In this document: positions 1 through 44,850 of the stretch, piece by piece
Numbering within the stretch: position 1 is the stretch's first letter
How the letters are laid out: each line of letters starts with the position of its first letter
Assembly (NCBI GenBank): GCA_046261635.1
Contig: JBHEOL010000172.1
Coordinates: 1 to 44,850 of the forward strand
From: Thermoanaerobaculia bacterium
GTDB taxonomy: Bacteria; Acidobacteriota; Thermoanaerobaculia; Gp7-AA8
Length of the DNA stretch: 44,850 nucleotides
Reading direction: 5' to 3'
Translations under genes and position numbers: made by a program
Notes under the pieces: model-generated
Told to the model about the DNA's origin: nothing
Databases searched by the model: none
The model's input: only the letters and a program-made list of their open reading frames with translations

Positions 1-984
1 GTTCGCCGGGCAAGGATTCTCGAGGCGGCGCGAGATATCGCCGCACGCGGTCTGACGGCCGTTCATGACGCAGGGGTGGATCAGGACACGATTCAGCTGA
101 TGAGGGAGCTGATCGATGCGCACCAACTCCCCATCCGCGTCTATGCGATGCTCTCCGACGATTCGGAACTGCTCGCTTACTGGTTCGGGCGCGGACCGCT
201 CATCGACTATGGGGACCATCTCACTGTTCGCTCGGTGAAACTGTACGCGGACGGTGCGCTGGGAAGCCGGGGGGCCGCGCTTCTGGCCCCGTATTCAGAC
301 GATCCAACGAACTCGGGACTGATGATCGCTTCGACCGAGCACATGACGAACCGGTCGCGGGCGGCCAGTGCGGCCGGGTTTCAGGTCGGTACGCATGCGA
401 TCGGCGATCGGGCCGTACGCAATGTGATCGACGCTTACGAGGCCGCGGCCATCGGGCCGGATCAGCGGTTCCGGATCGAGCACCTTCAGGTGGTCGCTCC
501 GGAGGATTTCTCACGTCTCTCCACCCTCGGAATCATCTCGGCGATGCAGCCGACCCACGCGACGTCGGACATGCCGTGGGCCGAGGATCGCCTCGGAGCC
601 GACCGCGTCCGCGGCGCTTATGCCTGGCGCACGGTTCTGGACGCCGGCAGCAGGCTCGCCCTCGGCTCCGATTTCCCCGTCGAACAGGTCGATCCGTTTC
701 TCGGAATCTATGCGGCGGTGACCCGGCAGGACCTCGAAGGATCCCCCGCAGGCGGATGGTTCGCCGACCAGCGGCTGACTCTCGAGGAGGCGATCCGCGG
801 ATTCACTCTCGATGCTGCGTTCGCGGCATTCGAGGAGGATCGCCGCGGCAGCATCGAGGTCGGGAAGTGGGCGGATCTCACGATCGTCGAGCCCGAGCCG
901 CGCGAAGGTGCCGCGAGACAGTTGCCTGAGACTCGGGTGCGCTACACGATCGTGAATGGACGCATCGTTCACCGGACCGAATGA
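1..984 (+). CDS. Amidohydrolase-family protein (YtcJ/amidohydrolase_3-like), 5' end outside the window
   Basis: Frame 1 is open from base 1 (VRRARILEAARDIAARGLTAVHDAGVDQ...). Metal-dependent amidohydrolase-like motifs are present (VKLYADGALGSRGA, GTHAIGDRA, RIEHLQV, GSDFPVE). The C-terminus is typical (KWADLTIV...VNGRIV). Confidence 0.8.
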   Translation, partial: VRRARILEAARDIAARGLTAVHDAGVDQDTIQLMRELIDAHQLPIRVYAMLSDDSELLAYWFGRGPLIDYGDHLTVRSVKLYADGALGSRGAALLAPYSDDPTNSGLMIASTEHMTNRSRAASAAGFQVGTHAIGDRAVRNVIDAYEAAAIGPDQRFRIEHLQVVAPEDFSRLSTLGIISAMQPTHATSDMPWAEDRLGADRVRGAYAWRTVLDAGSRLALGSDFPVEQVDPFLGIYAAVTRQDLEGSPAGGWFADQRLTLEEAIRGFTLDAAFAAFEEDRRGSIEVGKWADLTIVEPEPREGAARQLPETRVRYTIVNGRIVHRTE

Positions 985-1018
985 GCGTTACTCCTTTCGC
1001 TCGCAGCAGGCGCCCGTA

Positions 1019-1049
1019 GCCGCTTCTCCTTGCGGAGGCGGTTTCTTTT
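1019..1049 (+). terminator. Candidate rho-independent terminator after the amidohydrolase gene
   Basis: GCCGC(TT)CTCC-TTGC-GGAGGCGG hairpin with a 2-nt bulge, followed by TTTCTTTT. It starts ~35 nt after the TGA at 982-984, in the gap between convergent genes. Confidence 0.45.
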
Positions 1050-1072
1050 CACATCAGAGAAACGATGTGGGA

Positions 1073-1879
1073 TCAGCGGCCGAAACCGGGATGAAGCGCC
1101 GTTCCAGGACATCCTTCGACGCATACCATGCAGTTCGTGCAGCCGTCGAACCTCTTTATCTGACGTGGATCGAGCCCCCATGGACATCCCGCATGGCAGG
1201 CCGCGGGCGTTTCGTGAAGGCACCGCTCCACATCGTAGCGGATCAAAAGGGTCTTTCGGCTGCGGACCAGGTTCGCGAAGGTGCCGACCGGGCAAAGCGC
1301 CCGGCACCAGAGCCGCCGAGGCCCGACGAGCTCGAAGATCAGAAGCAGAAGCAGCAGTCCGCCGGTCGTCAGCGACAGGATCCGGAGATAGAGAATCTCG
1401 GCCGGAAGGGTCGTGATCAGGCGTGGAGCCGAGAGAATCGCGACGATCGGGATCCCCGAGAGGGCACCCAGGGCGAAGAGCACCCCGAGCAGAGTCGCCC
1501 TGGGCGCGCGCAGCTTGACCCACGGGCGACCGTGCCACGGTCGTGGACGAAGCTTCTGCTTCACCTTGTCGATCATTTCGGACAGCAACCCCCACGGGCA
1601 GACCCAGGAGCAGAACACGGGGCCGGCGACGAGCGCCATCACCACGATGGGGAGAAGGCCGACCAGAAGCGAAAGGACCAGCAGACGCCCGGCGAGGGCC
1701 GCGGAGAGCGCACCGGCCGGCTCGATGAGATCGATCGGGCCGATCCGGAGAGCCGCGAGCGTTCCGACGACCTGATGGTGCTCCGCCCGGTTCAAGAGTG
1801 GAATCGCGATGTAGAGGATCACGATCGAGATCTGCGCCAATCGGCGCCAGCGATTCCAGGAGACCTGGCGGGCCATCAC
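1073..1879 (-). CDS. napH: NapH-type membrane quinol dehydrogenase iron-sulfur subunit
   Basis: Multiple TM helices. Two CxxCP motifs (CSWVCPWG, CRALCPVG) and C-terminal Cys clusters (CLHETPAACHAGCPWG, CTNCMVCVEGCP). 4-nt start/stop overlap with napG. Confidence 0.8.
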   Translation of the reverse strand: MMARQVSWNRWRRLAQISIVILYIAIPLLNRAEHHQVVGTLAALRIGPIDLIEPAGALSAALAGRLLVLSLLVGLLPIVVMALVAGPVFCSWVCPWGLLSEMIDKVKQKLRPRPWHGRPWVKLRAPRATLLGVLFALGALSGIPIVAILSAPRLITTLPAEILYLRILSLTTGGLLLLLLIFELVGPRRLWCRALCPVGTFANLVRSRKTLLIRYDVERCLHETPAACHAGCPWGLDPRQIKRFDGCTNCMVCVEGCPGTALHPGFGR

Positions 1880-2385
1880 GCGATCTTTCCGGCTGGTCTG
1901 ATCACGATCGCGGGTCGCGAGGCGGGGCAGACCCGCTCACAGATTCCGCACCCGACGCATTGGTCGGTTACGTAGGGCTTGAGCTCGCCATTCTGGTAGA
2001 TCGCCTCGCCCTGCAGAGGACATTCGTCGACACACGTGCGGCAGAGAATCCCCTGGAAGGCATAGCAGGTCGACTCGTCGATGACGGCGATGCCCATGCG
2101 GACCGCCCGCTTGTCGGTGAGCGTGGGATCGAGCGCTCCCGACGGACATACCGGCGGGCACTGCATGCAGAGATAGCAGGGAATCTCCCTCGCGACCGCG
2201 TAGGGGGTCCCCATGTCTTTCTTATCCGGTCCCGCGGGTTTGAGCGTTCCGTAGGGACAGACTTCGATACAGCGGTTGCAGCGGATGCAGAGCGCCGTGA
2301 ACTGGTGCTCGGGCTTTGCTCCGGGCGGGCGCAGGGGCGCCGGACCGAGAAAATCGCGAAGCCACCCGAAGCGGGACCTAGTCAT
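1876..2385 (-). CDS. napG: NapG-type periplasmic poly-ferredoxin (4x 4Fe-4S)
   Basis: Four Cys clusters (CIRCNRCIEVCP, CYLCMQCPPVCP, CRTCVDECP, CVGCGICERVCP). Lies between napD and napH with 4-nt overlaps on both sides. Confidence 0.8.
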   Translation of the reverse strand: MTRSRFGWLRDFLGPAPLRPPGAKPEHQFTALCIRCNRCIEVCPYGTLKPAGPDKKDMGTPYAVAREIPCYLCMQCPPVCPSGALDPTLTDKRAVRMGIAVIDESTCYAFQGILCRTCVDECPLQGEAIYQNGELKPYVTDQCVGCGICERVCPASRPAIVIRPAGKIA

Positions 2386-2618
2386 TCCTCGTCGTCTCCG
2401 ACGAAGGTCGGGAACACGCCGACGATCGCTTCTTCCGAGGCGAGGAGCTCTTCGGCCAGCCCTTCGAGCGCCTCGCCGGTCTCTCCAGTCCAGACGGCGG
2501 CGATCCTCCGGTCTCCGTCGCCCCCCTTCAGTTGCAGCCCTTCAACACGTGCCAGCCGTGCAGCGACCGCGGGCTCCGAACCAGGCAGTGTTTCGATGAT
2601 GACTCCGGCGACGATCAT
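2382..2618 (-). CDS. napD: NapD-like Tat-proofreading chaperone for NapA
   Basis: 78 aa. The N-terminus (IVAGVIIETLPGSEPAVAARLARVEGL) is typical of NapD. Position is immediately after napA. Confidence 0.7.
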   Translation of the reverse strand: MIVAGVIIETLPGSEPAVAARLARVEGLQLKGGDGDRRIAAVWTGETGEALEGLAEELLASEEAIVGVFPTFVGDDEE

Positions 2619-2654
2619 GATGTCCTTTCTAATGCCGGGAGATCCCCGGCCGGA

Positions 2655-2685
2655 GTGGCCCGCGCCCCAGCGGAGCGCGGGCCAC
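2655..2685 (-). other. Perfect 11-bp-stem hairpin in the napA-napD spacer
   Basis: GTGGCCCGCGC-(9 nt)-GCGCGGGCCAC. No U-tract follows on the coding (minus) strand. Probably an intra-operon RNA structure. Confidence 0.4.
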
Positions 2686-2694
2686 CAGGTGAAC

Positions 2695-4956
2695 TCAGAC
2701 TTTCGTTACCTTCACCGCGCAGATCTTGAACTCGGGCTGCTTGGATCCGGGGTCGACGGCGTCGATCGTCATGATGTTGCACATGTGATCGGCGTCGTGC
2801 ATGTGGATGTACACGAGTCCCTTCGAGGAGGAGTCCGCAATCTTTGCGCGGAACACCTCGGACCCGCGCCGCGAGGAGACCCGGACCCTGTCGCCGGTCT
2901 TCACGCCCAGCTTCTTCGCATCGGCAGGGTTGATCTCGGCCATCGACTCATAGTTCGCGTGAACGAGCTCCTTGCAGTTCCTCGTCATCGTGGAGGTATG
3001 CCAGTGCTCGATGTTTCTCCCGGTCGTGTAATAGAACGGGTACTCGGCGTCGGGGACCTCCTCCGGCGGCCTCTGAGGACGCAGCCAGACGACCGCCTTA
3101 TTGTCGGGCCGGCCGTAGAACTGGATCCTGTGCGGCCAGCTCGCCGAAACGAGGGGATCTTCTCCTTTGACGTAGCGCAGAGTGGTTCCCGGATGCCCTT
3201 CGGTCGGCAGCGGCCAGATCAGACCGGGCTCCTTGCGCAACCGCTCGCGGGTCATCCCGCTGAAATCGTACGCGGTGCCCTTGGCGAGGGTCAGGATCTC
3301 CGTCCAGATCTCGCTCGTGTTCCTGAACGGGAGCAGTTTGCCGTGCCCGAGGCGCTTCGCCAGATCGCAAAGAATGGCGAAGTCAGGCCGCGCTTCGCCC
3401 GGAGGCGGCGTTGCCTGCTCCATCAGCTGATACCGGCGCTCGGCGCAGCCGTAGACTCCTTCCTTCTCGACCCAGAGAGCTGCCGGAAGAACGACATCTG
3501 CGAGCTCCGTGGTCCGGGTGGGGTGGTAGCTGTCGGCGACAACGACGAACGAGTCGTCCTTCTGCATCGCCTTCCGATAACGGTTCACATTCGGCAGCGA
3601 CTGTCCCGGATTCGTGCACATGATGTAGAGGCACTTGATCTTTCCCTCTTCCAGTGCGCGGAACATGTCGATGGTGGCCAGGCCAGGCTTCGGCGCCAGC
3701 GTGCCCGCCGGGATCTTCCAGAGCGCCTCTATCTCGGCGCGGTGTTTTTCATTGGCAACCAGCCGGCCGTAGGGAAGAAGGTGGGATAAGGCTCCACCGT
3801 CCCGCACGCCACCGCAGGCGTTCGGCTGTCCCGTGAGCGAGAAGGGCGTGTTGCCCGGAGTCCCGATCTTCCCGGTGATGAGATGGAGGTTGTGAACGAG
3901 GTTGTTCGCCCACACGCCCTTGGTGCGCTGATTCAGCCCCATGCACCACATCGACATGGAGGCTTTCCCCTTCGCACCAAACCACCGGGCGGCGGTGATG
4001 ATGTCCTCGGGCTTGCAATCGGCGATGGCTGCTGCTTTCTCCGGCGTGTAGTCCTGGAGCATTGCGACGTAGTCGGCCCAGCTCTTGTTCGCCTCGGCAC
4101 CCTCTCCGAAGATCAGATGCGTCTTGATGAACTCCTCGTCGATCATCTTCTCGTTCACCAGGACCCAGGCCATCGCGTTGAGAATCGCGAGATCGGTTCC
4201 GGGCTTGAATGAGAGATGAAGATCTGCGATGCGAGCGGTCGGGGTCTTCCGAGGGTCGATGACGATGACCTTCGTCCCGGGCTTCGAGTTCTTCCGCTTC
4301 ACGATTCGCTGGAAAAGGATCGGATGTGCTTCCGCCGCATTCGACCCGATGAGAAAGATGACATCGGCGTGATCGATGTCCTCGTAGGTTCCCATCGGCT
4401 CGTCTTTGCCGAAGGTCGTCATGTAGCCGCCGACGGCAGAAGCCATGCAGAGCCGCGGGTTTCCTTCGACGTTGTTGGTGCGGATTCCGGCCTTGAAGAG
4501 CTTGTTCGCGCAGTACGTCTCCTCGGTCAGCCCCTGGCCGGAGCCGTAAAACCCGACCGAATCGGGGCCGTACTGATCGATCGACCTCTTGAATTTCGAA
4601 GCGACCAGAGTCATCGCTTCGTCCCAGCTCGCCTTGACGAGCTTGCCATTCTTGCGGATGAGGGGGTGGGTCAGGCGATCTTTACCGGTGAGAATCTGGG
4701 GAAGAAGGAAACCCTTCAGGCAGAGGAAGCCCTGGTTGTGGTTCTCCTTGTCCCCCTTGACGGCGAAGACCTTGCCGTCCTTGACTCCCGCATAGAGCCC
4801 GCACCCGGTGCCGCAGTAGCGGCACACGGTCTTGACCCATTTTTCGCCGCCGGGCTGAGCGGCAAAGGCCTCGGCGGTGAAACGAAAATCGCCGAGAGCA
4901 GCGAGTGCGCTCGCTGCCGCCGCAGACTCGAGAAGTGTGCGTCTGGTGATGGTCAT
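2695..4956 (-). CDS. napA: Periplasmic nitrate reductase catalytic subunit NapA (Mo-bisMGD, 4Fe-4S)
   Basis: Twin-arginine signal (MTITRRTLLESAAAASALAALG). N-terminal 4Fe-4S motif CRYCGTGCG...C. Molybdopterin oxidoreductase length and motifs. Embedded in a napMADGH context. Confidence 0.9.
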   Translation of the reverse strand: MTITRRTLLESAAAASALAALGDFRFTAEAFAAQPGGEKWVKTVCRYCGTGCGLYAGVKDGKVFAVKGDKENHNQGFLCLKGFLLPQILTGKDRLTHPLIRKNGKLVKASWDEAMTLVASKFKRSIDQYGPDSVGFYGSGQGLTEETYCANKLFKAGIRTNNVEGNPRLCMASAVGGYMTTFGKDEPMGTYEDIDHADVIFLIGSNAAEAHPILFQRIVKRKNSKPGTKVIVIDPRKTPTARIADLHLSFKPGTDLAILNAMAWVLVNEKMIDEEFIKTHLIFGEGAEANKSWADYVAMLQDYTPEKAAAIADCKPEDIITAARWFGAKGKASMSMWCMGLNQRTKGVWANNLVHNLHLITGKIGTPGNTPFSLTGQPNACGGVRDGGALSHLLPYGRLVANEKHRAEIEALWKIPAGTLAPKPGLATIDMFRALEEGKIKCLYIMCTNPGQSLPNVNRYRKAMQKDDSFVVVADSYHPTRTTELADVVLPAALWVEKEGVYGCAERRYQLMEQATPPPGEARPDFAILCDLAKRLGHGKLLPFRNTSEIWTEILTLAKGTAYDFSGMTRERLRKEPGLIWPLPTEGHPGTTLRYVKGEDPLVSASWPHRIQFYGRPDNKAVVWLRPQRPPEEVPDAEYPFYYTTGRNIEHWHTSTMTRNCKELVHANYESMAEINPADAKKLGVKTGDRVRVSSRRGSEVFRAKIADSSSKGLVYIHMHDADHMCNIMTIDAVDPGSKQPEFKICAVKVTKV

Positions 4957-5360
4957 TGGTCACCTCCTGCCGGAGTCCAGTGAGGATTCAGAGCATGCGC
5001 CGAGTGGCACGAGAAGCAGCTCTTCTCCTTCATCTTCGGATGCTCCATGGTCGCGACCTGCTGCGGGTGGCATCCGAGGCACCGCTCCGGTGTTGGCTCG
5101 ATGGTGAAATCTTCGCCCGTGGAGCCGTGGCAGACGAAGCAGAGAACGTTGTTCATTCCATGCGGGCCGGCGTACCAGGCCTGCACGACTTCCGGGTGGA
5201 TGTCGGCGTGGCAGTCGGCGCACGCGATCGTCTCGTCGACTTCCGGATGCTCGACTTTCGCAGGCGCCTTGGTGTCTGCCAACTCCGCCCAGGAGGCCGA
5301 AACACCGAGCCCCCAGAGAAGCGCAGCCGCCATGAGCAGCACGAACAGTTTCGATTTCAT
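4953..5360 (-). CDS. napM: Periplasmic tetraheme cytochrome c (NapM-like)
   Basis: Sec signal peptide (MKSKLFVLLMAAALLWGLGVSASWA). Four CxxCH motifs (CADCH, CFVCH, CLGCH, CFSCH). 4-nt ATGA overlap with napA. Confidence 0.7.
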   Translation of the reverse strand: MKSKLFVLLMAAALLWGLGVSASWAELADTKAPAKVEHPEVDETIACADCHADIHPEVVQAWYAGPHGMNNVLCFVCHGSTGEDFTIEPTPERCLGCHPQQVATMEHPKMKEKSCFSCHSAHALNPHWTPAGGDQ

Positions 5361-5381
5361 AGCTTCCTCGTTTCTTCGTGT

Positions 5382-5417
5382 GGGAGGGCACCCTCCCGGC
5401 GGAGGGCACCCTCCCGG
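5382..5417. repeat. Tandem duplication of an 18-nt self-complementary unit (two adjacent hairpins)
   Basis: GGGAGGGCACCCTCCCGG followed by CGGAGGGCACCCTCCCGG, 17/18 identical. Each unit folds as GGAGGG-CA-CCCTCC. Lies in the 65-nt gap between the OM barrel gene and napM. Confidence 0.6.
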
Positions 5418-5425
5418 TGTCGAGA

Positions 5426-6997
5426 TCAGCCGCCGATCTTCAGTCCGCCGTAGTTGAACCGGAGGGTGGTCCGGAGCTCCCAGGCTGAGTCGTCATACAG
5501 CGCAGTTCCATTGATGAGGTACCCGGCAGCATCTCCGGGGAAGAAGACTCCGCCCCGGAGGGTCCAGATCAGGTTCTTCATCACGTTCCAGTCGAGCATG
5601 AAATCGACCTCGGAACCGAGATCGTCGGAGCTTGCCGCCCCGAACTCTCCCGGATCGATCGCTCCGTTGCCGTTGACGTCACTCCACGGACGCAGCGGTT
5701 CGGTCGCCTTCATGACCGTTCCCGAGAGGAACAGCTTCCACTGCGGGCGGATGGGGAAGGAGGCGTTGAGCTGCAGGAGCGTCGTGTTCTCGAACTCGCG
5801 ATAGCCGCGGGAGCCGGGCGATCCGAGGCCCTGGGGCGTGATCCCTTCCTCATCGGGCATGATCGAGTCTTCCCAGACCTCGTTCACGTAGAAGAAGCCG
5901 TTCGTGCGGATCTTGTTGATGTTGCCGTCGCCCGACATCGGGTCGTCGTCGCCGGATCCCATGCCGAAGACTGCTCCAACCGTCGCCTTGCCGACCGGCA
6001 TCTTCGCGTCGAGGTAGAGGTTGTATCCGGTCAGATCGCCGTTGTTGACGTCGAGGAGCTGATTGGGACCCGAGTTGACGTTCGGGACATCGTCGCTGCC
6101 GGTCAGGTAGTCGACTTCACCCTTGAGAGCGACTTTGCCGGCCTTTCCGGCGAACGCGAATCCGAGCGCGGTGACCTGGCTCAGGTTCGGGCGGAAGCGG
6201 GCGTTGAAGTACTGCAGCTCGTTCGGAGCGTAGGTGCGGCCGTCAATGTCCCCGCGGTCTCTGTAATAGGCAATGAAGGGATTGAGATTGAAGTTGCCGC
6301 GCTTGCCGGCGAAGTTGACGTAGAACAGATCAGAATCCTCTCCGCTGACTCCACCCGGGGCGACGTCGTCGGTGAGCGAGTCCGCGCCCTCGTACATCTT
6401 CGTCCAGTCGAAGGTCGTGACCCAGTTCCCGTACTTGCGCGAAACCTGAACTCCATCCCCGTCCTGGTCGAGGACGAGAAGGTTACCGAGCTTGTTCCCC
6501 ATGCGGCCGACGCGGAAGGTCGTCCCTGCGATCTGCTCGGGAGAGAACTCGACGTATGCCCAGTCGACGTGCATCAGGAAGTTCGTTTCCTTGTTGTTGA
6601 ACAGATTCGAGAAGCCGGGACGGTCATTGTCCCGCTGCTCGTTGTCGAGGCCGAAGATGGACTGGGCAATGTCGATCCGCACGACGCCTTTCAGGTTCGG
6701 CCCATAGCTGAGCTCGGGTTGAATCCTGAAGAGCTGGATCATGTACGCGTCGTGATCGGTGACGAGTCCGGGCGCGTCCTTGCCGAGAAAGAAGTTGTTC
6801 TGTGTATAGCCGTTGAACTCGTAGAAGCCGCCGAGGGTGAGCGCCAGCTTCGGATCGGGCGCGGGCGTCTTAGGCTGTCCCTCGGGGGCAAGCGGGGGGG
6901 TCTGGGGTGGCGGCGGGGTCGTCTGGGCGAACCCGGCGGCCGCGATCATCAGCGCGATCGCTGCGATCGCGATCCAACGGGGAAACTGCGTGTTCAT
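5426..6997 (-). CDS. Putative outer-membrane beta-barrel (porin-like) protein
   Basis: Start reassigned to ATG 6997, which has a GGAGAGAGG SD just upstream. Signal peptide MNTQFPRWIAIAAIALMIAAAGFAQ, then a Pro-rich linker. The remaining ~480 aa are rich in G/Y/N/D/F with alternating beta-strand-like patterns. No family recognised. Confidence 0.6.
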   Translation of the reverse strand: MNTQFPRWIAIAAIALMIAAAGFAQTTPPPPQTPPLAPEGQPKTPAPDPKLALTLGGFYEFNGYTQNNFFLGKDAPGLVTDHDAYMIQLFRIQPELSYGPNLKGVVRIDIAQSIFGLDNEQRDNDRPGFSNLFNNKETNFLMHVDWAYVEFSPEQIAGTTFRVGRMGNKLGNLLVLDQDGDGVQVSRKYGNWVTTFDWTKMYEGADSLTDDVAPGGVSGEDSDLFYVNFAGKRGNFNLNPFIAYYRDRGDIDGRTYAPNELQYFNARFRPNLSQVTALGFAFAGKAGKVALKGEVDYLTGSDDVPNVNSGPNQLLDVNNGDLTGYNLYLDAKMPVGKATVGAVFGMGSGDDDPMSGDGNINKIRTNGFFYVNEVWEDSIMPDEEGITPQGLGSPGSRGYREFENTTLLQLNASFPIRPQWKLFLSGTVMKATEPLRPWSDVNGNGAIDPGEFGAASSDDLGSEVDFMLDWNVMKNLIWTLRGGVFFPGDAAGYLINGTALYDDSAWELRTTLRFNYGGLKIGG

Positions 6998-7167
6998 TCC
7001 TCTCTCCTTTTCCTTGAAGCCCCTTCTGCATGGCTGGTCAGGTTGACGCTGGGACCGAGGGTCCGGGCGTCGCATGAACCCATCAATCATGGGGTCGACG
7101 TGATCATCACGAGGTGGCGCCAGCCACTCGGCAACGGGGACTGATCGCACCCCGGTCAGGGTCAAGC

Positions 7168-8535
7168 TCACTGCTGGTACCTCTGCTCGTAGAAGTCGAG
7201 CATCTTCTGAATTTCCTCCTTGCTCAGCCCGTGCTTCCAGGCGTGCTCGGGCATCTGGAGTGCTGCCGTGGTGACGCCCGGCATGGCATGCTCGGCCTGG
7301 GGCAGGAACTTGTTGTAGAAGTGCTTCGAAACTTCATAGAACCCGTGCCACTGGGTGAAGTCGGGTCCCATCATCGACGCCCCCATCCGAGCGCGGCGTC
7401 CTTCGTGGTGCCACAGTTCGTAGAACGTCCATTCGAGCTCTTCGTCGAACGGAGTCGGCGTGATCTTCCCCTCGGCCCTGAGGGTCTCCATGATGTCGTT
7501 GGCCGGGATCGCGAACTTGTCGTTGTAGAGCCCGACCGCGTCATCGAACATCTGGAAGTAGTTGGTGGTCCAGGTCTCGCCGTGGCATTCGAGGCAGACC
7601 TTGGTCATCCTGTCGCGGCGAATCTCCCACTCTTCGAGCCGCTTGGAGACGACCGGACGCAGAGTCCATGAGATGCGGTCGCCGATGTCGTGCGTGATTT
7701 TCTGGGTCGGCGTGGCGCTCATGTGGCACGTGGCACACGTGGGTGCGGCGGTGTAGTTCTTTCCCACGATCCACTCGTCGGCATCGAGATTCATCGCCTC
7801 GCGATGAGCGACGAACATGATCCCGTGCTTCGATTCCTCGAAGATCTCGATCTGCGGGTGATCCGGTCCCATGTGGCACCGGCCGCAGGTTCGCGGCTCA
7901 CGCGCCTGCGCCTTCGAGAAGTGATGACGCGTATGACAGGCGGTACAGGTGCCGATGGATCCGTCCGGGTTGACTCGGCCGATTCCGGTGTTCGGCCAGC
8001 TCCCCGGAAGAGGGACGCCTTTGTCGCTCACCTGGACGACCGAACCGTGACACTGTTTGCAGCCGAGGTTCGCGCCAGGCACGCCTTCGATGACCTCGCC
8101 GAGAATGTTGTCGAGGGAACCGATGAACTCAGCGGCCTTCGCATGGTGGGAGTCGGTGAACTGGTCGAACTGCTCCTTATGGCAGCTTTCGCAGTCCCGC
8201 GGGCTGGGGACCATTGCGACCTGATATCCCTCGTGAACCCAGAGGTCCTTGTCGCCCTCCTTCGCCTGGTGGCAGGACATGCAGCCGATTCCCTTGGCGG
8301 CATGGACCGACTTCTCCCACTGCCGTGAAAAGTCGACTGCCGCATGCTTTTCATCGTGACAGTTGATGCAGGCGCGCGTGACTTCGTCGGCGTGATACCG
8401 CGCCGTCTTCTCCGGCTTCGCGCGCTCTTTCTCGATCCAGCCGACGGCGATGGCCGACGCCGTGAAGGCCACGGCGAAGAGCGCTACGAGTACTTTCTTG
8501 AAATGCAAGCTCATGCTCCCTCCTGAAGAGCTCAT
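7168..8535 (-). CDS. Octaheme cytochrome c of the hydroxylamine oxidoreductase (HAO) family
   Basis: Eight CxxCH motifs (CINCH, CMSCH, CESCH, CKQCH, CTACH, CGRCH, CATCH, CLECH). The block CTACHTRHHFS...CGRCHMGPDH...SKHG resembles the heme-5/6 region of Nitrosomonas HAO as I recall it. N-terminal hydrophobic anchor/signal. 4-nt overlap with the cyt b gene. Confidence 0.85.
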   Translation of the reverse strand: MSSSGGSMSLHFKKVLVALFAVAFTASAIAVGWIEKERAKPEKTARYHADEVTRACINCHDEKHAAVDFSRQWEKSVHAAKGIGCMSCHQAKEGDKDLWVHEGYQVAMVPSPRDCESCHKEQFDQFTDSHHAKAAEFIGSLDNILGEVIEGVPGANLGCKQCHGSVVQVSDKGVPLPGSWPNTGIGRVNPDGSIGTCTACHTRHHFSKAQAREPRTCGRCHMGPDHPQIEIFEESKHGIMFVAHREAMNLDADEWIVGKNYTAAPTCATCHMSATPTQKITHDIGDRISWTLRPVVSKRLEEWEIRRDRMTKVCLECHGETWTTNYFQMFDDAVGLYNDKFAIPANDIMETLRAEGKITPTPFDEELEWTFYELWHHEGRRARMGASMMGPDFTQWHGFYEVSKHFYNKFLPQAEHAMPGVTTAALQMPEHAWKHGLSKEEIQKMLDFYEQRYQQ

Positions 8536-9638
8536 GACAGGGCTTCCCAGATCAGAAAAACGATCACCGTGGCGAGGAAAGCGCCCCCCACCACCGGTGC
8601 GATCTCGAGTTCGGGTTTACGGCGGCGGATTGCGCCGTCGATGAAAGGCCAGAAAAGGATTCCAAGGCCGGCGACGATGATCCCGGTCATGCCGAGCCAC
8701 AGCGGTGCGATCTTCAGCCACCTGAAGGCGGGGTAGAAGTACCACTCGGGCTTGACGTGGAGGGGGGTCACCTGCGGATTCGCCGGCTCACCGAGATGAG
8801 CCGGGAAAATCATCGCCAGCATCGTCACGGCGGTGACCAGGACCAGGCCGACGATCAGCTCCGTCGTCACATGATCAGGAAAGAACGCGAAGTAGCGGTT
8901 GGGATCGAACCTCTTCTTCCCCTCCCGATCCTCCTCCACGGTGATCGGCCGTTCCTGCACCTCTTTCGGGGCGTCGAGCTCCATGACCCCGTGGATCCTG
9001 AGGAGGAAGACGTGGAGGCCGATCAGAACCAGCGCCAGGACCGGCATCGCTCCGATATGCAGCACGTAAAGCCGCGTCAGCGTCGTCGGGGTGACCGTTG
9101 CGCCACCCCGCAGCAGCGCCGCGGTCCAGGGACCGACGAGCGGAAGCTGCCCCGCCACGTTCGTTCCGACCGTCGCCGCCCAATAGGAAAGCTGATCGTA
9201 AACGAGCGCGTAGCCCGTGAACGCGAACCCGAGCGTCACTCCGAGAAGCGCGACGCCCACCATCCAATTCAGCTCGCGCGGCTTCCGGTACGCGCCGGTG
9301 AAAAAGACCCGGATCGCGTGAAGGGCGACCGCCACGATCATCAGGTTCGCCGTCCAGTGATGCACCGAGCGAATCCACCAGCCGAACGGCACCGCCTCCT
9401 GGATCCGCTGCACCGATTGCCAGGCTCTTTCAGGGGAGGCTTCGTAATAGAACGTCAGCAGAATCCCCGTGGCGATCTGGATACCGAGAAGAATCAGGGG
9501 GGTGCCACCCAGCGCGTACCACCAGTTCTTCATGTGGTGCGGGATCGGTTCTTTCGACAGCTCCTCGAATACCTCGATGTCGACCGGCACTCGTTCCTTG
9601 ATGAACCGCTGCCACGAATTGACTCGTGTCGTCGTCAT
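8532..9638 (-). CDS. Cytochrome b (b6-like N-domain fused to subunit-IV-like C-domain)
   Basis: Strong by-eye similarity to cytochrome b6 (FGWWIRSVHHW, RKPRELNW, TLTRLY). His pairs are separated by 13 intervening residues (helix B) and 14 (helix D). KPEWYF (PEWY) motif in the C-terminal half. No CxxCH. Confidence 0.9.
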   Translation of the reverse strand: MTTTRVNSWQRFIKERVPVDIEVFEELSKEPIPHHMKNWWYALGGTPLILLGIQIATGILLTFYYEASPERAWQSVQRIQEAVPFGWWIRSVHHWTANLMIVAVALHAIRVFFTGAYRKPRELNWMVGVALLGVTLGFAFTGYALVYDQLSYWAATVGTNVAGQLPLVGPWTAALLRGGATVTPTTLTRLYVLHIGAMPVLALVLIGLHVFLLRIHGVMELDAPKEVQERPITVEEDREGKKRFDPNRYFAFFPDHVTTELIVGLVLVTAVTMLAMIFPAHLGEPANPQVTPLHVKPEWYFYPAFRWLKIAPLWLGMTGIIVAGLGILFWPFIDGAIRRRKPELEIAPVVGGAFLATVIVFLIWEALS

Positions 9639-9639
9639 C

Positions 9640-10089
9640 TCACGCCTCCGCCACCGGCACGGTCACGAAGACCTTGTCCTGGTCGAGTCGCACCGTGAAG
9701 GAAGCGAGCGGCGATGGAGGCGGACCGGCCGTCACCTTTCCGGCCGTGTCGAATCGTCCGTCGTGGCAGGGACAGAGGAAGTTCTTCTCTCGCGAATCCC
9801 AGCCGACCTGGCAACCGAGATGCGTGCACACCGAGGAGAAGACCCTCACGTCCCGCTCCCCGAGCCGGACCGCCAGCAGGTCGTTGCCCAGTACCGAACG
9901 GAAGCTGCGGCTCGCGCCGACCGGAAGGTCTCCGAGCTGAGTCAGCAGGATTTCTTCGGCGCTCCCGCGCCGCGCCGGAACGAGGAACCGGCGAAAGTAA
10001 TCAGCAGCAAGAACAAATCCGGGGATGAGCGCCAGGCCCATCACCAGGTTCGCAAGAAAATCGCGTCGTCGTAAGCGGGACCAGTTCAT
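9640..10089 (-). CDS. Rieske [2Fe-2S] protein
   Basis: CTHLGC...CPCHDGRF Rieske boxes. Start reassigned to ATG 10089, with a GGAGGAG SD 3 nt upstream and a Tat-like RRRDFL motif. The stop is 1 nt before the cyt b start. Confidence 0.85.
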   Translation of the reverse strand: MNWSRLRRRDFLANLVMGLALIPGFVLAADYFRRFLVPARRGSAEEILLTQLGDLPVGASRSFRSVLGNDLLAVRLGERDVRVFSSVCTHLGCQVGWDSREKNFLCPCHDGRFDTAGKVTAGPPPSPLASFTVRLDQDKVFVTVPVAEA

Positions 10090-10112
10090 GACTCCTCCGG
10101 GTTGATCCCTGG

Positions 10113-10128
10113 AGCGAGGCAGGTGCCG
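10113..10128 (-). promoter_or_regulatory. Candidate sigma-54 (-24/-12) promoter for the Rieske/cyt b/octaheme operon
   Basis: The minus strand reads CGGCACCTGCCTCGCT. The GG and GC dinucleotides have exactly the consensus spacing of TGGCAC-N5-TTGCW. It would leave only a ~13-nt leader before ATG 10089. An NtrC-type activator is encoded immediately upstream. Confidence 0.3.
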
Positions 10129-10282
10129 CGGAGCCCGTTTCAATCCAATCCACTGATTCCGTTCTACTTGCGGACTTCAAAGGCCTCGTGACCGGACGGG
10201 TCATTCGGCAGCGGATTTCCGTGTCACGTCTCACGCAAATGAGCCGAAACGACTGACGGATCTAGGCTTAGTGGGCTCGGTC

Positions 10283-10306
10283 GAATCGGCAGTCGACTGC
10301 CGATTC
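10283..10306. promoter_or_regulatory. Perfect 24-bp palindrome, candidate enhancer (UAS) or operator
   Basis: GAATCGGCAGTC|GACTGCCGATTC. Lies ~105 nt downstream of the response-regulator stop and ~170 bp upstream of the candidate -24/-12 element. No U-tract follows on either strand. Confidence 0.4.
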
Positions 10307-10409
10307 CGCTCTCCGGAGGAAGTTCATTGCGAACCGTGGGGAGGTGACGACCGGCGCCGGAAGCGAAACGTCGGTGGGGAGAGAACGCGGGAACAGAGGC
10401 TCTTTCAGC

Positions 10410-11789
10410 TCAGCCGGCCACAGTGGGGGACCCGCGTTCCCTCTCGCGGGGTCCCCGGACGAGCCCGTGCTTGCGAAGAAGGTTGTAGAGCTGACGGGGG
10501 GAGATGGCGCTCTTCCTGGCGACCTCCGACAGCCTTCCACCCCACGCCTGCATCGCCTGCTCGAGATACTTGCGCTCGAACTCGTCGACCACGTGCTGCT
10601 TTTCCACCTGGAATGGGGCGAGGAGGAGCTGGCCCGAGTCGCGCGGGCAGCGCAGGCGACCGCCCTGACTGAGGATGACGAGTCGCTCGAGCGTGTTCTC
10701 GAGCTCTCTCACGTTCCCTGGCCAGCGTTGCGCGGAGAGCCAGGCGATCAGGTCGGAATCGATGTCGGTGATTTCCTTCTCGTGGCGCTGGGCGAGACGA
10801 GGAAGGATGAAGTGAACCAGGTCGGGGATGTCTTCGCTGCGTTCCCGCAGCGGCGGGATATGGATCGGCACGACGTTGAGCCGGTAGAACAGATCCGCGC
10901 GGAACTCGCCCGCCTCGACCTCGGCATGCAGATCGCGGTGAGTCGCCGCCACGATGCGAAGGTCGACCGCCTGGCCCGCATCGGACCCTAGGGGTGTGAC
11001 CTCTCCATCTTCGAGCAGTCGAAGGAACTTCGGCTGCAGGCTCTGCGGAAGATCGCCGATCTCGTCGAGAAAGAGCGTTCCGCCGTGCGCGGTGAGAGCG
11101 CGCCCCTGCCGCATGCGCTCGGCGCCCGTGAACGCGCCGCGGGTATGGCCGAACATCTCGGCCTCGAGCAGCGTCTCCGGAATGGCAGCGCAGTTGAGCG
11201 CGACGAATTTCTTCTGAGAGCGTCGGGAAGCGGCGTGGATCGCCCGGGCCACGACCTCTTTCCCGGTCCCGGTCTCGCCGGTGATGAGCACGGTCACTTC
11301 GGTGGGGGCGACGTCCGCAATCAGCTCCCTCATCCTCTCGATGGCGGAAGATCGGCCGACCAGCTGGCCGGCGGCCGTGGAGAGCCGCGTGTCCCGCAGA
11401 TCACGCCTCAGCCTTCGCAGCTCCACCGCCCTGCCGAGGACGAGTCCCAGCTCTTCGTAGTCGAGCGGCTTCGGCAGATACGTGAACGCACCGATCTTCA
11501 TCGCCTCGACCGCCAGCCTCTCGTCTCCATGCCCCGTGATCATCACCACCGGAACATCGGGCGCCCGGCGGTGGAGGTAGCGAAGCACATCCATGCCAGA
11601 CATGCCCGGAAGAAGATAGTCGACGACGATCACGTCCGGCTGGATTTCCGGGAGCATCGATAGCGCGATGCTTCCCTCGCTCGCTGCATGGACGACGTAA
11701 CCCTCGCGCTCGAGCGCCACGGACATGACGCGGACCGCGACGGGTTCGTCTTCCACGACGAGGACGACCGGAGGACGAGGACGCTTCAT
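10410..11789 (-). CDS. Sigma-54-dependent response regulator (NtrC/Fis family)
   Basis: Receiver domain (VLVVEDEP...VIVVDYLLPGMSG). AAA+ Walker A (GETGTGKE) and GAFTGA loop. C-terminal HTH. 4-nt overlap with the kinase gene. Confidence 0.9.
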   Translation of the reverse strand: MKRPRPPVVLVVEDEPVAVRVMSVALEREGYVVHAASEGSIALSMLPEIQPDVIVVDYLLPGMSGMDVLRYLHRRAPDVPVVMITGHGDERLAVEAMKIGAFTYLPKPLDYEELGLVLGRAVELRRLRRDLRDTRLSTAAGQLVGRSSAIERMRELIADVAPTEVTVLITGETGTGKEVVARAIHAASRRSQKKFVALNCAAIPETLLEAEMFGHTRGAFTGAERMRQGRALTAHGGTLFLDEIGDLPQSLQPKFLRLLEDGEVTPLGSDAGQAVDLRIVAATHRDLHAEVEAGEFRADLFYRLNVVPIHIPPLRERSEDIPDLVHFILPRLAQRHEKEITDIDSDLIAWLSAQRWPGNVRELENTLERLVILSQGGRLRCPRDSGQLLLAPFQVEKQHVVDEFERKYLEQAMQAWGGRLSEVARKSAISPRQLYNLLRKHGLVRGPRERERGSPTVAG

Positions 11790-12856
11790 CGCGAAACGAG
11801 ACGCGCAACAACGCGCGCGCCTCCCTCCGGAGGATTCGAGACCTCGAGATCTCCACCATGAAGGCGGCAGACCTCGCGCATGATCACCAGCCCCAGTCCC
11901 GTCCCATCGGGACGCGTCGTGACGAACGGCTCGAACAGATGGTCGAACACCGCCTGCGGGAAACCGGGACCGTCGTCACGAATCTCGATCTCGAGCCACT
12001 CGCCTTCGGGTTTCGTATCCATGGAGACCTCGAGCGTCACCCGGCCGCGAGGCCCCGCGGCCCACACGGCATTCTCGACGCCGTTGTTGACGAGACGCCG
12101 GAAGAGCTCCGGATCGAGATTGACCTCGGGAAGCGACGGCGGCACGGTCAGCCGGACACCGGAACCGCTCGGGCGCAAGGTCTCGCGCAGCAGCTTCCCG
12201 ACATCGGTTTTTTGTGGATTCGGACGGAGTGGCCGGGTGACCTCGCGTAGATGGTCGATGAGCCCGCCGAGACGTCCCAGCTGATTCGAAACGATCTCGA
12301 GCATCTCGCGCGAGGCCGGGTCGGCCGACACCCGGGATGTGAGGTTGTGGACCGCCCCCGCGATGATGTTCAGCGGGTTCTTGACCTCGTGAGCCAGCTT
12401 GGCGGCCATCCTGCCCAGACCCGAGAGCTTCTCCTGATGAACGAGTTGCTCTTCGAGGACCTTCTGCCGCCGAACGTCCTGAGCCATCCAGACGACGCCG
12501 CGAAACTCCCCCTCCGGGCTCCCGATGCGGGCGTACTGAACCCGCCATCCATTGGCGCGCTCGATGACCAGCGGGTGCTGCCGTGCCTCGTCCGTCGAAC
12601 GGAAACGGTCGAATACTTTGCCGAGAGCCTTCCTCGACCGCTCCGGGTGGCACTCGGCGACCGAGCGACCGACCCTCTGCCCGACCCCTCGAATCCGGTC
12701 CGCAAGAGGATTGCAGAATACGATGCGCTCCTGCTCGTCGGTGATGATCAAGCCGGCCGGGAGGCTGCGCAGAACGTCCTCGTAGAAGGCGAGCTTCCGC
12801 TCAGCCTCGGCGAGGCGCTCATCGACACGGATTCCCGTGGACTTGACGGCGGTCAC
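11786..12856 (-). CDS. Cytoplasmic PAS-domain sensor histidine kinase
   Basis: No TM segments. PAS domain (LPAGLIITDEQERIVFCNPLA...). H-box HEVKNPLN. HATPase_c N and G boxes (NNGVENA, DDGPGF, GTGLGL). Confidence 0.85.
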   Translation of the reverse strand: MTAVKSTGIRVDERLAEAERKLAFYEDVLRSLPAGLIITDEQERIVFCNPLADRIRGVGQRVGRSVAECHPERSRKALGKVFDRFRSTDEARQHPLVIERANGWRVQYARIGSPEGEFRGVVWMAQDVRRQKVLEEQLVHQEKLSGLGRMAAKLAHEVKNPLNIIAGAVHNLTSRVSADPASREMLEIVSNQLGRLGGLIDHLREVTRPLRPNPQKTDVGKLLRETLRPSGSGVRLTVPPSLPEVNLDPELFRRLVNNGVENAVWAAGPRGRVTLEVSMDTKPEGEWLEIEIRDDGPGFPQAVFDHLFEPFVTTRPDGTGLGLVIMREVCRLHGGDLEVSNPPEGGARVVARLVSR

Positions 12857-12934
12857 GCTCCTGAACGTAGCAGCGAACGTCGGGGAAGCGCATAGCCAAC
12901 ATCACACGCCGGAAGGATGTTCGTCACCCTCGGC

Positions 12935-13264
12935 TCAGCGCTTCGAGCCCGAAGGCTTCCCCTCCAGGTCGCGGATCCAGGTCCAGACCGCAACGGCCGA
13001 CGGCAGGCCGACCACGCTGGCCGAGAGAGCGACGATCTGCTCCATCTCTTCCAGGGTCGCCCCGGCGTCGCGTGCCTTGCGGACGCTCGAGTGCACGCCC
13101 CCTTCCCGCATGGCGCCGATCGACAGGGCGAGCTTCATCAGCCGGACGTTTTTTTCGTCGAGCGGCCCCTGGCTGCCCGCCTCGCCCAGCAGGTCCCAGG
13201 CCTGGCGCACCTTAGGAAACTGCTTGCTGAACTCCTGGAAAGTCTTCGGGGGTTTGCTCTTCAT
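12935..13264 (-). CDS. Carboxymuconolactone decarboxylase (AhpD-like) family protein
   Basis: Start reassigned to ATG 13264 (AAGGAG SD). CMD-like core (LDEKNVRLMKLALSIGA...ARDAGATLEEMEQIVALSA). No CxxC motif. Confidence 0.6.
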   Translation of the reverse strand: MKSKPPKTFQEFSKQFPKVRQAWDLLGEAGSQGPLDEKNVRLMKLALSIGAMREGGVHSSVRKARDAGATLEEMEQIVALSASVVGLPSAVAVWTWIRDLEGKPSGSKR

Positions 13265-13451
13265 CGAAACTCCTTTGCCGCGAATTGGCCCTTGAAGTGA
13301 CCTGGAGAGCGTTCTACCACAATCGCGGACCCCGTTCGGTGATCGCTCCACCGACATCTCGAGGAGCGCAGCGAAGCGCGCCCGATGCTCGGGTTTCGGC
13401 GTCATTCTGAGCGAGTAACCGCCCTATGGCTGCTCGGACGAGGAGGGGTCA

Positions 13452-13913
13452 TCAGGGATCTTCGACCAGAATCTCGGTTTTCAGCGACCTGGCGATGAAG
13501 CACTCCTCATGGGCCGCTGCGTGAAGCGAGCGGAGCTCCTCGGGCGTGGGCCCGGAGCCGCCGACAAACTCGATCTTCGGCCGCAACGTGATTCGAGTGA
13601 ACGCGAGTTTTCCTTCCGGACCGGGTTCCATCACGCCGACGGCGTGGTCGAGATAACACTCGACCACGAATCCCCGCCGAGCAGCGAGGGAAAGGAACCA
13701 GAGCATGTGGCAGCTCGACGCGGAAGCCACGAGGGCCTCCTCCGGATCGACGGCCGCTTCGGACGAGAGGGGAACCGGAACCACCCGGGGAGAGGAGGAT
13801 GCAGGCACGACCACGCCGCCATCGAAGCGCCACTCGTGCGCGCGGGCGTAGCGATTGTCCGTGAACTTCGCCCCGTTTCTCCGCCAGGAGATCATCGCTT
13901 CGTACCGATGCAC
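13452..13913 (-). CDS. OsmC/Ohr-family protein
   Basis: Start reassigned to GTG 13913 (AAGGAGG SD 5 nt upstream). OsmC-like pattern (HRYEAMISW..., PEEALVASASSCHMLWFL, HEECFIARSL). Confidence 0.7.
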   Translation of the reverse strand: MHRYEAMISWRRNGAKFTDNRYARAHEWRFDGGVVVPASSSPRVVPVPLSSEAAVDPEEALVASASSCHMLWFLSLAARRGFVVECYLDHAVGVMEPGPEGKLAFTRITLRPKIEFVGGSGPTPEELRSLHAAAHEECFIARSLKTEILVEDP

Positions 13914-13938
13914 CCGCGCCTCCTTTGTCCGAGAGGCG

Positions 13939-14868
13939 TCAGGATACATCCGTGGCGTCATAGTCGCCGAACTCGGTCAGCTCCCTGAACTCGCGATAAC
14001 GCCTCTCGATCTCCTCGCGCCCGATTTCCTTCAGCCGGTCGAGCGAGAACGCCTCCACGTTGTACGAGGCCAGGACGCTGCCGAAGATGATCGCCCGCCT
14101 CAGCTTGCCCTCGGAGTGATCCGATCCAGAGGCGAGGTAGCCGAGGAACCCGCCCGCAAACGTGTCGCCCGCGCCTGTCGGATCGAACACCGCTTCCAGC
14201 GGATAGGCGGGAACCGCAAAGACCCGATCCTGCGTGACCATGAGGACGCCGTATTCGCCGCGTTTGATGACGATCGTCTTCGGCCCAAGTTCGAGAACCC
14301 TGCGCGCACCCTGAACGAGGTTCGCTTCCCCGGTGAGCTGCCTCACCTCGCCTTCGTTGATGACGACGAGATCGACGAGGCGGATCGTCTTCTCCAACTC
14401 GGCCTTTCTGGACGAGATCCAGTAGTTCATCGTGTCGAGAGCGACGAGCCCGGGCCGCTCGACCTGCGCGAGCACGGTACGCTGCAACTCGGGGTCGATG
14501 TTCGCCAGGAAGAGAACGTCGGGACGGCGAAACGATTCGGGAAGCTTCGGGTTGAAGTCCGCGAAGACGTTCAGGTCCGTGGCCCGGGTCTCCGCGACAT
14601 TGAGGTCGAACCCGTACGCTCCGCTCCAGTGAAACGTCTTGGCACCGCTGACGCGCTCGAGCCCTCCGAGATCGATCCGGCGGTTACGGAACACCTCGAG
14701 ATGTTCCTCGGTGAAGTCGTCGCCGATGACACCGACGAGCTTCACGTCCGTGAAGAAGGAGGCGGCGACCGAAAAGTAGGTGGCGGAACCGCCGACCACT
14801 TTTTCGGCCTTTCCAAAGGGAGTTTCAATGGTGTCGAAAGCCACACTTCCGACGACGAGAATGGACAA
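13939..14868 (-). CDS. PfkB-family carbohydrate/nucleoside kinase
   Basis: Start reassigned to TTG 14868 (GGAAGGAG SD 7 nt upstream); the longer ORF would overlap MTAP out of frame. Motifs GGSATY and DPTGAGDTFAGGF. Confidence 0.8.
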   Translation of the reverse strand: MSILVVGSVAFDTIETPFGKAEKVVGGSATYFSVAASFFTDVKLVGVIGDDFTEEHLEVFRNRRIDLGGLERVSGAKTFHWSGAYGFDLNVAETRATDLNVFADFNPKLPESFRRPDVLFLANIDPELQRTVLAQVERPGLVALDTMNYWISSRKAELEKTIRLVDLVVINEGEVRQLTGEANLVQGARRVLELGPKTIVIKRGEYGVLMVTQDRVFAVPAYPLEAVFDPTGAGDTFAGGFLGYLASGSDHSEGKLRRAIIFGSVLASYNVEAFSLDRLKEIGREEIERRYREFRELTEFGDYDATDVS

Positions 14869-14905
14869 GACAGAGCTCCTTCCTGGGCCTCGAGAAGGCG
14901 CAGTC

Positions 14906-15772
14906 TCAGGTGAGATATTTTCCGATGATCGGCTCGAGCTCCGACCTGGTTTCTTCTGGAATCGCTGAGTGCTCGGTGAGAATCGCGAACCGCAGGGCGC
15001 TGCTGCATTCGCATTCCCGCTTTCTGGCGGCCAGCTCCCCGACGACTCCGCGCACCGTTGCACAGGCAGCGTCTGCATTCTTGTTGAGATAGCCGATCAC
15101 CGCCTCCACGCTGACCGCGACCTCGGTCTCGTGCCACGCGTCGTAGTCGGTCACCAGCGCCATGGTGGCGTAACAGATCTCCGCCTCCCGAGCCAGCTTC
15201 GCTTCCTGAAGATTCGTCATTCCGATGACGTCCACGCCCCAGGAGCGATACAACAGCGACTCCGCCCGGGTGGAGAACTGCGGGCCTTCCATACAGAGAT
15301 AGACCCCGCCCTCGTGAACCGTCGCGCCTGCGAGCCGGGCGGACTGCGCCAACGCTTTCGACGTCGCGAGGCAGATCGGCTGAGCGAACGAAACGTGACC
15401 CACGACACCTCTGCCGAAGAAGGTGTCCGGACGGTGACGCGTCCTGTCGATGAACTGATCGGGAAACACCATGTGGGTCGGGGCGTAAGCCTCGCGCATC
15501 GATCCCACAGCGGACGCCGACAGAAGGGTCTCCACGCCAAGGACCTTGAACCCGTAGATGTTCGCCCTGAAATTCAGCTCCGAAGGCATGAGCCGGTGTC
15601 CTCGCCCATGACGTGCGAGAAACGCGACCTTCACGCCCTCCAGCTCGCCAATGACGTAGGCGTCCGAAGGATCGCCGAACGGTGTTCTGACGACTCGCTC
15701 CTCCACCACGCGCAGGCCGTCCATCCGGTAGAGACCCGACCCGCCGATCACACCGATCGTCGCTTCGCTCAT
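14906..15772 (-). CDS. mtnP: S-methyl-5'-thioadenosine phosphorylase
   Basis: IGVIGGSGLY, ARHGRGH, NFRANIYG, GPQFSTRAES, VIGMTN: typical MTAP/PNP-family signature. 4-nt overlap with the upstream oxidoreductase gene. Confidence 0.9.
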   Translation of the reverse strand: MSEATIGVIGGSGLYRMDGLRVVEERVVRTPFGDPSDAYVIGELEGVKVAFLARHGRGHRLMPSELNFRANIYGFKVLGVETLLSASAVGSMREAYAPTHMVFPDQFIDRTRHRPDTFFGRGVVGHVSFAQPICLATSKALAQSARLAGATVHEGGVYLCMEGPQFSTRAESLLYRSWGVDVIGMTNLQEAKLAREAEICYATMALVTDYDAWHETEVAVSVEAVIGYLNKNADAACATVRGVVGELAARKRECECSSALRFAILTEHSAIPEETRSELEPIIGKYLT

Positions 15773-16734
15773 CGGCGCACCTGCCGCGACTCCCAGGTCT
15801 GGACCGAGCGGTCGATCGCCTCACCGACCCGGATCGCAAGCTCGAGTGCCGCCAGACCATCCTCACCGGCGACGAGCGGTCGCCTCCGGGTTCGAACGCA
15901 GTCGACGAAGGCTTCGAGCTCGGCTCGCAACGGCTCCTTCTTCTGGACTTCCAGCTCAAGCGGCTCGATACCAGGCCGCTCTCCCGCGGTCGTCAGGCGG
16001 TACCCGTGCACCTGCTGCTCGCGGGTATCGACCGAGATGTAGGCATGGCTTCCAAACAGCCGGAACTTCCGGACTCTCTCGCTGGCGACGCGACTCGCGG
16101 TGAGGTTGGCGACGGCGCCACTGGCGAGCTCGAGCCGAACGTTCGCCATGTCGACCTTCTCGGTGAGGACTGGAATCCCGACTGCGTGGATCGCCACCAC
16201 GTCCGAGCCGAGGAGGGAAAGCACGAGCTGCAGATCGTGGATCATGAGGTCGAGAAGGACGTCGATGTCGAGCGACCTCCCCGAGAAAGCTCCGAGGCGG
16301 TCTGCCTCGACGTATCGGGGTTTCCCGATGTGCGGGATCGCGGCGAGAATCGCGGGGTTGTACCGCTCGACGTGACCCACCTGGATCAGCCGCCCGCGCT
16401 CGGCCGCAAGGGCGATGATTCGCCGGGCTTCGGCCGGATCGGCGGTGATCGGCTTCTCGATCATGACATCGACATTGCCGAGGAGAAGCTGTTCGGCGAT
16501 CCTGCCATGCATGTCGGTCGTCGACGCAATGACCGCCGCATCGATCAGACCCTCGAGCTCTTCCAGGGCATGGAAGCGCCGGAGGCCGAGCTTCGACGTG
16601 ACCTCGGCGGCTGCTTCGTCCCTCGGTTCGATGAAGCCGACGAGGTCCACCTCGGGCATCTCGGTGAGGACTCGCGCGTGGGTACGGCCGAGAAAGCCGG
16701 TCCCGAGAACTGCAATTCGTACTCGATCGCTCAT
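15769..16734 (-). CDS. Gfo/Idh/MocA-family NAD(P)-dependent oxidoreductase
   Basis: Start reassigned to ATG 16734 (MSDRVRIAVLGTGFLGRTHA Rossmann start), 7 nt after the lpxA stop. EKP motif (MIEKPIT). Confidence 0.8.
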   Translation of the reverse strand: MSDRVRIAVLGTGFLGRTHARVLTEMPEVDLVGFIEPRDEAAAEVTSKLGLRRFHALEELEGLIDAAVIASTTDMHGRIAEQLLLGNVDVMIEKPITADPAEARRIIALAAERGRLIQVGHVERYNPAILAAIPHIGKPRYVEADRLGAFSGRSLDIDVLLDLMIHDLQLVLSLLGSDVVAIHAVGIPVLTEKVDMANVRLELASGAVANLTASRVASERVRKFRLFGSHAYISVDTREQQVHGYRLTTAGERPGIEPLELEVQKKEPLRAELEAFVDCVRTRRRPLVAGEDGLAALELAIRVGEAIDRSVQTWESRQVRR

Positions 16735-16741
16735 CGTCGCC

Positions 16742-17521
16742 CTACCGGATGAAGCCGCGCCTGGATGCTCGAACGAACTCGGCGAGATAGCGGACCTCGG
16801 GGAAATGCGATAGCTCGGCATCGAGCCGCGACAGCGCATCCGCGAGTTTCAATTTCGATCGAATCAGAATCCGATAGGCCCGCTGGAGAGCCTCGATCGT
16901 TTCCTTTGGAAACCCTTTCCTCTCCAGCCCGAGCGTGTTGATCCCGTAGGTCTTCGGATCGCGATTACCGACCGTCTTGCAGAAGGGAAGGACATCCTGG
17001 ACGCAGATGGAAGCCGCTCCGATGAAAGCGTGGTCACCGACCCGGCAGAACTGATGCACCGCGGCGAACGCGCCGATCGTCGAAGAATCTCCGACATCGA
17101 CGTGTCCCGCGAGGGTTGCGCCATTGGCAAAAATCGTGCTGTCGCCAATGTGGCAGTCGTGGGCGATGTGGCTGTAAGCCATCATGAAATTGTTCGAGCC
17201 TATCGACGTCAAGGCCCCGCCGCCCTCGGTGCCTCGATTGATGGTGATGAACTCCCGAAAGACGTTGTCGTTCCCGATTCGGAGCTCGGTCTTCTCCTTG
17301 CCGAACTTGAGATCCTGAGGATCGGTGCCGATGGAAGCATGTCCGATGAAACGGTTCCGCTCGCCGATCGCCGTGGGCCCCTCGATCCGCACGTGCGGAC
17401 CGATCTCCGTTCCGGAGCCGATCGATACCGAGGCTCCGACGATCGCGTATGGGCCGACACGCACGTCATCTGCCAACGCTGCCTCGGGGCTCACCTTCGC
17501 AGTACTGTCGATCTGCGCCAT
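16742..17521 (-). CDS. lpxA: Acyl-ACP--UDP-GlcNAc O-acyltransferase
   Basis: Hexapeptide-repeat left-handed beta-helix protein with the LpxA C-terminal domain. Position after fabZ. Confidence 0.9.
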   Translation of the reverse strand: MAQIDSTAKVSPEAALADDVRVGPYAIVGASVSIGSGTEIGPHVRIEGPTAIGERNRFIGHASIGTDPQDLKFGKEKTELRIGNDNVFREFITINRGTEGGGALTSIGSNNFMMAYSHIAHDCHIGDSTIFANGATLAGHVDVGDSSTIGAFAAVHQFCRVGDHAFIGAASICVQDVLPFCKTVGNRDPKTYGINTLGLERKGFPKETIEALQRAYRILIRSKLKLADALSRLDAELSHFPEVRYLAEFVRASRRGFIR

Positions 17522-17956
17522 TTAGGTCCTCTCCACCATCACGCTCAACAGCGTGGCTTCCGCCACGATCGTCCCGTCGACTCGCGCGACTCCCTGGAGC
17601 CTCGCCGTGGTCGACTTCCTCTGAAGGACGGTGACCTCCATCAGGAGCTGATCGCCCGGAGTCACGGGCTTGCGAAACCGCGCCTTGTCGATGCCTCCGA
17701 AAAAGAAGAGCTTACGATGACGGTCCTCCATGTTCTTCAGGAACATCAGCGCCCCGCACTGCGCCATCGCCTCGACGACCAGTACGCCGGGCATGACGGG
17801 CTCCCCCGGAAAGTGCCCGTTGAAGAAGGGTTCGTTGAAGGTCACGTTCTTGAGCCCGACGATCCGCTTCTCATCCTCGAGCTCGAGGATGCGATCGACG
17901 AGCAGCAGCGGATAGCGATGCGGCAGGTAGTCCAGAATCTCCTTGATATTCAGCAT
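17522..17956 (-). CDS. fabZ: 3-hydroxyacyl-ACP dehydratase
   Basis: [13 protein letters not shown]...[15 protein letters not shown] hot-dog signature. Abuts lpxA. Confidence 0.9.
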
Positions 17957-17980
17957 GCTCTCTCCCGAGTGCTCGTTCGG

Positions 17981-18997
17981 TCATTCATTTCCGGTCCCAC
18001 GCTCCAGAGCCTCGAGACGCGCGAGAATGTCAGGCAGCCTGCGGACCAGCGCTTCCGCCCTCAGATGCTCACGCAGAGGACGTGCCGGGCTCCCCGCCAG
18101 TGTGATCGGCCCCTCGAAGTCCTTCATGACCGCCGACTGGGCCGCCACCATGACCTTCGGCCCGATCCGCACGTGGCCCGACACTCCGGACTGCCCCGCC
18201 AGAACCGCGTAATCACCGACCTCGCTCGATCCAGCGAGCGCAACCTGCGCGACGATCAGACATCCCCGTCCGACTCTCGCGTTGTGCGCGATCTGAACCA
18301 GATTGTCGATCTTCGTTCCCGCTCCAATGACGGTCTCCCCGAGCGCCGCGCGATCGATCGTCGTATTGGCCCCGATCTCGACGTCGTCTTCGATCCGGAC
18401 GATACCGATCTGCGGAATCTTGTGGTGAACGCCGCCGCTGCTCGCGAAGCCGAAGCCGTCCGCTCCGATGACGACGCCGGAGTGAACGATGCAGCGACGG
18501 CCGATCCGGCAGCCGTAATAGACGGTCACGCCCGGATGGAGCACCGAGTCCTCACCGATCCCGGCGCCCGCCCCGACATGCACCCCTTCGAACAGGACGG
18601 CCCGGTCCCCGATAATCGCCCCTTCGCCGATCGTTGCAAATGCTCCGATGCGGACCCCCTCGCCCACTTTCGCCGAAGAGGCGATCCTCGCGTCGGGAGA
18701 TATCCCTTCAGGAAGCGGAAACCCCGAGAAAAACCTCTGCAGCACGATCGCGAGGGCGAAGTACGGATCGCGCACGCGGATCCAGCGCGAAGACTCGCCG
18801 GCCATCCCGCGCTCGACCAGAATCGCCCCCGCCCGCGTCGTGGCCAGGTATTTCTGGTACTTCGCGTTCGCCAGAAAACTCAGGTCTTCCGGCCCCGCGT
18901 CGCCGAGCGCACGGGCGCCGGTGATCCGGCGGCTACGGTCACCGTGAAACTCACCTTCGACCAGGTCGGCGATCTCTCCGAGAGTAACGGTCGGCAT
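17981..18997 (-). CDS. lpxD: UDP-3-O-acylglucosamine N-acyltransferase
   Basis: LpxD N-terminal domain ([20 protein letters not shown]) plus hexapeptide repeats. Start chosen by family N-terminus; ATG 19009 is an alternative. The 19096 start would run through a terminator hairpin. Confidence 0.85.
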
Positions 18998-19033
18998 TCG
19001 GGAGCGCATTGTACCCGCCGAACGGGCGGGGAC

Positions 19034-19067
19034 AAAAAAGCCCCCCCGGCGCAAGCGCCGGGGGGGC
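19034..19067 (-). terminator. Rho-independent terminator between skp and lpxD
   Basis: The minus strand reads GCCCCCCCGGCG-CTTG-CGCCGGGGGGGC followed by TTTTTT, ~25 nt after the skp stop. Confidence 0.65.
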
Positions 19068-19092
19068 TCGGATTTCGACTCCTCGCGGGCGA

Positions 19093-19617
19093 TCAACCCT
19101 GCGGGCGTTCGTTGTAGCGCTTGATCACCGTGTCGGTGATCTCGATCGCCGGGGAGGCATACACCAGACCCGACTCGAATTTGTTGAAAATGGCGGCGAA
19201 GCCCATTTCCTTACCGAGCTCGTCGATGAGGGGCATGATCTGGGCCTCCATCGCCTGGAGCTCCCGGTCGCGGGCTTCCGCCAGCTCCCGCTCGGCGTCC
19301 TGTCCGGCGCGCTGGAGAAGAATCCGGCGGTCGGAAATCTGCTTCTGCATTTCCGCGATCCGGTCGGCGGCGAGCGACATCCGCTTCTGACTCAGCTCGG
19401 TGTCGAGTGCGCGAATCTCGTCGTCCATCTTCTTGAGTTTCGCGGTCCGCTCCTCCTGCATCTTGCGGAGCTTCTCGAGAGCGGCTTTCCCGGACTCCGA
19501 CTCCGCCAGAACGCGCTGAACGTTGATGACCGCGATCCTCGCGGGTGAGGTTGTCTGCGCCATCGCCGGAACGGCGATCGCCACTGCCAATCCAATGGAA
19601 ACGAAAAACTTGTTCAT
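19093..19617 (-). CDS. skp: Periplasmic chaperone Skp (OmpH family)
   Basis: Signal peptide, ~150-aa coiled-coil-rich OmpH-like sequence. Canonical position between bamA and lpxD. Confidence 0.8.
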
Positions 19618-19689
19618 GGTCTCTCCTTTTATCCACGGCCCTGTCGGGGCCCTATGCCTGCGAGGTGTCTGGGGTGATTCCGTCCGGAA

Positions 19690-22068
19690 TCAAAACGTGT
19701 TGCCGATGGAGAACTGGAAGGACTGGAACTCGTCCCCCGGCTGCTCGTCGACGTTGACCGCATAAATGAAGCGGAGGGGAAACTGGAACACGGGGAGAAA
19801 GATCCTCAGCTCCGCGCCCGCGGTGTAACGGAACTCCGAGGGATCGAACGTCTCCTCGTACGCGTACGACTGACCGGCATCGGCAAACAGCACCAGTCGC
19901 AAAGGATCGTTGATGCGGTAGAGGTACTCGAAATTCGCGACGCCGTACTTGTAGCCGCCGACCCGCTGGAGGTTTCCGTTGATCTCTTCGCGGGGAACGA
20001 GAGTATAAGACTTGAAGCCCCGGACCGAGTACTCACCGCCGACATAGAACCTTTCGCTGAACGGCACGCAGAGGCGGCTGTTGGGGTCCGTCGGAATGAG
20101 ATCGATCGCGAAATGGGCGCAATCATCGTCCCCGGTCGGAAAGATCTGGCCGCCCTCGAGATTCAGGCTCCAGGAGCTGCGCCGGGTGAGCGGAGTCCAC
20201 TTGGTGTAATTGATGACCGGCTTGATCAGATTGATCGTGCCGCCGAGCGGACCGCCGGAGTAGTTCACGACCATGCTCGCCTTCGTTCCGCGGAACGTAT
20301 CGAACGGGTTGTCGCGCGAGTCGTACCGGTACGCCGGCACGAAGGTGGAGGTCGTGTACTGATTGTCGCGGATCAGTGGCAGAGGGACGTTCCCGTTCTC
20401 ATCGGGGAAGGGAACGAGCTCGCTTCGCTCTTTGACGTCCTGAAGCGCATAGACGAAGGAGATGCTCTCGAACCTGTCGAGACGGAACCCGTAAGCGAGG
20501 CTTCCGCCCATTGCCTCGCTCTGGATGCCGATCGCCTCGGGAAGCTTGGTCTCCCGATTGAAGAGTGAGATGCCGAACGAGTGCGGCCGATCCAGGAACC
20601 AGGGATCCGAGTAGGAGAGGCTGAAGAAGTCCTGCCGTGCTCCGCTCTGGAAGCTGACGCCGAGGTTTTCTCCCTCGCCGAGGAAGTTCCGCGTCGCGAA
20701 CATCAGCTGGCCGAAAAATCCATAGGCTTCCGAGTAACCGCCCCCGAACTGAATGTCGTTCTTTCCTTGTTCCTGTCCCTTCACCGTGATGTCCACGGTG
20801 CCGGTTTCCTGATTGACCCGGAAATCCGGATTCTCGGTCACCTTGAAATACCCGAGCTGACCGAGCTTGTACATGCTCGCCTTGAAGGTCTCCATGTCCA
20901 TGATGTCGCCCTCGGAGAGGAAGATCTCCCGGCGCAGCACCTTGTCCTTGGTGACCGTGTTTCCCTTGAACTCGAGCCGACCCAGCCGGAACTGCTCACC
21001 TTCGTAGACCTGCAGGTGAACGTTGACGACGTTGTTGTCGACTTCGACATACTGCGGATTGATGTAGGCGTAGATGTATCCCCGCCGGCGGTAAGCCTCT
21101 TCGAAGAGCTCGACGCGGTCCTGGATCGGCTTCCTGCTCAGCGTCTCTCCCTGTTCCAGCGGGAAGCCGCCAAGGAGCTGCTCGGAGGTGAAGACCGTGT
21201 TGCCGGTCGAAGTGACCTCTCCGAACTGATGGACCACGCCCTCCTGGATCGGAACGACGATCCGGACGCGCTCCTTCTTCGTGGTCGTGATCTGGGGATC
21301 GCCGAGCACCACATCCTTGTATCCATGATCGAGATAGAGGTTGCGTACCCGCTCGAGGTCGGCGTCGAGCTTGGACGGGACGTAGACGTTGCGCTTCCTC
21401 GCCCAGGTGTAGAGGTTATGAGCCTTGACCTCTTCCATCTCGCGGCGCAGCTTGCGATCCGAGAAGCGGTCGTTCCCGGTGAACTCGACCCGTGCCACCC
21501 GCGCCTTGATGCCCTCGGCGATCTCGAAGACGATGCGGCGCTCGGAGGGATCGATCATCTCTTCGAGGGATGTCTCGACGCTCACCCCTTCGAATCCGCC
21601 CTCGGAGTACGCGGTTCGAATCGTCTCGGCGGCTCGCCGGATCGTCGTCTGTTCGATCGTGTTCCCCACGTGGAGATCGATGTTCGCCGCCTCCAGCGCC
21701 TCGGTGACTTTCGTCAATCCGAGATTCTTGTTGCCGCGGTACTCGACGGCTCCGATCCGGGGACGCTCGACCACGGTCACCGTCACCACCGCGCCACCAA
21801 CCGACTGCAGGGCTTCGATCCGGATGTCATCGAACAAACCGGTCTGCCATAGGTTGAGGAAATTGCGCCGCAGCGCGGCAGGGTCGTATGGATCGCCGGG
21901 GTTCAGACCGAGGTAGACGCGGATCGTATCGCGGGCGACCGAGGCGTTACCGACGATCTCGACCCGCTCGATCGGTGTGCCCGGCTGGGGCTCTTCGACC
22001 GTCTGGGCCGGCAGCAGGCCGGCCGCGAGGACGAGAATGAGCAGATAAACGGGGAGTCGTTTCATCAC
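19690..22068 (-). CDS. bamA: Outer membrane protein assembly factor BamA
   Basis: Signal peptide, repeated POTRA-like units, C-terminal surface-antigen beta-barrel ending in ...FQFSIGNTF. Confidence 0.9.
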   Translation of the reverse strand: MMKRLPVYLLILVLAAGLLPAQTVEEPQPGTPIERVEIVGNASVARDTIRVYLGLNPGDPYDPAALRRNFLNLWQTGLFDDIRIEALQSVGGAVVTVTVVERPRIGAVEYRGNKNLGLTKVTEALEAANIDLHVGNTIEQTTIRRAAETIRTAYSEGGFEGVSVETSLEEMIDPSERRIVFEIAEGIKARVARVEFTGNDRFSDRKLRREMEEVKAHNLYTWARKRNVYVPSKLDADLERVRNLYLDHGYKDVVLGDPQITTTKKERVRIVVPIQEGVVHQFGEVTSTGNTVFTSEQLLGGFPLEQGETLSRKPIQDRVELFEEAYRRRGYIYAYINPQYVEVDNNVVNVHLQVYEGEQFRLGRLEFKGNTVTKDKVLRREIFLSEGDIMDMETFKASMYKLGQLGYFKVTENPDFRVNQETGTVDITVKGQEQGKNDIQFGGGYSEAYGFFGQLMFATRNFLGEGENLGVSFQSGARQDFFSLSYSDPWFLDRPHSFGISLFNRETKLPEAIGIQSEAMGGSLAYGFRLDRFESISFVYALQDVKERSELVPFPDENGNVPLPLIRDNQYTTSTFVPAYRYDSRDNPFDTFRGTKASMVVNYSGGPLGGTINLIKPVINYTKWTPLTRRSSWSLNLEGGQIFPTGDDDCAHFAIDLIPTDPNSRLCVPFSERFYVGGEYSVRGFKSYTLVPREEINGNLQRVGGYKYGVANFEYLYRINDPLRLVLFADAGQSYAYEETFDPSEFRYTAGAELRIFLPVFQFPLRFIYAVNVDEQPGDEFQSFQFSIGNTF

Positions 22069-22257
22069 GGGTTCGGAAGTTGGCTCCTGTTAGGACGCTC
22101 GAGGGAGTGGAATCGTTTCACACCGGGAAATGGGGGGTGATTCTAGCCGATCCGGCCCCGCCGGACCGCACTCGACCCCTCGACTCCCTCCCCTGCGCGC
22201 TCCGACTCCCGCATAAGGGGACCCGGTGGAGCGATTATTCCGGGAAACAGGCCCTCT

Positions 22258-22644
22258 TCACCCCTCTCGGTAGGTCGCACGCCCTCCCCCGAAGGACCAG
22301 TTCTCCTTCGGCACTTCGCGCAGCGAGACGATGACGTCGTCCGGACGGACACCGCAATCCCTCTCCAGGTTCGCGGCGATCGCCGCGTAGAGCCGCGCCT
22401 TGGTCTCCGCATCCCGCCCCTGATTGAGTGTGATCTCGATCAGCAGCGGGTCCTCCGACCTCTCCACGCCGCCGAAGCTCGGGTGGACGAGCAGGTTCTC
22501 CCGCGAATGCTCGTGGATCCAGCAGAACTGCGAGTCGGCGGGCGCCTTCGCGGCGCTGACGAGCGCCGCGAGGATCGCTTCACAGATCCGGCGCTTCTCG
22601 GAGGCGCTCTTTCCCTCGGTCAGATGCACGTGCATCAGCGGCAT
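22258..22644 (-). CDS. Tautomerase-superfamily protein
   Basis: Begins MP (Pro1 after Met removal). 128 aa. Resembles the long tautomerase family (EITLNQGRDAETKARLY). Confidence 0.6.
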   Translation of the reverse strand: MPLMHVHLTEGKSASEKRRICEAILAALVSAAKAPADSQFCWIHEHSRENLLVHPSFGGVERSEDPLLIEITLNQGRDAETKARLYAAIAANLERDCGVRPDDVIVSLREVPKENWSFGGGRATYREG

Positions 22645-22678
22645 TTCCCTTCTCCTTCCCAGAATTCGGAAGCGGCTC

Positions 22679-23575
22679 TCAATTCGCGCCGAGGTCCTGC
22701 CAGACTGCCCGCGAGATCGCAGCGATGAGCTCGTTGGCCTGGCCGGGATCCTCGAAACCGCGGGTCAGGACCACAAGGACATAAGGCAGACGCCCGGGCG
22801 GGTAGACGATCGCCGCGTCGTGGCTGATCCGGGTGATGTTGCCGGTCTTATTCGCGACGACGACCCCCTCGGGGACCCCGGCGGGGATCTTCTCGCGGAA
22901 CTCCTGTCCCCGCAGGATTTCGACCATGATCTGGCTGGCCCGGGGGCTGACCGCCTTCTGCTCGGCGATCGCCTTCATCACGAGCATCATGTCCCAGGCG
23001 GAGGTGACGTTGTTGAGACCGGCTTCGTATGCCTTTTCGTCCTCGACGCCCCGAAGAACGCGGATGTCGTTCGCGCCCAGGCGGCCCATGAGGTCCATCA
23101 CCGCCCCGGGGCCGACGAGCTCGATCAGCAGGTTGGTGGCCAGATTGGAGGAGCGGACGATCATCCTCCGGAGCAGATCCTCGAGGGGAACGGTCGATCC
23201 GGCCTCGTCGTACAGGCCCGGATCTCCATCCTCCCCGGCGTAAAGGACGAACGGCGACCCATCCACGATCGAGGCGAACTGGTTGCGGACCGCGACCGGT
23301 TGCTCGAGGGAGAGGCGCCCCTGATCCACCGCCTCCAGGACCGCGAGCATCACCGGCACTTTCATCGTGCTCGCCGCGTGCATCACCTCGCCCCCGGAGC
23401 GGGAGAGATGGAATCCGCTCTCGAGGTCCCAGAGCGCGATTCCGACAGTCCTGTCCGGCCCCGCGGAGGCGATGAGCCGATCGAGCTTTGAACCGAGCGC
23501 GCCGGGGCCGCGCATGGAAGTACAGGAGACCAGCAGAACGAGGAACGGAATGGCGAGGGCTTTCATCGGAACCAT
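22679..23575 (-). CDS. Class A beta-lactamase-like serine hydrolase, lipoprotein
   Basis: Lipobox (LLVSC). STMK (SxxK), SSN (SDN position), EAGLN (ExxLN) and KTG motifs in the correct order. Confidence 0.7.
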   Translation of the reverse strand: MVPMKALAIPFLVLLVSCTSMRGPGALGSKLDRLIASAGPDRTVGIALWDLESGFHLSRSGGEVMHAASTMKVPVMLAVLEAVDQGRLSLEQPVAVRNQFASIVDGSPFVLYAGEDGDPGLYDEAGSTVPLEDLLRRMIVRSSNLATNLLIELVGPGAVMDLMGRLGANDIRVLRGVEDEKAYEAGLNNVTSAWDMMLVMKAIAEQKAVSPRASQIMVEILRGQEFREKIPAGVPEGVVVANKTGNITRISHDAAIVYPPGRLPYVLVVLTRGFEDPGQANELIAAISRAVWQDLGAN

Positions 23576-23600
23576 TCTATTGAGGAGAAGCGGAGGGACG

Positions 23601-23632
23601 AAAAGAAAAAGGCCGGGCGAGGAGGCCCGGCC
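23601..23632 (-). terminator. Rho-independent terminator after clpC
   Basis: The minus strand reads GGCCGGGC-CTCCTC-GCCCGGCC followed by TTTTTCTTTT, ~20 nt after the clpC stop. Confidence 0.7.
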
Positions 23633-23650
23633 TTCGAGATTCCGGATCGC

Positions 23651-26086
23651 TCACTCGACCGAGTTGATCACCACATCGGCGGAAGGGGACGAGATGGCGA
23701 TTCGGTCGTCTTCGAGAATGAACTCGACCCGATCGATTCCTTCGTCCTTGTGACGGATCAGGAATTCGGAGAGCTCATCCTCGATGAAGCGCTGGATCGC
23801 GCGGCGCAGGGGGCGTGCTCCGGAATTCGACTCCTCGCGTGCGCGGCCGATCAGCCACTCGATTGCGGGGGGATCGACCGTGATGGTGACACCCTTGTGT
23901 GCGAGAGCGAGGTTGACGTCATCGACCAGGAGCAGAGCGATCTCGCGGAGCTCGGAATCGGTCAAAGGGTTGAAGATGATGACGTCATCGATCCGGTTGA
24001 TGAACTCGGGTGAGAACTCCCGCTTGAGCTCCGACTGGATGAGCAGCTCGACATCGCGCTGCTCGGCTTCGCCGGTTTTCTCGCGGAACCCCATCATGCC
24101 CTTGGTGGCGAGATGCCGCGTGCCGAGGTTGGAAGTCATGATGATGAGGGTATTGCGGAAGTCGACCTGGTTGCCGAGCGAGTCTGTGAGGATCCCATCC
24201 TCCAGGATCTGGAGCAGGATGTTCGAAATGTCCGGGTGGGCCTTTTCGATCTCGTCGAGCAGCACGACCGAGTAGGGGCTTCGGCGGACGCGCTCGGTGA
24301 GCTGGCCTCCCTCCTCGTGGCCGACGTAGCCGGGGGGGGAGCCGATGAGCTTCGAGATGGCGTGCTTCTCCATGTACTCGGACATGTCGAACCGGATGAG
24401 GTGCTTCTGCGAGCCGAACAGGTATTCGGCGAGGCGGCGGGCGACCTCGGTCTTGCCGACACCGGAGGTGCCGAGAAAGACGAAGGAGCCCATCGGCCGG
24501 TTCGGCGAGGCGACGCCAAGGCGCGAGCGGCGGATGGCGCGGGCGATCGCCCGGACGGCCTTGTCCTGGCCGACGATGCGCCGCATGAGCGTCTCTTCCA
24601 TCTGGAGCAGGCGGGCAGCCTCGTCGGCTTCCAGGCTGGTGACGGGGATGTCGGTCCACGAAGAGATGATCTCTTCGATGTCCCGGGCGGTGACCTCGAT
24701 GGTCTCCTCGCCGTTGTCTTCGCGCTCCTGCTTGAGCCGCTCGATCTCGTCCTTGAGCTCGATCTCGCGCTCGCGGAGATAGACGGCTTTCTCGAAATCC
24801 TTGTCGGAGATCGCCTTCTTCATCTCCTTGACGATGTTGCGGGTCTCGGACTCGAGGCGACGGAGATTCTGAGTGTCGGCGACGCGGCGCAACTTCACCT
24901 TGGCGCCGGCCTCGTCGAGGATGTCGATCGCCTTGTCGGGGAAGAACCGGTCGGTGATGTAACGGTTGGATTGATAGACGGCCGACTTGATGGCCTGATC
25001 GGAATACTTGACCTTATGGAACGCCTCGTAGCGCTCCTTGACGCCGTCGAGGATGAGCAGGGTCTCGGCCTCGTTCGGAGGCGCGACGTTGATCGCCTGA
25101 AACCGCCGGAGCAGAGAGCGGTCCTTCTCGATGTAGCGGCGGTACTCACGGATCGTGGTCGCCCCGATGCACGAGATCTCTCCGCGGGAGAGCGCCGGCT
25201 TGAGAATATTGGCGGCATCCAGGGACCCTTCAGCCGAGCCCGCGCCGATCAGGGAGTGGATCTCGTCGATGAAGATGATGATCTCGGTGTTCTCTTTCAG
25301 CTCCTTGATGATGCCCTTGAGTCTCTCCTCGAACTGGCCGCGATACTTCGTTCCGGCGACGATGAGCGACAGGTCGAGCGAAAGGATCCTCTTGTTCGCG
25401 ATGAACAGGGGGACGTTTCCGTCGACGATCCTCTGAGCGAGACCTTCGACGATCGCGGTCTTTCCGACGCCTGGCTCGCCGAGCAGAATCGGGTTGTTCT
25501 TGGTCCGGCGCGAAAGAATCTGGATGATGCGGTCGACTTCCTTCTCGCGGCCGACGAGGGGGTCGAACTGCCCCTGATGGGCCATCTGCGTCAGGTCGCG
25601 CGCGTACTCGGCGAGAAACGGCAGCTCTTTCTTCTGCTTGTCCGCCTCGCGTTCCTTGAGGATCGAGATCGTCTCTTCGCGGACGCCGTAGACATTCAGC
25701 CCCTTGGAGGTCAGGATCCTGGCGGCGGTGGAAGACTCCACGCGCAGGATCCCGATGAGCAGGTGCTCGGTGCCCACGTACTGGTGCAGCATCGACTCGG
25801 CCTCGTGGGCGGCGTAGGCGAGGATTTTCTTGGCTTCTTCGGAAAGCGGGAGCTCGGCCGAGGAGGAGATCCGGTCGACGAACAGGCGGTCTCCCTCGAC
25901 CTCCCTGCGGATCTGTTCCGGCTTGACGTTGAACCGGCTGAAGATCTCCTTGATGATGTCCTCGCCTTCGCGGAGGACGCCGAGCAGGATGTGCTCGGAC
26001 TCGATCACGCGAGAGCCGAGCTTGGAGGCCTCGTATCGGGCGAAGAAGAGTGCGCGGCGGGCTTTCTCGTTATATTTTTCGAACAT
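23651..26086 (-). CDS. clpC: ATP-dependent Clp protease ATP-binding subunit (ClpC/ClpA class)
   Basis: Double Clp_N repeat. Two AAA+ modules ([16 protein letters not shown]). UVR-like middle region. Confidence 0.9.
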
Positions 26087-26756
26087 GGTCGATCGGAATA
26101 CCGCTTCTCATCTCAAACACGCGGTCACATCGGGCCGCGAGATCTCGATTGTGCGTCACGATCACCGATGTGAGCTGTCTTCTTTGATGACATTGTCTCA
26201 TTAATTCGAAAACTTTTTCGCTCGTTTCGAGGTCGAGATTCCCGGTCGGTTCGTCCGCCAGGAACAGCACAGGATCCCCAAGAAGGGCGCGGGCAATTGC
26301 AACGCGCTGCTGCTCGCCACCCGACAGCTGGTGAGGGTAATGATGCATGCGCCCGGCCAGCCCCAACTCAACCAATAACTTTTCCGCCTTCTGCAACGCC
26401 TCCTTCTTCGGGATTCTTCCAATCCAGGCCGGCATCGCCACGTTTTCGACCGCCGTGAATTCGGGAAGCAGATGGTGAAACTGAAACACGAAACCGACGT
26501 TGCGGTTGCGGAACCGGGCGAGCTGGTCGCCGTTCATGCCCGTCAGGTCGTCGCCGCCGACGCGGATCGTTCCCGAGTCGGCCCGGTCGAGCCCTCCGAG
26601 GAGATGGAGCAGAGTCGACTTCCCGATGCCGGAGGGGCCCACGACCGCGAGCATCTCTCCCCTCTCCACGTCGAGGTCGAGGTCGCGAAGCACCTCCACG
26701 GGAACGGCAGCGTCGCGATAAACCCTGGCGAGAGCTCGAGTCTGAAGGAAAGCCAT
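26070..26756 (-). CDS. lolD: Lipoprotein-releasing system ATP-binding protein LolD-like ABC ATPase
   Basis: Walker [52 protein letters not shown]. 17-nt overlap with the clpC start. Confidence 0.85.
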
Positions 26757-26775
26757 TCAGGATGATTATAGAAGT

Positions 26776-26801
26776 GAAGCCGCGGCCCGCGCCGCGGCTT
26801 C
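26776..26801. other. GC-rich 11-bp-stem hairpin between the PPIase gene and lolD
   Basis: GAAGCCGCGGC-CCGC-GCCGCGGCTTC. No downstream U-tract on the coding strand. Confidence 0.35.
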
Positions 26802-26827
26802 AGAGAAAAATCCGATTCCGGGTCGAA

Positions 26828-27733
26828 TCAGAAGTTCTGAGTGTGCACGGTCACGCTGCTTTGCTGCCGCAGCTCGGTTCCAAGCTTGTTCAGCAGCGGC
26901 ATGATCTGCTGGCCCCGCGTCCGCATCATCCTGCTGCGAATGTCGTCGCGGACCGTGTCGAAGGGGGTGAGGCCACCTTCCTTCCGCTCTTCGACGAAAA
27001 TCAGGTGATACCCGAACTCCGATTTGACCACGCCGCTCGCCGTCCCCGGCTCGAGCAAAAAGGCCGCCTGCTCGAAATCCGGGGCCATCGTGCCGGGGAA
27101 GAAGTAGCCAAGATCCCCGCCGGTGCTCGCCGCTCCGTCCTCCGAGAACTTCTGGGCGTAGTCGGCGAACTGCTGGACCGTCACGCTTCCCATCGTTTCG
27201 AACTGCGCCGCGATCCCCTCGATCTTCTCCCGTGCTTCCTGATCGCTTCCCGCGTCGTCACCGGTCGAGTTCGCCACGCCCTCCCGCTGAGGCGTCGCAA
27301 CGATGTGCCGCGCCCGGATCCGCGTGGCGACCTCGAACTCCTCCGGATTCTCGTCGTAGTACCGGCGAAGAGTCGCCTCGTCCAGAATCGATTTCGAAAG
27401 CTCACGCTCGACGTACTGCTCGAAGAGCACCTCGTCTCGCGCCAGCTGAATGCGGGCACGCACGTCCGGATCCCGCAAGAGGTTGCGCTTGATCGCTTCC
27501 TGCACGATCAGCTTCCTTCGGACGTACGAATCGACGTAAATCAGCTTGCCGCCATTTCGCTCGTAGCCCTCGCGCACTTCGATCGGCAGCTTTTTCCAGG
27601 CGGCGTCGAGCTCCGCCATCGTGATCTTCTCTCCGTTGACCGTCGCGGCGAGCGGCTGTTCTTCCACCGCCTGCCCGAACGCGACCGAGGCCGCGATCGC
27701 CAGCGCCAGCGCCATCCATGTCGTGTTTCTCAT
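26828..27733 (-). CDS. Periplasmic parvulin-type peptidyl-prolyl isomerase (SurA/PrsA-like)
   Basis: Start reassigned to ATG 27733 (GGAGGA SD). Signal peptide. PpiC domain (RARHIV...GGDLGYF..., FGYHLIFV). Confidence 0.8.
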   Translation of the reverse strand: MRNTTWMALALAIAASVAFGQAVEEQPLAATVNGEKITMAELDAAWKKLPIEVREGYERNGGKLIYVDSYVRRKLIVQEAIKRNLLRDPDVRARIQLARDEVLFEQYVERELSKSILDEATLRRYYDENPEEFEVATRIRARHIVATPQREGVANSTGDDAGSDQEAREKIEGIAAQFETMGSVTVQQFADYAQKFSEDGAASTGGDLGYFFPGTMAPDFEQAAFLLEPGTASGVVKSEFGYHLIFVEERKEGGLTPFDTVRDDIRSRMMRTRGQQIMPLLNKLGTELRQQSSVTVHTQNF

Positions 27734-27868
27734 GTTTCCTCCGATCCAGAAGTGCGAACCGCACTTCCCGGGTCCGCGCCTGATAGACGGCGAGACAAAC
27801 CCAAAGGTTCCCCCGCGACATTCCGACACGATCTCTGGCAAAATTTTCTGTCAAGGGTCTTCTCGCCT

Positions 27869-27887
27869 TTTCCACAGGCTGTGGAAA
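27869..27887. promoter_or_regulatory. 19-bp perfect palindrome made of two inverted DnaA-box-like 9-mers upstream of dnaB
   Basis: TTTCCACAG-G-CTGTGGAAA. TTTTCCACA matches TTATCCACA at 8/9 positions; the partner ATTTCCACA matches at 7/9. Lies ~120 nt upstream of the dnaB ATG. Confidence 0.35.
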
Positions 27888-28005
27888 TCGCCTCGGAAAG
27901 CGCCAGAGCCCCCTCCGCTCCGGCTGACAGGCCGTGCGGATTTCCTGCGGAACCAGGAGGGAAAGAGCCTCGCCGGAACAGAAACCGGCGACAATCGCGA
28001 ACTCG

Positions 28006-29391
28006 ATGGCTTCTCTACCAGCTGTAGAACTGCGTCTGGATCAACCTCTTCCGCAGAATCCGGAAGCGGAGCGTTCGGTCCTTGGCTCGATCCTGCTCAA
28101 TCCCTCCTCGCTCGACCGGGTGGCGGAGAAGCTCCGGGTCGAGGACTTTTATCGCGACGCGCATCGCCAGATTTTCTCCGCGATGATGGATCTGTCCGAG
28201 CGCAGCAGGGCCATCGACCTGCTCACCATCAAGGAAGAGCTCGCACGCAAGCTGCGGCTCGACGAGGTCGGGGGCGCTGCCTACATCTCCTCGCTCGTCG
28301 ATGGGATCCCGGACATCGCCAATCTCGATCGCTACGCGGAAATTGTCCGGGAGAAGTCGACCCTACGGAAACTGATCCTCATGGGGAACCGCGTGATCCA
28401 GTCCGCGCTCGACCGCCCCGAGGGGCCGAGCGAGGTTCTCGGGGAGGCGGAGCGGGAGATCTATCAGATTGCCGAGCAGGGGCTGTCGACCGGCTTCACC
28501 CCGATCGACCGGATCACGCGGACGAACATGACCTCGATCGAGCAGATCCAGCACGCCGGAAAGCTGCTCACCGGGATCACGACCGGTTACGCCCAGTTCG
28601 ACGCCATGACGTCGGGATTCCAGCGGCAGGATCTGCTGATTCTGGCCGCGCGGCCGTCGATGGGGAAAACCTCGCTCATGCTGAACATCGCCGAAGCGAT
28701 GGCGGTCCCCGATCAGGGAGGGAACGACGACGAGCTCCACGCGGTCGGCATCTTCTCGCTCGAAATGTCGAAAGAGCAGCTCGGACTCCGACTGCTCTCC
28801 TCACAGGCGAACGTGTCGAGCCACCTGATCCGCTCCGGATTCCTTTCGGAGAAGAATTGGCAGGATTGGATCTCCGCCTCCTCGCGGCTGGCCCGCTCGA
28901 AGATCTTCGTCGATGATACGGCGACGATCGACCTGATCGAGATGAGGGCCAAGGCCCGGCGGCTCAAGCGAGAGCACGGGATCGACATGCTCATGGTCGA
29001 CTACCTCCAGCTCATCAACTCTCGCGGCCGCACCGAGTCGCGGAATCAGGAAATCTCGCAGATCTCTCGTGGACTGAAAGCGCTCGCCAAAGAGCTCGAC
29101 ATCCCTCTGCTCTCTCTGTCCCAGCTCTCCCGCCGTCCGGAGCAGCGGGCCGGGGACCATCGGCCGCAGCTCGCGGATCTTCGTGAATCGGGTTCGATCG
29201 AACAGGACGCGGACGTCGTCTTCTTCATCTACCGCGACGAGGTGTACAACAAGGAAACGGAGGACAAGGGCATCGCCGAGATCATCATCTCCAAGCAGAG
29301 GAACGGCCCGATCGGCGACTTCAAGCTCGTCTTCCGGAACGACATCACCAAGTTCTTCAACTACGCTCCGGAGCCCGATTACATCCCCTGA
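28006..29391 (+). CDS. dnaB: Replicative DNA helicase DnaB
   Basis: PQNPEAERSVLGSILL N-terminal domain. Walker A ARPSMGKTS. LSQLSR and IIISKQRNGP motifs. Start set at ATG 28006. Confidence 0.9.
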   Translation: MASLPAVELRLDQPLPQNPEAERSVLGSILLNPSSLDRVAEKLRVEDFYRDAHRQIFSAMMDLSERSRAIDLLTIKEELARKLRLDEVGGAAYISSLVDGIPDIANLDRYAEIVREKSTLRKLILMGNRVIQSALDRPEGPSEVLGEAEREIYQIAEQGLSTGFTPIDRITRTNMTSIEQIQHAGKLLTGITTGYAQFDAMTSGFQRQDLLILAARPSMGKTSLMLNIAEAMAVPDQGGNDDELHAVGIFSLEMSKEQLGLRLLSSQANVSSHLIRSGFLSEKNWQDWISASSRLARSKIFVDDTATIDLIEMRAKARRLKREHGIDMLMVDYLQLINSRGRTESRNQEISQISRGLKALAKELDIPLLSLSQLSRRPEQRAGDHRPQLADLRESGSIEQDADVVFFIYRDEVYNKETEDKGIAEIIISKQRNGPIGDFKLVFRNDITKFFNYAPEPDYIP

Positions 29392-29417
29392 CGTTCGCCC
29401 GCTCCAAACTCCGACGA

Positions 29418-30620
29418 TCACGCGCGACCAAAGCCGAGCTCCTCGAGCACGGAGCTCGTATGCTCGCCCAGACGCGGCGGCGGGAGCTCGATCGAAGGCC
29501 CGCATTCCGAGCGGATCGGACTTCTGACCTGCGCGAGCGGACCGATCGAGGAATGCTCCACCGTCTGCACGATCGGACGCGAGAAGATCTCGTCGAACCG
29601 CTCCACCAGCGCTGCCGGAATCCCGACCCGACGGCAAAGCTCGACCCACTCCCCGGCGGGTTTCCTCGAAAACTGCAGCGACAGCTCCGGCAGGAGCGAG
29701 TCCCGGTGCTCGACGCGGCCGGCATTCGTGCCGTACCTAGGGTCCGAAGCCAGGTCGGGGCGTCCCAGAACCTCCGCGGCGAGCAACGCGAAGTGCCGAT
29801 CGGTGGCCACGGCGACCACGAGCGGGCGGTCCGAGGCCTCGAATGCCTGATAGGGAACGATCGAAGGGTGCGCACTTCCATAGCGGAGCGGCTCTTCGCG
29901 CGTCACGAGCCAGGCCTGGGCGACGTTGACGAGTGAGGCCACGGTCGACCCGAACAGAGAGACTTCGATCGCTTCTCCCCGCCCGCTTTTCGCGCGCGCG
30001 AGCAGGGCGGCGAGAATCGCTCCGTGAGCGTAATGGGCCGTGAGAACGTCCGAAATCGCGACCCCCACCTTCACGGGCGGTCCGCCCGGGGCGCCCGTGA
30101 TCGCCATCATCCCTCCCGCCGCCTGCGCCAGCAGATCGTAACCAGGGAGCCCCGCGTCACGATCGTCGCCATCGAACCCGGAAATGGAGCAGAGGATCGC
30201 GCGCGCGTTCCGGGCGTGGACTGAGGGCGCATCGAGCCCGAATCGCACGCGGTCGGCCGGCTTGAAATTCTCCACGACTACGTCCGCCCGCTCGATCAGC
30301 CGCCCCGCGGCTTCGAGCCCCATCCCGCTCTTCAGGTCGAGAACCACCGATTCCTTGTTCCGGTTGACCGAGAGAAAATACGCGCTCTCTCCTCCCACGA
30401 ACGGCGGGCCCCACCGGCGTGTCTCATCTCCGCGCGGCTCCTCGATCTTGATCACGCGAGCTCCCGCGTCACCGAGCATCATCGTGCAGAGAGGTCCCGC
30501 CAGAATGCGCGAGAAATCGGCGACGAGCAGATCGCTGAGATGTGAGGTCAACCGTTCTCCCGGGAAGCGCAGGGCGGAGTGAAGGACAACTAATGTAGGT
30601 CGCCAGCCGGGCACCGTCAA
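29418..30620 (-). CDS. Family III CoA-transferase (CaiB/BaiF)
   Basis: ADFSRILAGPLCTMMLGDAGARVIKIE...RWGPP signature. The start codon is uncertain. Confidence 0.8.
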   Translation of the reverse strand: MTVPGWRPTLVVLHSALRFPGERLTSHLSDLLVADFSRILAGPLCTMMLGDAGARVIKIEEPRGDETRRWGPPFVGGESAYFLSVNRNKESVVLDLKSGMGLEAAGRLIERADVVVENFKPADRVRFGLDAPSVHARNARAILCSISGFDGDDRDAGLPGYDLLAQAAGGMMAITGAPGGPPVKVGVAISDVLTAHYAHGAILAALLARAKSGRGEAIEVSLFGSTVASLVNVAQAWLVTREEPLRYGSAHPSIVPYQAFEASDRPLVVAVATDRHFALLAAEVLGRPDLASDPRYGTNAGRVEHRDSLLPELSLQFSRKPAGEWVELCRRVGIPAALVERFDEIFSRPIVQTVEHSSIGPLAQVRSPIRSECGPSIELPPPRLGEHTSSVLEELGFGRA

Positions 30621-30682
30621 GATCTGGAATTCCGCTTCCCACTCCCTGTTACCATCGGGGCTGTACGGAGCCTCTCGAAACC

Positions 30683-31012
30683 ATGTTGCCCGAAGTCTTC
30701 GAATGCCCGGCGTGCCAGCGCCAGTTCGTTTTCGAGCTCGTCGATCTCGAGGGCGACCGTTCCATCAACTGCCCCCAATGCAAGCGCTATCTCGGCGAGA
30801 AGGACATTCACTACGTCCTCAAGAGCGAGATCGAGGAGCTCGAGGAGCGCCTCCGCTTCGAGCGGGACAGGCTCGAGAAGGACGAGGCGATCTACTCCCT
30901 CGGCGAGTACGACGCGGAGCTGAAGGCCTATGGCACCGAGATTTACAAGGTCGTCCAGGTGCTGCGCAGCCCCATCCAGGAGCTCGAGAACCTCCGGCTC
31001 ACCTACCGCTGA
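30683..31012 (+). CDS. Hypothetical zinc-ribbon plus coiled-coil protein
   Basis: CPAC...(22 aa)...CPQC pair followed by a heptad-like Glu/Leu-rich segment. Preferred over the low-complexity antisense ORF 30617..31033. Confidence 0.45.
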   Translation: MLPEVFECPACQRQFVFELVDLEGDRSINCPQCKRYLGEKDIHYVLKSEIEELEERLRFERDRLEKDEAIYSLGEYDAELKAYGTEIYKVVQVLRSPIQELENLRLTYR

Positions 31013-31142
31013 CCCGGATCCCACGGTGACCAATCGGGGAAACCTCCTGCCGCAGCCGGAATAGGCCGCCCATCGTGCGCGTCATCACGGCTACGACAAC
31101 TCTTGCGCCTGAGGATCGTCGAATTGAGCGTGGAGCCGGCCC

Positions 31143-31163
31143 GGCGCCGGGCGGTCCGGCGCC
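31143..31163. other. GC hairpin between convergent genes (terminator-like, no U-tract)
   Basis: GGCGCCGG-GCGGT-CCGGCGCC. Confidence 0.3.
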
Positions 31164-31200
31164 CGTAAGCCCGCTCCGAGTCCGGACGTTCGCTGGTGGA

Positions 31201-31956
31201 CTAGATCTTCGACTCTTTCTTCGCCAGTCCCGCGAGGATATCGACCGGGAGAGGGAAAACGATGGTGGTGTTTCTCTCGACTCCGATCTCGGTCAGGGTC
31301 TGCAGGTAGCGCAGCTGGATGGCGATCGGCTCGGTTGCGAGGACCTTCGATGCGTCGGCCAGGCGTTGCGCGGCGCTGAACTCTCCCTCGGCATGGATGA
31401 TCTTCGACCGGCGCTCGCGCTCGGCCTCGGCCTGCCTCGCCATCGCGCGCGTCATGACCTCGGGGAGGTCGACCTGCTTGACCTCGACGTTGACGACCTT
31501 GACTCCCCAGGGAGCGGTGTGCCGGTCGAGAATCTCCTGAATCCTGTTGTTCAGTTTCTCTCTCTCGGCGAGCAGCTCGTCCAGCTCGACTTCTCCGAGC
31601 ACCGAGCGCAGAGTCGTCTGCGCGAACTGGGACGTCTGGTAGCGATAATCGAACACTTCGATGACCGCCCGCTGAGGGTCGATCACGCGCAGAAAGATGA
31701 CCGCGTTGACCTTGATCGTGACGTTGTCCCGGGTGATGACGTCTTGCGGTGGAACCTCGAACGCTTCCTGGCGAAGAGAGATCCTCACCATCCGGTCGAT
31801 CGGCGCGAACACGAGAATGAGGCCAGGTCCTTTCGGCTTCTCGAGCACTCGGCCGAGGCGGAAGATCACTCCCCTCTCGTACTCGGCGAGAATCTTGATC
31901 ACGCTCGCGAGGTAAATGAAGAGAACGGCCAAGGCGACGAGAATCGGGATACCCAT
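31201..31956 (-). CDS. SPFH/band-7 (stomatin-like) membrane protein
   Basis: Start at ATG 31956, sharing one base (TGATG) with the NfeD stop. TM helix, then SPFH core ([12 protein letters not shown]...[12 protein letters not shown]...AEAERERR). Confidence 0.85.
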
Positions 31957-33299
31957 CAGATCGACTCCTTCGTAACGGTTTCGCCGGTGCCATCCGCGGT
32001 CGCGGGCTCGACCTCGAGAATGAGATCGCGGACCGAACGGACCTTCACCGGCGTACCAGGTTGAATCGGAACGGCCGAACGGGCGCTCCAGATCTCGCCG
32101 TGAACGAATACTTTCCCCATCGGATCGAGGACAGTCTCGGCGACTCCGACCTCGCCCGCCATTCCCTCCGACCCCGTCGTGACGCGATTCCGCATCGAAC
32201 GCATCGCCAGGTTCATCAGGAACACGGCGATGATTCCGAACGGAACCGCCACGGCGAGTGCCGTCAGCCAGTTCACCCGCATCTCCGGGATCGGTCCATC
32301 GACCAGAAGAATAGCTCCGAGAAACATCGAGATCACCCCCGCGGTGCCGAAGATCCCGTGGCTCGTGAATTTCGCCTCGAGGGCGAAGAAGCCGAACGCC
32401 ACCACGACCAGGGCCAGGGCAGCATACCGCGTGGGAAGCATGTTCAGGGCGATCACCGCGAGCAGGATCGAAAGCGCGCCGATGGCTCCCGGAAGAATCG
32501 CTCCCGGATTCTGGAATTCGGCCCAGAGAGCCAGCATCCCGAGCGAAAGAAGCACGAAGGCGATGTTCGGATTCATGATGAAGGCTAGCAGTCGCTGCCG
32601 CAGCGTAAGCTCGACTTTGTGGATGGTCGCCCCGGCCACATCGAGGGTCACCACGCTGCCGTCGAAGCGCCGGATCTCGCGGCCGCTCACGAACTTCAGG
32701 ACCGCCTCCATGTCGCCGGCGATCAGGTCGATCAGCCCCAGCTCGAGGGCTTCTGCCTCGGTCCACGCCACGGATTCCCGGACCCCACGCTCGGCCGCCT
32801 CCGGATTCCGGCCCCTCCGCTCGGCCAGGCTGCGGATGAACGCCGCCGAGTCGTTCTGCATTTTCTGCTGAAGGACTTCGTCCGGCTCGGCGTTCATCAG
32901 GATGGGATGCGCCGCTCCCGTGTTCGTTCCAGGCGCCATGACGGCGACGTCGGCTGCCACGAGGATGAACAGGCCCGCGGACGCGGCACGCTCTCCGGGC
33001 GGAGCTACCCAGACCACGACCGGGACAGGAGAAGTCAGGATTCGATTCACCAGCCGCCGGGTGGTCGTCTCCATTCCGCCGGGGGTCGAGAGCGAGATCA
33101 CGAGCAAGTCGTCACCCCGCTCCACAGCCTGGGCGATGGCGCTCTCGAGGATCTCATCCGTGACCGGAAGGATCATCTGATCGAGCTCGAGGTGGGTGAC
33201 GCCGGCGAACATCGGCATCGAACCGAGCAGGAGAACGCAGAAACTCAGAGTCAGCCGGAGTCGCATCCATGATCTCCAGGCGCCGCTGGACGCCCGCAT
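31956..33299 (-). CDS. NfeD-family membrane-bound ClpP-class serine protease
   Basis: ClpP-like N-domain (ISLSTPGG..., [13 protein letters not shown]...[11 protein letters not shown]). Multi-TM middle region. C-terminal OB-like NfeD domain ([14 protein letters not shown]). Confidence 0.85.
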
Positions 33300-33335
33300 G
33301 CATTCAGCATACGCCGTCCCCCGCGGAGCGGGGGC

Positions 33336-34013
33336 TCATTCGGGCTTGCGGGGAGGGATTCCGGTCGCCTCGCTGATGCTGAGCTCCGCGAGCATGCGCA
33401 GGAAGTCACGCCCCTCCTCGTCGGCATCCTCGTACGCCTTGCGCAGGCTTGCGAGCTGCTCATCTTCCTCCCAGGCCGCGACCGTGAATCCATCCGGGGG
33501 CTGGTCGGGGAGGAGCGAAGGAACCTTTTTCCAGCTCCCGGAGACGTAACGATAGCTGATGAATCCGGTCTGCGTGGAGCGGCGCGCAGAACCGAGCGCC
33601 GTCAGGGTCGCATCGCCGTCGATCCGATTGAGATCGCGCATGCCGAACGCATTCGCTTCCTGCGCGGCGACGACCCGGGCCACGTGCTCGGCGATCATCT
33701 TGCGGAGCCGGGATGCCGATTCTCCGAGCGCCGCCGTCACGTCGAGCCCGGAACTGAAGCTCGCGCCCTCCGGCGCCTCGCCGCGGCTATGCACGACGCG
33801 ACACTCGAATCGGAGCGTCTCCTCCCCCCACGAAAACGAGAGGATTCCTGTCAGCCCCTGCTCCAGGGGAACTTGATGGTCGATGAATGCTCCGACCAGT
33901 CCAATCTCGTACAGTCGGACTGGTCGGCCATCAAATTCCGCCTCCAGCGGATGAGCCAGATCGAGGCGGTGGAACCGGCGACGCTCGTCGTGCACTTCGC
34001 TCACCCGCCGCAT
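33336..34013 (-). CDS. PilZ-like protein with a conserved uncharacterised C-terminal domain (paralog A)
   Basis: N-terminal RRFHR (RxxxR) plus EIGLVG at the [DN]xSxxG position. The C-terminal ~70 aa aligns without gaps to ORF 37161..37811, with about half the positions identical (WKK, LPxQPxxGFTVA, ADxEGR, ELSIS). Confidence 0.6.
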   Translation of the reverse strand: MRRVSEVHDERRRFHRLDLAHPLEAEFDGRPVRLYEIGLVGAFIDHQVPLEQGLTGILSFSWGEETLRFECRVVHSRGEAPEGASFSSGLDVTAALGESASRLRKMIAEHVARVVAAQEANAFGMRDLNRIDGDATLTALGSARRSTQTGFISYRYVSGSWKKVPSLLPDQPPDGFTVAAWEEDEQLASLRKAYEDADEEGRDFLRMLAELSISEATGIPPRKPE

Positions 34014-34362
34014 TCTACCCGAGGCCCGGCCGCAGACTCTATCGTTCCGACCGAGAAGCCCCGGAAAGGCTCATGGCGCCTCGACGATGAACTCCACGCT
34101 TTCCCCCGCCTCCTCGGGATGCAGCGAGCACCAGGCCACATACGTTTCGGGCTGAAGGTCCACCTGCATCGTGGCCTCCGCGCCCGGGTCGAGGTTCTCG
34201 CCCAGGACTCCTGACGCCGCGTTGTCGGCGGATCCCTCGACCGAAAGCGTCCTCATTTCGATCTCCGCTTTCAGCAGCTCATCTCGAGTGGGAAGTGCCG
34301 ACCGTGGGCCGGGCTCGAGGAGCCAGGGAATCGGTCGGCAGGCTCGGCTGGTATCGCCGGGG

Positions 34363-36081
34363 GTGAAAAGCAGTAGAATCTCGATCGGATTGGTTCCGAA
34401 AACCCTCGTCTGCCTGCGTGAAGGCTACAGCTGGCCCGCGTTCGGTCGCGACGCGATGGCGGGGCTGGTCGTCGGAATCGTCGCCATCCCCCTCGCTCTG
34501 GCCTTCGCCATCGCCTCCGGAGTTCCTCCTGAAAGAGGACTTTACACGGCCATCGTCGCGGGATTCATCATTTCGCTCCTCGGCGGAAGCCGGGTTCAGA
34601 TCGGCGGGCCGACGGGCGCTTTCGTCATCATCATCGCGGGGATCGTCGGGAAACACGGGATCGACGGTCTGGCGATCTGCACCATGCTCGCGGGCGGGAT
34701 CTTTCTCATCCTCGGGCTCGCGCGGATGGGGAATCTGATCAAATTCGTCCCCTATCCCGTGACGACGGGTTTCACGGCGGGGATTGCCGTGGTGATCTTC
34801 TCGTCCCAGATCCGCGATCTGCTGGGGCTTCAGATGAACGCGATCCCTCCGGATTTCTTCGAAAAGTGGACGGCGATCTTCGGCGCGATCGGCACGGTTC
34901 ACTGGCCGACCGTGGGCATCGCAGCGACGACGCTGGCGATCCTCGTCGGCTGGCACCGCGTGTCGAGACTGATTCCCGCGCCGTTCGTCGCGATGGTGGC
35001 CGCGACCGCGGCGGTTGCGCTGCTCGATCTTCCCGTGGAGACCGTCGGATCGAGATTCCACGCGATCCCCGCGATGCTTCCGATGCCCTCGCTGCCGGCG
35101 ATTCCATCGAACGGGATCGCCGAGCTCGTGTCGCCGGCGATCTCGATTGCGCTGCTCGCGGCGATCGAATCGTTGCTCTCCGCGGTCGTCGCCGACACGA
35201 TGATCGGAACCCGTCACGACTCGAACCAGGAGCTCGTCGCCCAGGGAATCGCCAATATCGCCTCGCCTCTTTTCGGGGGGATTCCCGCAACGGGAGCGAT
35301 CGCCAGGACGGCGACGAACGTGAGAACAGGCGGGCGGACGCCTTTCGCGGGGATGATTCACGCGATCACGATTTTGCTGGTTCTCATTCTCTTCGGCAGG
35401 TACGCCCTCATGGTGCCGCTCGCCGCCCTCGCCGCGATTCTGGTGATCGTGGCCTACCATATGAGTGAGTGGCGCTCGTTCCGCTCCCTTCTGAGCGCGC
35501 CTCGCAGCGACGTGGCTGTACTTCTGCTCACCTTCATGCTCACGGTCGTGGTCGATCTGACCGTGGCCGTGCAGGTCGGAGTCGTCGCCGCGGCGCTCCT
35601 GTTCATGAAGCGGATGTCGGAGCTCACCGACGTCTCGGGGATCACGGGAAACGTCGTTGAGAACGAGGATGGCGATGTGACGTTTTCGAGAGGGCGGGCC
35701 GTGACCATCGATCGCGAGCCGATCCCGCCCGGAATCGAGATTTACGAAGTCCAGGGACCGTTCTTTTTCGGAGCCGCGGACAAGCTTCGCGAGGTCGTCG
35801 GCGGAATCGCGAAGCCTGCGAGGGTCGTCATCCTGCGGATGCGCCACGTGCCCGCGATCGACGCGACCGGGATGCACGCCCTCGAGCAGGTTCTCGACCG
35901 CTGCCGCGCCAGCGGCGGAGAGATGATCCTGGCGGAAGTCAGACCGGGCCCGCTGAGGACTCTGCTCGTCGCCGGAAAGCTCGAGAAGTTCGGGCGGCGG
36001 AACATCGCGCAGAGCATGACGAGCGCGATGCGCCGGGCCCGGAACATCGTAGGGGAGCGGCGCGAAGTGCTCGCTCCTTAG
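34363..36081 (+). CDS. SulP-family anion transporter with C-terminal STAS domain
   Basis: SulP N-terminus (GRDAMAGLVVGIVAIPLALAFAIASG). ~11 TM segments. STAS domain (IYEVQGPFFFGAADKL...AIDATGMHAL). Start uncertain: GTG 34363 or TTG 34390. Confidence 0.85.
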   Translation: MKSSRISIGLVPKTLVCLREGYSWPAFGRDAMAGLVVGIVAIPLALAFAIASGVPPERGLYTAIVAGFIISLLGGSRVQIGGPTGAFVIIIAGIVGKHGIDGLAICTMLAGGIFLILGLARMGNLIKFVPYPVTTGFTAGIAVVIFSSQIRDLLGLQMNAIPPDFFEKWTAIFGAIGTVHWPTVGIAATTLAILVGWHRVSRLIPAPFVAMVAATAAVALLDLPVETVGSRFHAIPAMLPMPSLPAIPSNGIAELVSPAISIALLAAIESLLSAVVADTMIGTRHDSNQELVAQGIANIASPLFGGIPATGAIARTATNVRTGGRTPFAGMIHAITILLVLILFGRYALMVPLAALAAILVIVAYHMSEWRSFRSLLSAPRSDVAVLLLTFMLTVVVDLTVAVQVGVVAAALLFMKRMSELTDVSGITGNVVENEDGDVTFSRGRAVTIDREPIPPGIEIYEVQGPFFFGAADKLREVVGGIAKPARVVILRMRHVPAIDATGMHALEQVLDRCRASGGEMILAEVRPGPLRTLLVAGKLEKFGRRNIAQSMTSAMRRARNIVGERREVLAP

Positions 36082-36087
36082 CGGAAC

Positions 36088-36882
36088 TCAGCGGGGAAAG
36101 CTCGCGATCCGTTGCGCGACTTCTCGCTGGAACTTCCGCGTGGATCGATCCACCTTCTTGACGTAATCGCGCGTCTCCCGATAGGGCGGAACCCCACCGT
36201 AGACCCGAACCGTCCCCGGACCTGCGTTGTACGCAGCCAGCACCATGACCGGATCGTCGAACTGCTTCTGGAGATGTTTCAGGTAACGCGTGCCGGCGCG
36301 AATGTTCTGCACCGGATCCATCATGTCCGTGGTTCCCATCAGAGCCGCCGTGCTCGGGAGAAGCTGCATCAGACCGTGGGCGTTCTTGTTCGAGATCAGG
36401 CGGGGACGAAAGTCCGATTCCGTCTTCACGACCGCGGCGACCAGCTCTGGCGCCAGACCCTGGCTCCGGGCCTCGCGGTAAATGATCTCGCCGTACGGAA
36501 CCTCCGATCGGAAGAACTCCTCGCGCACCTTCTCGATCATCAACGGATTCGGCAAGGCCAGCGACCTCCCGAAAGTCGTCATGTCCAGATCCTGAAGGAA
36601 TGGGATCGCGCTGTTGACCCGATACCTCTCGGCCTGAAGGGCGGTGGCAGCCATGATGACCGCCTCGTCAGCGTCGGTTTTTTCCGAAAATGCGAGATCG
36701 AATGCATCGAGAGGATAGACCGCGCCGAACGCGGCCAGGGTCAGCCCGAGCAGAAGGTAGCGCCGCATGCGCACGCGGGCCCGTTTGAGCCTTCCGTGGG
36801 TCTGGCAGCTGCAGATCTGGCGGAAGTTCTCCGCGGTGACTCCAGCCGCGCGCTTTCGTTCTCGAGTACTGGCTTCGTTCAT
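36088..36882 (-). CDS. Lytic transglycosylase (SLT domain)
   Basis: ESDFRP...HGLMQLLPSTA...AAYNAGPG motifs. GGAG SD before ATG 36882. An alternative start at ATG 36768 would give a plain signal peptide. Confidence 0.8.
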   Translation of the reverse strand: MNEASTRERKRAAGVTAENFRQICSCQTHGRLKRARVRMRRYLLLGLTLAAFGAVYPLDAFDLAFSEKTDADEAVIMAATALQAERYRVNSAIPFLQDLDMTTFGRSLALPNPLMIEKVREEFFRSEVPYGEIIYREARSQGLAPELVAAVVKTESDFRPRLISNKNAHGLMQLLPSTAALMGTTDMMDPVQNIRAGTRYLKHLQKQFDDPVMVLAAYNAGPGTVRVYGGVPPYRETRDYVKKVDRSTRKFQREVAQRIASFPR

Positions 36883-37160
36883 AACGTCTCCGGAGGGCTC
36901 GTGCGCAAAATCCGAACCAGGAGGCCCGTCATTTACGGATCAGTTGAAGCATCAAGAAGATACGGAAAGAGACGGGCGCACAACACGCTTTAAATAACTC
37001 TTTCCGGAGGATGCCCTGCCACCCGCGCCCGACCGCGATCCATCGCTGCGGCACCAGCACCGAGCGGCGCTCTTGTGAGGAGAGCCCAAGGGGTCCGATC
37101 GTTCAGCAATCATTCGAGGATGTAAATTCCCCGGCTCGGCCCAAACAGCCCAGCCTCCCG

Positions 37161-37811
37161 TCAACGCGCCCCCGGAGGGGCTTCGTCCAAGGTGGTGCGA
37201 GGGACGTTCATTGCATCACTGATACTCAGTTCACAGAAAAGACGGAGGAGCCGCCGCCCCTCGTCGTCCGCCTGCTCCCAGGATCGACAGAGCCGCTGAA
37301 GATCGTCACGGTCCTCGTTGATGGCGACGGTGAAGCCGGAATCGGGCTGTTCGGGCAGCCAGGCTCTCCTCTTTTTCCAGACGCCGTCCTCGAACGAATA
37401 GCAGATGAACTGGGCGTCGCGAGGGCGAAGAGTGTCGTCGAGATCGGGTGAGGCCGGATCGAGGTGCCGCTTGACCAGAAGGGCCGTGACCGAGGCGCTC
37501 AGAGCCCGGCGCAGAGCATCAGCCCCGAGGGTCCCTCCAGAGGTGAACAGGACTCCGCTGCGGAACTGATCTTCCGCGATCCGCTCGGTTCGGACGATCT
37601 GTGCCGCGAGCTCGATCGATTCACTGAACCAGGAGAAGTGAAGGGGTGCCTCGGTTCCGATCTCGAGGGGGGCGGAATGCTCGACTCTGGCGCCTGAAAC
37701 GCCGATCTCGAGGATGTGCGCGGAGCGGGCGGCGAAGGAGGCGTCCACGGGCGAATCGAGGAGCAGCCGTTGAAACTCCCGACGCTCCGCCCTGCGGCCG
37801 GTCCCGGTCAA
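37161..37811 (-). CDS. PilZ-like protein with a conserved uncharacterised C-terminal domain (paralog B)
   Basis: REFQR (RxxxR) plus EIGVSG. Shares its C-terminal domain with ORF 33336..34013. 4-nt overlap with the upstream PAS-GGDEF-EAL gene. Confidence 0.6.
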   Translation of the reverse strand: MTGTGRRAERREFQRLLLDSPVDASFAARSAHILEIGVSGARVEHSAPLEIGTEAPLHFSWFSESIELAAQIVRTERIAEDQFRSGVLFTSGGTLGADALRRALSASVTALLVKRHLDPASPDLDDTLRPRDAQFICYSFEDGVWKKRRAWLPEQPDSGFTVAINEDRDDLQRLCRSWEQADDEGRRLLRLFCELSISDAMNVPRTTLDEAPPGAR

Positions 37812-39583
37812 TGATCCACCGTGAAGGCCTTCCCCGCGGCGAGGGCCGGCATCGGAGGCCCGAACAGAAATCCCTGCATCTGATCGCAGCGATGTTCCTT
37901 CAGGAACTCGTACTGGGAGGGCGACTCGACCGATTTCCCGATGATCCCGAGATCGAGCGCCCTCGCCGCGGCGATGATGGACGAGAGGATTGCAGCCTCG
38001 CGCTGCTTGAAGCCGTCGCTGAGCGAGCGCGAATCGATCTTGACCAGGTCGATGGGATAGCGCTGGAGATCACGAAATGCCGCCGTTCCGCCGCCGAAGT
38101 CGTCGATGATGAGATGGACGCCGAGACCCTTGAGCCGGGAGAGGATTTTCTTCGCCTGGGCGGGATCGCGCGAGGCGATCGCCTCGGTTACTTCCAGTCC
38201 AAGCAGCGACGGATCGAGAGAGCAGTCCGACAGCGCGCGCTCGACGATGGCCGGAAGATCGTCGGCATCGAACTGGCGGGCCGAAAGATTGACGGTGATC
38301 CGCATGGGGGAACCGTCGCCGGCCCAGGTTTGGGCCTGCCGGCAGGCCGACCGCAGCACCCATTCCCCGATCGGGAGCATCAGCCTCGAATCCTCGGCCA
38401 CGGCGAGGAAGTCGGCCGGGCTCACCACCCCTCGGGAAGGGTCGTTCCAGCGGATGAGAGCCTCCATCTCGACCGGCCTCCGGGAGGCGGCCGAGATGAT
38501 CGGCTGGTAGTAAACGACGAACTCCTCGCGCTCGAACGCCCTGCGGAGGTTGCTTTCGAGAGTGACCCGCTCGAGAAACAGCGAGTTGCTTTCCGGGGTG
38601 CAGAAGCTGTAGCCGTTACGCCCCGAGTTCTTGGCCCGGTACATTGCGCTGTCGGCGTTCTTCATCAATGTGTCGGGATCCTCGCCATCGCGCGGAAAGA
38701 GGGCGATGCCCATGCTCGCGCTGATGTAGAGTTGATGCTCCTCGAAGGCGAAGCGATGGGCGAGCTCGTCGAGGATCTTCCTGGCGATTCGCGCCGGATC
38801 ATCCTCGTGGGCGATCTCCGAGAGCAGCACCGCGAACTCGTCGCCGCCGAGGCGGCCGACCGTATCGGAGGTCCGAGTCGACTCCTGCAGGCGCGAGGCG
38901 ACGGCGTCGAGAAGCTGGTCGCCGACGGCGTGGCCCAGCGTGTCGTTGATGCGCTTGAAATGATCGAGGTCGATGTAGAGGACGGCGACGAGCCGCTTGA
39001 ATCGTCGCGCGTGCGCCAGGGCGATCGTCAGCCGGTCCTGGAACAGCGTCCGGTTTGGAAGCCCGGTCAACTCATCGTGATAGGCGAGATAGGCGATGTG
39101 GTCTTCGACGCGCTTTCTTTCGGTCACGTCGCGCGCGTAGCTGACGATTTCCCGCGTCGCCTCCGTCGTGTCGCACGACGAGCTCATCTCCACCCACCTG
39201 GTGCGGCCGTCCCGGGTGATCGCCCGGTAGCTGAAAGCCCACGGAAACCGATCGCGGCAGACGCTGGCCAGATACTCCCGGATCGCAGCGTGGTCCTCAG
39301 TGTCGGTGAACTCGAAGATCGCGCGCCCCATGAGCTCTTCCCGCTGGTAGCCGAGCAGGGGGAACGCGGCACTGGACACGTAGAGAAACTCCCCCGCCTC
39401 GCTCATCCGGGTGATCAGGTCGGGAGAGGTTTCGACGATGTCGCGAAACTTCTGCATGTTGTCGGCGGACGCGCGTCCACCGCGTCGCCGGCGATCGGCA
39501 CGGTAACCGAGCATCAGCGCCCCGGCAAGCAGAAGCGCCGCTGCAGAGCCCCACACAACGAGGGCTTCAAAGGGAATCGTCAT
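37808..39583 (-). CDS. Membrane-anchored PAS-GGDEF-EAL c-di-GMP turnover protein
   Basis: One N-terminal TM segment. PAS domain. GGDEF with an RxxD I-site (RTSD-TVGRL-GGDEF). EAL domain (EALIRW, LEVTE, DDFGGG), but GKSVE where EGVE is expected. Confidence 0.9.
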   Translation of the reverse strand: MTIPFEALVVWGSAAALLLAGALMLGYRADRRRRGGRASADNMQKFRDIVETSPDLITRMSEAGEFLYVSSAAFPLLGYQREELMGRAIFEFTDTEDHAAIREYLASVCRDRFPWAFSYRAITRDGRTRWVEMSSSCDTTEATREIVSYARDVTERKRVEDHIAYLAYHDELTGLPNRTLFQDRLTIALAHARRFKRLVAVLYIDLDHFKRINDTLGHAVGDQLLDAVASRLQESTRTSDTVGRLGGDEFAVLLSEIAHEDDPARIARKILDELAHRFAFEEHQLYISASMGIALFPRDGEDPDTLMKNADSAMYRAKNSGRNGYSFCTPESNSLFLERVTLESNLRRAFEREEFVVYYQPIISAASRRPVEMEALIRWNDPSRGVVSPADFLAVAEDSRLMLPIGEWVLRSACRQAQTWAGDGSPMRITVNLSARQFDADDLPAIVERALSDCSLDPSLLGLEVTEAIASRDPAQAKKILSRLKGLGVHLIIDDFGGGTAAFRDLQRYPIDLVKIDSRSLSDGFKQREAAILSSIIAAARALDLGIIGKSVESPSQYEFLKEHRCDQMQGFLFGPPMPALAAGKAFTVDH

Positions 39584-39797
39584 CAGTTAACGCACCACCC
39601 GTTCGCGTGACCGGCTCAACGTGCATTTCGGTTACTCCGCCTCGATCTCGGGGACCCCGGCACGCACACGCACGTTCACCCCGCGAGGGGCTCCACTGGA
39701 TTGGTTGGCGGAATCAATGATACCTCGGTGCGAAGGATTGCAGACCCCTTGTTTGTGGCGCATCGACGCCAATTTTCACCCGACGTAACGAACCGGT

Positions 39798-41822
39798 TCA
39801 GGCGATCCCGCGCCAGGCTCGATGATGCGTCATGAAGCGGTCAAACGACTCGGCCGGCAAAGGACGGCTGAACAGGTACCCCTGGAGTTTGTCGCATTCA
39901 TTTGCCCGCAGAAACTCGAGCTGGCTCAGAGTCTCCACGCCTTCGGCCATGACCTGAAGACTCATGCTGTGGGCCATCGCGATCACGCCGGATACGATCT
40001 TCGCATCCTGCGGCGCGATCAGATCGCGTACGAACGACTGGTCGAGCTTGAGGGTGTCGACGGGAAATTGCTTGAGGTAGCTCAGCGAGGAATAGCCAGT
40101 TCCGAAGTCGTCGATCGCAACGCGGACTCCGAGCTCCTTCAACTCGTGCAGAGTCCGGATCGTTCGCTGGACGTCATGCATCGCACTCGTCTCGGTGATC
40201 TCGAGCTCGAGAAGGCGTGGAGGAAGCCTCGACTCTTCGAGAGCGAGGCGAATCGTATCGATCAGGTCGGGCTGCTGGAACTGGCGCGCGGAGAGGTTGA
40301 CCGACACGACGAGGTCGACTCCCTTCTGACGCTGCCAGAATCTCGCCTGCCTGCATGCTTCTCGTACGACCCACCCGCCGATCGGTACGATGAGACCGGA
40401 CACTTCCGCCGTGGGGATGAACTGGTCGGGAAGGATCGTCCCTTTTTCCGGATGGTTCCACCGCAGAAGAGCCTCGAGGCCGTAAATGCCGCCCGACTGG
40501 AGGTCGATCAGGGGCTGGTAGTAGAGCTCCAGCTCCTGATTGCGCATCGCGCGTCGCAGCCCGCTCTCGAGCTCGAGCAACTCGAGCGCTCGGGAGTTCA
40601 TCGACGCCGTGTAGAACTGGTAACCATCCCCACCATGATGCTTGGCCCTGTACATCGCCGTATCGGAGTTCTTCACCAGGGCCTCGGCGTCTGCCCCGTC
40701 GTTCGGAAAGATCGCGATTCCGAGCGAGGCGGTCACGAACACCTCCCTTGCACCCAGCGGGAAAGGAGATGCGAGGACGTCCAGAATCTTGCGGGCGACC
40801 TTTCCGGCGTGCTCGGCATGGGCGAGCGCGTGGATCAGAATCGCGAACTCGTCACCGCCCAGACGAGCCACGGTGTCCTCGTCGCGAACCGTCTGCCGGA
40901 TCCGATTCGCCGCCGTCTTGAGCAACTGGTCGCCCATCGTGTGTCCGAGAGAATCGTTGACCTGCTTGAACCGGTCGATGTCGAGGAAGAGAATCGCGAG
41001 CTTTCCCTGATGCCTGCTCGCATGGCTGATCGCGACGGCGAACCTGTCGAGAAACAGGGCTCGGTTCGGGAGCCCGGTGAGCGGATCGTGATAGGCGATG
41101 TGCTCGACCTGCGAGGCCGCCGTCAAGGCCGCCTGCCTCTCGTCCTCGAGAATGCTCATCCCCATCGCAACGGCCGCAGCCATCATCACCATCGAGTCGA
41201 TGCCCGTCGACGCCATCGGCCAGGGGAACGCAACTCCCGCCGAGATGGCAACAAGCCCCGAGACGAATCGCAGCAGGGCGGCGACTCCCGCCACGAGGAA
41301 CGGAATTGCGAGAAGCGCGTGCGTCGCATCCGAGTCACGGTGGCCGCGCAGCCTGTTTCCCGACCAGACCAGAGCGGCTCCAGTGAGCAGCGACTGGAGC
41401 TGGAGCGGAAGATCGATTCGATAGCGCGGCTCATCCGGAAGGATCAGAAGGAACAGCGCGAGGGCGAGCGAGCCCGCGGCGCAAGCGATCAGGAGCTTCC
41501 GGGCCCGCGCGAGCTCGAACCGTCTCCGGCTGGCGAGCTCCCACGCCCCCCAGCAGATCAGTGCCGCACTCGCCGCGCCGGCTCCTCCGAGAATCACGGA
41601 AATCAGGAACCGAAGAAGACCCGCTCCAGCAAATGCGGCTGGAAGAGAAGCGGCGACCGCAGCGGCGAGCCAGAACGCCGACATCGCGAGGAACGCACGC
41701 CCCCAGAGGAGAAGATCGTTCCTGGAGAATCGCCGATGGAGGAGGAAGATCGACAGCGCGAGAACGAGTGCGACGCAGCAGCGCGAGAGCAACGCAGCGA
41801 TGACGTTGAGCTCAACGCCCAT
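39798..41822 (-). CDS. Polytopic-membrane-sensor GGDEF-EAL protein
   Basis: ~7-8 N-terminal TM helices. GGDEF with I-site (RDED-TVARL-GGDEF). Canonical EAL motifs (EALLRW, LEITE, DDFGTG, AEGVET, QGYLF). Confidence 0.9.
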   Translation of the reverse strand: MGVELNVIAALLSRCCVALVLALSIFLLHRRFSRNDLLLWGRAFLAMSAFWLAAAVAASLPAAFAGAGLLRFLISVILGGAGAASAALICWGAWELASRRRFELARARKLLIACAAGSLALALFLLILPDEPRYRIDLPLQLQSLLTGAALVWSGNRLRGHRDSDATHALLAIPFLVAGVAALLRFVSGLVAISAGVAFPWPMASTGIDSMVMMAAAVAMGMSILEDERQAALTAASQVEHIAYHDPLTGLPNRALFLDRFAVAISHASRHQGKLAILFLDIDRFKQVNDSLGHTMGDQLLKTAANRIRQTVRDEDTVARLGGDEFAILIHALAHAEHAGKVARKILDVLASPFPLGAREVFVTASLGIAIFPNDGADAEALVKNSDTAMYRAKHHGGDGYQFYTASMNSRALELLELESGLRRAMRNQELELYYQPLIDLQSGGIYGLEALLRWNHPEKGTILPDQFIPTAEVSGLIVPIGGWVVREACRQARFWQRQKGVDLVVSVNLSARQFQQPDLIDTIRLALEESRLPPRLLELEITETSAMHDVQRTIRTLHELKELGVRVAIDDFGTGYSSLSYLKQFPVDTLKLDQSFVRDLIAPQDAKIVSGVIAMAHSMSLQVMAEGVETLSQLEFLRANECDKLQGYLFSRPLPAESFDRFMTHHRAWRGIA

Positions 41823-41962
41823 CGCGACCTCCCGCCCGGAAGGGTGGCCTCTTGCCGGCCAGACCCGCTGTGCCAGTCCGCATCAATCCCCGACCCCATC
41901 CCCCCGCGACTGGTTTGCGCACAATCCCCGCACGTTCCAGAAGGGAACGTCGCGCGTTCTGA

Positions 41963-41990
41963 ATTGTACCAATGAAAATGGATGATTGAA
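41963..41990 (-). promoter_or_regulatory. Candidate sigma-70 promoter in an AT-rich patch upstream of the membrane GGDEF-EAL gene
   Basis: The minus strand reads TTCAAT-16 nt-TACAAT within the only conspicuously AT-rich stretch of this intergenic region, ~135 nt upstream of ATG 41822. Confidence 0.25.
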
Positions 41991-42087
41991 ATGATTACTA
42001 TCCCGCCCTCGCAGCGCGGCCGTCAAAATCAGACATTGCGCCACCTGACCGAGCAGTCGAACAGCCGTGAGGGGAGATGCGCTGGGG

Positions 42088-42792
42088 TCAATCCGGATTC
42101 GTCGCCCAGACGGTCAGGTCGGTGATGAAACCGCGGTCGTCCATTTCCAGCATCGATGAGACCGCGTGCGCGATCTCGAGGGGACGAAGCTTTCGCTCGC
42201 TCGGCTTCCGCGCGCCTCCAGCCACCGAAAAGAACTCGGTCTGCACCTCGCTGGGGTTGACGAGCATGACCCTGATGTCGTGCTTGCGAAGCTCGGCGCG
42301 CCAGCATTCCGTCATTCCGCGAAGTGCGAACTTGCTGGCGACGTAGGCGGTGCCGCCGGCAAACCCGCGCTGGCCGGCGGTCGAGGCGACGTTGATGATG
42401 TTCCCGCGGACACCGTCCCTGATGAACGAGCGCGCGCATTGACGCGCCACGAGCATGGCTCCGCGTACGTTGGTAGCCCAGATCGAGTCCATGTCGGCCA
42501 CGTCGAGCGCGGTGAGCTCGCTGAAAGAGCCGAACCCGGCGTTGTTGACGAGGACGTTCAAACCGCCCAGCTGCTCGTGGGCCTCGGCTACGAGCCGTTC
42601 CACATCGGTTTCCAGGGAAACGTCGGCCTCGATCGGGATCGCGCCGGTATCCTCCGCTGCAGCCTCCAGCCGCTTTCCATCGCGGCCGCAGATCGCAACG
42701 GCGGCACCACGCGCCACGAGATCACGCGCGACCTCCAATCCGATTCCGGAGCTCCCACCCGTGACGAGCACGCGAGCCTGGTCGAGTTTCAC
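42088..42792 (-). CDS. Short-chain dehydrogenase/reductase (SDR)
   Basis: TGGSSGIG cofactor motif, NNAG, YxxxK (YVASK). Confidence 0.85.
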   Translation of the reverse strand: MKLDQARVLVTGGSSGIGLEVARDLVARGAAVAICGRDGKRLEAAAEDTGAIPIEADVSLETDVERLVAEAHEQLGGLNVLVNNAGFGSFSELTALDVADMDSIWATNVRGAMLVARQCARSFIRDGVRGNIINVASTAGQRGFAGGTAYVASKFALRGMTECWRAELRKHDIRVMLVNPSEVQTEFFSVAGGARKPSERKLRPLEIAHAVSSMLEMDDRGFITDLTVWATNPD

Positions 42793-42804
42793 CGTTCACT
42801 CCTT

Positions 42805-44139
42805 TCAGTGGTTGCGTTGCCCCAGATAGTCGACTGCGAGATTCGAGAGGGTTCGGACACCGAGGAGCAGGCCCGATTCGTCGACCAGGAAAAGAGGCGA
42901 ATGGTTCGAGGGCGCATCGGCCTGATTGATGCCTGGCGGCCGCGTCCCGACCCAGATGAAGAGTCCCGGTATCTCCTGCTGGAAGAACGAGAAATCCTCG
43001 GCTCCCAGGCTCGCCGATCCGCTGAGCACGCGGTCGTCCCCCGCCATGCGCCGAAGCGTCGGCAGCATTTGCTCGGCCAACTCGGGATTGTTCCATGTGA
43101 CGGGATACCCGCGCGTGATTTTCACATCGGCGACCGCTCCCGAGCTTTCCGCGACCTTCTCGGCGGTGCGCCGGACCCGTTCGTGAATCTCGGTCCGCAT
43201 TCCGGCATCGAGCGACCGGATCGTTCCCAGCATCTCCACCTCGTCGGGGATGATGTTGTTCCGCACTCCACCGTGGATACGGCCGATCGTGACGATCGAC
43301 GGAGCGATGGTCGAGTCCAACTGCCGGCTCGGAATCGTTTGGAGCGCGAGAACGATCTGTGAAGAAACGACGATCGGGTCGACGCCGAGCCAGGGATACG
43401 CCCCGTGCGTCTGCCGGCCCCGGACCACGATCTCGAGGGTGTCGACTGCCGCCATCGCACCCTCCTTGCGATAGCCGATCGTCCCGACTTCATAACGCGA
43501 TCCGATGTGCAGCCCGAAGATCGCCGACGGCGCGGGATCCCGGAGAACCCCTTCTTTCACCATCAGTTCGGCTCCACCCTCCTCGCCCTCGGGAGCCCCT
43601 TCTTCCGCCGGCTGGAAGATGAAGACGACCGTGCCCGGGATTACCTCCCGGATGCTCGCGAGGACCTGGGCGACTCCCATCAGGATCGCCACGTGCCCGT
43701 CGTGCCCGCACGCGTGCATCACGCCGACCTGTTCGCCGTTGTACTCCGCCCTCACCTTCGAGGCGAAGGGAACATCCGCTTCCTCAGTCACAGGGAGCGC
43801 ATCCATGTCCGCGCGAAGCGCGACGACGTCCCCTGGAAGGCCTCCACGAAGAATCCCGACGACCCCGGTGTGCGCGATTCCGGTTCGAACCTCGAGGCCG
43901 AGGGCCCGGAGATGGTCCGCGACCAGCCCGGCGGTGCGCACTTCCCGATTGCCGAGCTCCGGATTCTCATGAATGTCGCGGCGCCATTCGATCACCTTCT
44001 GCTCGATCCCTCGCGCCCGCTCTTCGATCTGCTCCGCGACGGAGCTTCTGCTCCGAGATTCGATCATCGTTTCCTCTCCTGAAACCTGGGTGCCAGCCCC
44101 GAGCAACAACGTCGCCACAACCGCTTCCATCAGTCGCAC
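42805..44139 (-). CDS. Secreted M20D-family amidohydrolase (aminoacylase/hippurate hydrolase-like)
   Basis: Signal peptide. MHACGHDGH motif. FQPAEEG. Overall M20D pattern. Confidence 0.85.
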   Translation of the reverse strand: MRLMEAVVATLLLGAGTQVSGEETMIESRSRSSVAEQIEERARGIEQKVIEWRRDIHENPELGNREVRTAGLVADHLRALGLEVRTGIAHTGVVGILRGGLPGDVVALRADMDALPVTEEADVPFASKVRAEYNGEQVGVMHACGHDGHVAILMGVAQVLASIREVIPGTVVFIFQPAEEGAPEGEEGGAELMVKEGVLRDPAPSAIFGLHIGSRYEVGTIGYRKEGAMAAVDTLEIVVRGRQTHGAYPWLGVDPIVVSSQIVLALQTIPSRQLDSTIAPSIVTIGRIHGGVRNNIIPDEVEMLGTIRSLDAGMRTEIHERVRRTAEKVAESSGAVADVKITRGYPVTWNNPELAEQMLPTLRRMAGDDRVLSGSASLGAEDFSFFQQEIPGLFIWVGTRPPGINQADAPSNHSPLFLVDESGLLLGVRTLSNLAVDYLGQRNH

Positions 44140-44199
44140 AGGATCCCCCCTTCCGGGGCGCTCATGATACCCGCGGAGTTCGATCGATTCACAGGGCCG

Positions 44200-44230
44200 A
44201 AAAAGAAAGAGCGCCTTTGCGAGGCGCTCT
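44200..44230 (-). terminator. Rho-independent terminator after the GcvH-like gene
   Basis: The minus strand reads AGAGCGCC-TCGCAAA-GGCGCTCT followed by TTCTTTTT, ~30 nt after the stop at 44259. Confidence 0.65.
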
Positions 44231-44258
44231 TTCCACGAGACTGGCTTGGCGTCGGATC

Positions 44259-44850
44259 CTATTCGAGGAAGAACTCTTTTCCGAGGCCCTTCCGCATATC
44301 TTCGGAGAGAAGCTCGGAGAGGTCATCCACTGCGACTCCACCATCAAAGGCGGTGACCGGAACCGGGCCGGCCATCATCGCGCGGAGCCGTGCGCCGGCG
44401 TCTTCCATCCAGCGGCGGGCGATGCTCCCGGTCAGAAGGTTTCGGTCGACGGTCCGGAAATCCGGCGCGCTGACCTTGAGAAGCCATCCCTCACCGTAGG
44501 GGTCCTGCCGCGCAACGTTCGGCTCTTCGAGGACCTGCTCGTTGACGTCGACCACGACGCCTTCGACCGGGGAAACCAGCGCGTAGTGGTTGCCATCCGT
44601 GCCGAGCCCGAAGACCCTCTGTCCCTGACGGATCCACTGGCCGCGGGAGGGAAGCGTCACTTCCTTCAGAGCGCCGGCCACGCGAGCCACGAAATCATCC
44701 AGACCGACCCGCACCAGCTCGGGCGTTTCGGCCACTGCCCAGGTGTGTCCCGGGTGGTAGTGGAAATCAGGCTTGATATGGAATCCGCCCGCCACCAGTG
44801 AGAGCGGAGCCGGCTCGACCCGGCGGGGCTCGGCGACGATTGCTTCCACC
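44259..44850 (-). CDS. Glycine-cleavage-H-like domain protein, N-terminus outside the window
   Basis: HTWAV...VRVGLDDF...SPVEGVV...NxxxxxDPYGEGWLLK resembles the GcvH fold. The ORF is open to the window edge. Confidence 0.6.
   Translation of the reverse strand, partial: VEAIVAEPRRVEPAPLSLVAGGFHIKPDFHYHPGHTWAVAETPELVRVGLDDFVARVAGALKEVTLPSRGQWIRQGQRVFGLGTDGNHYALVSPVEGVVVDVNEQVLEEPNVARQDPYGEGWLLKVSAPDFRTVDRNLLTGSIARRWMEDAGARLRAMMAGPVPVTAFDGGVAVDDLSELLSEDMRKGLGKEFFLE

Follow-up and report, generated by a model that had tools for sequence, protein, structure and literature searches.

The nine genes at positions 1073-10089 of the window, which spans an entire contig (44,850 bp) from a fragmented MAG, form a real operon in an uncultured acidobacterium of the class Thermoanaerobaculia. 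All are on the minus strand, in the order Rieske protein, cytochrome b, HAO-family octaheme cytochrome c (OCC), outer-membrane protein (OMP), NapM, NapA, NapD, NapG and NapH (Table 1). In our preferred, still tentative reading (probability roughly 0.45), this is a Caldithrix-type respiratory operon under sigma-54 control, in which nitrate is reduced in the periplasm and nitrite is then reduced by a non-cross-linked HAO-family octaheme, most likely to ammonium. An earlier sequence-only reading of this DNA had seen in it a self-contained route from nitrate to reduced nitrogen; its interpretation is partly supported, and its gene content, gene order and single strand are confirmed for all nine genes.

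Structure and control region of the operon

Neighboring genes are separated by -4, 1, 65, 76 or 170 nt, with 4-nt overlaps at cytochrome b-OCC, napM-napA, napD-napG and napG-napH, a 1-nt gap between Rieske and cytochrome b, and no terminator-like site in the gaps between operon genes. The Rieske gene starts with an ATG at 10089 behind GGAGGAG, exactly the end coordinate given in the sequence-only reading. Pfam scans of the ~30 other genes returned housekeeping functions only; NrfA, NirS, NirK and NirB were not found, in agreement with the earlier claim that canonical nitrite reductases are missing, an absence that holds for the 44.85-kb contig rather than for the genome.

Table 1. Operon genes and control elements, with positions in the window.
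Feature	Position	Strand	Basis
NapH-like membrane Fe-S protein, 268 aa	1073..1879	-	NCBIfam NapH/MauN, Pfam Fer4_5
NapG-like 4x[4Fe-4S] ferredoxin, 169 aa, without Tat signal	1876..2385	-	NCBIfam NapG
NapD-like chaperone, 78 aa	2382..2618	-	weak Pfam NapD (20.7 bits, cut-off 28); synteny
Monomeric periplasmic nitrate reductase NapA, 753 aa	2695..4956	-	D. desulfuricans NapA (2JIO), 938 bits over full length
NapM-like periplasmic tetraheme cytochrome c, 135 aa	4953..5360	-	4 CXXCH, signal peptide
18-strand AlgE/OprD-like outer-membrane channel, 523 aa, signal peptide	5426..6997	-	AF2 model, Foldseek
HAO-family octaheme cytochrome c, 455 aa	7168..8535	-	8 CXXCH; Pfam Multi-haem_cyto PF13447, 98.5 bits
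Cytochrome b, 368 aa, fused b6 + subunit IV	8532..9638	-	Pfam Cytochrome_B, Cytochrom_B_C
Rieske [2Fe-2S] protein, 149 aa, Tat signal/anchor	9640..10089	-	Pfam Rieske
Putative sigma-54-type -24/-12 element cGGCAC-N5-TcGCT	10113..10128	-	read in sequence
Perfect palindrome AATCGGCAGTCGACTGCCGATT, probable upstream activator site	10284..10305	-	read in sequence
NtrC-type sigma-54-dependent response regulator, 459 aa	10410..11789	-	Pfam Response_reg, Sigma54_activat, HTH_8
Cytoplasmic PAS sensor histidine kinase, 356 aa, probable operon regulator	11786..12856	-	Pfam PAS, HisKA, HATPase_c

The kinase gene overlaps that of the response regulator, whose top NCBIfam match is ntrC, under its cut-off, by 4 nt, and both genes likewise stand ahead of the cluster in L001-L004, L006, L007, L061 and the cultured relative Thermoanaerobaculum aquaticum MP-01 (L066). 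All 7 relatives checked have a CGGCA-N6-TGCCG palindrome ahead of the Rieske gene, some of them two copies, and canonical TGGCAC-N5-TTGC elements occupy the equivalent place in L002, L003, L004, L006 and L007. Taken together, the promoter-type element, the palindrome and the adjoining PAS kinase/NtrC-type regulator suggest that the operon is under sigma-54 control.

NapA matches the Desulfovibrio desulfuricans enzyme (2JIO) over its full length (938 bits, E 3e-281) and keeps the CRYCGTGC cluster motif, the Mo ligand C170-M171 (C140-M141 in D. desulfuricans) and a TRRTLL Tat signal; its top NCBIfam match is NapA, at 712 bits and below the cut-off of 904. The NapM-like protein has c3/c7-type Pfam matches, and its position is filled likewise in the T. 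aquaticum, Calditrichota and Desulfomonilaceae loci. The NapD-like gene is syntenic in relatives (55-63% identical), and a Desulfomonilaceae homologue clears the NapD cut-off. NapH has four TM-like segments. The match of NapG spans model positions 44-207, the signal region missing; its ORF cannot be extended upstream and a hydrophobic N-terminus is absent. Because NapC and NapB are also absent from the operon, Rieske/cytochrome b-OCC-NapM would be the sole evident periplasmic route to NapA.

The true start of the OMP is M59 of the long ORF; the resulting 523-aa protein and the NCBI call ABR517_06920 are 100% identical. Its AF2 model (18 strands, pTM 0.75) is matched best by AlgE (3RBH, E 6e-19) and then by Occ/OprD porins, and its gene lies directly upstream of napM in the window, in T. 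aquaticum and in a Calditrichota MAG.

The octaheme and its Rieske/cytochrome b partner

The closest relatives of the octaheme are reductive and not cross-linked, IhOCC first and Kuenenia HAOr second, rather than NrfA/ONR. Among solved structures IhOCC (4QO5) scores best, at E 9e-43 and, in a profile search, 1e-63; the AF2 model of the octaheme (pLDDT 85.5) was placed by Foldseek closest to IhOCC (TM 0.69), followed by Kuenenia HAOr (0.59) and HAO/HOX/HDH (~0.54); matches to NrfA/ONR were not significant. No CXXCK motif occurs in the protein, and the Tyr found ~108 residues past heme 8, the place of the cross-linking Tyr in HAO/HOX, is absent. An N-terminal helix spans residues 10-38. D225-H226 aligns with D267-H268 of NeHAO and is invariant in 62 homologues; the HAO fold together with this retained distal pair indicates that the octaheme is an enzyme, more than a wire.

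The Rieske protein carries an RRRDFL Tat signal, a hydrophobic N-terminal stretch (10-31) and the cluster motifs CTHLGC and CPCHDG, and the cytochrome b has PEWY at 297 and His ligands at 93/94, 107, 194 and 209; its NCBIfam matches are ExtP/b6-like, all under their cut-offs. WWYALGG replaces the Cys-containing b6 motif, so that heme ci is presumably missing. No cytochrome c1 or f subunit is encoded in the operon, and the Rieske/cytochrome b pair is translationally coupled, by a 4-nt overlap, to the octaheme, which is probably both a nitrite (N-oxide) reductase and the c-subunit of the complex. With the Qo motif and b-heme ligands intact, an electrogenic quinol-oxidizing step is plausible. A Rieske center hands over its electrons at a high potential; here that potential is probably lowered, since the Ser and Tyr of CPCHGSxY have no counterpart in CPCHDGRF (compare bc1 mutants); even so, it likely lies above the working range of ammonifying multiheme enzymes. 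That Rieske/cytochrome b feeds the octaheme is supported by the coupling of the genes, but because NapG lacks a Tat signal the complex may feed Nap equally.

From the observed gene identities, motifs, fold, synteny and promoter elements we infer complex formation, an electron path, a substrate, a product and energy coupling as follows. A Rieske/cytochrome b complex without cytochrome c1 or f would oxidize menaquinol at its Qo site, and the membrane-anchored octaheme, encoded immediately downstream, would stand in for the missing subunit. Electrons would then pass along the heme chain of the octaheme to its own five-coordinate heme 4, the predicted site of nitrite reduction. Ammonium is the most likely product, which would make the pathway a nitrate ammonification independent of NrfA. 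A second branch would lead through soluble NapM to monomeric NapA, reducing nitrate, while the AlgE-like channel would let anions in. This segment would be electrogenic because quinol is oxidized by a Rieske/cytochrome b complex and not by a NapC/NrfH-type cytochrome.

Conserved synteny and the possible product of nitrite reduction

NapA flanks the octaheme in 33 of 65 related loci, in three gene orders and several phyla, which is more than chance co-location; cytochrome b is immediately upstream of the octaheme in 24/65 and accompanies a flanking NapA in 16/65. The synteny is kept in Acidobacteriota, Calditrichota, Planctomycetota, Gemmatimonadota and Desulfomonilaceae, and supports the functional link between Nap and the HAO-like octaheme that had been proposed. 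In Acidobacteria Mor1 the NapA beside the octaheme passes the NapA equivalog cut-off. The Calditrichota MAG has the order OMP-NapM-NapA-NapD-NapH-NapG-Rieske-cytochrome b-OCC, with an octaheme 36% identical (E 4e-88) and an OMP 47% identical to those of the window; this order is the one published for the ammonium-forming, NrfA-less Caldithrix abyssi, and counts for the ammonification reading.

T. aquaticum has an identical 11-gene arrangement and reportedly reduces Fe(III) and Mn(IV), with nitrate and nitrite not used as electron acceptors. This counts against the ammonification reading, and qualifies the nitrate-to-reduced-N pathway of the sequence-only reading. Published inventories of T. 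aquaticum list a nap operon and nor homologues, and no nirS, nirK or nrfHA; they favor a self-contained pathway, although one MAG contig cannot show it. Other Thermoanaerobaculia carry narGHI and nrfAH, a further observation against the ammonification reading.

Ammonium as the product has two points against it: the high Rieske potential expected above, and the donor dependence of Kuenenia HAOr, which needed the very strong reductant methyl viologen to form ammonium and gave NO when the donor was the milder ascorbate/PES. With the same hardware the octaheme may instead be a one-electron, NO-forming nitrite reductase that fills the NirS/NirK step between Nap and Nor in a chain ending in Nos, which we consider unlikely but credible. 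NO-forming nitrite reductases canonically draw their electrons from a bc-type complex, and the T. aquaticum inventories fit such a chain, as do the Nos genes found within subdivision Gp23. HAOr, the second-best fold match and an NO producer with a mild donor, has a GPDHP active-site stretch identical to that of the window octaheme's family, and the octaheme that co-migrates with the anammox Rieske/cytochrome b complex is a proposed NO maker; a survey of Phycisphaerae assigned the same role to HAO-like octahemes in nar + nor genomes without nir. However, the closest solved relative is IhOCC rather than HAOr, C. abyssi yields ammonium with the same wiring, Desulfomonilaceae relatives pair the octaheme with a low-potential DsrO/DsrP-like (NrfCD-type) quinol module, and T. 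aquaticum grows on neither nitrate nor nitrite. A qNor gene directly follows the octaheme in L013, which counts for NO and against the ammonification reading, but in this one locus only; in 5 loci the module is preceded by a regulator of the Rrf2 family, to which NsrR belongs, but these proteins score best as IscR/SUF-type regulators and not as NsrR.

It is doubtful, and rather improbable, that the octaheme is chiefly a cytochrome c1 equivalent wiring Rieske/cytochrome b to NapM/NapA, its open heme only detoxifying nitrite, NO or hydroxylamine while the operon serves nitrate-to-nitrite reduction or redox balancing. Such a role would suit the missing c1 or f subunit, the overlap with cytochrome b, the absence of NapC and NapB, the signal-less NapG and the lack of nitrate or nitrite respiration in T. 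aquaticum. It would also suit Deferribacter desulfuricans, which has napMADGH-hao yet stops at nitrite, and the Nap-free Rieske/cytochrome b-OCC modules of Omnitrophota and other lineages, which adjoin an Rrf2 regulator. Arg293 and the invariant Asp-His pocket argue instead for a selected catalytic site, and members of the family are also partnered, as a terminal reductase would be, by the DsrOP-like module or by a NapC/NrfH-type (NapC/NirT) tetraheme, the latter only in L060 among the loci examined.

Very improbable is a role in extracellular electron transfer to Fe(III)/Mn(IV), with barrel and multiheme cytochrome as the conduit, or in the reduction of some other oxyanion (selenite, tellurite), instead of nitrogen oxides, as might be suggested by metal reduction in T. 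aquaticum, by a barrel adjoining a multiheme cytochrome and by the top NCBIfam match of the cytochrome b, ExtP, which comes from a selenite/tellurite reduction operon. That match is under its cut-off and covers the b6-like half only, the 18-strand barrel resembles AlgE/OprD and not MtrB, the Calditrichota barrel adjoins napM-napA away from the octaheme, no outer-surface cytochrome is encoded in the operon, and NapA is a canonical nitrate reductase. Hardly probable at all is an oxidative HAO/HDH passing electrons from hydroxylamine or hydrazine into the quinone pool: HAO-fold membership, the Asp-His pair and C-terminal Y449 and Y453, invariant in the close subfamily, are set against the missing cross-linking Tyr, a conserved FYxxRY tail that is nonetheless missing from some nap-linked members (L056, L060), reductive closest relatives, a hydrazine_HDH score of 77.6 against a cut-off of 900, co-location with Nap in an anaerobe and a Rieske/cytochrome b complex that runs from quinol to cytochrome and not in reverse.

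Comparison with known systems

The anammox bacterium Kuenenia stuttgartiensis has an HAO-like protein, Kuste4574, within a b6f-like Rieske/cytochrome b complex (Kuste4569-4574), and its soluble HAOr (Kustc0458/7) is reductive and without a Tyr cross-link, as is predicted for the window octaheme. By contrast, the anammox complexes include additional hexa-/octaheme and NAD(P) oxidoreductase subunits, are located in the anammoxosome, have no Nap and contain high-potential Rieske centers (+303 and +335 mV); structure-based identity to the window octaheme is only ~19%. IhOCC (Igni_0955 of Ignicoccus hospitalis), the closest solved structure, is described as an octaheme nitrite reductase and is likewise non-cross-linked and membrane-associated, with HAO heme packing, but it is archaeal, 24% identical, has Asp-Val for Asp-His and an insertion of ~100 residues, and lacks the C-terminal helix.

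On the Nap side, napCMADGH of D. desulfuricans ATCC 27774 (2NAP/2JIO) has the same monomeric NapA, NapM, NapD and NapGH, with a signal-less NapG and no NapB, but uses NapC, and NrfHA for nitrite, where the window has Rieske/cytochrome b-OCC in place of NapC. Campylobacter jejuni and Wolinella succinogenes have an established Qcr (Rieske/cytochrome bc)-dependent Nap respiration; there too a menaquinol-oxidizing Rieske/cytochrome b complex supplies periplasmic reductases in an electrogenic pathway, although its c-subunit is a diheme cytochrome encoded apart from nap rather than an octaheme in the same operon. The εHao of Campylobacterota (Nautilia, Caminibacter, Campylobacter), for which a 'reverse-HURM' role was proposed in NrfA-less nitrate reducers, reduces nitrite and hydroxylamine in vitro (Haase et al. 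2017). It resembles the window octaheme, by description rather than by sequence, as a nap-linked HAO-family octaheme without the cross-linking Tyr, but its partner is a NapC/NrfH-type tetraheme instead of Rieske/cytochrome b. Clusters of napMADGH-hao also occur in other NrfA-less ammonifiers, Deferribacter and Denitrovibrio.

The design of nap, Rieske/cytochrome b and HAO-like octaheme is not new, and the wiring of the octaheme to Rieske/cytochrome b has the anammox case as a further precedent: the design was published in 2017 for C. abyssi, in which nitrate is reduced to ammonium without NrfA and the cluster is Cabys_2564-2556 (Kublanov et al. 2017, PMC5317091). Both clusters have NapM, a monomeric-type NapA, NapG, NapH, Rieske and cytochrome b with an adjoining HAO-like octaheme, and neither has NapB, NapC or NrfA, a likeness drawn through the Calditrichota MAG and the published gene order rather than from C. 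abyssi sequences. They differ in that the blocks are permuted, with Rieske-cytochrome b-OCC first in the window and last in C. abyssi; the Calditrichota octaheme has 535 aa, Gln for Arg293 and a different C-terminus, and NapG has a reported Tat signal in C. abyssi and none in the window. Ammonium formation, moreover, is demonstrated for C. abyssi, whereas T. aquaticum, the cultured relative among the acidobacteria, is reported not to respire nitrate. For C. abyssi it was already hypothesized that the Rieske/cytochrome b complex donates electrons to NapM and/or the octaheme, generating proton-motive force (PMC5317091).

Gene layout and putative regulation

Nine genes run in tandem on the minus strand between 1073 and 10089, with the content and order that the sequence-only reading had given; all nine were located, and Pfam and NCBIfam labels are consistent with the gene names it used. 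The Rieske and cytochrome b genes are 1 nt apart, and 4-nt overlaps join cytochrome b to the gene of the octaheme cytochrome c (OCC), napM to napA, napD to napG, and napG to napH. The remaining gaps measure 170, 65 and 76 nt; a terminator scan found no terminator-like site in any of the three, and the sigma-70 promoter and terminator scan returned nothing useful within the operon. The mechanical reading frame of the outer-membrane protein (5426-7171) is 58 codons too long at its N-terminal end, and the added part overlaps the stop codon of OCC; the protein really begins at an internal Met at 6997, followed by a signal peptide, and this start leaves the 170-nt gap behind the OCC gene, the largest in the operon.

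Genes of the nap-octaheme cluster, in order of transcription
Gene product	Coordinates	Strand	Remark
Rieske protein	9640-10089	-	ATG preceded by GGAGGAG; end coordinate as in the sequence-only reading
Cytochrome b	8532-9638	-	
Octaheme cytochrome c (OCC)	7168-8535	-	
Outer-membrane protein	5426-6997	-	Start at internal Met, in agreement with the NCBI gene call
NapM-like tetraheme cytochrome	4953-5360	-	
NapA	2695-4956	-	
NapD-like protein	2382-2618	-	
NapG	1876-2385	-	
NapH	1073-1879	-	

The operon is directly preceded by two genes of its own strand (10410-12856), which encode an NtrC-type sigma-54 activator and a PAS histidine kinase of cytoplasmic type. The 320-nt operon leader between them and the Rieske gene (10090-10409, minus strand) contains a perfect 22-nt palindrome, AATCGGCAGTCGACTGCCGATT, at 10284-10305, and a -24/-12 sigma-54-type element, cGGCAC-N5-TcGCT, at 10113-10128. 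The exact sigma-54 pattern TGGC-N8-TGC occurs nowhere upstream of the operon; because the window sequence reads cGGCAC...TcGCT, its element is seen only by comparison with relatives, all seven of which, among the seven examined, have a CGGCA-N6-TGCCG palindrome in the same place, and most of which have the canonical TGGCAC-N5-TTGC. Palindrome and element match the adjacent NtrC-type regulator and PAS kinase. Given this neighboring two-component system and the conserved leader elements, the nine genes probably form a single sigma-54-dependent operon under kinase/NtrC control.

The window (GC ~63%) makes up a whole contig (44,850 bp) of a Thermoanaerobaculia MAG whose locus tags begin with ABR517_, the outer-membrane protein being 100% identical to ABR517_06920. 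The ~30 genes that remain have housekeeping functions (lpxD-fabZ-lpxA, bamA, clp, dnaB, GGDEF/EAL proteins and others), and Pfam identifies no NrfA, NirS, NirK or NirB among them. The reported lack of a canonical nitrite reductase near the operon therefore holds for this one contig, which makes no statement on the genome, and the description of the pathway as self-contained goes further than a single MAG contig allows. Scans of the full window for Rfam families, Moco riboswitches among them, and for tRNAs found nothing. Convergent with napH is an Amidohydro_3 gene (1-984, plus strand), cut by the contig start and covering only profile positions 186-472, with a terminator-like hairpin between the two genes at 1018-1043. 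Two neighboring large GGDEF-EAL proteins (37808-41822), one with a PAS domain, and a PilZ-domain protein (33336-34013) represent cyclic-di-GMP signalling with no evident tie to the nap operon.

The octaheme cytochrome and its partners

OCC has eight CXXCH motifs in HAO order and no CXXCK, scores 98.5 bits against PF13447 (the HAO family, clade 1 of Soares et al. 2022), and has a predicted N-terminal helix at residues 10-38. Its AlphaFold model (pLDDT 85.5, pTM 0.78) places long C-terminal helices at 320-354, 366-388 and 394-417, the three expected of the HAO fold. Foldseek ranks the Ignicoccus hospitalis octaheme IhOCC first (TM 0.69), followed by the reductive Kuenenia HAOr (0.59) and then HOX, HAO and HDH (~0.54), with E values for the five from 1e-16 to 2e-7, and sequence and profile searches rank the relatives in the same way. 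The family is very large, with at least 7,986 matches. D225-H226 aligns with the distal pair D267-H268 of NeHAO and is invariant in 62 homologues, as is Arg293, which aligns with NeHAO Tyr334; from these alignments, OCC is predicted to have an Asp-His pair on the distal side of its catalytic heme 4.

In HAO and HOX the cross-linking Tyr lies ~108 residues past the heme-8 motif and bonds heme 4 of the neighboring subunit. In OCC, residues 408 to 448 include no Tyr. The conserved Y449 and Y453 belong to an additional helix at the C-terminus, which two nap-linked homologues (L056 and L060) lack. Because sequence and profile alignments of OCC to solved HAO, HOX and HDH end near residue 360-370, ahead of the cross-link Tyr region, the state of the cross-link is argued indirectly, from spacing, secondary structure and family conservation. 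We conclude on these grounds, with small doubt, that OCC is a non-cross-linked HAO-family enzyme, and therefore that it would be reductive. The missing Tyr at 408-448, together with a hydrazine_HDH score of 77.6 against an NCBIfam cut-off of 900, makes an oxidative P460 enzyme of the HAO/HOX/HDH kind unlikely. NrfA and ONR were rejected as identities for OCC, which lacks CXXCK, scores 15.5 bits against a Cytochrom_C552 threshold of 24.1, and resembles them poorly in Foldseek (E at least 0.15, TM ~0.2).

The Rieske protein has both cluster motifs (CxHxGC and CxCH) and a Tat signal, and the cytochrome b has the PEWY Qo motif and four b-heme His ligands and no heme-ci-binding Cys; Rieske motifs, His ligands and PEWY are together those of a bc1/b6f-type Rieske/cytochrome b quinol oxidase. 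The Ser and Tyr of the bc1/b6f Rieske box raise its potential, as bc1 mutants indicate. Since the box of the window protein, CPCHDGRF, lacks both residues, it predicts a low-potential Rieske centre of the menaquinol type. The pair has no gene for a cytochrome c1, f or diheme c subunit, and OCC takes that place, directly overlapping cytochrome b.

NapA aligns along its whole length with the NapA of Desulfovibrio desulfuricans (938 bits over 716 residues, E 3e-281) and has a Tat signal (TRRTLL), a [4Fe-4S] motif (CRYCGTGC) and the Mo-ligand pair C170-M171, equivalent to C140-M141 of the Desulfovibrio enzyme. It falls under the NCBIfam NapA cut-off (712 < 904), set on models of 830 positions as against its 753 aa. 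These sequence features mark it as a true periplasmic nitrate reductase of the monomeric type. Neither NapB nor NapC is encoded, and no gene of the NapC/NirT family occurs in the window. NapG is 169 aa long, its reading frame cannot be extended upstream, and it has neither a twin-arginine (Tat) signal nor a hydrophobic N-terminus; it is predicted either to stay in the cytoplasm or to be carried out together with some other exported protein, and without a Tat signal NapGH has no obvious path to periplasmic NapA.

The outer-membrane protein is modelled with 18 strands, and its best Foldseek matches are AlgE and then OprD/Occ porins; going by this model, it is a channel and not an MtrB-type sheath. 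Conservation is highest in residues 347-404 (window 5786-5959), a long loop of strongly acidic character (GSGDDDP...EIWEDSIMPDEEG...YREFEN) for which AlphaFold confidence is very low; the loop may narrow or plug the pore from within, and its acidity is unexpected in a nitrate/nitrite channel. Two observations led us to reject a porin-cytochrome conduit for metal reduction (MtrAB/Pcc): the 18-strand fold resembles AlgE, and in Calditrichota the barrel lies beside napM, which ties it to Nap and not to the octaheme. There are no further multiheme genes elsewhere in the window.

Distribution of the module

A scan of GTDB species representatives yielded 65 loci with OCC relatives, whose flanking genes we typed by tblastn with the window proteins. 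NapA lies in the flank of 33 of the 65, cytochrome b immediately upstream in 24, and both are present in 16; these counts are lower bounds, as the scan was seeded with peptide patterns of the window OCC, which biases the sample to relatives, and several contigs end early. Four patterns recur. The complete series of kinase, regulator, Rieske, cytochrome b, OCC, outer-membrane protein and NapM-A-D-G-H is found in eight Thermoanaerobaculia/Holophagales MAGs. In Planctomycetota, Gemmatimonadota and Acidobacteria Mor1, Rieske, cytochrome b and a 540-aa form of OCC are followed within 18-520 nt by NapA, which in Mor1 clears the NCBIfam equivalog cut-off. In ~20 Desulfomonilaceae loci (within L021-L046 and L065; e.g. 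L022 10001-19776 and L034 11382-11984), OCC is succeeded by a tetraheme cytochrome, a DsrO-like Fe-S protein, a DsrP/NrfD-like membrane protein, a HEAT-repeat protein, NapD in some loci, and then NapM, NapA, NapG and NapH, without Rieske or cytochrome b; the DsrP model passes its cut-off there. The fourth pattern, in Omnitrophota and others, is Rieske-cytochrome b-OCC without Nap and with an Rrf2-family regulator upstream; such a regulator precedes the module in five loci of different phyla (L009-L011, L013, L049). The Desulfomonilaceae loci also contain a divergent sensor kinase that has a Tll0287-like periplasmic domain with one CXXCH.

Two loci have partners of their own. A qNor-type NorB (11438-13708) directly follows OCC in L013, and a NapC/NirT cytochrome (11371-11910) follows it in L060, the only one of the 65 loci with such a partner, whose OCC has GPDSP instead of GPDHP. 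By these counts and patterns, OCC behaves like a terminal module that different quinol dehydrogenases can serve and that has Nap as a very frequent neighbor. The functional link between Nap and the octaheme proposed in the sequence-only reading is borne out by the 33 loci, and its electrogenic wiring is plausible; its claims of novelty, self-containment and product are not upheld.

The type strain Thermoanaerobaculum aquaticum MP-01 (L066, JMFG01000009.1) has the same eleven-gene arrangement, from kinase to napMADGH. A Calditrichota MAG (L067) has the same two blocks in permuted order (OMP-NapM-NapA-NapD-NapH-NapG-Rieske-cytochrome b-OCC), its outer-membrane protein (OMP) and OCC being 47% and 36% identical to those of the window (E 4e-88 for OCC). 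With the Calditrichota OCC as query, none of the 120 matches listed is named as Caldithrix abyssi, so the link to that species is drawn through its published gene order and the Calditrichota MAG.

Proposed electron flow and comparison with known systems

In the best-supported reading, to which we assign a probability of roughly 0.45, menaquinol would be oxidised at the Qo site, the Rieske centre would reduce a membrane-anchored OCC standing in for cytochrome c1, and OCC would reduce nitrite to ammonium at heme 4 and also pass electrons through NapM to NapA, with the barrel letting in nitrate and nitrite. Ammonium is chosen as the product on the basis of Caldithrix physiology, of ammonifiers with nap-hao clusters, and of the nearness of OCC to IhOCC. 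C. abyssi, which lacks NrfA, forms ammonium from nitrate; its cluster comprises napM-napA-napG...napH, Rieske, cytochrome b and an adjacent 'εHao', and Rieske/cytochrome b has been hypothesised to feed NapM and/or εHao and to make proton-motive force (Kublanov et al. 2017, PMC5317091). Clusters of the napMADGH-hao type are reported in Deferribacteres, εHao enzymes reduce nitrite and hydroxylamine in vitro, and Qcr-dependent Nap respiration is documented in Campylobacterota.

The main rival, that OCC is a NO-forming nitrite reductase, strikes us as somewhat unlikely. The published T. aquaticum inventory has nap and nor homologues and no nirS, nirK or nrfHA, members of Gp23 have Nos genes, and qNor stands beside OCC in L013. 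Kuenenia HAOr, which has no cross-link, converts nitrite to NO with a mild donor and forms ammonium only with methyl viologen, and it shares the GPDHP stretch with OCC; NrfA-like chemistry would, we infer, be a poorer fit for Rieske-level electrons than a one-electron step at +350 mV. Kuste4574, a HAO-like octaheme and proposed NO producer, co-migrates with the anammox Rieske/cytochrome b complex, and HAO-like octahemes have been suggested as substitutes for NirS/NirK in Phycisphaerae. To our knowledge, no Rieske/cytochrome b-HAO complex has been isolated outside anammox bacteria. It is a doubtful extension that, outside anammox bacteria, the Rieske/cytochrome b-anchored, non-cross-linked octaheme might form a third and widespread class of nitrite reductase that is respiratory and electrogenic and yields NO, supplying the 'missing Nir' of Nor/Nos-carrying Thermoanaerobaculia, Phycisphaerae and others; were it true, surveys that score only nirS/nirK would misclassify such organisms as truncated denitrifiers.

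That OCC serves mainly as a wire to Nap and as a detoxifier seems quite improbable, with two reports in its favor: T. aquaticum does not respire nitrate or nitrite, and Deferribacter desulfuricans stops at nitrite despite its napMADGH-hao cluster. Reduction of a metal or another oxyanion is unlikely given the 18-strand AlgE-like barrel, as is an oxidative HAO, since the fold is nearest to non-cross-linked relatives and the C-terminal Tyr helix is missing from some nap-linked members.

Should the proposed function of the module be right, the enzyme behind nitrate ammonification (or denitrification) in Thermoanaerobaculia and several other poorly studied phyla would be one that goes uncounted in the usual marker surveys based on nrfA, onr, nirS and nirK, and more energy would be conserved per electron than in NapC/NrfH-wired systems. 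The finding is of value chiefly because it can be put to a direct test in a cultured strain: T. aquaticum MP-01 has the identical cluster, and its published negative growth against its gene content is a testable contradiction.

We did not find the nap-Rieske/cytochrome b-octaheme design described for Acidobacteriota in the papers searched; for T. aquaticum, Eichorst et al. (2018) name no more than a 'napA operon'. The wiring itself, which the sequence-only reading had presented as new, was already proposed for C. abyssi in 2017 (Kublanov et al. 2017) and has further published parallels. In its outer-membrane component the cluster departs from the MtrAB/Pcc type, in which a 20-26-strand barrel surrounds a periplasmic decaheme and is joined by a surface cytochrome, whereas the window barrel has 18 strands. 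It also differs from the non-cross-linked εHao of Campylobacterota, whose partner is of the NapC/NrfH type (HaoC-like; Haase et al. 2017), in that the partner of OCC is Rieske/cytochrome b. By contrast, it has what defines the Caldithrix type, namely napM, napA, napG and napH without napB or napC, Rieske, cytochrome b and an adjacent HAO-like octaheme, and a homologous cluster is present in the Calditrichota MAG; the window cluster is thus a Caldithrix-type design, now seen in an acidobacterium.

Follow-up and report, generated by a model that had tools for sequence, protein, structure and literature searches.

The analysed stretch of DNA (44.85 kb, referred to as the window in the following) contains on its minus strand three consecutive genes in the order Rieske protein, cytochrome b, octahaem cytochrome c. 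The first of them (9640..10089) encodes a Rieske [2Fe-2S] subunit of 149 amino acids as counted from the ATG at 10089, which is preceded by the ribosome binding site GGAGGAG. Its stop codon (TGA, 9642-9640) is separated by a single base from the ATG at 9638 of the second gene (8532..9638), which codes for a cytochrome b of 368 amino acids. The stop codon of the latter overlaps, in the form of ATGA, with the ATG at 8535 of the third gene (7168..8535), whose product harbours eight CxxCH motifs. The tight coupling of this triad, put forward in an earlier note on this DNA, is confirmed, the four-nucleotide overlap hinging on whether the octahaem gene starts at 8535 or at 8514. Since the alternative ATG at 8514 follows an AGGAGG (8524-8519) and fits the N-termini of homologues ('MSLQFKK'), it is the probable start, and the true beginning of the gene may thus lie 17 nt past the cytochrome b stop codon without any overlap. 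Whichever start is used, the triad genes are contiguous. A CxxCH scan of all open reading frames in the window finds the motif in just two of them, the octahaem gene and that of a 135-amino-acid tetrahaem cytochrome described below. No gene for a cytochrome c1, a cytochrome f or a dihaem cytochrome c is present among them, which upholds the earlier note on this point; nor is a separate c1-type subunit encoded elsewhere within the 44.85 kb.

The Rieske subunit possesses a Tat signal/anchor with the twin-arginine motif RRRDFL as well as the cluster-binding boxes CTHLGC and CPCHDGRF. It matches the Pfam Rieske model with 47.5 bits, and its top PDB matches are b6f Rieske proteins. The cytochrome b (Pfam Cytochrome_B, 167 bits, and also Cytochrom_B_C) finds cytochrome b6 as its top PDB match (E 8e-50), while subunit IV aligns to its residues 263-364 in the same search. 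Its histidine pairs are spaced by 13 and 14 residues, as in b6, and its Qo motif reads KPEWY, so that sequence, Pfam and PDB searches agree with the earlier description of both proteins. Together, they constitute a complete Qo-competent core. While b6-like histidine spacing, subunit-IV homology, the PEWY motif and a b6f-like Rieske protein are common to the triad and to cytochrome b6f or Firmicute-type bc complexes, the triad differs from these in several respects. The b6 and subunit-IV portions are fused, Rieske box II (CPCHDGRF) is devoid of the Ser and Tyr that serve as H-bond donors, and neither a cytochrome f nor a cytochrome c1 belongs to it. In addition, the haem-ci cysteine is missing from its cytochrome b, as the 'fyCLGG' of spinach b6 is aligned with 'wyALGG' (Ala) in the PDB alignment.

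The haem motifs of the octahaem protein are located at C56, C85, C115, C159, C197, C217, C267 and C314. A profile search places it inside the HAO family (PF13447, 98.5 bits at a cut-off of 21.9) and likewise upholds the families given for its two partners. Among PDB sequences it matches IhOCC (E 9e-43, or 4e-65 with a profile; about 24% identity) and NeHAO (E 1e-20), with NrfA/ONR matches reaching E values of about 1e-3. The fold search was carried out with an AF2 model of moderate confidence (pLDDT 71), and its top 11 Foldseek matches are all IhOCC, KsHAOr, NeHAO, KsHOX or HDH (E 3e-13 to 3e-6, TM 0.44-0.62). The best TM, 0.62, is obtained with IhOCC, followed by KsHAOr as the second-best match; for KsHAOr and NeHAO it amounts to about 0.5. 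Matches to NrfA, MccA and TvNiR-type enzymes are not significant in this search (NrfA/ONR, E of at least 0.29). A classification as TvNiR-type ONR or as NrfA was considered and rejected, there being neither a CxxCK motif nor fold similarity. IhOCC from Ignicoccus hospitalis (PDB 4QO5), which is the best match in both sequence and fold, is a membrane-associated enzyme without P460 which is classed as a nitrite reductase and in this resembles the present octahaem (PMC9250108). It differs in being archaeal and in its length of 521 amino acids with a large insertion, and in the literature examined we found no link of IhOCC to Rieske/cytochrome b genes.

After the haem-6 motif the protein harbours an Asp-His pair ('CHMGPDHP'), D225-H226, which corresponds to D267-H268 of NeHAO by alignment. 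This pair is invariant across 26 sequences, as are many further pocket residues. Opposite Tyr467 of NeHAO, which in HAO forms the cross-link, three MAFFT modes place the invariant W396, a match of moderate confidence as it lies in an alignment region of low identity; IhOCC has Phe at this position. Tyr467 was located by means of the GGWT-Y-TEGW of HAO fragments from AOB, its position being counted via the NeHAO alignment and the P0124 fragment. HAO-family enzymes devoid of the cross-linking Tyr are reductive (PMC9250108). The invariant Trp in its place thus assigns the octahaem, as judged from its sequence, to the reductive, non-cross-linked type represented by IhOCC, KsHAOr and epsilon-Hao instead of to the hydroxylamine oxidisers. 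Hence, the relationship to hydroxylamine oxidoreductase claimed in the earlier note stands at the level of the HAO/IhOCC clade but does not extend to HAO proper. That the protein is a true oxidiser of hydroxylamine or hydrazine delivering electrons to the quinone pool appears extremely improbable: apart from family membership nothing speaks in favour of it, while the invariant Trp, the direction in which Rieske/cytochrome b modules operate (from quinol to a c-type acceptor) and an operon context of nitrate reduction all argue against it.

The triad is not peculiar to this genome. Among 80 genome loci, 25 complete ones from about ten lineages carry Rieske and cytochrome b genes directly upstream of the octahaem gene, a further two contain truncated triads and one has Rieske/cytochrome b downstream; the same triad order is found in about 30 metagenome loci. 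Among the lineages with genome loci of this kind are Nitrospira, Planctomycetota, Myxococcota, Bacteroidales, Calditrichaceae and Thermodesulfobacteriota, so that the linkage is conserved across phyla. Given this recurrence, the arrangement is real, widespread and beyond chance. The distance matrices of octahaem, cytochrome b and Rieske proteins correlate with each other (Mantel r 0.67-0.75, with 0 of 2000 permutations as high), which in part reflects shared organismal phylogeny. A search for octahaem homologues yielded more than 7,900. Orphan genes account for about half of the homologues, and a NapC/NirT-like tetrahaem gene accompanies about 10% (one such pair being confirmed by Pfam). Accordingly, this type of enzyme does not need a Rieske/cytochrome b partner.

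A transmembrane helix is predicted for residues 10-38 of the octahaem in the AF2 model. All 24 evaluable octahaems linked to Rieske/cytochrome b possess an uncharged segment of 19-22 residues which is positioned 18-22 residues before haem 1 and ends without a small-x-small motif (n=24 evaluable), suggesting an uncleaved anchor. Most unlinked homologues, in contrast, have signal-peptide-like N-termini ending in signal-peptidase-like motifs. From the gene content, the conserved synteny and this anchor we infer, with a probability of roughly 0.6, that the triad forms one membrane complex in which a quinol-oxidising module feeds an octahaem that reduces nitrite, most probably to ammonium. The quinol:N-oxide oxidoreductase proposed in the earlier note, with a bc/b6f-type module feeding the octahaem directly, remains the best reading in view of the absent Tyr, the retained Asp-His pair and the anchor, the directness of the transfer being its presumptive part. 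In such a complex the Tat-exported Rieske protein and the b6-type cytochrome b would oxidise (mena)quinol at the PEWY Qo site, and the [2Fe-2S] cluster would pass the high-potential electron on to the haem chain of the octahaem, which would take the place of cytochrome c1/f and be tethered to the membrane through an N-terminal helix of its own. The octahaem would at the same time be the terminal enzyme, in which the fourth haem with the Asp-His pair would reduce nitrite generated by NapA, ammonium being the most probable product and hydroxylamine and NO likely side substrates. With a Q-cycle module as donor, the complex would couple the reduction of nitrite to the translocation of protons, in contrast to the NrfH-dependent process. 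It is conceivable, though very unlikely, that no stable complex exists and that the octahaem is simply co-regulated with Rieske/cytochrome b and fed by a soluble carrier, given that IhOCC and epsilon-Hao-type enzymes act as separate proteins and that many homologues are orphans. The window, however, offers no other c subunit to take the Rieske electrons, the anchor is kept in all complete linked octahaems, and the adjacent gene order is fixed across phyla.

The triad heads an operon which continues, still on the minus strand, into genes for an AlgE-like barrel and for napM-, napA-, napD-, napG- and napH-like products. Nap genes and triad likewise share an operon in about 12 genomic and about 30 metagenomic loci. 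The barrel protein (5426..6997), which carries a signal peptide, was assigned to the outer membrane by a weak match to Pfam Alginate_exp and by its fold. The AF2 model (pTM 0.76) is all-beta with about 18 strands, and Foldseek finds AlgE with E 1e-18. The family is rare (93 representatives among 1.84 billion proteins), and in most homologous loci its gene lies directly upstream of those for the NapM-like protein and NapA; we regard the barrel as a candidate nitrate/nitrite channel. Next follows the small periplasmic, NapM-like tetrahaem cytochrome c of 135 amino acids (4953..5360) with four CxxCH motifs, a cleavable signal peptide, matches to Pfam Cytochrom_c3_2 and C7, and a conserved position directly upstream of NapA. 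The NapA-like catalytic subunit of periplasmic nitrate reductase (2695..4956) bears a Tat signal and three Pfam molybdopterin domains, its best NCBIfam model being NapA (712 bits, cut-off 904). With 753 amino acids it is short and lies downstream of the tetrahaem gene, as in clusters of the napM type (PMC5317091). A NapD-like chaperone of 78 amino acids (2382..2618) was assigned by position; it has no NCBIfam match, while its orthologue in the close relative L081 shows a weak match to PF03927 NapD. The NapG/NapF-like poly-ferredoxin (1876..2385; NCBIfam NapG 142.8 and NapF 70.6 bits) and the NapH-like membrane ferredoxin (1073..1879; Pfam Fer4_5, NCBIfam NapH/MauN 90 bits) both remain under the NCBIfam cut-offs, and no obvious twin-arginine motif is seen in the N-terminus MTRSRFGWLRDFL of the former.

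Neither NapC nor NapB is encoded in the window, which, together with the NapG-like protein lacking a clear twin-arginine signal, is consistent with an octahaem acting mainly as a wire, that is, as a c1 equivalent conducting electrons from Rieske/cytochrome b via the tetrahaem to NapA and thereby replacing NapC plus NapB, its own catalysis being secondary. The Rieske/cytochrome b-octahaem unit co-occurs with the barrel-napM-napA unit in many loci, and electron flow from Rieske/cytochrome b to NapM is one of the routes proposed by Kublanov et al. (PMC5317091). Yet, no Nap genes lie near the triads of Nitrospira, the Asp-His pair and numerous positions of the pocket show no variation, and the NapH- and NapG-like proteins offer another donor. 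A predominantly conducting role is hence distinctly unlikely; it would, moreover, be compatible with nitrite reduction by a single complex, from which the soluble tetrahaem may likewise pass electrons to NapA.

Expression of the whole operon including the barrel is probably governed by an adjacent sigma54 two-component system. A cytoplasmic PAS-HisKA-HATPase sensor kinase (11786..12856, minus strand; Pfam HATPase_c, HisKA, PAS) is encoded at the same place in L081, and the stop codon of its gene overlaps the start of that of an NtrC-type, sigma54-dependent response regulator with REC, AAA+ and HTH_8 domains (10410..11789, minus strand; Pfam Sigma54_activat 230 bits, Response_reg, HTH_8; NCBIfam ntrC-like 401 bits, under cut-off). 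Such a kinase/sigma54-regulator pair adjoins clusters of this kind in metagenome loci as well. Between regulator and triad, a palindrome CGGCAGTCGACTGCCG (10287..10302, minus strand) is a candidate upstream activator site to which the regulator may bind; L081 retains it as CGGCAATCGGTTGCCG, although the remainder of the intergenic region has diverged there. About 25 nt 5' of the Rieske ATG a -24/-12 element of the sigma54 type is found (GGCAC-N7-GC; 10114..10127, minus strand), whose GG and GC are conserved in L081 (GGCACagccggTGC). Its assignment is based on this position and conservation, as the window contains no excess of the pattern by itself (7 matches versus 7.95 expected).

Closely comparable systems are on record. 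In Nitrospira moscoviensis and N. japonica the linkage of Rieske/cytochrome b (petBC) with an 'ONR' has been published, including co-expression with nitrite as sole N source, which supports the quinol-linked nitrite-to-ammonium role proposed for it (PMC6606698; PMC12342949). N. moscoviensis lacks NirA and co-expresses its 'ONR' with Rieske/cytochrome b on nitrite (PMC6606698). Gene order and N-terminal anchor are the same as here, and the N. moscoviensis octahaem (locus L027) is orthologous with 54% identity. The name 'ONR', however, is misleading, as the octahaem contains no CxxCK motif and does not resemble TvNiR-type ONR in its fold. The Nitrospira triad differs in being assimilatory, in belonging to an aerobic nitrite oxidiser and in having no nap genes or barrel nearby. 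Caldithrix abyssi, which possesses neither NrfA nor another nitrite reductase, converts nitrate to ammonium (PMC5317091). Its cluster Cabys_2564-2556 combines NapM, NapA, NapG and NapH with Rieske, cytochrome b and a Tyr-less HAO-like octahaem (epsilon-Hao) and is, as here, devoid of NapB, NapC and NrfA, and the same electron routes have been proposed; it differs in its reversed order (nap first), in that no outer-membrane barrel has been reported and in the Tat signal of its NapG, which is not clearly present in the NapG-like protein here (PMC5317091). A Calditrichaceae locus in our set (L054) contains triad plus NapA with 48% identity. A third relative is the cluster kuste4569-4574 of Kuenenia stuttgartiensis, whose extra subunits presumably include NAD(P)-linked ones. 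It comprises six genes, encodes a complex of the anammoxosome membrane and contains Kuste4574, an HAO-like protein without cross-link (PMC12485887). There, NO destined for hydrazine synthesis is the product to be expected, and a nap context is lacking. The anammox parallel drawn in the earlier note, with the activity of Kuste4574 unproven, is accurate (PMC12485887). NrfHA and NapC/NirT-coupled HAO-like enzymes fulfil the same task of linking a membrane quinol dehydrogenase to a periplasmic multihaem N-oxide reductase, but neither NrfH nor NapC works as an electrogenic Q-cycle module, and NrfA is a pentahaem protein of another clade.

KsHAOr, likewise a non-cross-linked HAO, forms NO (PMC9250108; PMC12485887), an observation which speaks against ammonium as product. 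The same complex may accordingly convert nitrite to NO in a one-electron, KsHAOr-like reaction or remove NO or hydroxylamine, thus serving denitrification or detoxification instead of ammonification. Besides KsHAOr being the second-best fold match, the genes for an NrfA-like protein and NrfH which L081 carries beside the operon, next to napH, and a Thermoanaerobaculia MAG inferred to be a denitrifier (PMC8906906) agree with this possibility. In view of these L081 genes, ammonification may be the task of an enzyme other than the octahaem. On the other hand, IhOCC, the best match in sequence and fold, is an octahaem nitrite reductase (PMC9250108), the physiology of Nitrospira and Caldithrix requires ammonium as product, and no nor, nos or nir genes are present in the 44.85-kb window. 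We therefore consider this alternative rather unlikely.

The statement of the earlier note that the architecture is essentially uncharacterised biochemically in a non-anammox, Nap-containing setting holds, but the novelty it implies is overstated, the triad itself having been published for Nitrospira and the Nap-linked triad for Caldithrix abyssi. The locus, which probably stems from a member of the Thermoanaerobaculia, is a further example of a module already known from genomes, to which it adds a further phylum and new correlates, namely the anchor, the outer-membrane barrel and the sigma54 elements, yet no new principle. If nitrite reduction by the complex is true, electrons would reach nitrite through a proton-motive Q cycle and not by way of NrfH or NapC, which are not electrogenic. 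Nitrate ammonification would then be expected to yield a different amount of energy, and surveys counting nrfA alone would underestimate the ammonifying potential. Tentatively, and with less than even odds by some distance, the complex might even be the single electrogenic hub of nitrate ammonification, reducing nitrite at its own site and supplying NapA via the tetrahaem, with the AlgE-like barrel, of a rare, undescribed family travelling with napM-napA, as the outer-membrane anion channel admitting nitrate or nitrite. This would amount to Q-cycle-coupled DNRA with an energy yield above that of the NrfHA route in many uncultured phyla. The module also bears on the role of the anammox Rieske/cytochrome b complex with its HAO-like subunit.

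The ORF list, the translations and a direct reading of the junctions reveal that the Rieske, cytochrome b and octahaem genes lie contiguously on the minus strand. The Rieske gene (9640-10089) starts with an ATG at 10089 which is preceded by GGAGGAG, and the cytochrome b gene (8532-9638) begins one base past the Rieske stop codon. The first ATG (8535) of the octahaem gene (7168-8535), whose product harbours eight CxxCH motifs, overlaps the cytochrome b stop codon as ATGA. A second candidate start is present in this region (8512-8535, minus strand) at ATG 8514, 17 nt past the cytochrome b stop; since it is preceded by AGGAGG and fits the homologue N-termini 'MSLQFKK', it is probably the true start. 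Whichever ATG is used, the octahaem gene is contiguous with that of cytochrome b. The genes and layout described in the earlier note are confirmed by translation and junction reading, apart from the octahaem start, which is likely to be shifted to 8514. The claim that a cytochrome c1, cytochrome f or dihaem c subunit is missing holds as well: when all ORFs of the 44.85-kb window were searched for CxxCH, just two proved positive, the octahaem and a 135-aa tetrahaem, and no such subunit was found.

The translated Rieske protein exhibits a twin-arginine signal (RRRDFL) along with CTHLGC and CPCH boxes. It matches the Pfam Rieske model, and its closest solved relatives are the Rieske proteins of b6f complexes. 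Box II (within 9640-10089, minus strand), however, reads CPCHDGRF and is thus devoid of the Ser and Tyr of the usual CPCHGSxY. In bc1 and b6f Rieske proteins these two residues act as H bond donors which raise the potential of the cluster, as established by mutagenesis; their lack suggests a centre of the lower-potential, menaquinol type. According to a sequence search against the PDB, cytochrome b consists of a cytochrome b6 part (E 8e-50) fused to a subunit IV part (residues 263-364). It shows b6-type His spacing and the PEWY motif, whereas the Cys associated with haem ci in b6f complexes is replaced by Ala.

The octahaem matches the HAO family model PF13447 of Pfam with 98.5 bits (cut-off 21.9). 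Its best solved sequence relative is the membrane-associated octahaem of Ignicoccus, IhOCC (E 9e-43; 4e-65 with a profile), followed by Nitrosomonas HAO (NeHAO), the anammox HOX and HAOr proteins and HDH. The ranking by fold agrees with that by sequence, as the AlphaFold model (pLDDT 71, pTM 0.59) retrieved IhOCC with a TM score of 0.62, the anammox HAOr (KsHAOr) with 0.51 and NeHAO with 0.52, while no significant match to NrfA, MccA or ONR of the TvNiR type was obtained in this fold search. The catalytic Asp-His pair is present as D225-H226, which aligns with D267-H268 of NeHAO and is invariant among 26 family members. NeHAO Tyr334, the active-site tyrosine, aligns with an invariant Arg, R293. 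NrfA possesses a nitrite-binding Arg, of which this distal-pocket Arg is, speculatively and by analogy, reminiscent. For the tyrosine forming the cross-link, C-terminal HAO fragments of ammonia oxidisers were recovered by a database search with a NeHAO fragment; this search gave fragments only, two of which spanned the C-terminus and were used in a MAFFT alignment. Tyr467 of NeHAO was located in GGWT-Y-TEGW by counting from the PDB alignment. In three MAFFT modes it aligns with the invariant W396 of the octahaem, the equivalent of which is Phe in IhOCC, while HMMER local alignments to PDB chains (full or C-terminal profile) and hhalign ended before this tyrosine. Judged by the Trp at this position of the alignment, the octahaem is of the non-cross-linked type, which Soares et al. 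consider ancestral and reductive (PMC9250108). An oxidative HAO role of the octahaem is very unlikely.

With over 7,900 members at E <= 1e-10, the family of the octahaem is very large; linkage was surveyed in a sample of 80 genome loci (L001-L080). Rieske and cytochrome b genes lie directly upstream on the same strand in 25 complete loci; two further loci are truncated within cytochrome b, and in another one the octahaem gene precedes the pair. Linked carriers include Nitrospira (with N. moscoviensis), Planctomycetota, Myxococcota, Bacteroidales, Cytophagia, Calditrichaceae, Ignavibacteriales, Thermodesulfobacteriota and unclassified 'Deltaproteobacteria'. NapA is encoded just downstream in 11 of the linked loci. 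In about ten others a four-haem NapC/NirT-like gene, confirmed by Pfam in one case, takes the place of Rieske and cytochrome b, and about half of the 80 loci have unrelated neighbours (YwiC, HlyIII, BacA, a desaturase, a glycosyltransferase), among which no membrane partner for the unlinked octahaems was found. Three contexts can be distinguished: Rieske/cytochrome b-linked with a transmembrane anchor, paired with a NapC/NirT-like protein, and orphan, the orphan genes mostly encoding signal-peptide-like N-termini and being abundant in Acidobacteriota.

In a rough neighbour-joining tree the linked octahaems form three to four coherent clades. All 24 evaluable ones exhibit an uncharged segment of 19-22 residues with a bulky end, placed 18-22 residues before haem 1, while in most unlinked homologues the N-terminal segment ends in the small-x-small pattern typical of cleaved signal peptides. 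Moreover, the pairwise distances of octahaem, cytochrome b and Rieske protein correlate across 40 loci (Mantel r 0.67-0.75, to which shared organismal history contributes), the value for octahaem and cytochrome b nearly equalling that for the known partners cytochrome b and Rieske protein. Both the anchor pattern and the distance correlation support a physical unit of the three proteins.

Counterparts of the triad have been published. The linkage in an anammox Rieske/cytochrome b cluster which the earlier note mentioned does exist, Kuste4574 being an HAO-like subunit, of putative activity, of the kuste4569-4574 complex (PMC12485887). In Nitrospira, the orthologue termed 'ONR' follows Rieske and cytochrome b; the three are jointly expressed to a high level with nitrite as sole nitrogen source, and a quinol-coupled role in nitrite reduction to ammonium was proposed in 2015 (PMC6606698). 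The name does not fit its family, as the protein of N. moscoviensis NSP M-1 (locus L027, 1195912-1213249) belongs to the HAO/IhOCC clade and, in contrast to ONR of the TvNiR type, lacks the CxxCK motif as well as any fold match to 8rv0 or NrfA. According to a 2025 survey, petBC or NapC adjoins ONR in most genomes (PMC12342949). Caldithrix abyssi ammonifies nitrate without NrfA; its nap cluster holds Rieske, cytochrome b and a Tyr-less epsilon-Hao, for which the same electron routes were drawn (PMC5317091). A biochemical characterisation of any such complex was not found in the literature. The functional proposal of the earlier note, in which a bc/b6f-type module would supply an HAO-like octahaem with electrons from quinol, is reasonable, direct feeding being presumptive, but the novelty implied for this architecture is overstated, given the Nitrospira and Caldithrix reports.

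Past the octahaem gene follow, in this order, genes for an outer-membrane beta-barrel with a signal peptide (5426-6997, minus strand), the small tetrahaem and NapA-like (best model NapA, score below cut-off), NapD-like, NapG-like and NapH-like proteins; the remainder of the window is occupied by housekeeping genes (BamA, ClpB, DnaB and others). Upstream of the Rieske gene lie genes for a sigma54-dependent response regulator and for a histidine kinase with a PAS domain. The order of these eleven genes recurs in the closest sequenced relative, the Thermoanaerobaculia MAG GCA_054604015.1 (L081; octahaem 78% identity), and in several metagenome contigs. An exact-sequence look-up of the window octahaem gave no match, and the probable Thermoanaerobaculia origin follows from its best hits (78%). 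The 320-nt gap between regulator and Rieske gene contains a sigma54-type element, GGCAC-N7-GC (10114-10127, minus strand), and a perfect palindrome, CGGCAGTCGACTGCCG (10287-10302, minus strand), both of which are kept in the relative although its intergenic region has otherwise diverged. Since the -24/-12 pattern is not enriched across the window, the candidate sigma54 promoter is a lead supported by position and conservation. A sigma70 promoter scan found nothing; neither a minus-strand terminator between octahaem and barrel genes nor a sigma54-like element in the 170-nt gap separating them was seen.

The AlphaFold2 model of the barrel (pTM 0.76) shows about 18 strands, and Foldseek ranked AlgE first (E 1e-18), ahead of the porins OccD/K and OprP. 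The family is rare, with 93 representatives among 1.84 billion proteins, and a literature search found no description of it. A homologue lies directly 5' of a napM-like tetrahaem gene and napA in most of 80 metagenome loci, about 30 of which also contain Rieske, cytochrome b and octahaem genes. Some barrel-nap loci (L091-L093, L098, L106 and others) harbour, behind Rieske and cytochrome b, a longer and more divergent HAO-like octahaem (about 530 aa, 33-43% identity), so the linkage reaches past the subfamily of the window octahaem. A long barrel loop, GSGD...TEVWEDSxMPDEEGIxPQGLG...RGYRELENTT, is strongly conserved, and the protein may be a nitrate/nitrite channel. The barrel, together with a match of cytochrome b to the ExtP model (score below cut-off), prompted us to consider a porin-cytochrome system for extracellular electron transfer; this was rejected, given the association of the barrel with napM-napA and the presence of the HAO active-site pair in the octahaem. 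We regard the rare family of AlgE-like barrels found alongside napM-napA as the most original by-product of the analysis.

We propose that (mena)quinol would be oxidised at the Qo site of Rieske/cytochrome b, one electron passing via the Rieske cluster to the anchored octahaem, which would stand in for cytochrome c1/f and reduce NapA-made nitrite at its haem free of a fifth ligand, most probably to ammonium; a Q cycle would render this reduction electrogenic, and the tetrahaem may connect the complex to NapA. To this reading as a whole we assign a probability of roughly 0.6. Its least certain elements are the stability of the complex, the way in which NapA would be fed and ammonium as product, the last because KsHAOr produces NO (PMC9250108; PMC12485887) and the closest relative additionally possesses NrfA-like and NrfH genes (L081, 17772-19755), both divergent from napH, the former with CxxCH and not CxxCK at the first haem. 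An amidohydrolase gene occupies the matching position in the window. Among the loci fetched, NrfA adjoins the operon in this relative only; one further locus (L145) shows NrfA-like matches, separated from the barrel gene by about 5-6 kb.

The triad is a new representative, probably from Thermoanaerobaculia, of a module which genome studies have recognised for about ten years. The NapG/NapF-like ferredoxin (1876-2385, minus strand), whose N-terminus MTRSRFGWLRDFL is devoid of a clear twin-arginine motif, may be cytoplasmic, in which case Rieske/cytochrome b would be the operon's sole periplasm-facing quinol oxidase.

Follow-up and report, generated by a model that had tools for sequence, protein, structure and literature searches.

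Paralogous PilZ-like proteins with a conserved C-terminal β3-α2 module in Thermoanaerobaculia

Introduction

PilZ is the archetypal c-di-GMP receptor and is known to have diversified by gaining N-terminal domains of PilZ origin, by inserts that lead to tetramers, and by fusion to large effectors. Single-domain adaptors of the MapZ type engage their partner through the long C-terminal helix. Alg44 and BcsA carry a canonical PilZ domain, C-helix included, fused to a non-PilZ effector part that belongs to a large membrane-bound polysaccharide-synthesis machine. In YcgR, PlzD (VCA0042), MotI, and MrkH, which are two-domain receptors of ~210-250 aa, the canonical PilZ domain works together with a second one; the extra domain of the YcgR-type xPilZ-PilZ arrangement is N-terminal, a PilZ-derived β-barrel without the C-helix (Galperin & Chou, bioRxiv 10.1101/814665). 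MapZ, MrkH, BcsA, PilZ-FimX, and Alg44 use the C-helix for protein-protein interactions, and the hydrophobic (h) residue of the second binding motif (motif 2) contacts two C-helix residues and may read out c-di-GMP binding (Galperin & Chou, bioRxiv 10.1101/814665).

The window analyzed here, a 44,850-nucleotide stretch of a Thermoanaerobaculia contig (JBHEOL010000172.1, assembly GCA_046261635.1), encodes two paralogs, par1 and par2, whose family we refer to by the working label PilZ-X. Like MapZ (PA4608, Pseudomonas aeruginosa), PilZ-X proteins are small and soluble and combine an RxxxR loop with a six-stranded barrel, which a long C-terminal helix follows. Unlike MapZ, they add a conserved linker and a ~67-aa β3-α2 module after the C-helix, which covariation suggests the module covers, and their motif 2 often reads E/D-h-G-x-x-G. 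Relative to the YcgR type the order is reversed: the PilZ domain is N-terminal and has its C-helix, whereas the extra domain is C-terminal, non-barrel, and without detectable relation to PilZ. No match to Pfam PilZN, YcgR_2, or DUF5634_N occurs in par1, par2, or the family members searched. The fused part also differs from those of Alg44 and BcsA in being a soluble module of 67 aa. Among solved structures, the N-terminal domain is closest in sequence to Lpg0364 (Legionella pneumophila, PDB 4q63), an uncharacterized protein that, like par1 and par2, has a glutamate where motif 2 otherwise carries D/N (E-I-S-S-N-G); unlike them, it is a stand-alone PilZ-type protein of 105 aa without linker or module.

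Results

Two paralogs and their neighborhoods

Both open reading frames singled out by an earlier, sequence-only reading are present on the minus strand (Table 1), and their paralogy is borne out by BLASTP (36% identity over ~205 residues, E 2e-37). Each carries the N-terminal motifs described for it: R12-R-F-H-R16, E36-I-G-L-V-G-A42, and PLEQG...FSW in par1, and R11-E-F-Q-R15, E35-I-G-V-S-G-A, and PLEIG...FSW in par2. The last 78-85 residues align at 44% identity with no gaps across the module, and the string reported as conserved there (F-I-x-Y, WKK, LP-x-QP, GFTVA, AD-x-EGR-x-LR, ELSIS) is confirmed. The par1 linker segment is mostly deleted in par2 and its clade; 13 linker residues and the AQxANA motif are absent from par2. 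The two proteins are best read as small, soluble, acidic cytoplasmic members of a Thermoanaerobaculia-specific family. The database gene call for par1 begins 3 codons later, at a GTG start.

As had been proposed, one of the copies belongs to a GGDEF-EAL operon. Par2 has a single possible start codon, a TTG at 37811-37809, which shares bases with the TGA that ends the PAS-GGDEF-EAL gene (TTGA), and GGTGGA lies just upstream. The GGDEF, RxxD I-site, and EAL motifs of this enzyme are intact by eye. An ortholog of the membrane GGDEF-EAL gene lies upstream of the par2 ortholog in a second locus (L001), where the par1-NfeD order also recurs, as it does in L009. Scans of the window for tRNA genes and Rfam families found nothing.

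Table 1. Features of the two PilZ-X genes and their neighbors in the window
Feature	Coordinates	Strand	Residues	Basis or remark
SPFH/Band 7 gene; ATG overlaps NfeD stop codon	31201..31956	-		Pfam
NfeD gene, 36 nt downstream of par1, same strand	31956..33299	-		Pfam, sequence
par1 (225 aa): PilZ, linker, C-terminal module	33336..34013	-		ORF; 76 homologous clusters; structure model
par1 PilZ domain	33648..33980	-		Secondary structure; Foldseek PilZ matches; PDB profile match 4q63
par1 RxxxR	33966-33980	-	R12-R16	
par1 six-stranded barrel			16-95	Model
par1 motif 2, E36-I-G-L-V-G41	33891-33908	-		
par1 PilZ C-terminal α-helix			99-122	AQEANAxG motif at its end
par1 linker	33564..33647	-	123-150	Conserved GxRxxNxIDGDxTLTAxG
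par1 β3-α2 module	33363..33563	-	151-217	Isolated model; conservation
SLT-domain lytic transglycosylase, between par2 and par1	36088..36882	-		Pfam
par2, paralog (216 aa)	37161..37811	-		ORF; BLASTP; alignment
par2 RxxxR	37767-37781	-		
par2 motif 2, EIGVSG	37692-37709	-		
par2 C-terminal module	37212..37409	-	135-200	44% identical to par1 module, ungapped
PAS-GGDEF-EAL gene, directly upstream of par2	37808..39583	-		Pfam, sequence
Membrane GGDEF-EAL gene, upstream on same strand	39798..41822	-		Pfam

The N-terminal domain models as a canonical PilZ fold

The full-length AF2 model (mean pLDDT 84.6) reveals the PilZ barrel predicted for the N-terminus, with six strands (residues 16-27, 30-38, 41-46, 55-62, 65-78, and 86-95) followed by a long C-helix (99-122), at a block pLDDT of 80-98. 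Its top Foldseek matches are the c-di-GMP-bound PilZ domains of BcsA, MotI, YcgR, Alg44, MrkH, and PlzD (probability ~1.0). At the sequence level, the family profile matches PDB 4q63 over residues 3-94 (E 4.8e-8) and PA4608 weakly, and among 98 diverse members 66 have a Pfam PilZ (PF07238) match at E<=0.01 (best E 2.8e-11).

In both window proteins motif 2 departs from [D/N]hSxxG in two of its four defined positions, with E for D/N and G for S, and retains the h and G positions. Across 180 full-length members, position 36 is D in 104, E in 53, and N in 21 (D/E/N together 178), position 38 is S in 93 and G in 79 (172), and G41 is kept in 165; E-I-G-x-x-G is a common variant within the family. 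The strict [DN]xSxxG motif, absent from par1 and par2, occurs in 75 of the 180, including the CusF-linked clade, and PilZ-X is therefore a PilZ family in which par1 and par2 are motif-2 variants.

The substitutions could mean that par1, par2, and other barrels with an E-h-G motif have lost c-di-GMP binding and serve as constitutive protein-protein adaptors, a role taken by PA2960, the PilZ that gave the domain its name, and by certain tetrameric PilZ proteins. Both altered positions contact the ligand, their Asp and Ser side chains doing so in MapZ (bioRxiv 10.1101/814665); PF07238 stays under its gathering cutoff in par1 (E 8.5e-4, 20.1 bits against 22.5) and has no match in par2; and loss of binding motifs has repeatedly accompanied PilZ evolution (Galperin & Chou, bioRxiv 10.1101/814665). 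However, RxxxR is strictly kept in par1, par2, and 155 of the 180 members, a retention hard to explain without a ligand. The D/N-to-E exchange is conservative, the motif glycine persists, PA2989 binds c-di-GMP with Ser in the D/N place (bioRxiv 10.1101/814665), and translational coupling links par2 to a GGDEF-EAL enzyme. We regard such a loss as unlikely; par1 and par2 are putative c-di-GMP binders.

The module accompanies PilZ in one lineage

The C-terminal similarity far exceeds chance: an exhaustive profile search found the module in 398 clusters at 50% identity (E<=1e-3), 266 of them reaching E<=1e-10. Module-bearing proteins are ~190-250 aa long with the module at the C-terminus, and it follows the same PilZ barrel in 102 of 105 full-length representatives. 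The other three (P0081, P0102, and P0109) have unrelated N-termini and resemble chimeric or frameshifted metagenomic gene calls; the module is never credibly found without PilZ. Every named source is Thermoanaerobaculia or Acidobacteriota, in keeping with the lineage specificity suggested earlier.

Genomes carry two to three or more PilZ-X paralogs. In a neighbor-joining tree, par1 and par2 fall into separate, old subfamilies, each with its own synteny, the par2 subfamily being linked to the SLT lytic transglycosylase and the par1 subfamily to NfeD/SPFH. The pair had been described as two diverged copies within 4 kb; the divergence stands, but local duplication does not, since tree and subfamily synteny rule out a recent tandem event. 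Among 73 family loci located by a genome scan with alignment A1, an SLT gene lies within four genes in 27. It is the commonest same-strand neighbor of the par2-type subfamily elsewhere, and in 18 cases the immediate upstream same-strand gene (median gap 43 nt). Each paralog has its own operonic link to an exported or envelope protein, which may be a CusF-like protein, the SLT lytic transglycosylase (MtgA being close by), a cupredoxin-like lipoprotein accompanied by NfeD/SPFH, or a divergently transcribed GAF histidine kinase; comparison of the family neighborhoods yielded no partner gene common to all subfamilies. GGDEF/EAL genes lie near only ~4 of the 73 loci (the window, L001, L005, and L019), so this linkage is lineage-specific and was rejected as a family trait.

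Covariation suggests packing of the module on the C-helix

The module spans ~67 aa with a β3-α2 topology and is modeled at a pLDDT of ~90; modeled in isolation, the par1 module has a pLDDT of 87 and a pTM of 0.72. No other part of the protein, the barrel included, is as strongly conserved: W161, Q171, P172, G175, F176, T177, L190, R202, R206, and A209 show little or no variation in the 180 full-length members, and all invariant and seven of eight nearly invariant columns of a 98-sequence alignment (A3) fall within it. The model does not establish the interdomain geometry, because the full-length pTM is 0.59 and linker residues 131-150 are of low confidence (pLDDT 62-63).

Mean-field DCA (~24,000 pairs, 12 bootstraps, Meff ~194) recovers strand registers within the barrel (A42-V92 and H46-S88). 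Between the domains, I107-L208 is among the top 40 pairs in 12 of 12 bootstraps, with size-compensating swaps at 107/208 (I/L, L/F, and M/V), and R104-L211 (median rank 48) falls in the same antiparallel register. Within the PilZ domain, I37-I107 reaches the top 40 in eight of the 12 bootstraps. This pattern suggests that the last helix of the module packs on the PilZ C-helix; with Meff ~194 and a few large clades, clade-defining substitutions could also yield the top interdomain pairs.

A different arrangement would make the module the second half of the ligand site rather than an output, with W161, R202-x-x-x-R206, D198, and E210 clamping c-di-GMP or an intercalated dimer against the barrel, much as c-di-GMP bridges the domains of YcgR, PlzD, and MrkH; output would then arise from the closed two-domain shape. 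The module's conservation and its constant company with the barrel fit this arrangement, as does its set of Arg (i, i+4), Asp/Glu, and Trp, since many receptors contact c-di-GMP through such residues. Covariation also links the S/G position of motif 2 to the module (G38-Q186, 7/12 bootstraps), and G38 clades tend to an aromatic at position 181 where S clades have small residues. Yet the i, i+4 spacing of R202, R206, D198, and E210 may reflect no more than intrahelical salt bridges, the covariation is confounded by clade structure, and the strongest interdomain signal leads to the C-helix rather than the ligand site. Taken as the whole explanation, a shared ligand site seems to us rather improbable.

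The module matches no family in the databases searched

The earlier statement that the module cannot be matched to a named family holds throughout the searches: there is no match in Pfam, NCBIfam, or PDB sequence profiles (two depths, Neff 2.5 and 4.4), no credible fold in Foldseek PDB (best E 0.89, probability <=0.11), and no match among the viral folds of BFVD. An MbtH-like fold was considered for an apparent likeness of topology and of the motif 'W...P-x-G-[FW]...LC-x-x-YE'. It was rejected with PA2412 (PDB 2gpf/2pst; sequence checked against PDB) as reference: hhalign gives a probability of 0.2% with both module profiles, Foldseek places 2pst at rank 17 (E 2.2, TM ~0.3), and Pfam MbtH has no match. 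Sub-threshold local matches to MEDS (PF14417) in 11 of 35 members (best E 0.011) cover profile positions 77-114 of 161, two helices only, and reach 13.9 bits in the window's own module (member 1) against a cutoff of 29.8; MEDS was rejected. The best PDB sequence matches of the deeper profile are designed helical repeat proteins (E 0.03-0.2), reflecting two-helix composition only, and were likewise rejected. A module pI of ~4.6 argues against DNA binding, and with no HTH match a DNA-binding output is unlikely. That the module is a divergent member of a described small fold or family is very unlikely on these results, even though Foldseek is weak for so small a β3-α2 unit, the MEDS matches recur, and the MbtH likeness is loose.

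Discussion

We judge it slightly better than even that par1 and par2 are lineage-specific c-di-GMP receptors or adaptors with a PilZ-dependent transducer module not described before. In such a protein the N-terminal canonical-fold PilZ domain, with its RxxxR loop, [D/E/N]-h-[S/G]-x-x-G strand motif, six-stranded barrel, and C-terminal helix, would act as the c-di-GMP sensor. The conserved linker would tether the β3-α2 module so that its terminal helix lies antiparallel on the PilZ C-helix. Ligand occupancy of the barrel could then be relayed, in the direction we presume, through the motif-2 hydrophobic residue I37 and C-helix residue I107 to L208 of the module. This would alter the exposed conserved surface formed by the loop P169-D-Q-P-x-D-G-F-T177 and the helix face D198/R202/R206/E210, which would bind or release a putative target. 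Because this surface is nearly invariant across different genomic contexts, the target or a co-ligand is probably common to all subfamilies. The module had been called an output domain. That label is an assumption, and the module may instead be a transducer built into the protein, not an output that can be exchanged.

In the window, par2 and the PAS-GGDEF-EAL enzyme, through their translational coupling, may form a local source-and-receptor pair, and par1 heads an NfeD-SPFH operon. More tentatively, the module may be a new transducing domain dependent on PilZ that either docks on the C-helix and converts occupancy into binding of a shared target or completes the c-di-GMP pocket, its paralogs tying c-di-GMP to envelope functions; we hold this fuller proposal to be possible but doubtful.

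If correct, an obligate, highly conserved non-PilZ C-terminal module, apparently seated on the helix through which PilZ proteins bind partners, would add another way for PilZ to diversify. Its impact is limited by its confinement to one lineage and by the many PilZ fusions to uncharacterized regions that already exist. PilZ-X proteins are compact (~200 aa) and model well, and are therefore testable by heterologous expression. Thermoanaerobaculia is an abundant class of soil and sediment and an uncultured group; its members in the dataset analyzed are all metagenome-assembled genomes, and our literature search found no c-di-GMP work on the class. PilZ-X would offer a first handle on c-di-GMP signaling in Thermoanaerobaculia.

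Two diverged paralogs with a PilZ barrel

The window contains exactly two copies of a Thermoanaerobaculia family termed here PilZ-X, par1 and par2, each composed of a PilZ barrel, a linker and a C-terminal module (residue numbers follow par1). The two ORFs called by the sequence-only reading are present on the minus strand, along with its RxxxR (RRFHR in par1, REFQR in par2), E-I-G-x-x-G-A (some 20 residues further on) and PLExG...FSW motifs, and its observation on the pair is confirmed. A full-length alignment of the paralogs shows 36% identity (E 2e-37), and the ungapped shared C-terminal block (78-85 residues in isolation) reaches 44%.

Pfam evidence by itself is equivocal, with par1 matching PilZ at E 8.5e-4 and 20.1 bits (cutoff 22.5) and par2 giving no Pfam PilZ match. 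The proposed PilZ identity of the N-terminal domain is borne out by profile, structure and relatives. A 35-member family profile matched the PilZ-type protein Lpg0364 in the PDB (4q63; E 4.8e-8, residues 3-94) and, weakly, MapZ/PA4608. The AlphaFold2 model built on this alignment (mean pLDDT 84.6) has six strands across residues 16-95 and then a long helix (99-122, the C-helix), the canonical PilZ layout (Galperin & Chou, bioRxiv 10.1101/814665). Foldseek against the PDB retrieved the c-di-GMP-bound PilZ domains of BcsA, MotI, YcgR, PA4608-like, Alg44, MrkH and PlzD, with probabilities of about 1.0. Pfam PilZ is matched at E<=0.01 by 66 of 98 diverse members (best 2.8e-11), among which no other Pfam family recurs.

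RxxxR is kept in 155 of 180 full-length members. In the same set, the first position of motif 2 is D (104), E (53) or N (21), the third is S (93) or G (79), and the final G, present in 165, is followed by A; strict [DN]xSxxG occurs in 75. Judged from these counts, the E-I-G-x-x-G of the window is a common variant inside the family. In MapZ, the motif 2 Asp and Ser side chains touch c-di-GMP, and the variant motif 2 of both window proteins gives a minor but genuine chance that they are ligand-blind PilZ proteins. PA2989, however, carries Ser at the D/N position and retains c-di-GMP binding; par1 and par2 may plausibly bind the ligand.

An undescribed C-terminal module

The module spans ~67 aa (residues 151-217). 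Residues 148-225, modeled alone, form three strands and two helices (pLDDT 87, pTM 0.72). The claim that the module matches no named family holds across all databases searched, within the limits that its small size sets on such searches. Pfam searches with every member of the module alignment gave just sub-threshold MEDS matches in the helix pair, and NCBIfam returned nothing. PDB sequence profiles yielded noise at Neff 2.5 and, at Neff 4.4, designed helical repeats of compositional nature (E>=0.03). The best Foldseek E value was 0.89 in the PDB (probability <=0.11, TM <=0.33) and 0.38 in the viral BFVD. A presumed resemblance to MbtH-like proteins was rejected at an hhalign probability of 0.2% versus the verified PA2412 sequence.

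The strongest sequence constraint falls on the module, which holds all three invariant columns (W161, Q171 and G175) of a 98-sequence alignment, as well as seven of the eight columns that are nearly invariant. From helical periodicity, we infer that conserved residues gather at two sites: the loop P169-D-Q-P-x-D-G-F-T177, and a single face of the final helix that carries D198, R202, R206 and E210 at i, i+4 spacing. The module is acidic (pI about 4.6). The linker is conserved in sequence and modeled at low confidence (pLDDT about 62), and the full-length model reaches a pTM of 0.59, so it does not define how the domains are arranged.

Applied to 252 sequences (Meff about 194), mean-field DCA recovered sensible barrel contacts, such as A42-V92 and H46-S88, which share an antiparallel register, and E65-K105, which links barrel and C-helix. 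Between C-helix and module, I107-L208 ranked among the top 40 pairs in 12/12 bootstraps (median rank 7), with 107/208 swaps that offset size (I/L, L/F, M/V), and R104-L211 (median rank 48) shares its antiparallel register. I37-I107 recurred in 8/12 bootstraps and G38-Q186 in 7/12. The h residue of motif 2 is I37; in PilZ proteins this residue touches the C-helix and is a proposed readout of ligand binding, and the C-helix binds partners in other PilZ proteins (Galperin & Chou, bioRxiv 10.1101/814665). Covariation and PilZ architecture are suggestive only, because of few clades and low Meff, of a relay that would run from the ligand site through the h residue and the C-helix to module helix α2 (residues 199-217), with the module covering the helix that binds partners elsewhere.

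Subfamilies and gene neighborhoods

Gene order at 73 non-redundant loci and a neighbor-joining tree define the subfamilies. Par2 groups with clade a and par1 with clade d, which makes the pair old paralogs.

PilZ-X subfamilies by gene context and motif 2
Clade	Context	Motif 2	AQxANA
a	SLT lytic transglycosylase upstream	E/D-h-G-h-h-G	absent, linker shortened
b	divergent from the GAF kinase of clade a	D-h-G-x-x-G	present
c	M20 peptidase, SDR, CusF-like, PilZ-X, MoeA	D-V-S-A-x-G (canonical)	present
d	cupredoxin-like lipoprotein, PilZ-X, NfeD, SPFH	E/D-h-G/S-L-V-G	present
e	other contexts	D-I-S or E-x-S	present

In clade a, the PilZ-X gene follows SLT directly on the same strand in 18 cases, at a median gap of 43 nt. 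MtgA and a DUF7144-like membrane protein are often encoded ahead of SLT, and the gene for a membrane GAF histidine kinase converges on PilZ-X. Clade b genes are followed by HAD, a 71-aa membrane protein, CoA-transferase and a Zn-ribbon protein. Many Thermoanaerobaculia genomes carry the conserved block MtgA> DUF7144-like> SLT> PilZ-X(a)> GAF-HisKA-HATPase< PilZ-X(b)> HAD< 71-aa membrane> CoA-transferase< Zn-ribbon<, placing one PilZ-X paralog on each side of a membrane sensor kinase (near position 6000 in loci L012, L014, L031, L034, L035, L036, L038, L039, L046 and L057). The window is without the GAF kinase and has a SulP-STAS gene at the equivalent position.

Par2 starts at a TTG that shares bases with the TGA ending a PAS-GGDEF-EAL gene, with GGTGGA just 5', so the proposal that one copy belongs to a GGDEF-EAL operon stands. 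In L001, a close relative, as in the window, the clade-a gene precedes SLT and comes right behind the GGDEF-EAL genes; such linkage is rare elsewhere (about 4/73 loci). By eye, both GGDEF-EAL proteins retain GGDEF with an RxxD I-site five residues upstream and the EAL, DDFG(T/G)G, K(I/L)D and QG(F/Y) signatures; because these motifs look intact, either protein could make or degrade c-di-GMP.

Downstream of par1, NfeD begins after 36 nt, and its stop (31958-31956) is overlapped by the SPFH/Band 7 ATG (31956-31954) on the minus strand, a typical translationally coupled pair. At the loci L001 and L009, the gene immediately preceding the par1 ortholog is intact and encodes a 143-aa cupredoxin-like lipoprotein (sub-threshold Pfam Cupredoxin_1 match). 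The window keeps a 61-aa remnant matching residues 83-143 at 37.5% identity (E 1e-7); its upstream part is lost, with in-frame stops, and the space is taken by the opposite-strand SulP-STAS gene.

The CusF-like gene of clade c, of periplasmic copper-binding type, runs into the start of PilZ-X (median gap -4 nt; L004 5687-6597, also L007, L027, L029, L037, L050, L054, L066, L074, L079 and L083), which suggests translational coupling. In clades c and d alike, the gene just ahead of PilZ-X encodes a small exported protein of metal-binding type.

Elsewhere the window is ordinary chromosome, encoding BamA, LpxD, a Clp ATPase, DnaB, a molybdoenzyme/cytochrome cluster and a sigma-54 two-component pair. 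A zinc-ribbon protein matching no Pfam family above threshold is conserved beside CoA-transferase in at least 11 related loci.

Features of the window
Feature	Position	Strand	Remarks
Molybdopterin oxidoreductase	2695-4956		respiratory-type cluster
581-aa ORF	5426-7171	minus	within respiratory-type cluster; no Pfam at E<=1e-5
Multihaem cytochrome	7168-8535		respiratory-type cluster
Cytochrome b	8532-9638		respiratory-type cluster
355-aa ORF	22424-23491	plus	no Pfam at E<=1e-5
Zinc-ribbon protein	30683-31012	plus	109 aa; CxxC...CxxC; GC3 0.91 (very high)
par1	33336-34013	minus	ORF, 225 aa
Cupredoxin-like lipoprotein C-terminal remnant	34071-34256	minus	61-aa ORF; tblastn
SulP-STAS	34171-36081	plus	
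par2	37161-37811	minus	ORF, 216 aa
PAS-GGDEF-EAL	37808-39583	minus	tandem with second GGDEF-EAL
GGDEF-EAL	39798-41822	minus	N-terminal membrane region

Distribution of the family

A word-indexed search yielded 76 clusters, whose named members are all from Thermoanaerobaculia or Acidobacteria and are annotated as 'hypothetical' or 'PilZ domain-containing'. An exhaustive profile search with the module alone reached 398 clusters at 50% identity (E<=1e-3), 266 of them at E<=1e-10. The module occupies the C-terminus of ~190-250 aa proteins, behind a PilZ-X barrel in 102 of 105 full-length representatives. The other three (P0081, P0102 and P0109) carry linker and module behind unrelated N-termini, with the barrel absent by HMM; chimeric or frameshifted gene calls from metagenomes are the probable explanation, though these proteins could be rare genuine alternative fusions. 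The module is undescribed and obligately tied to PilZ.

Species-representative genomes contain 228 confirmed loci, several genomes having 2-3 copies. The best 80 of the 228 all come from Thermoanaerobaculia/Acidobacteriota MAGs bar L085 (DASYJJ010000264.1, 2237 bp), from a 'Rhodanobacteraceae bacterium' MAG. Its label is probably a binning error, because this 2.2-kb contig shares the Thermoanaerobaculia gene order (PilZ-X> CoA-transferase<). Named sources of the most divergent representatives are likewise Thermoanaerobaculia/Acidobacteriota, and we found no literature on PilZ proteins of these groups. The suggested lineage specificity is upheld, the L085 label aside, and the interpretation placed on par1 and par2 is supported as far as computation reaches: they belong to a lineage-specific PilZ family, whose members would be variants on an established type of c-di-GMP receptor.
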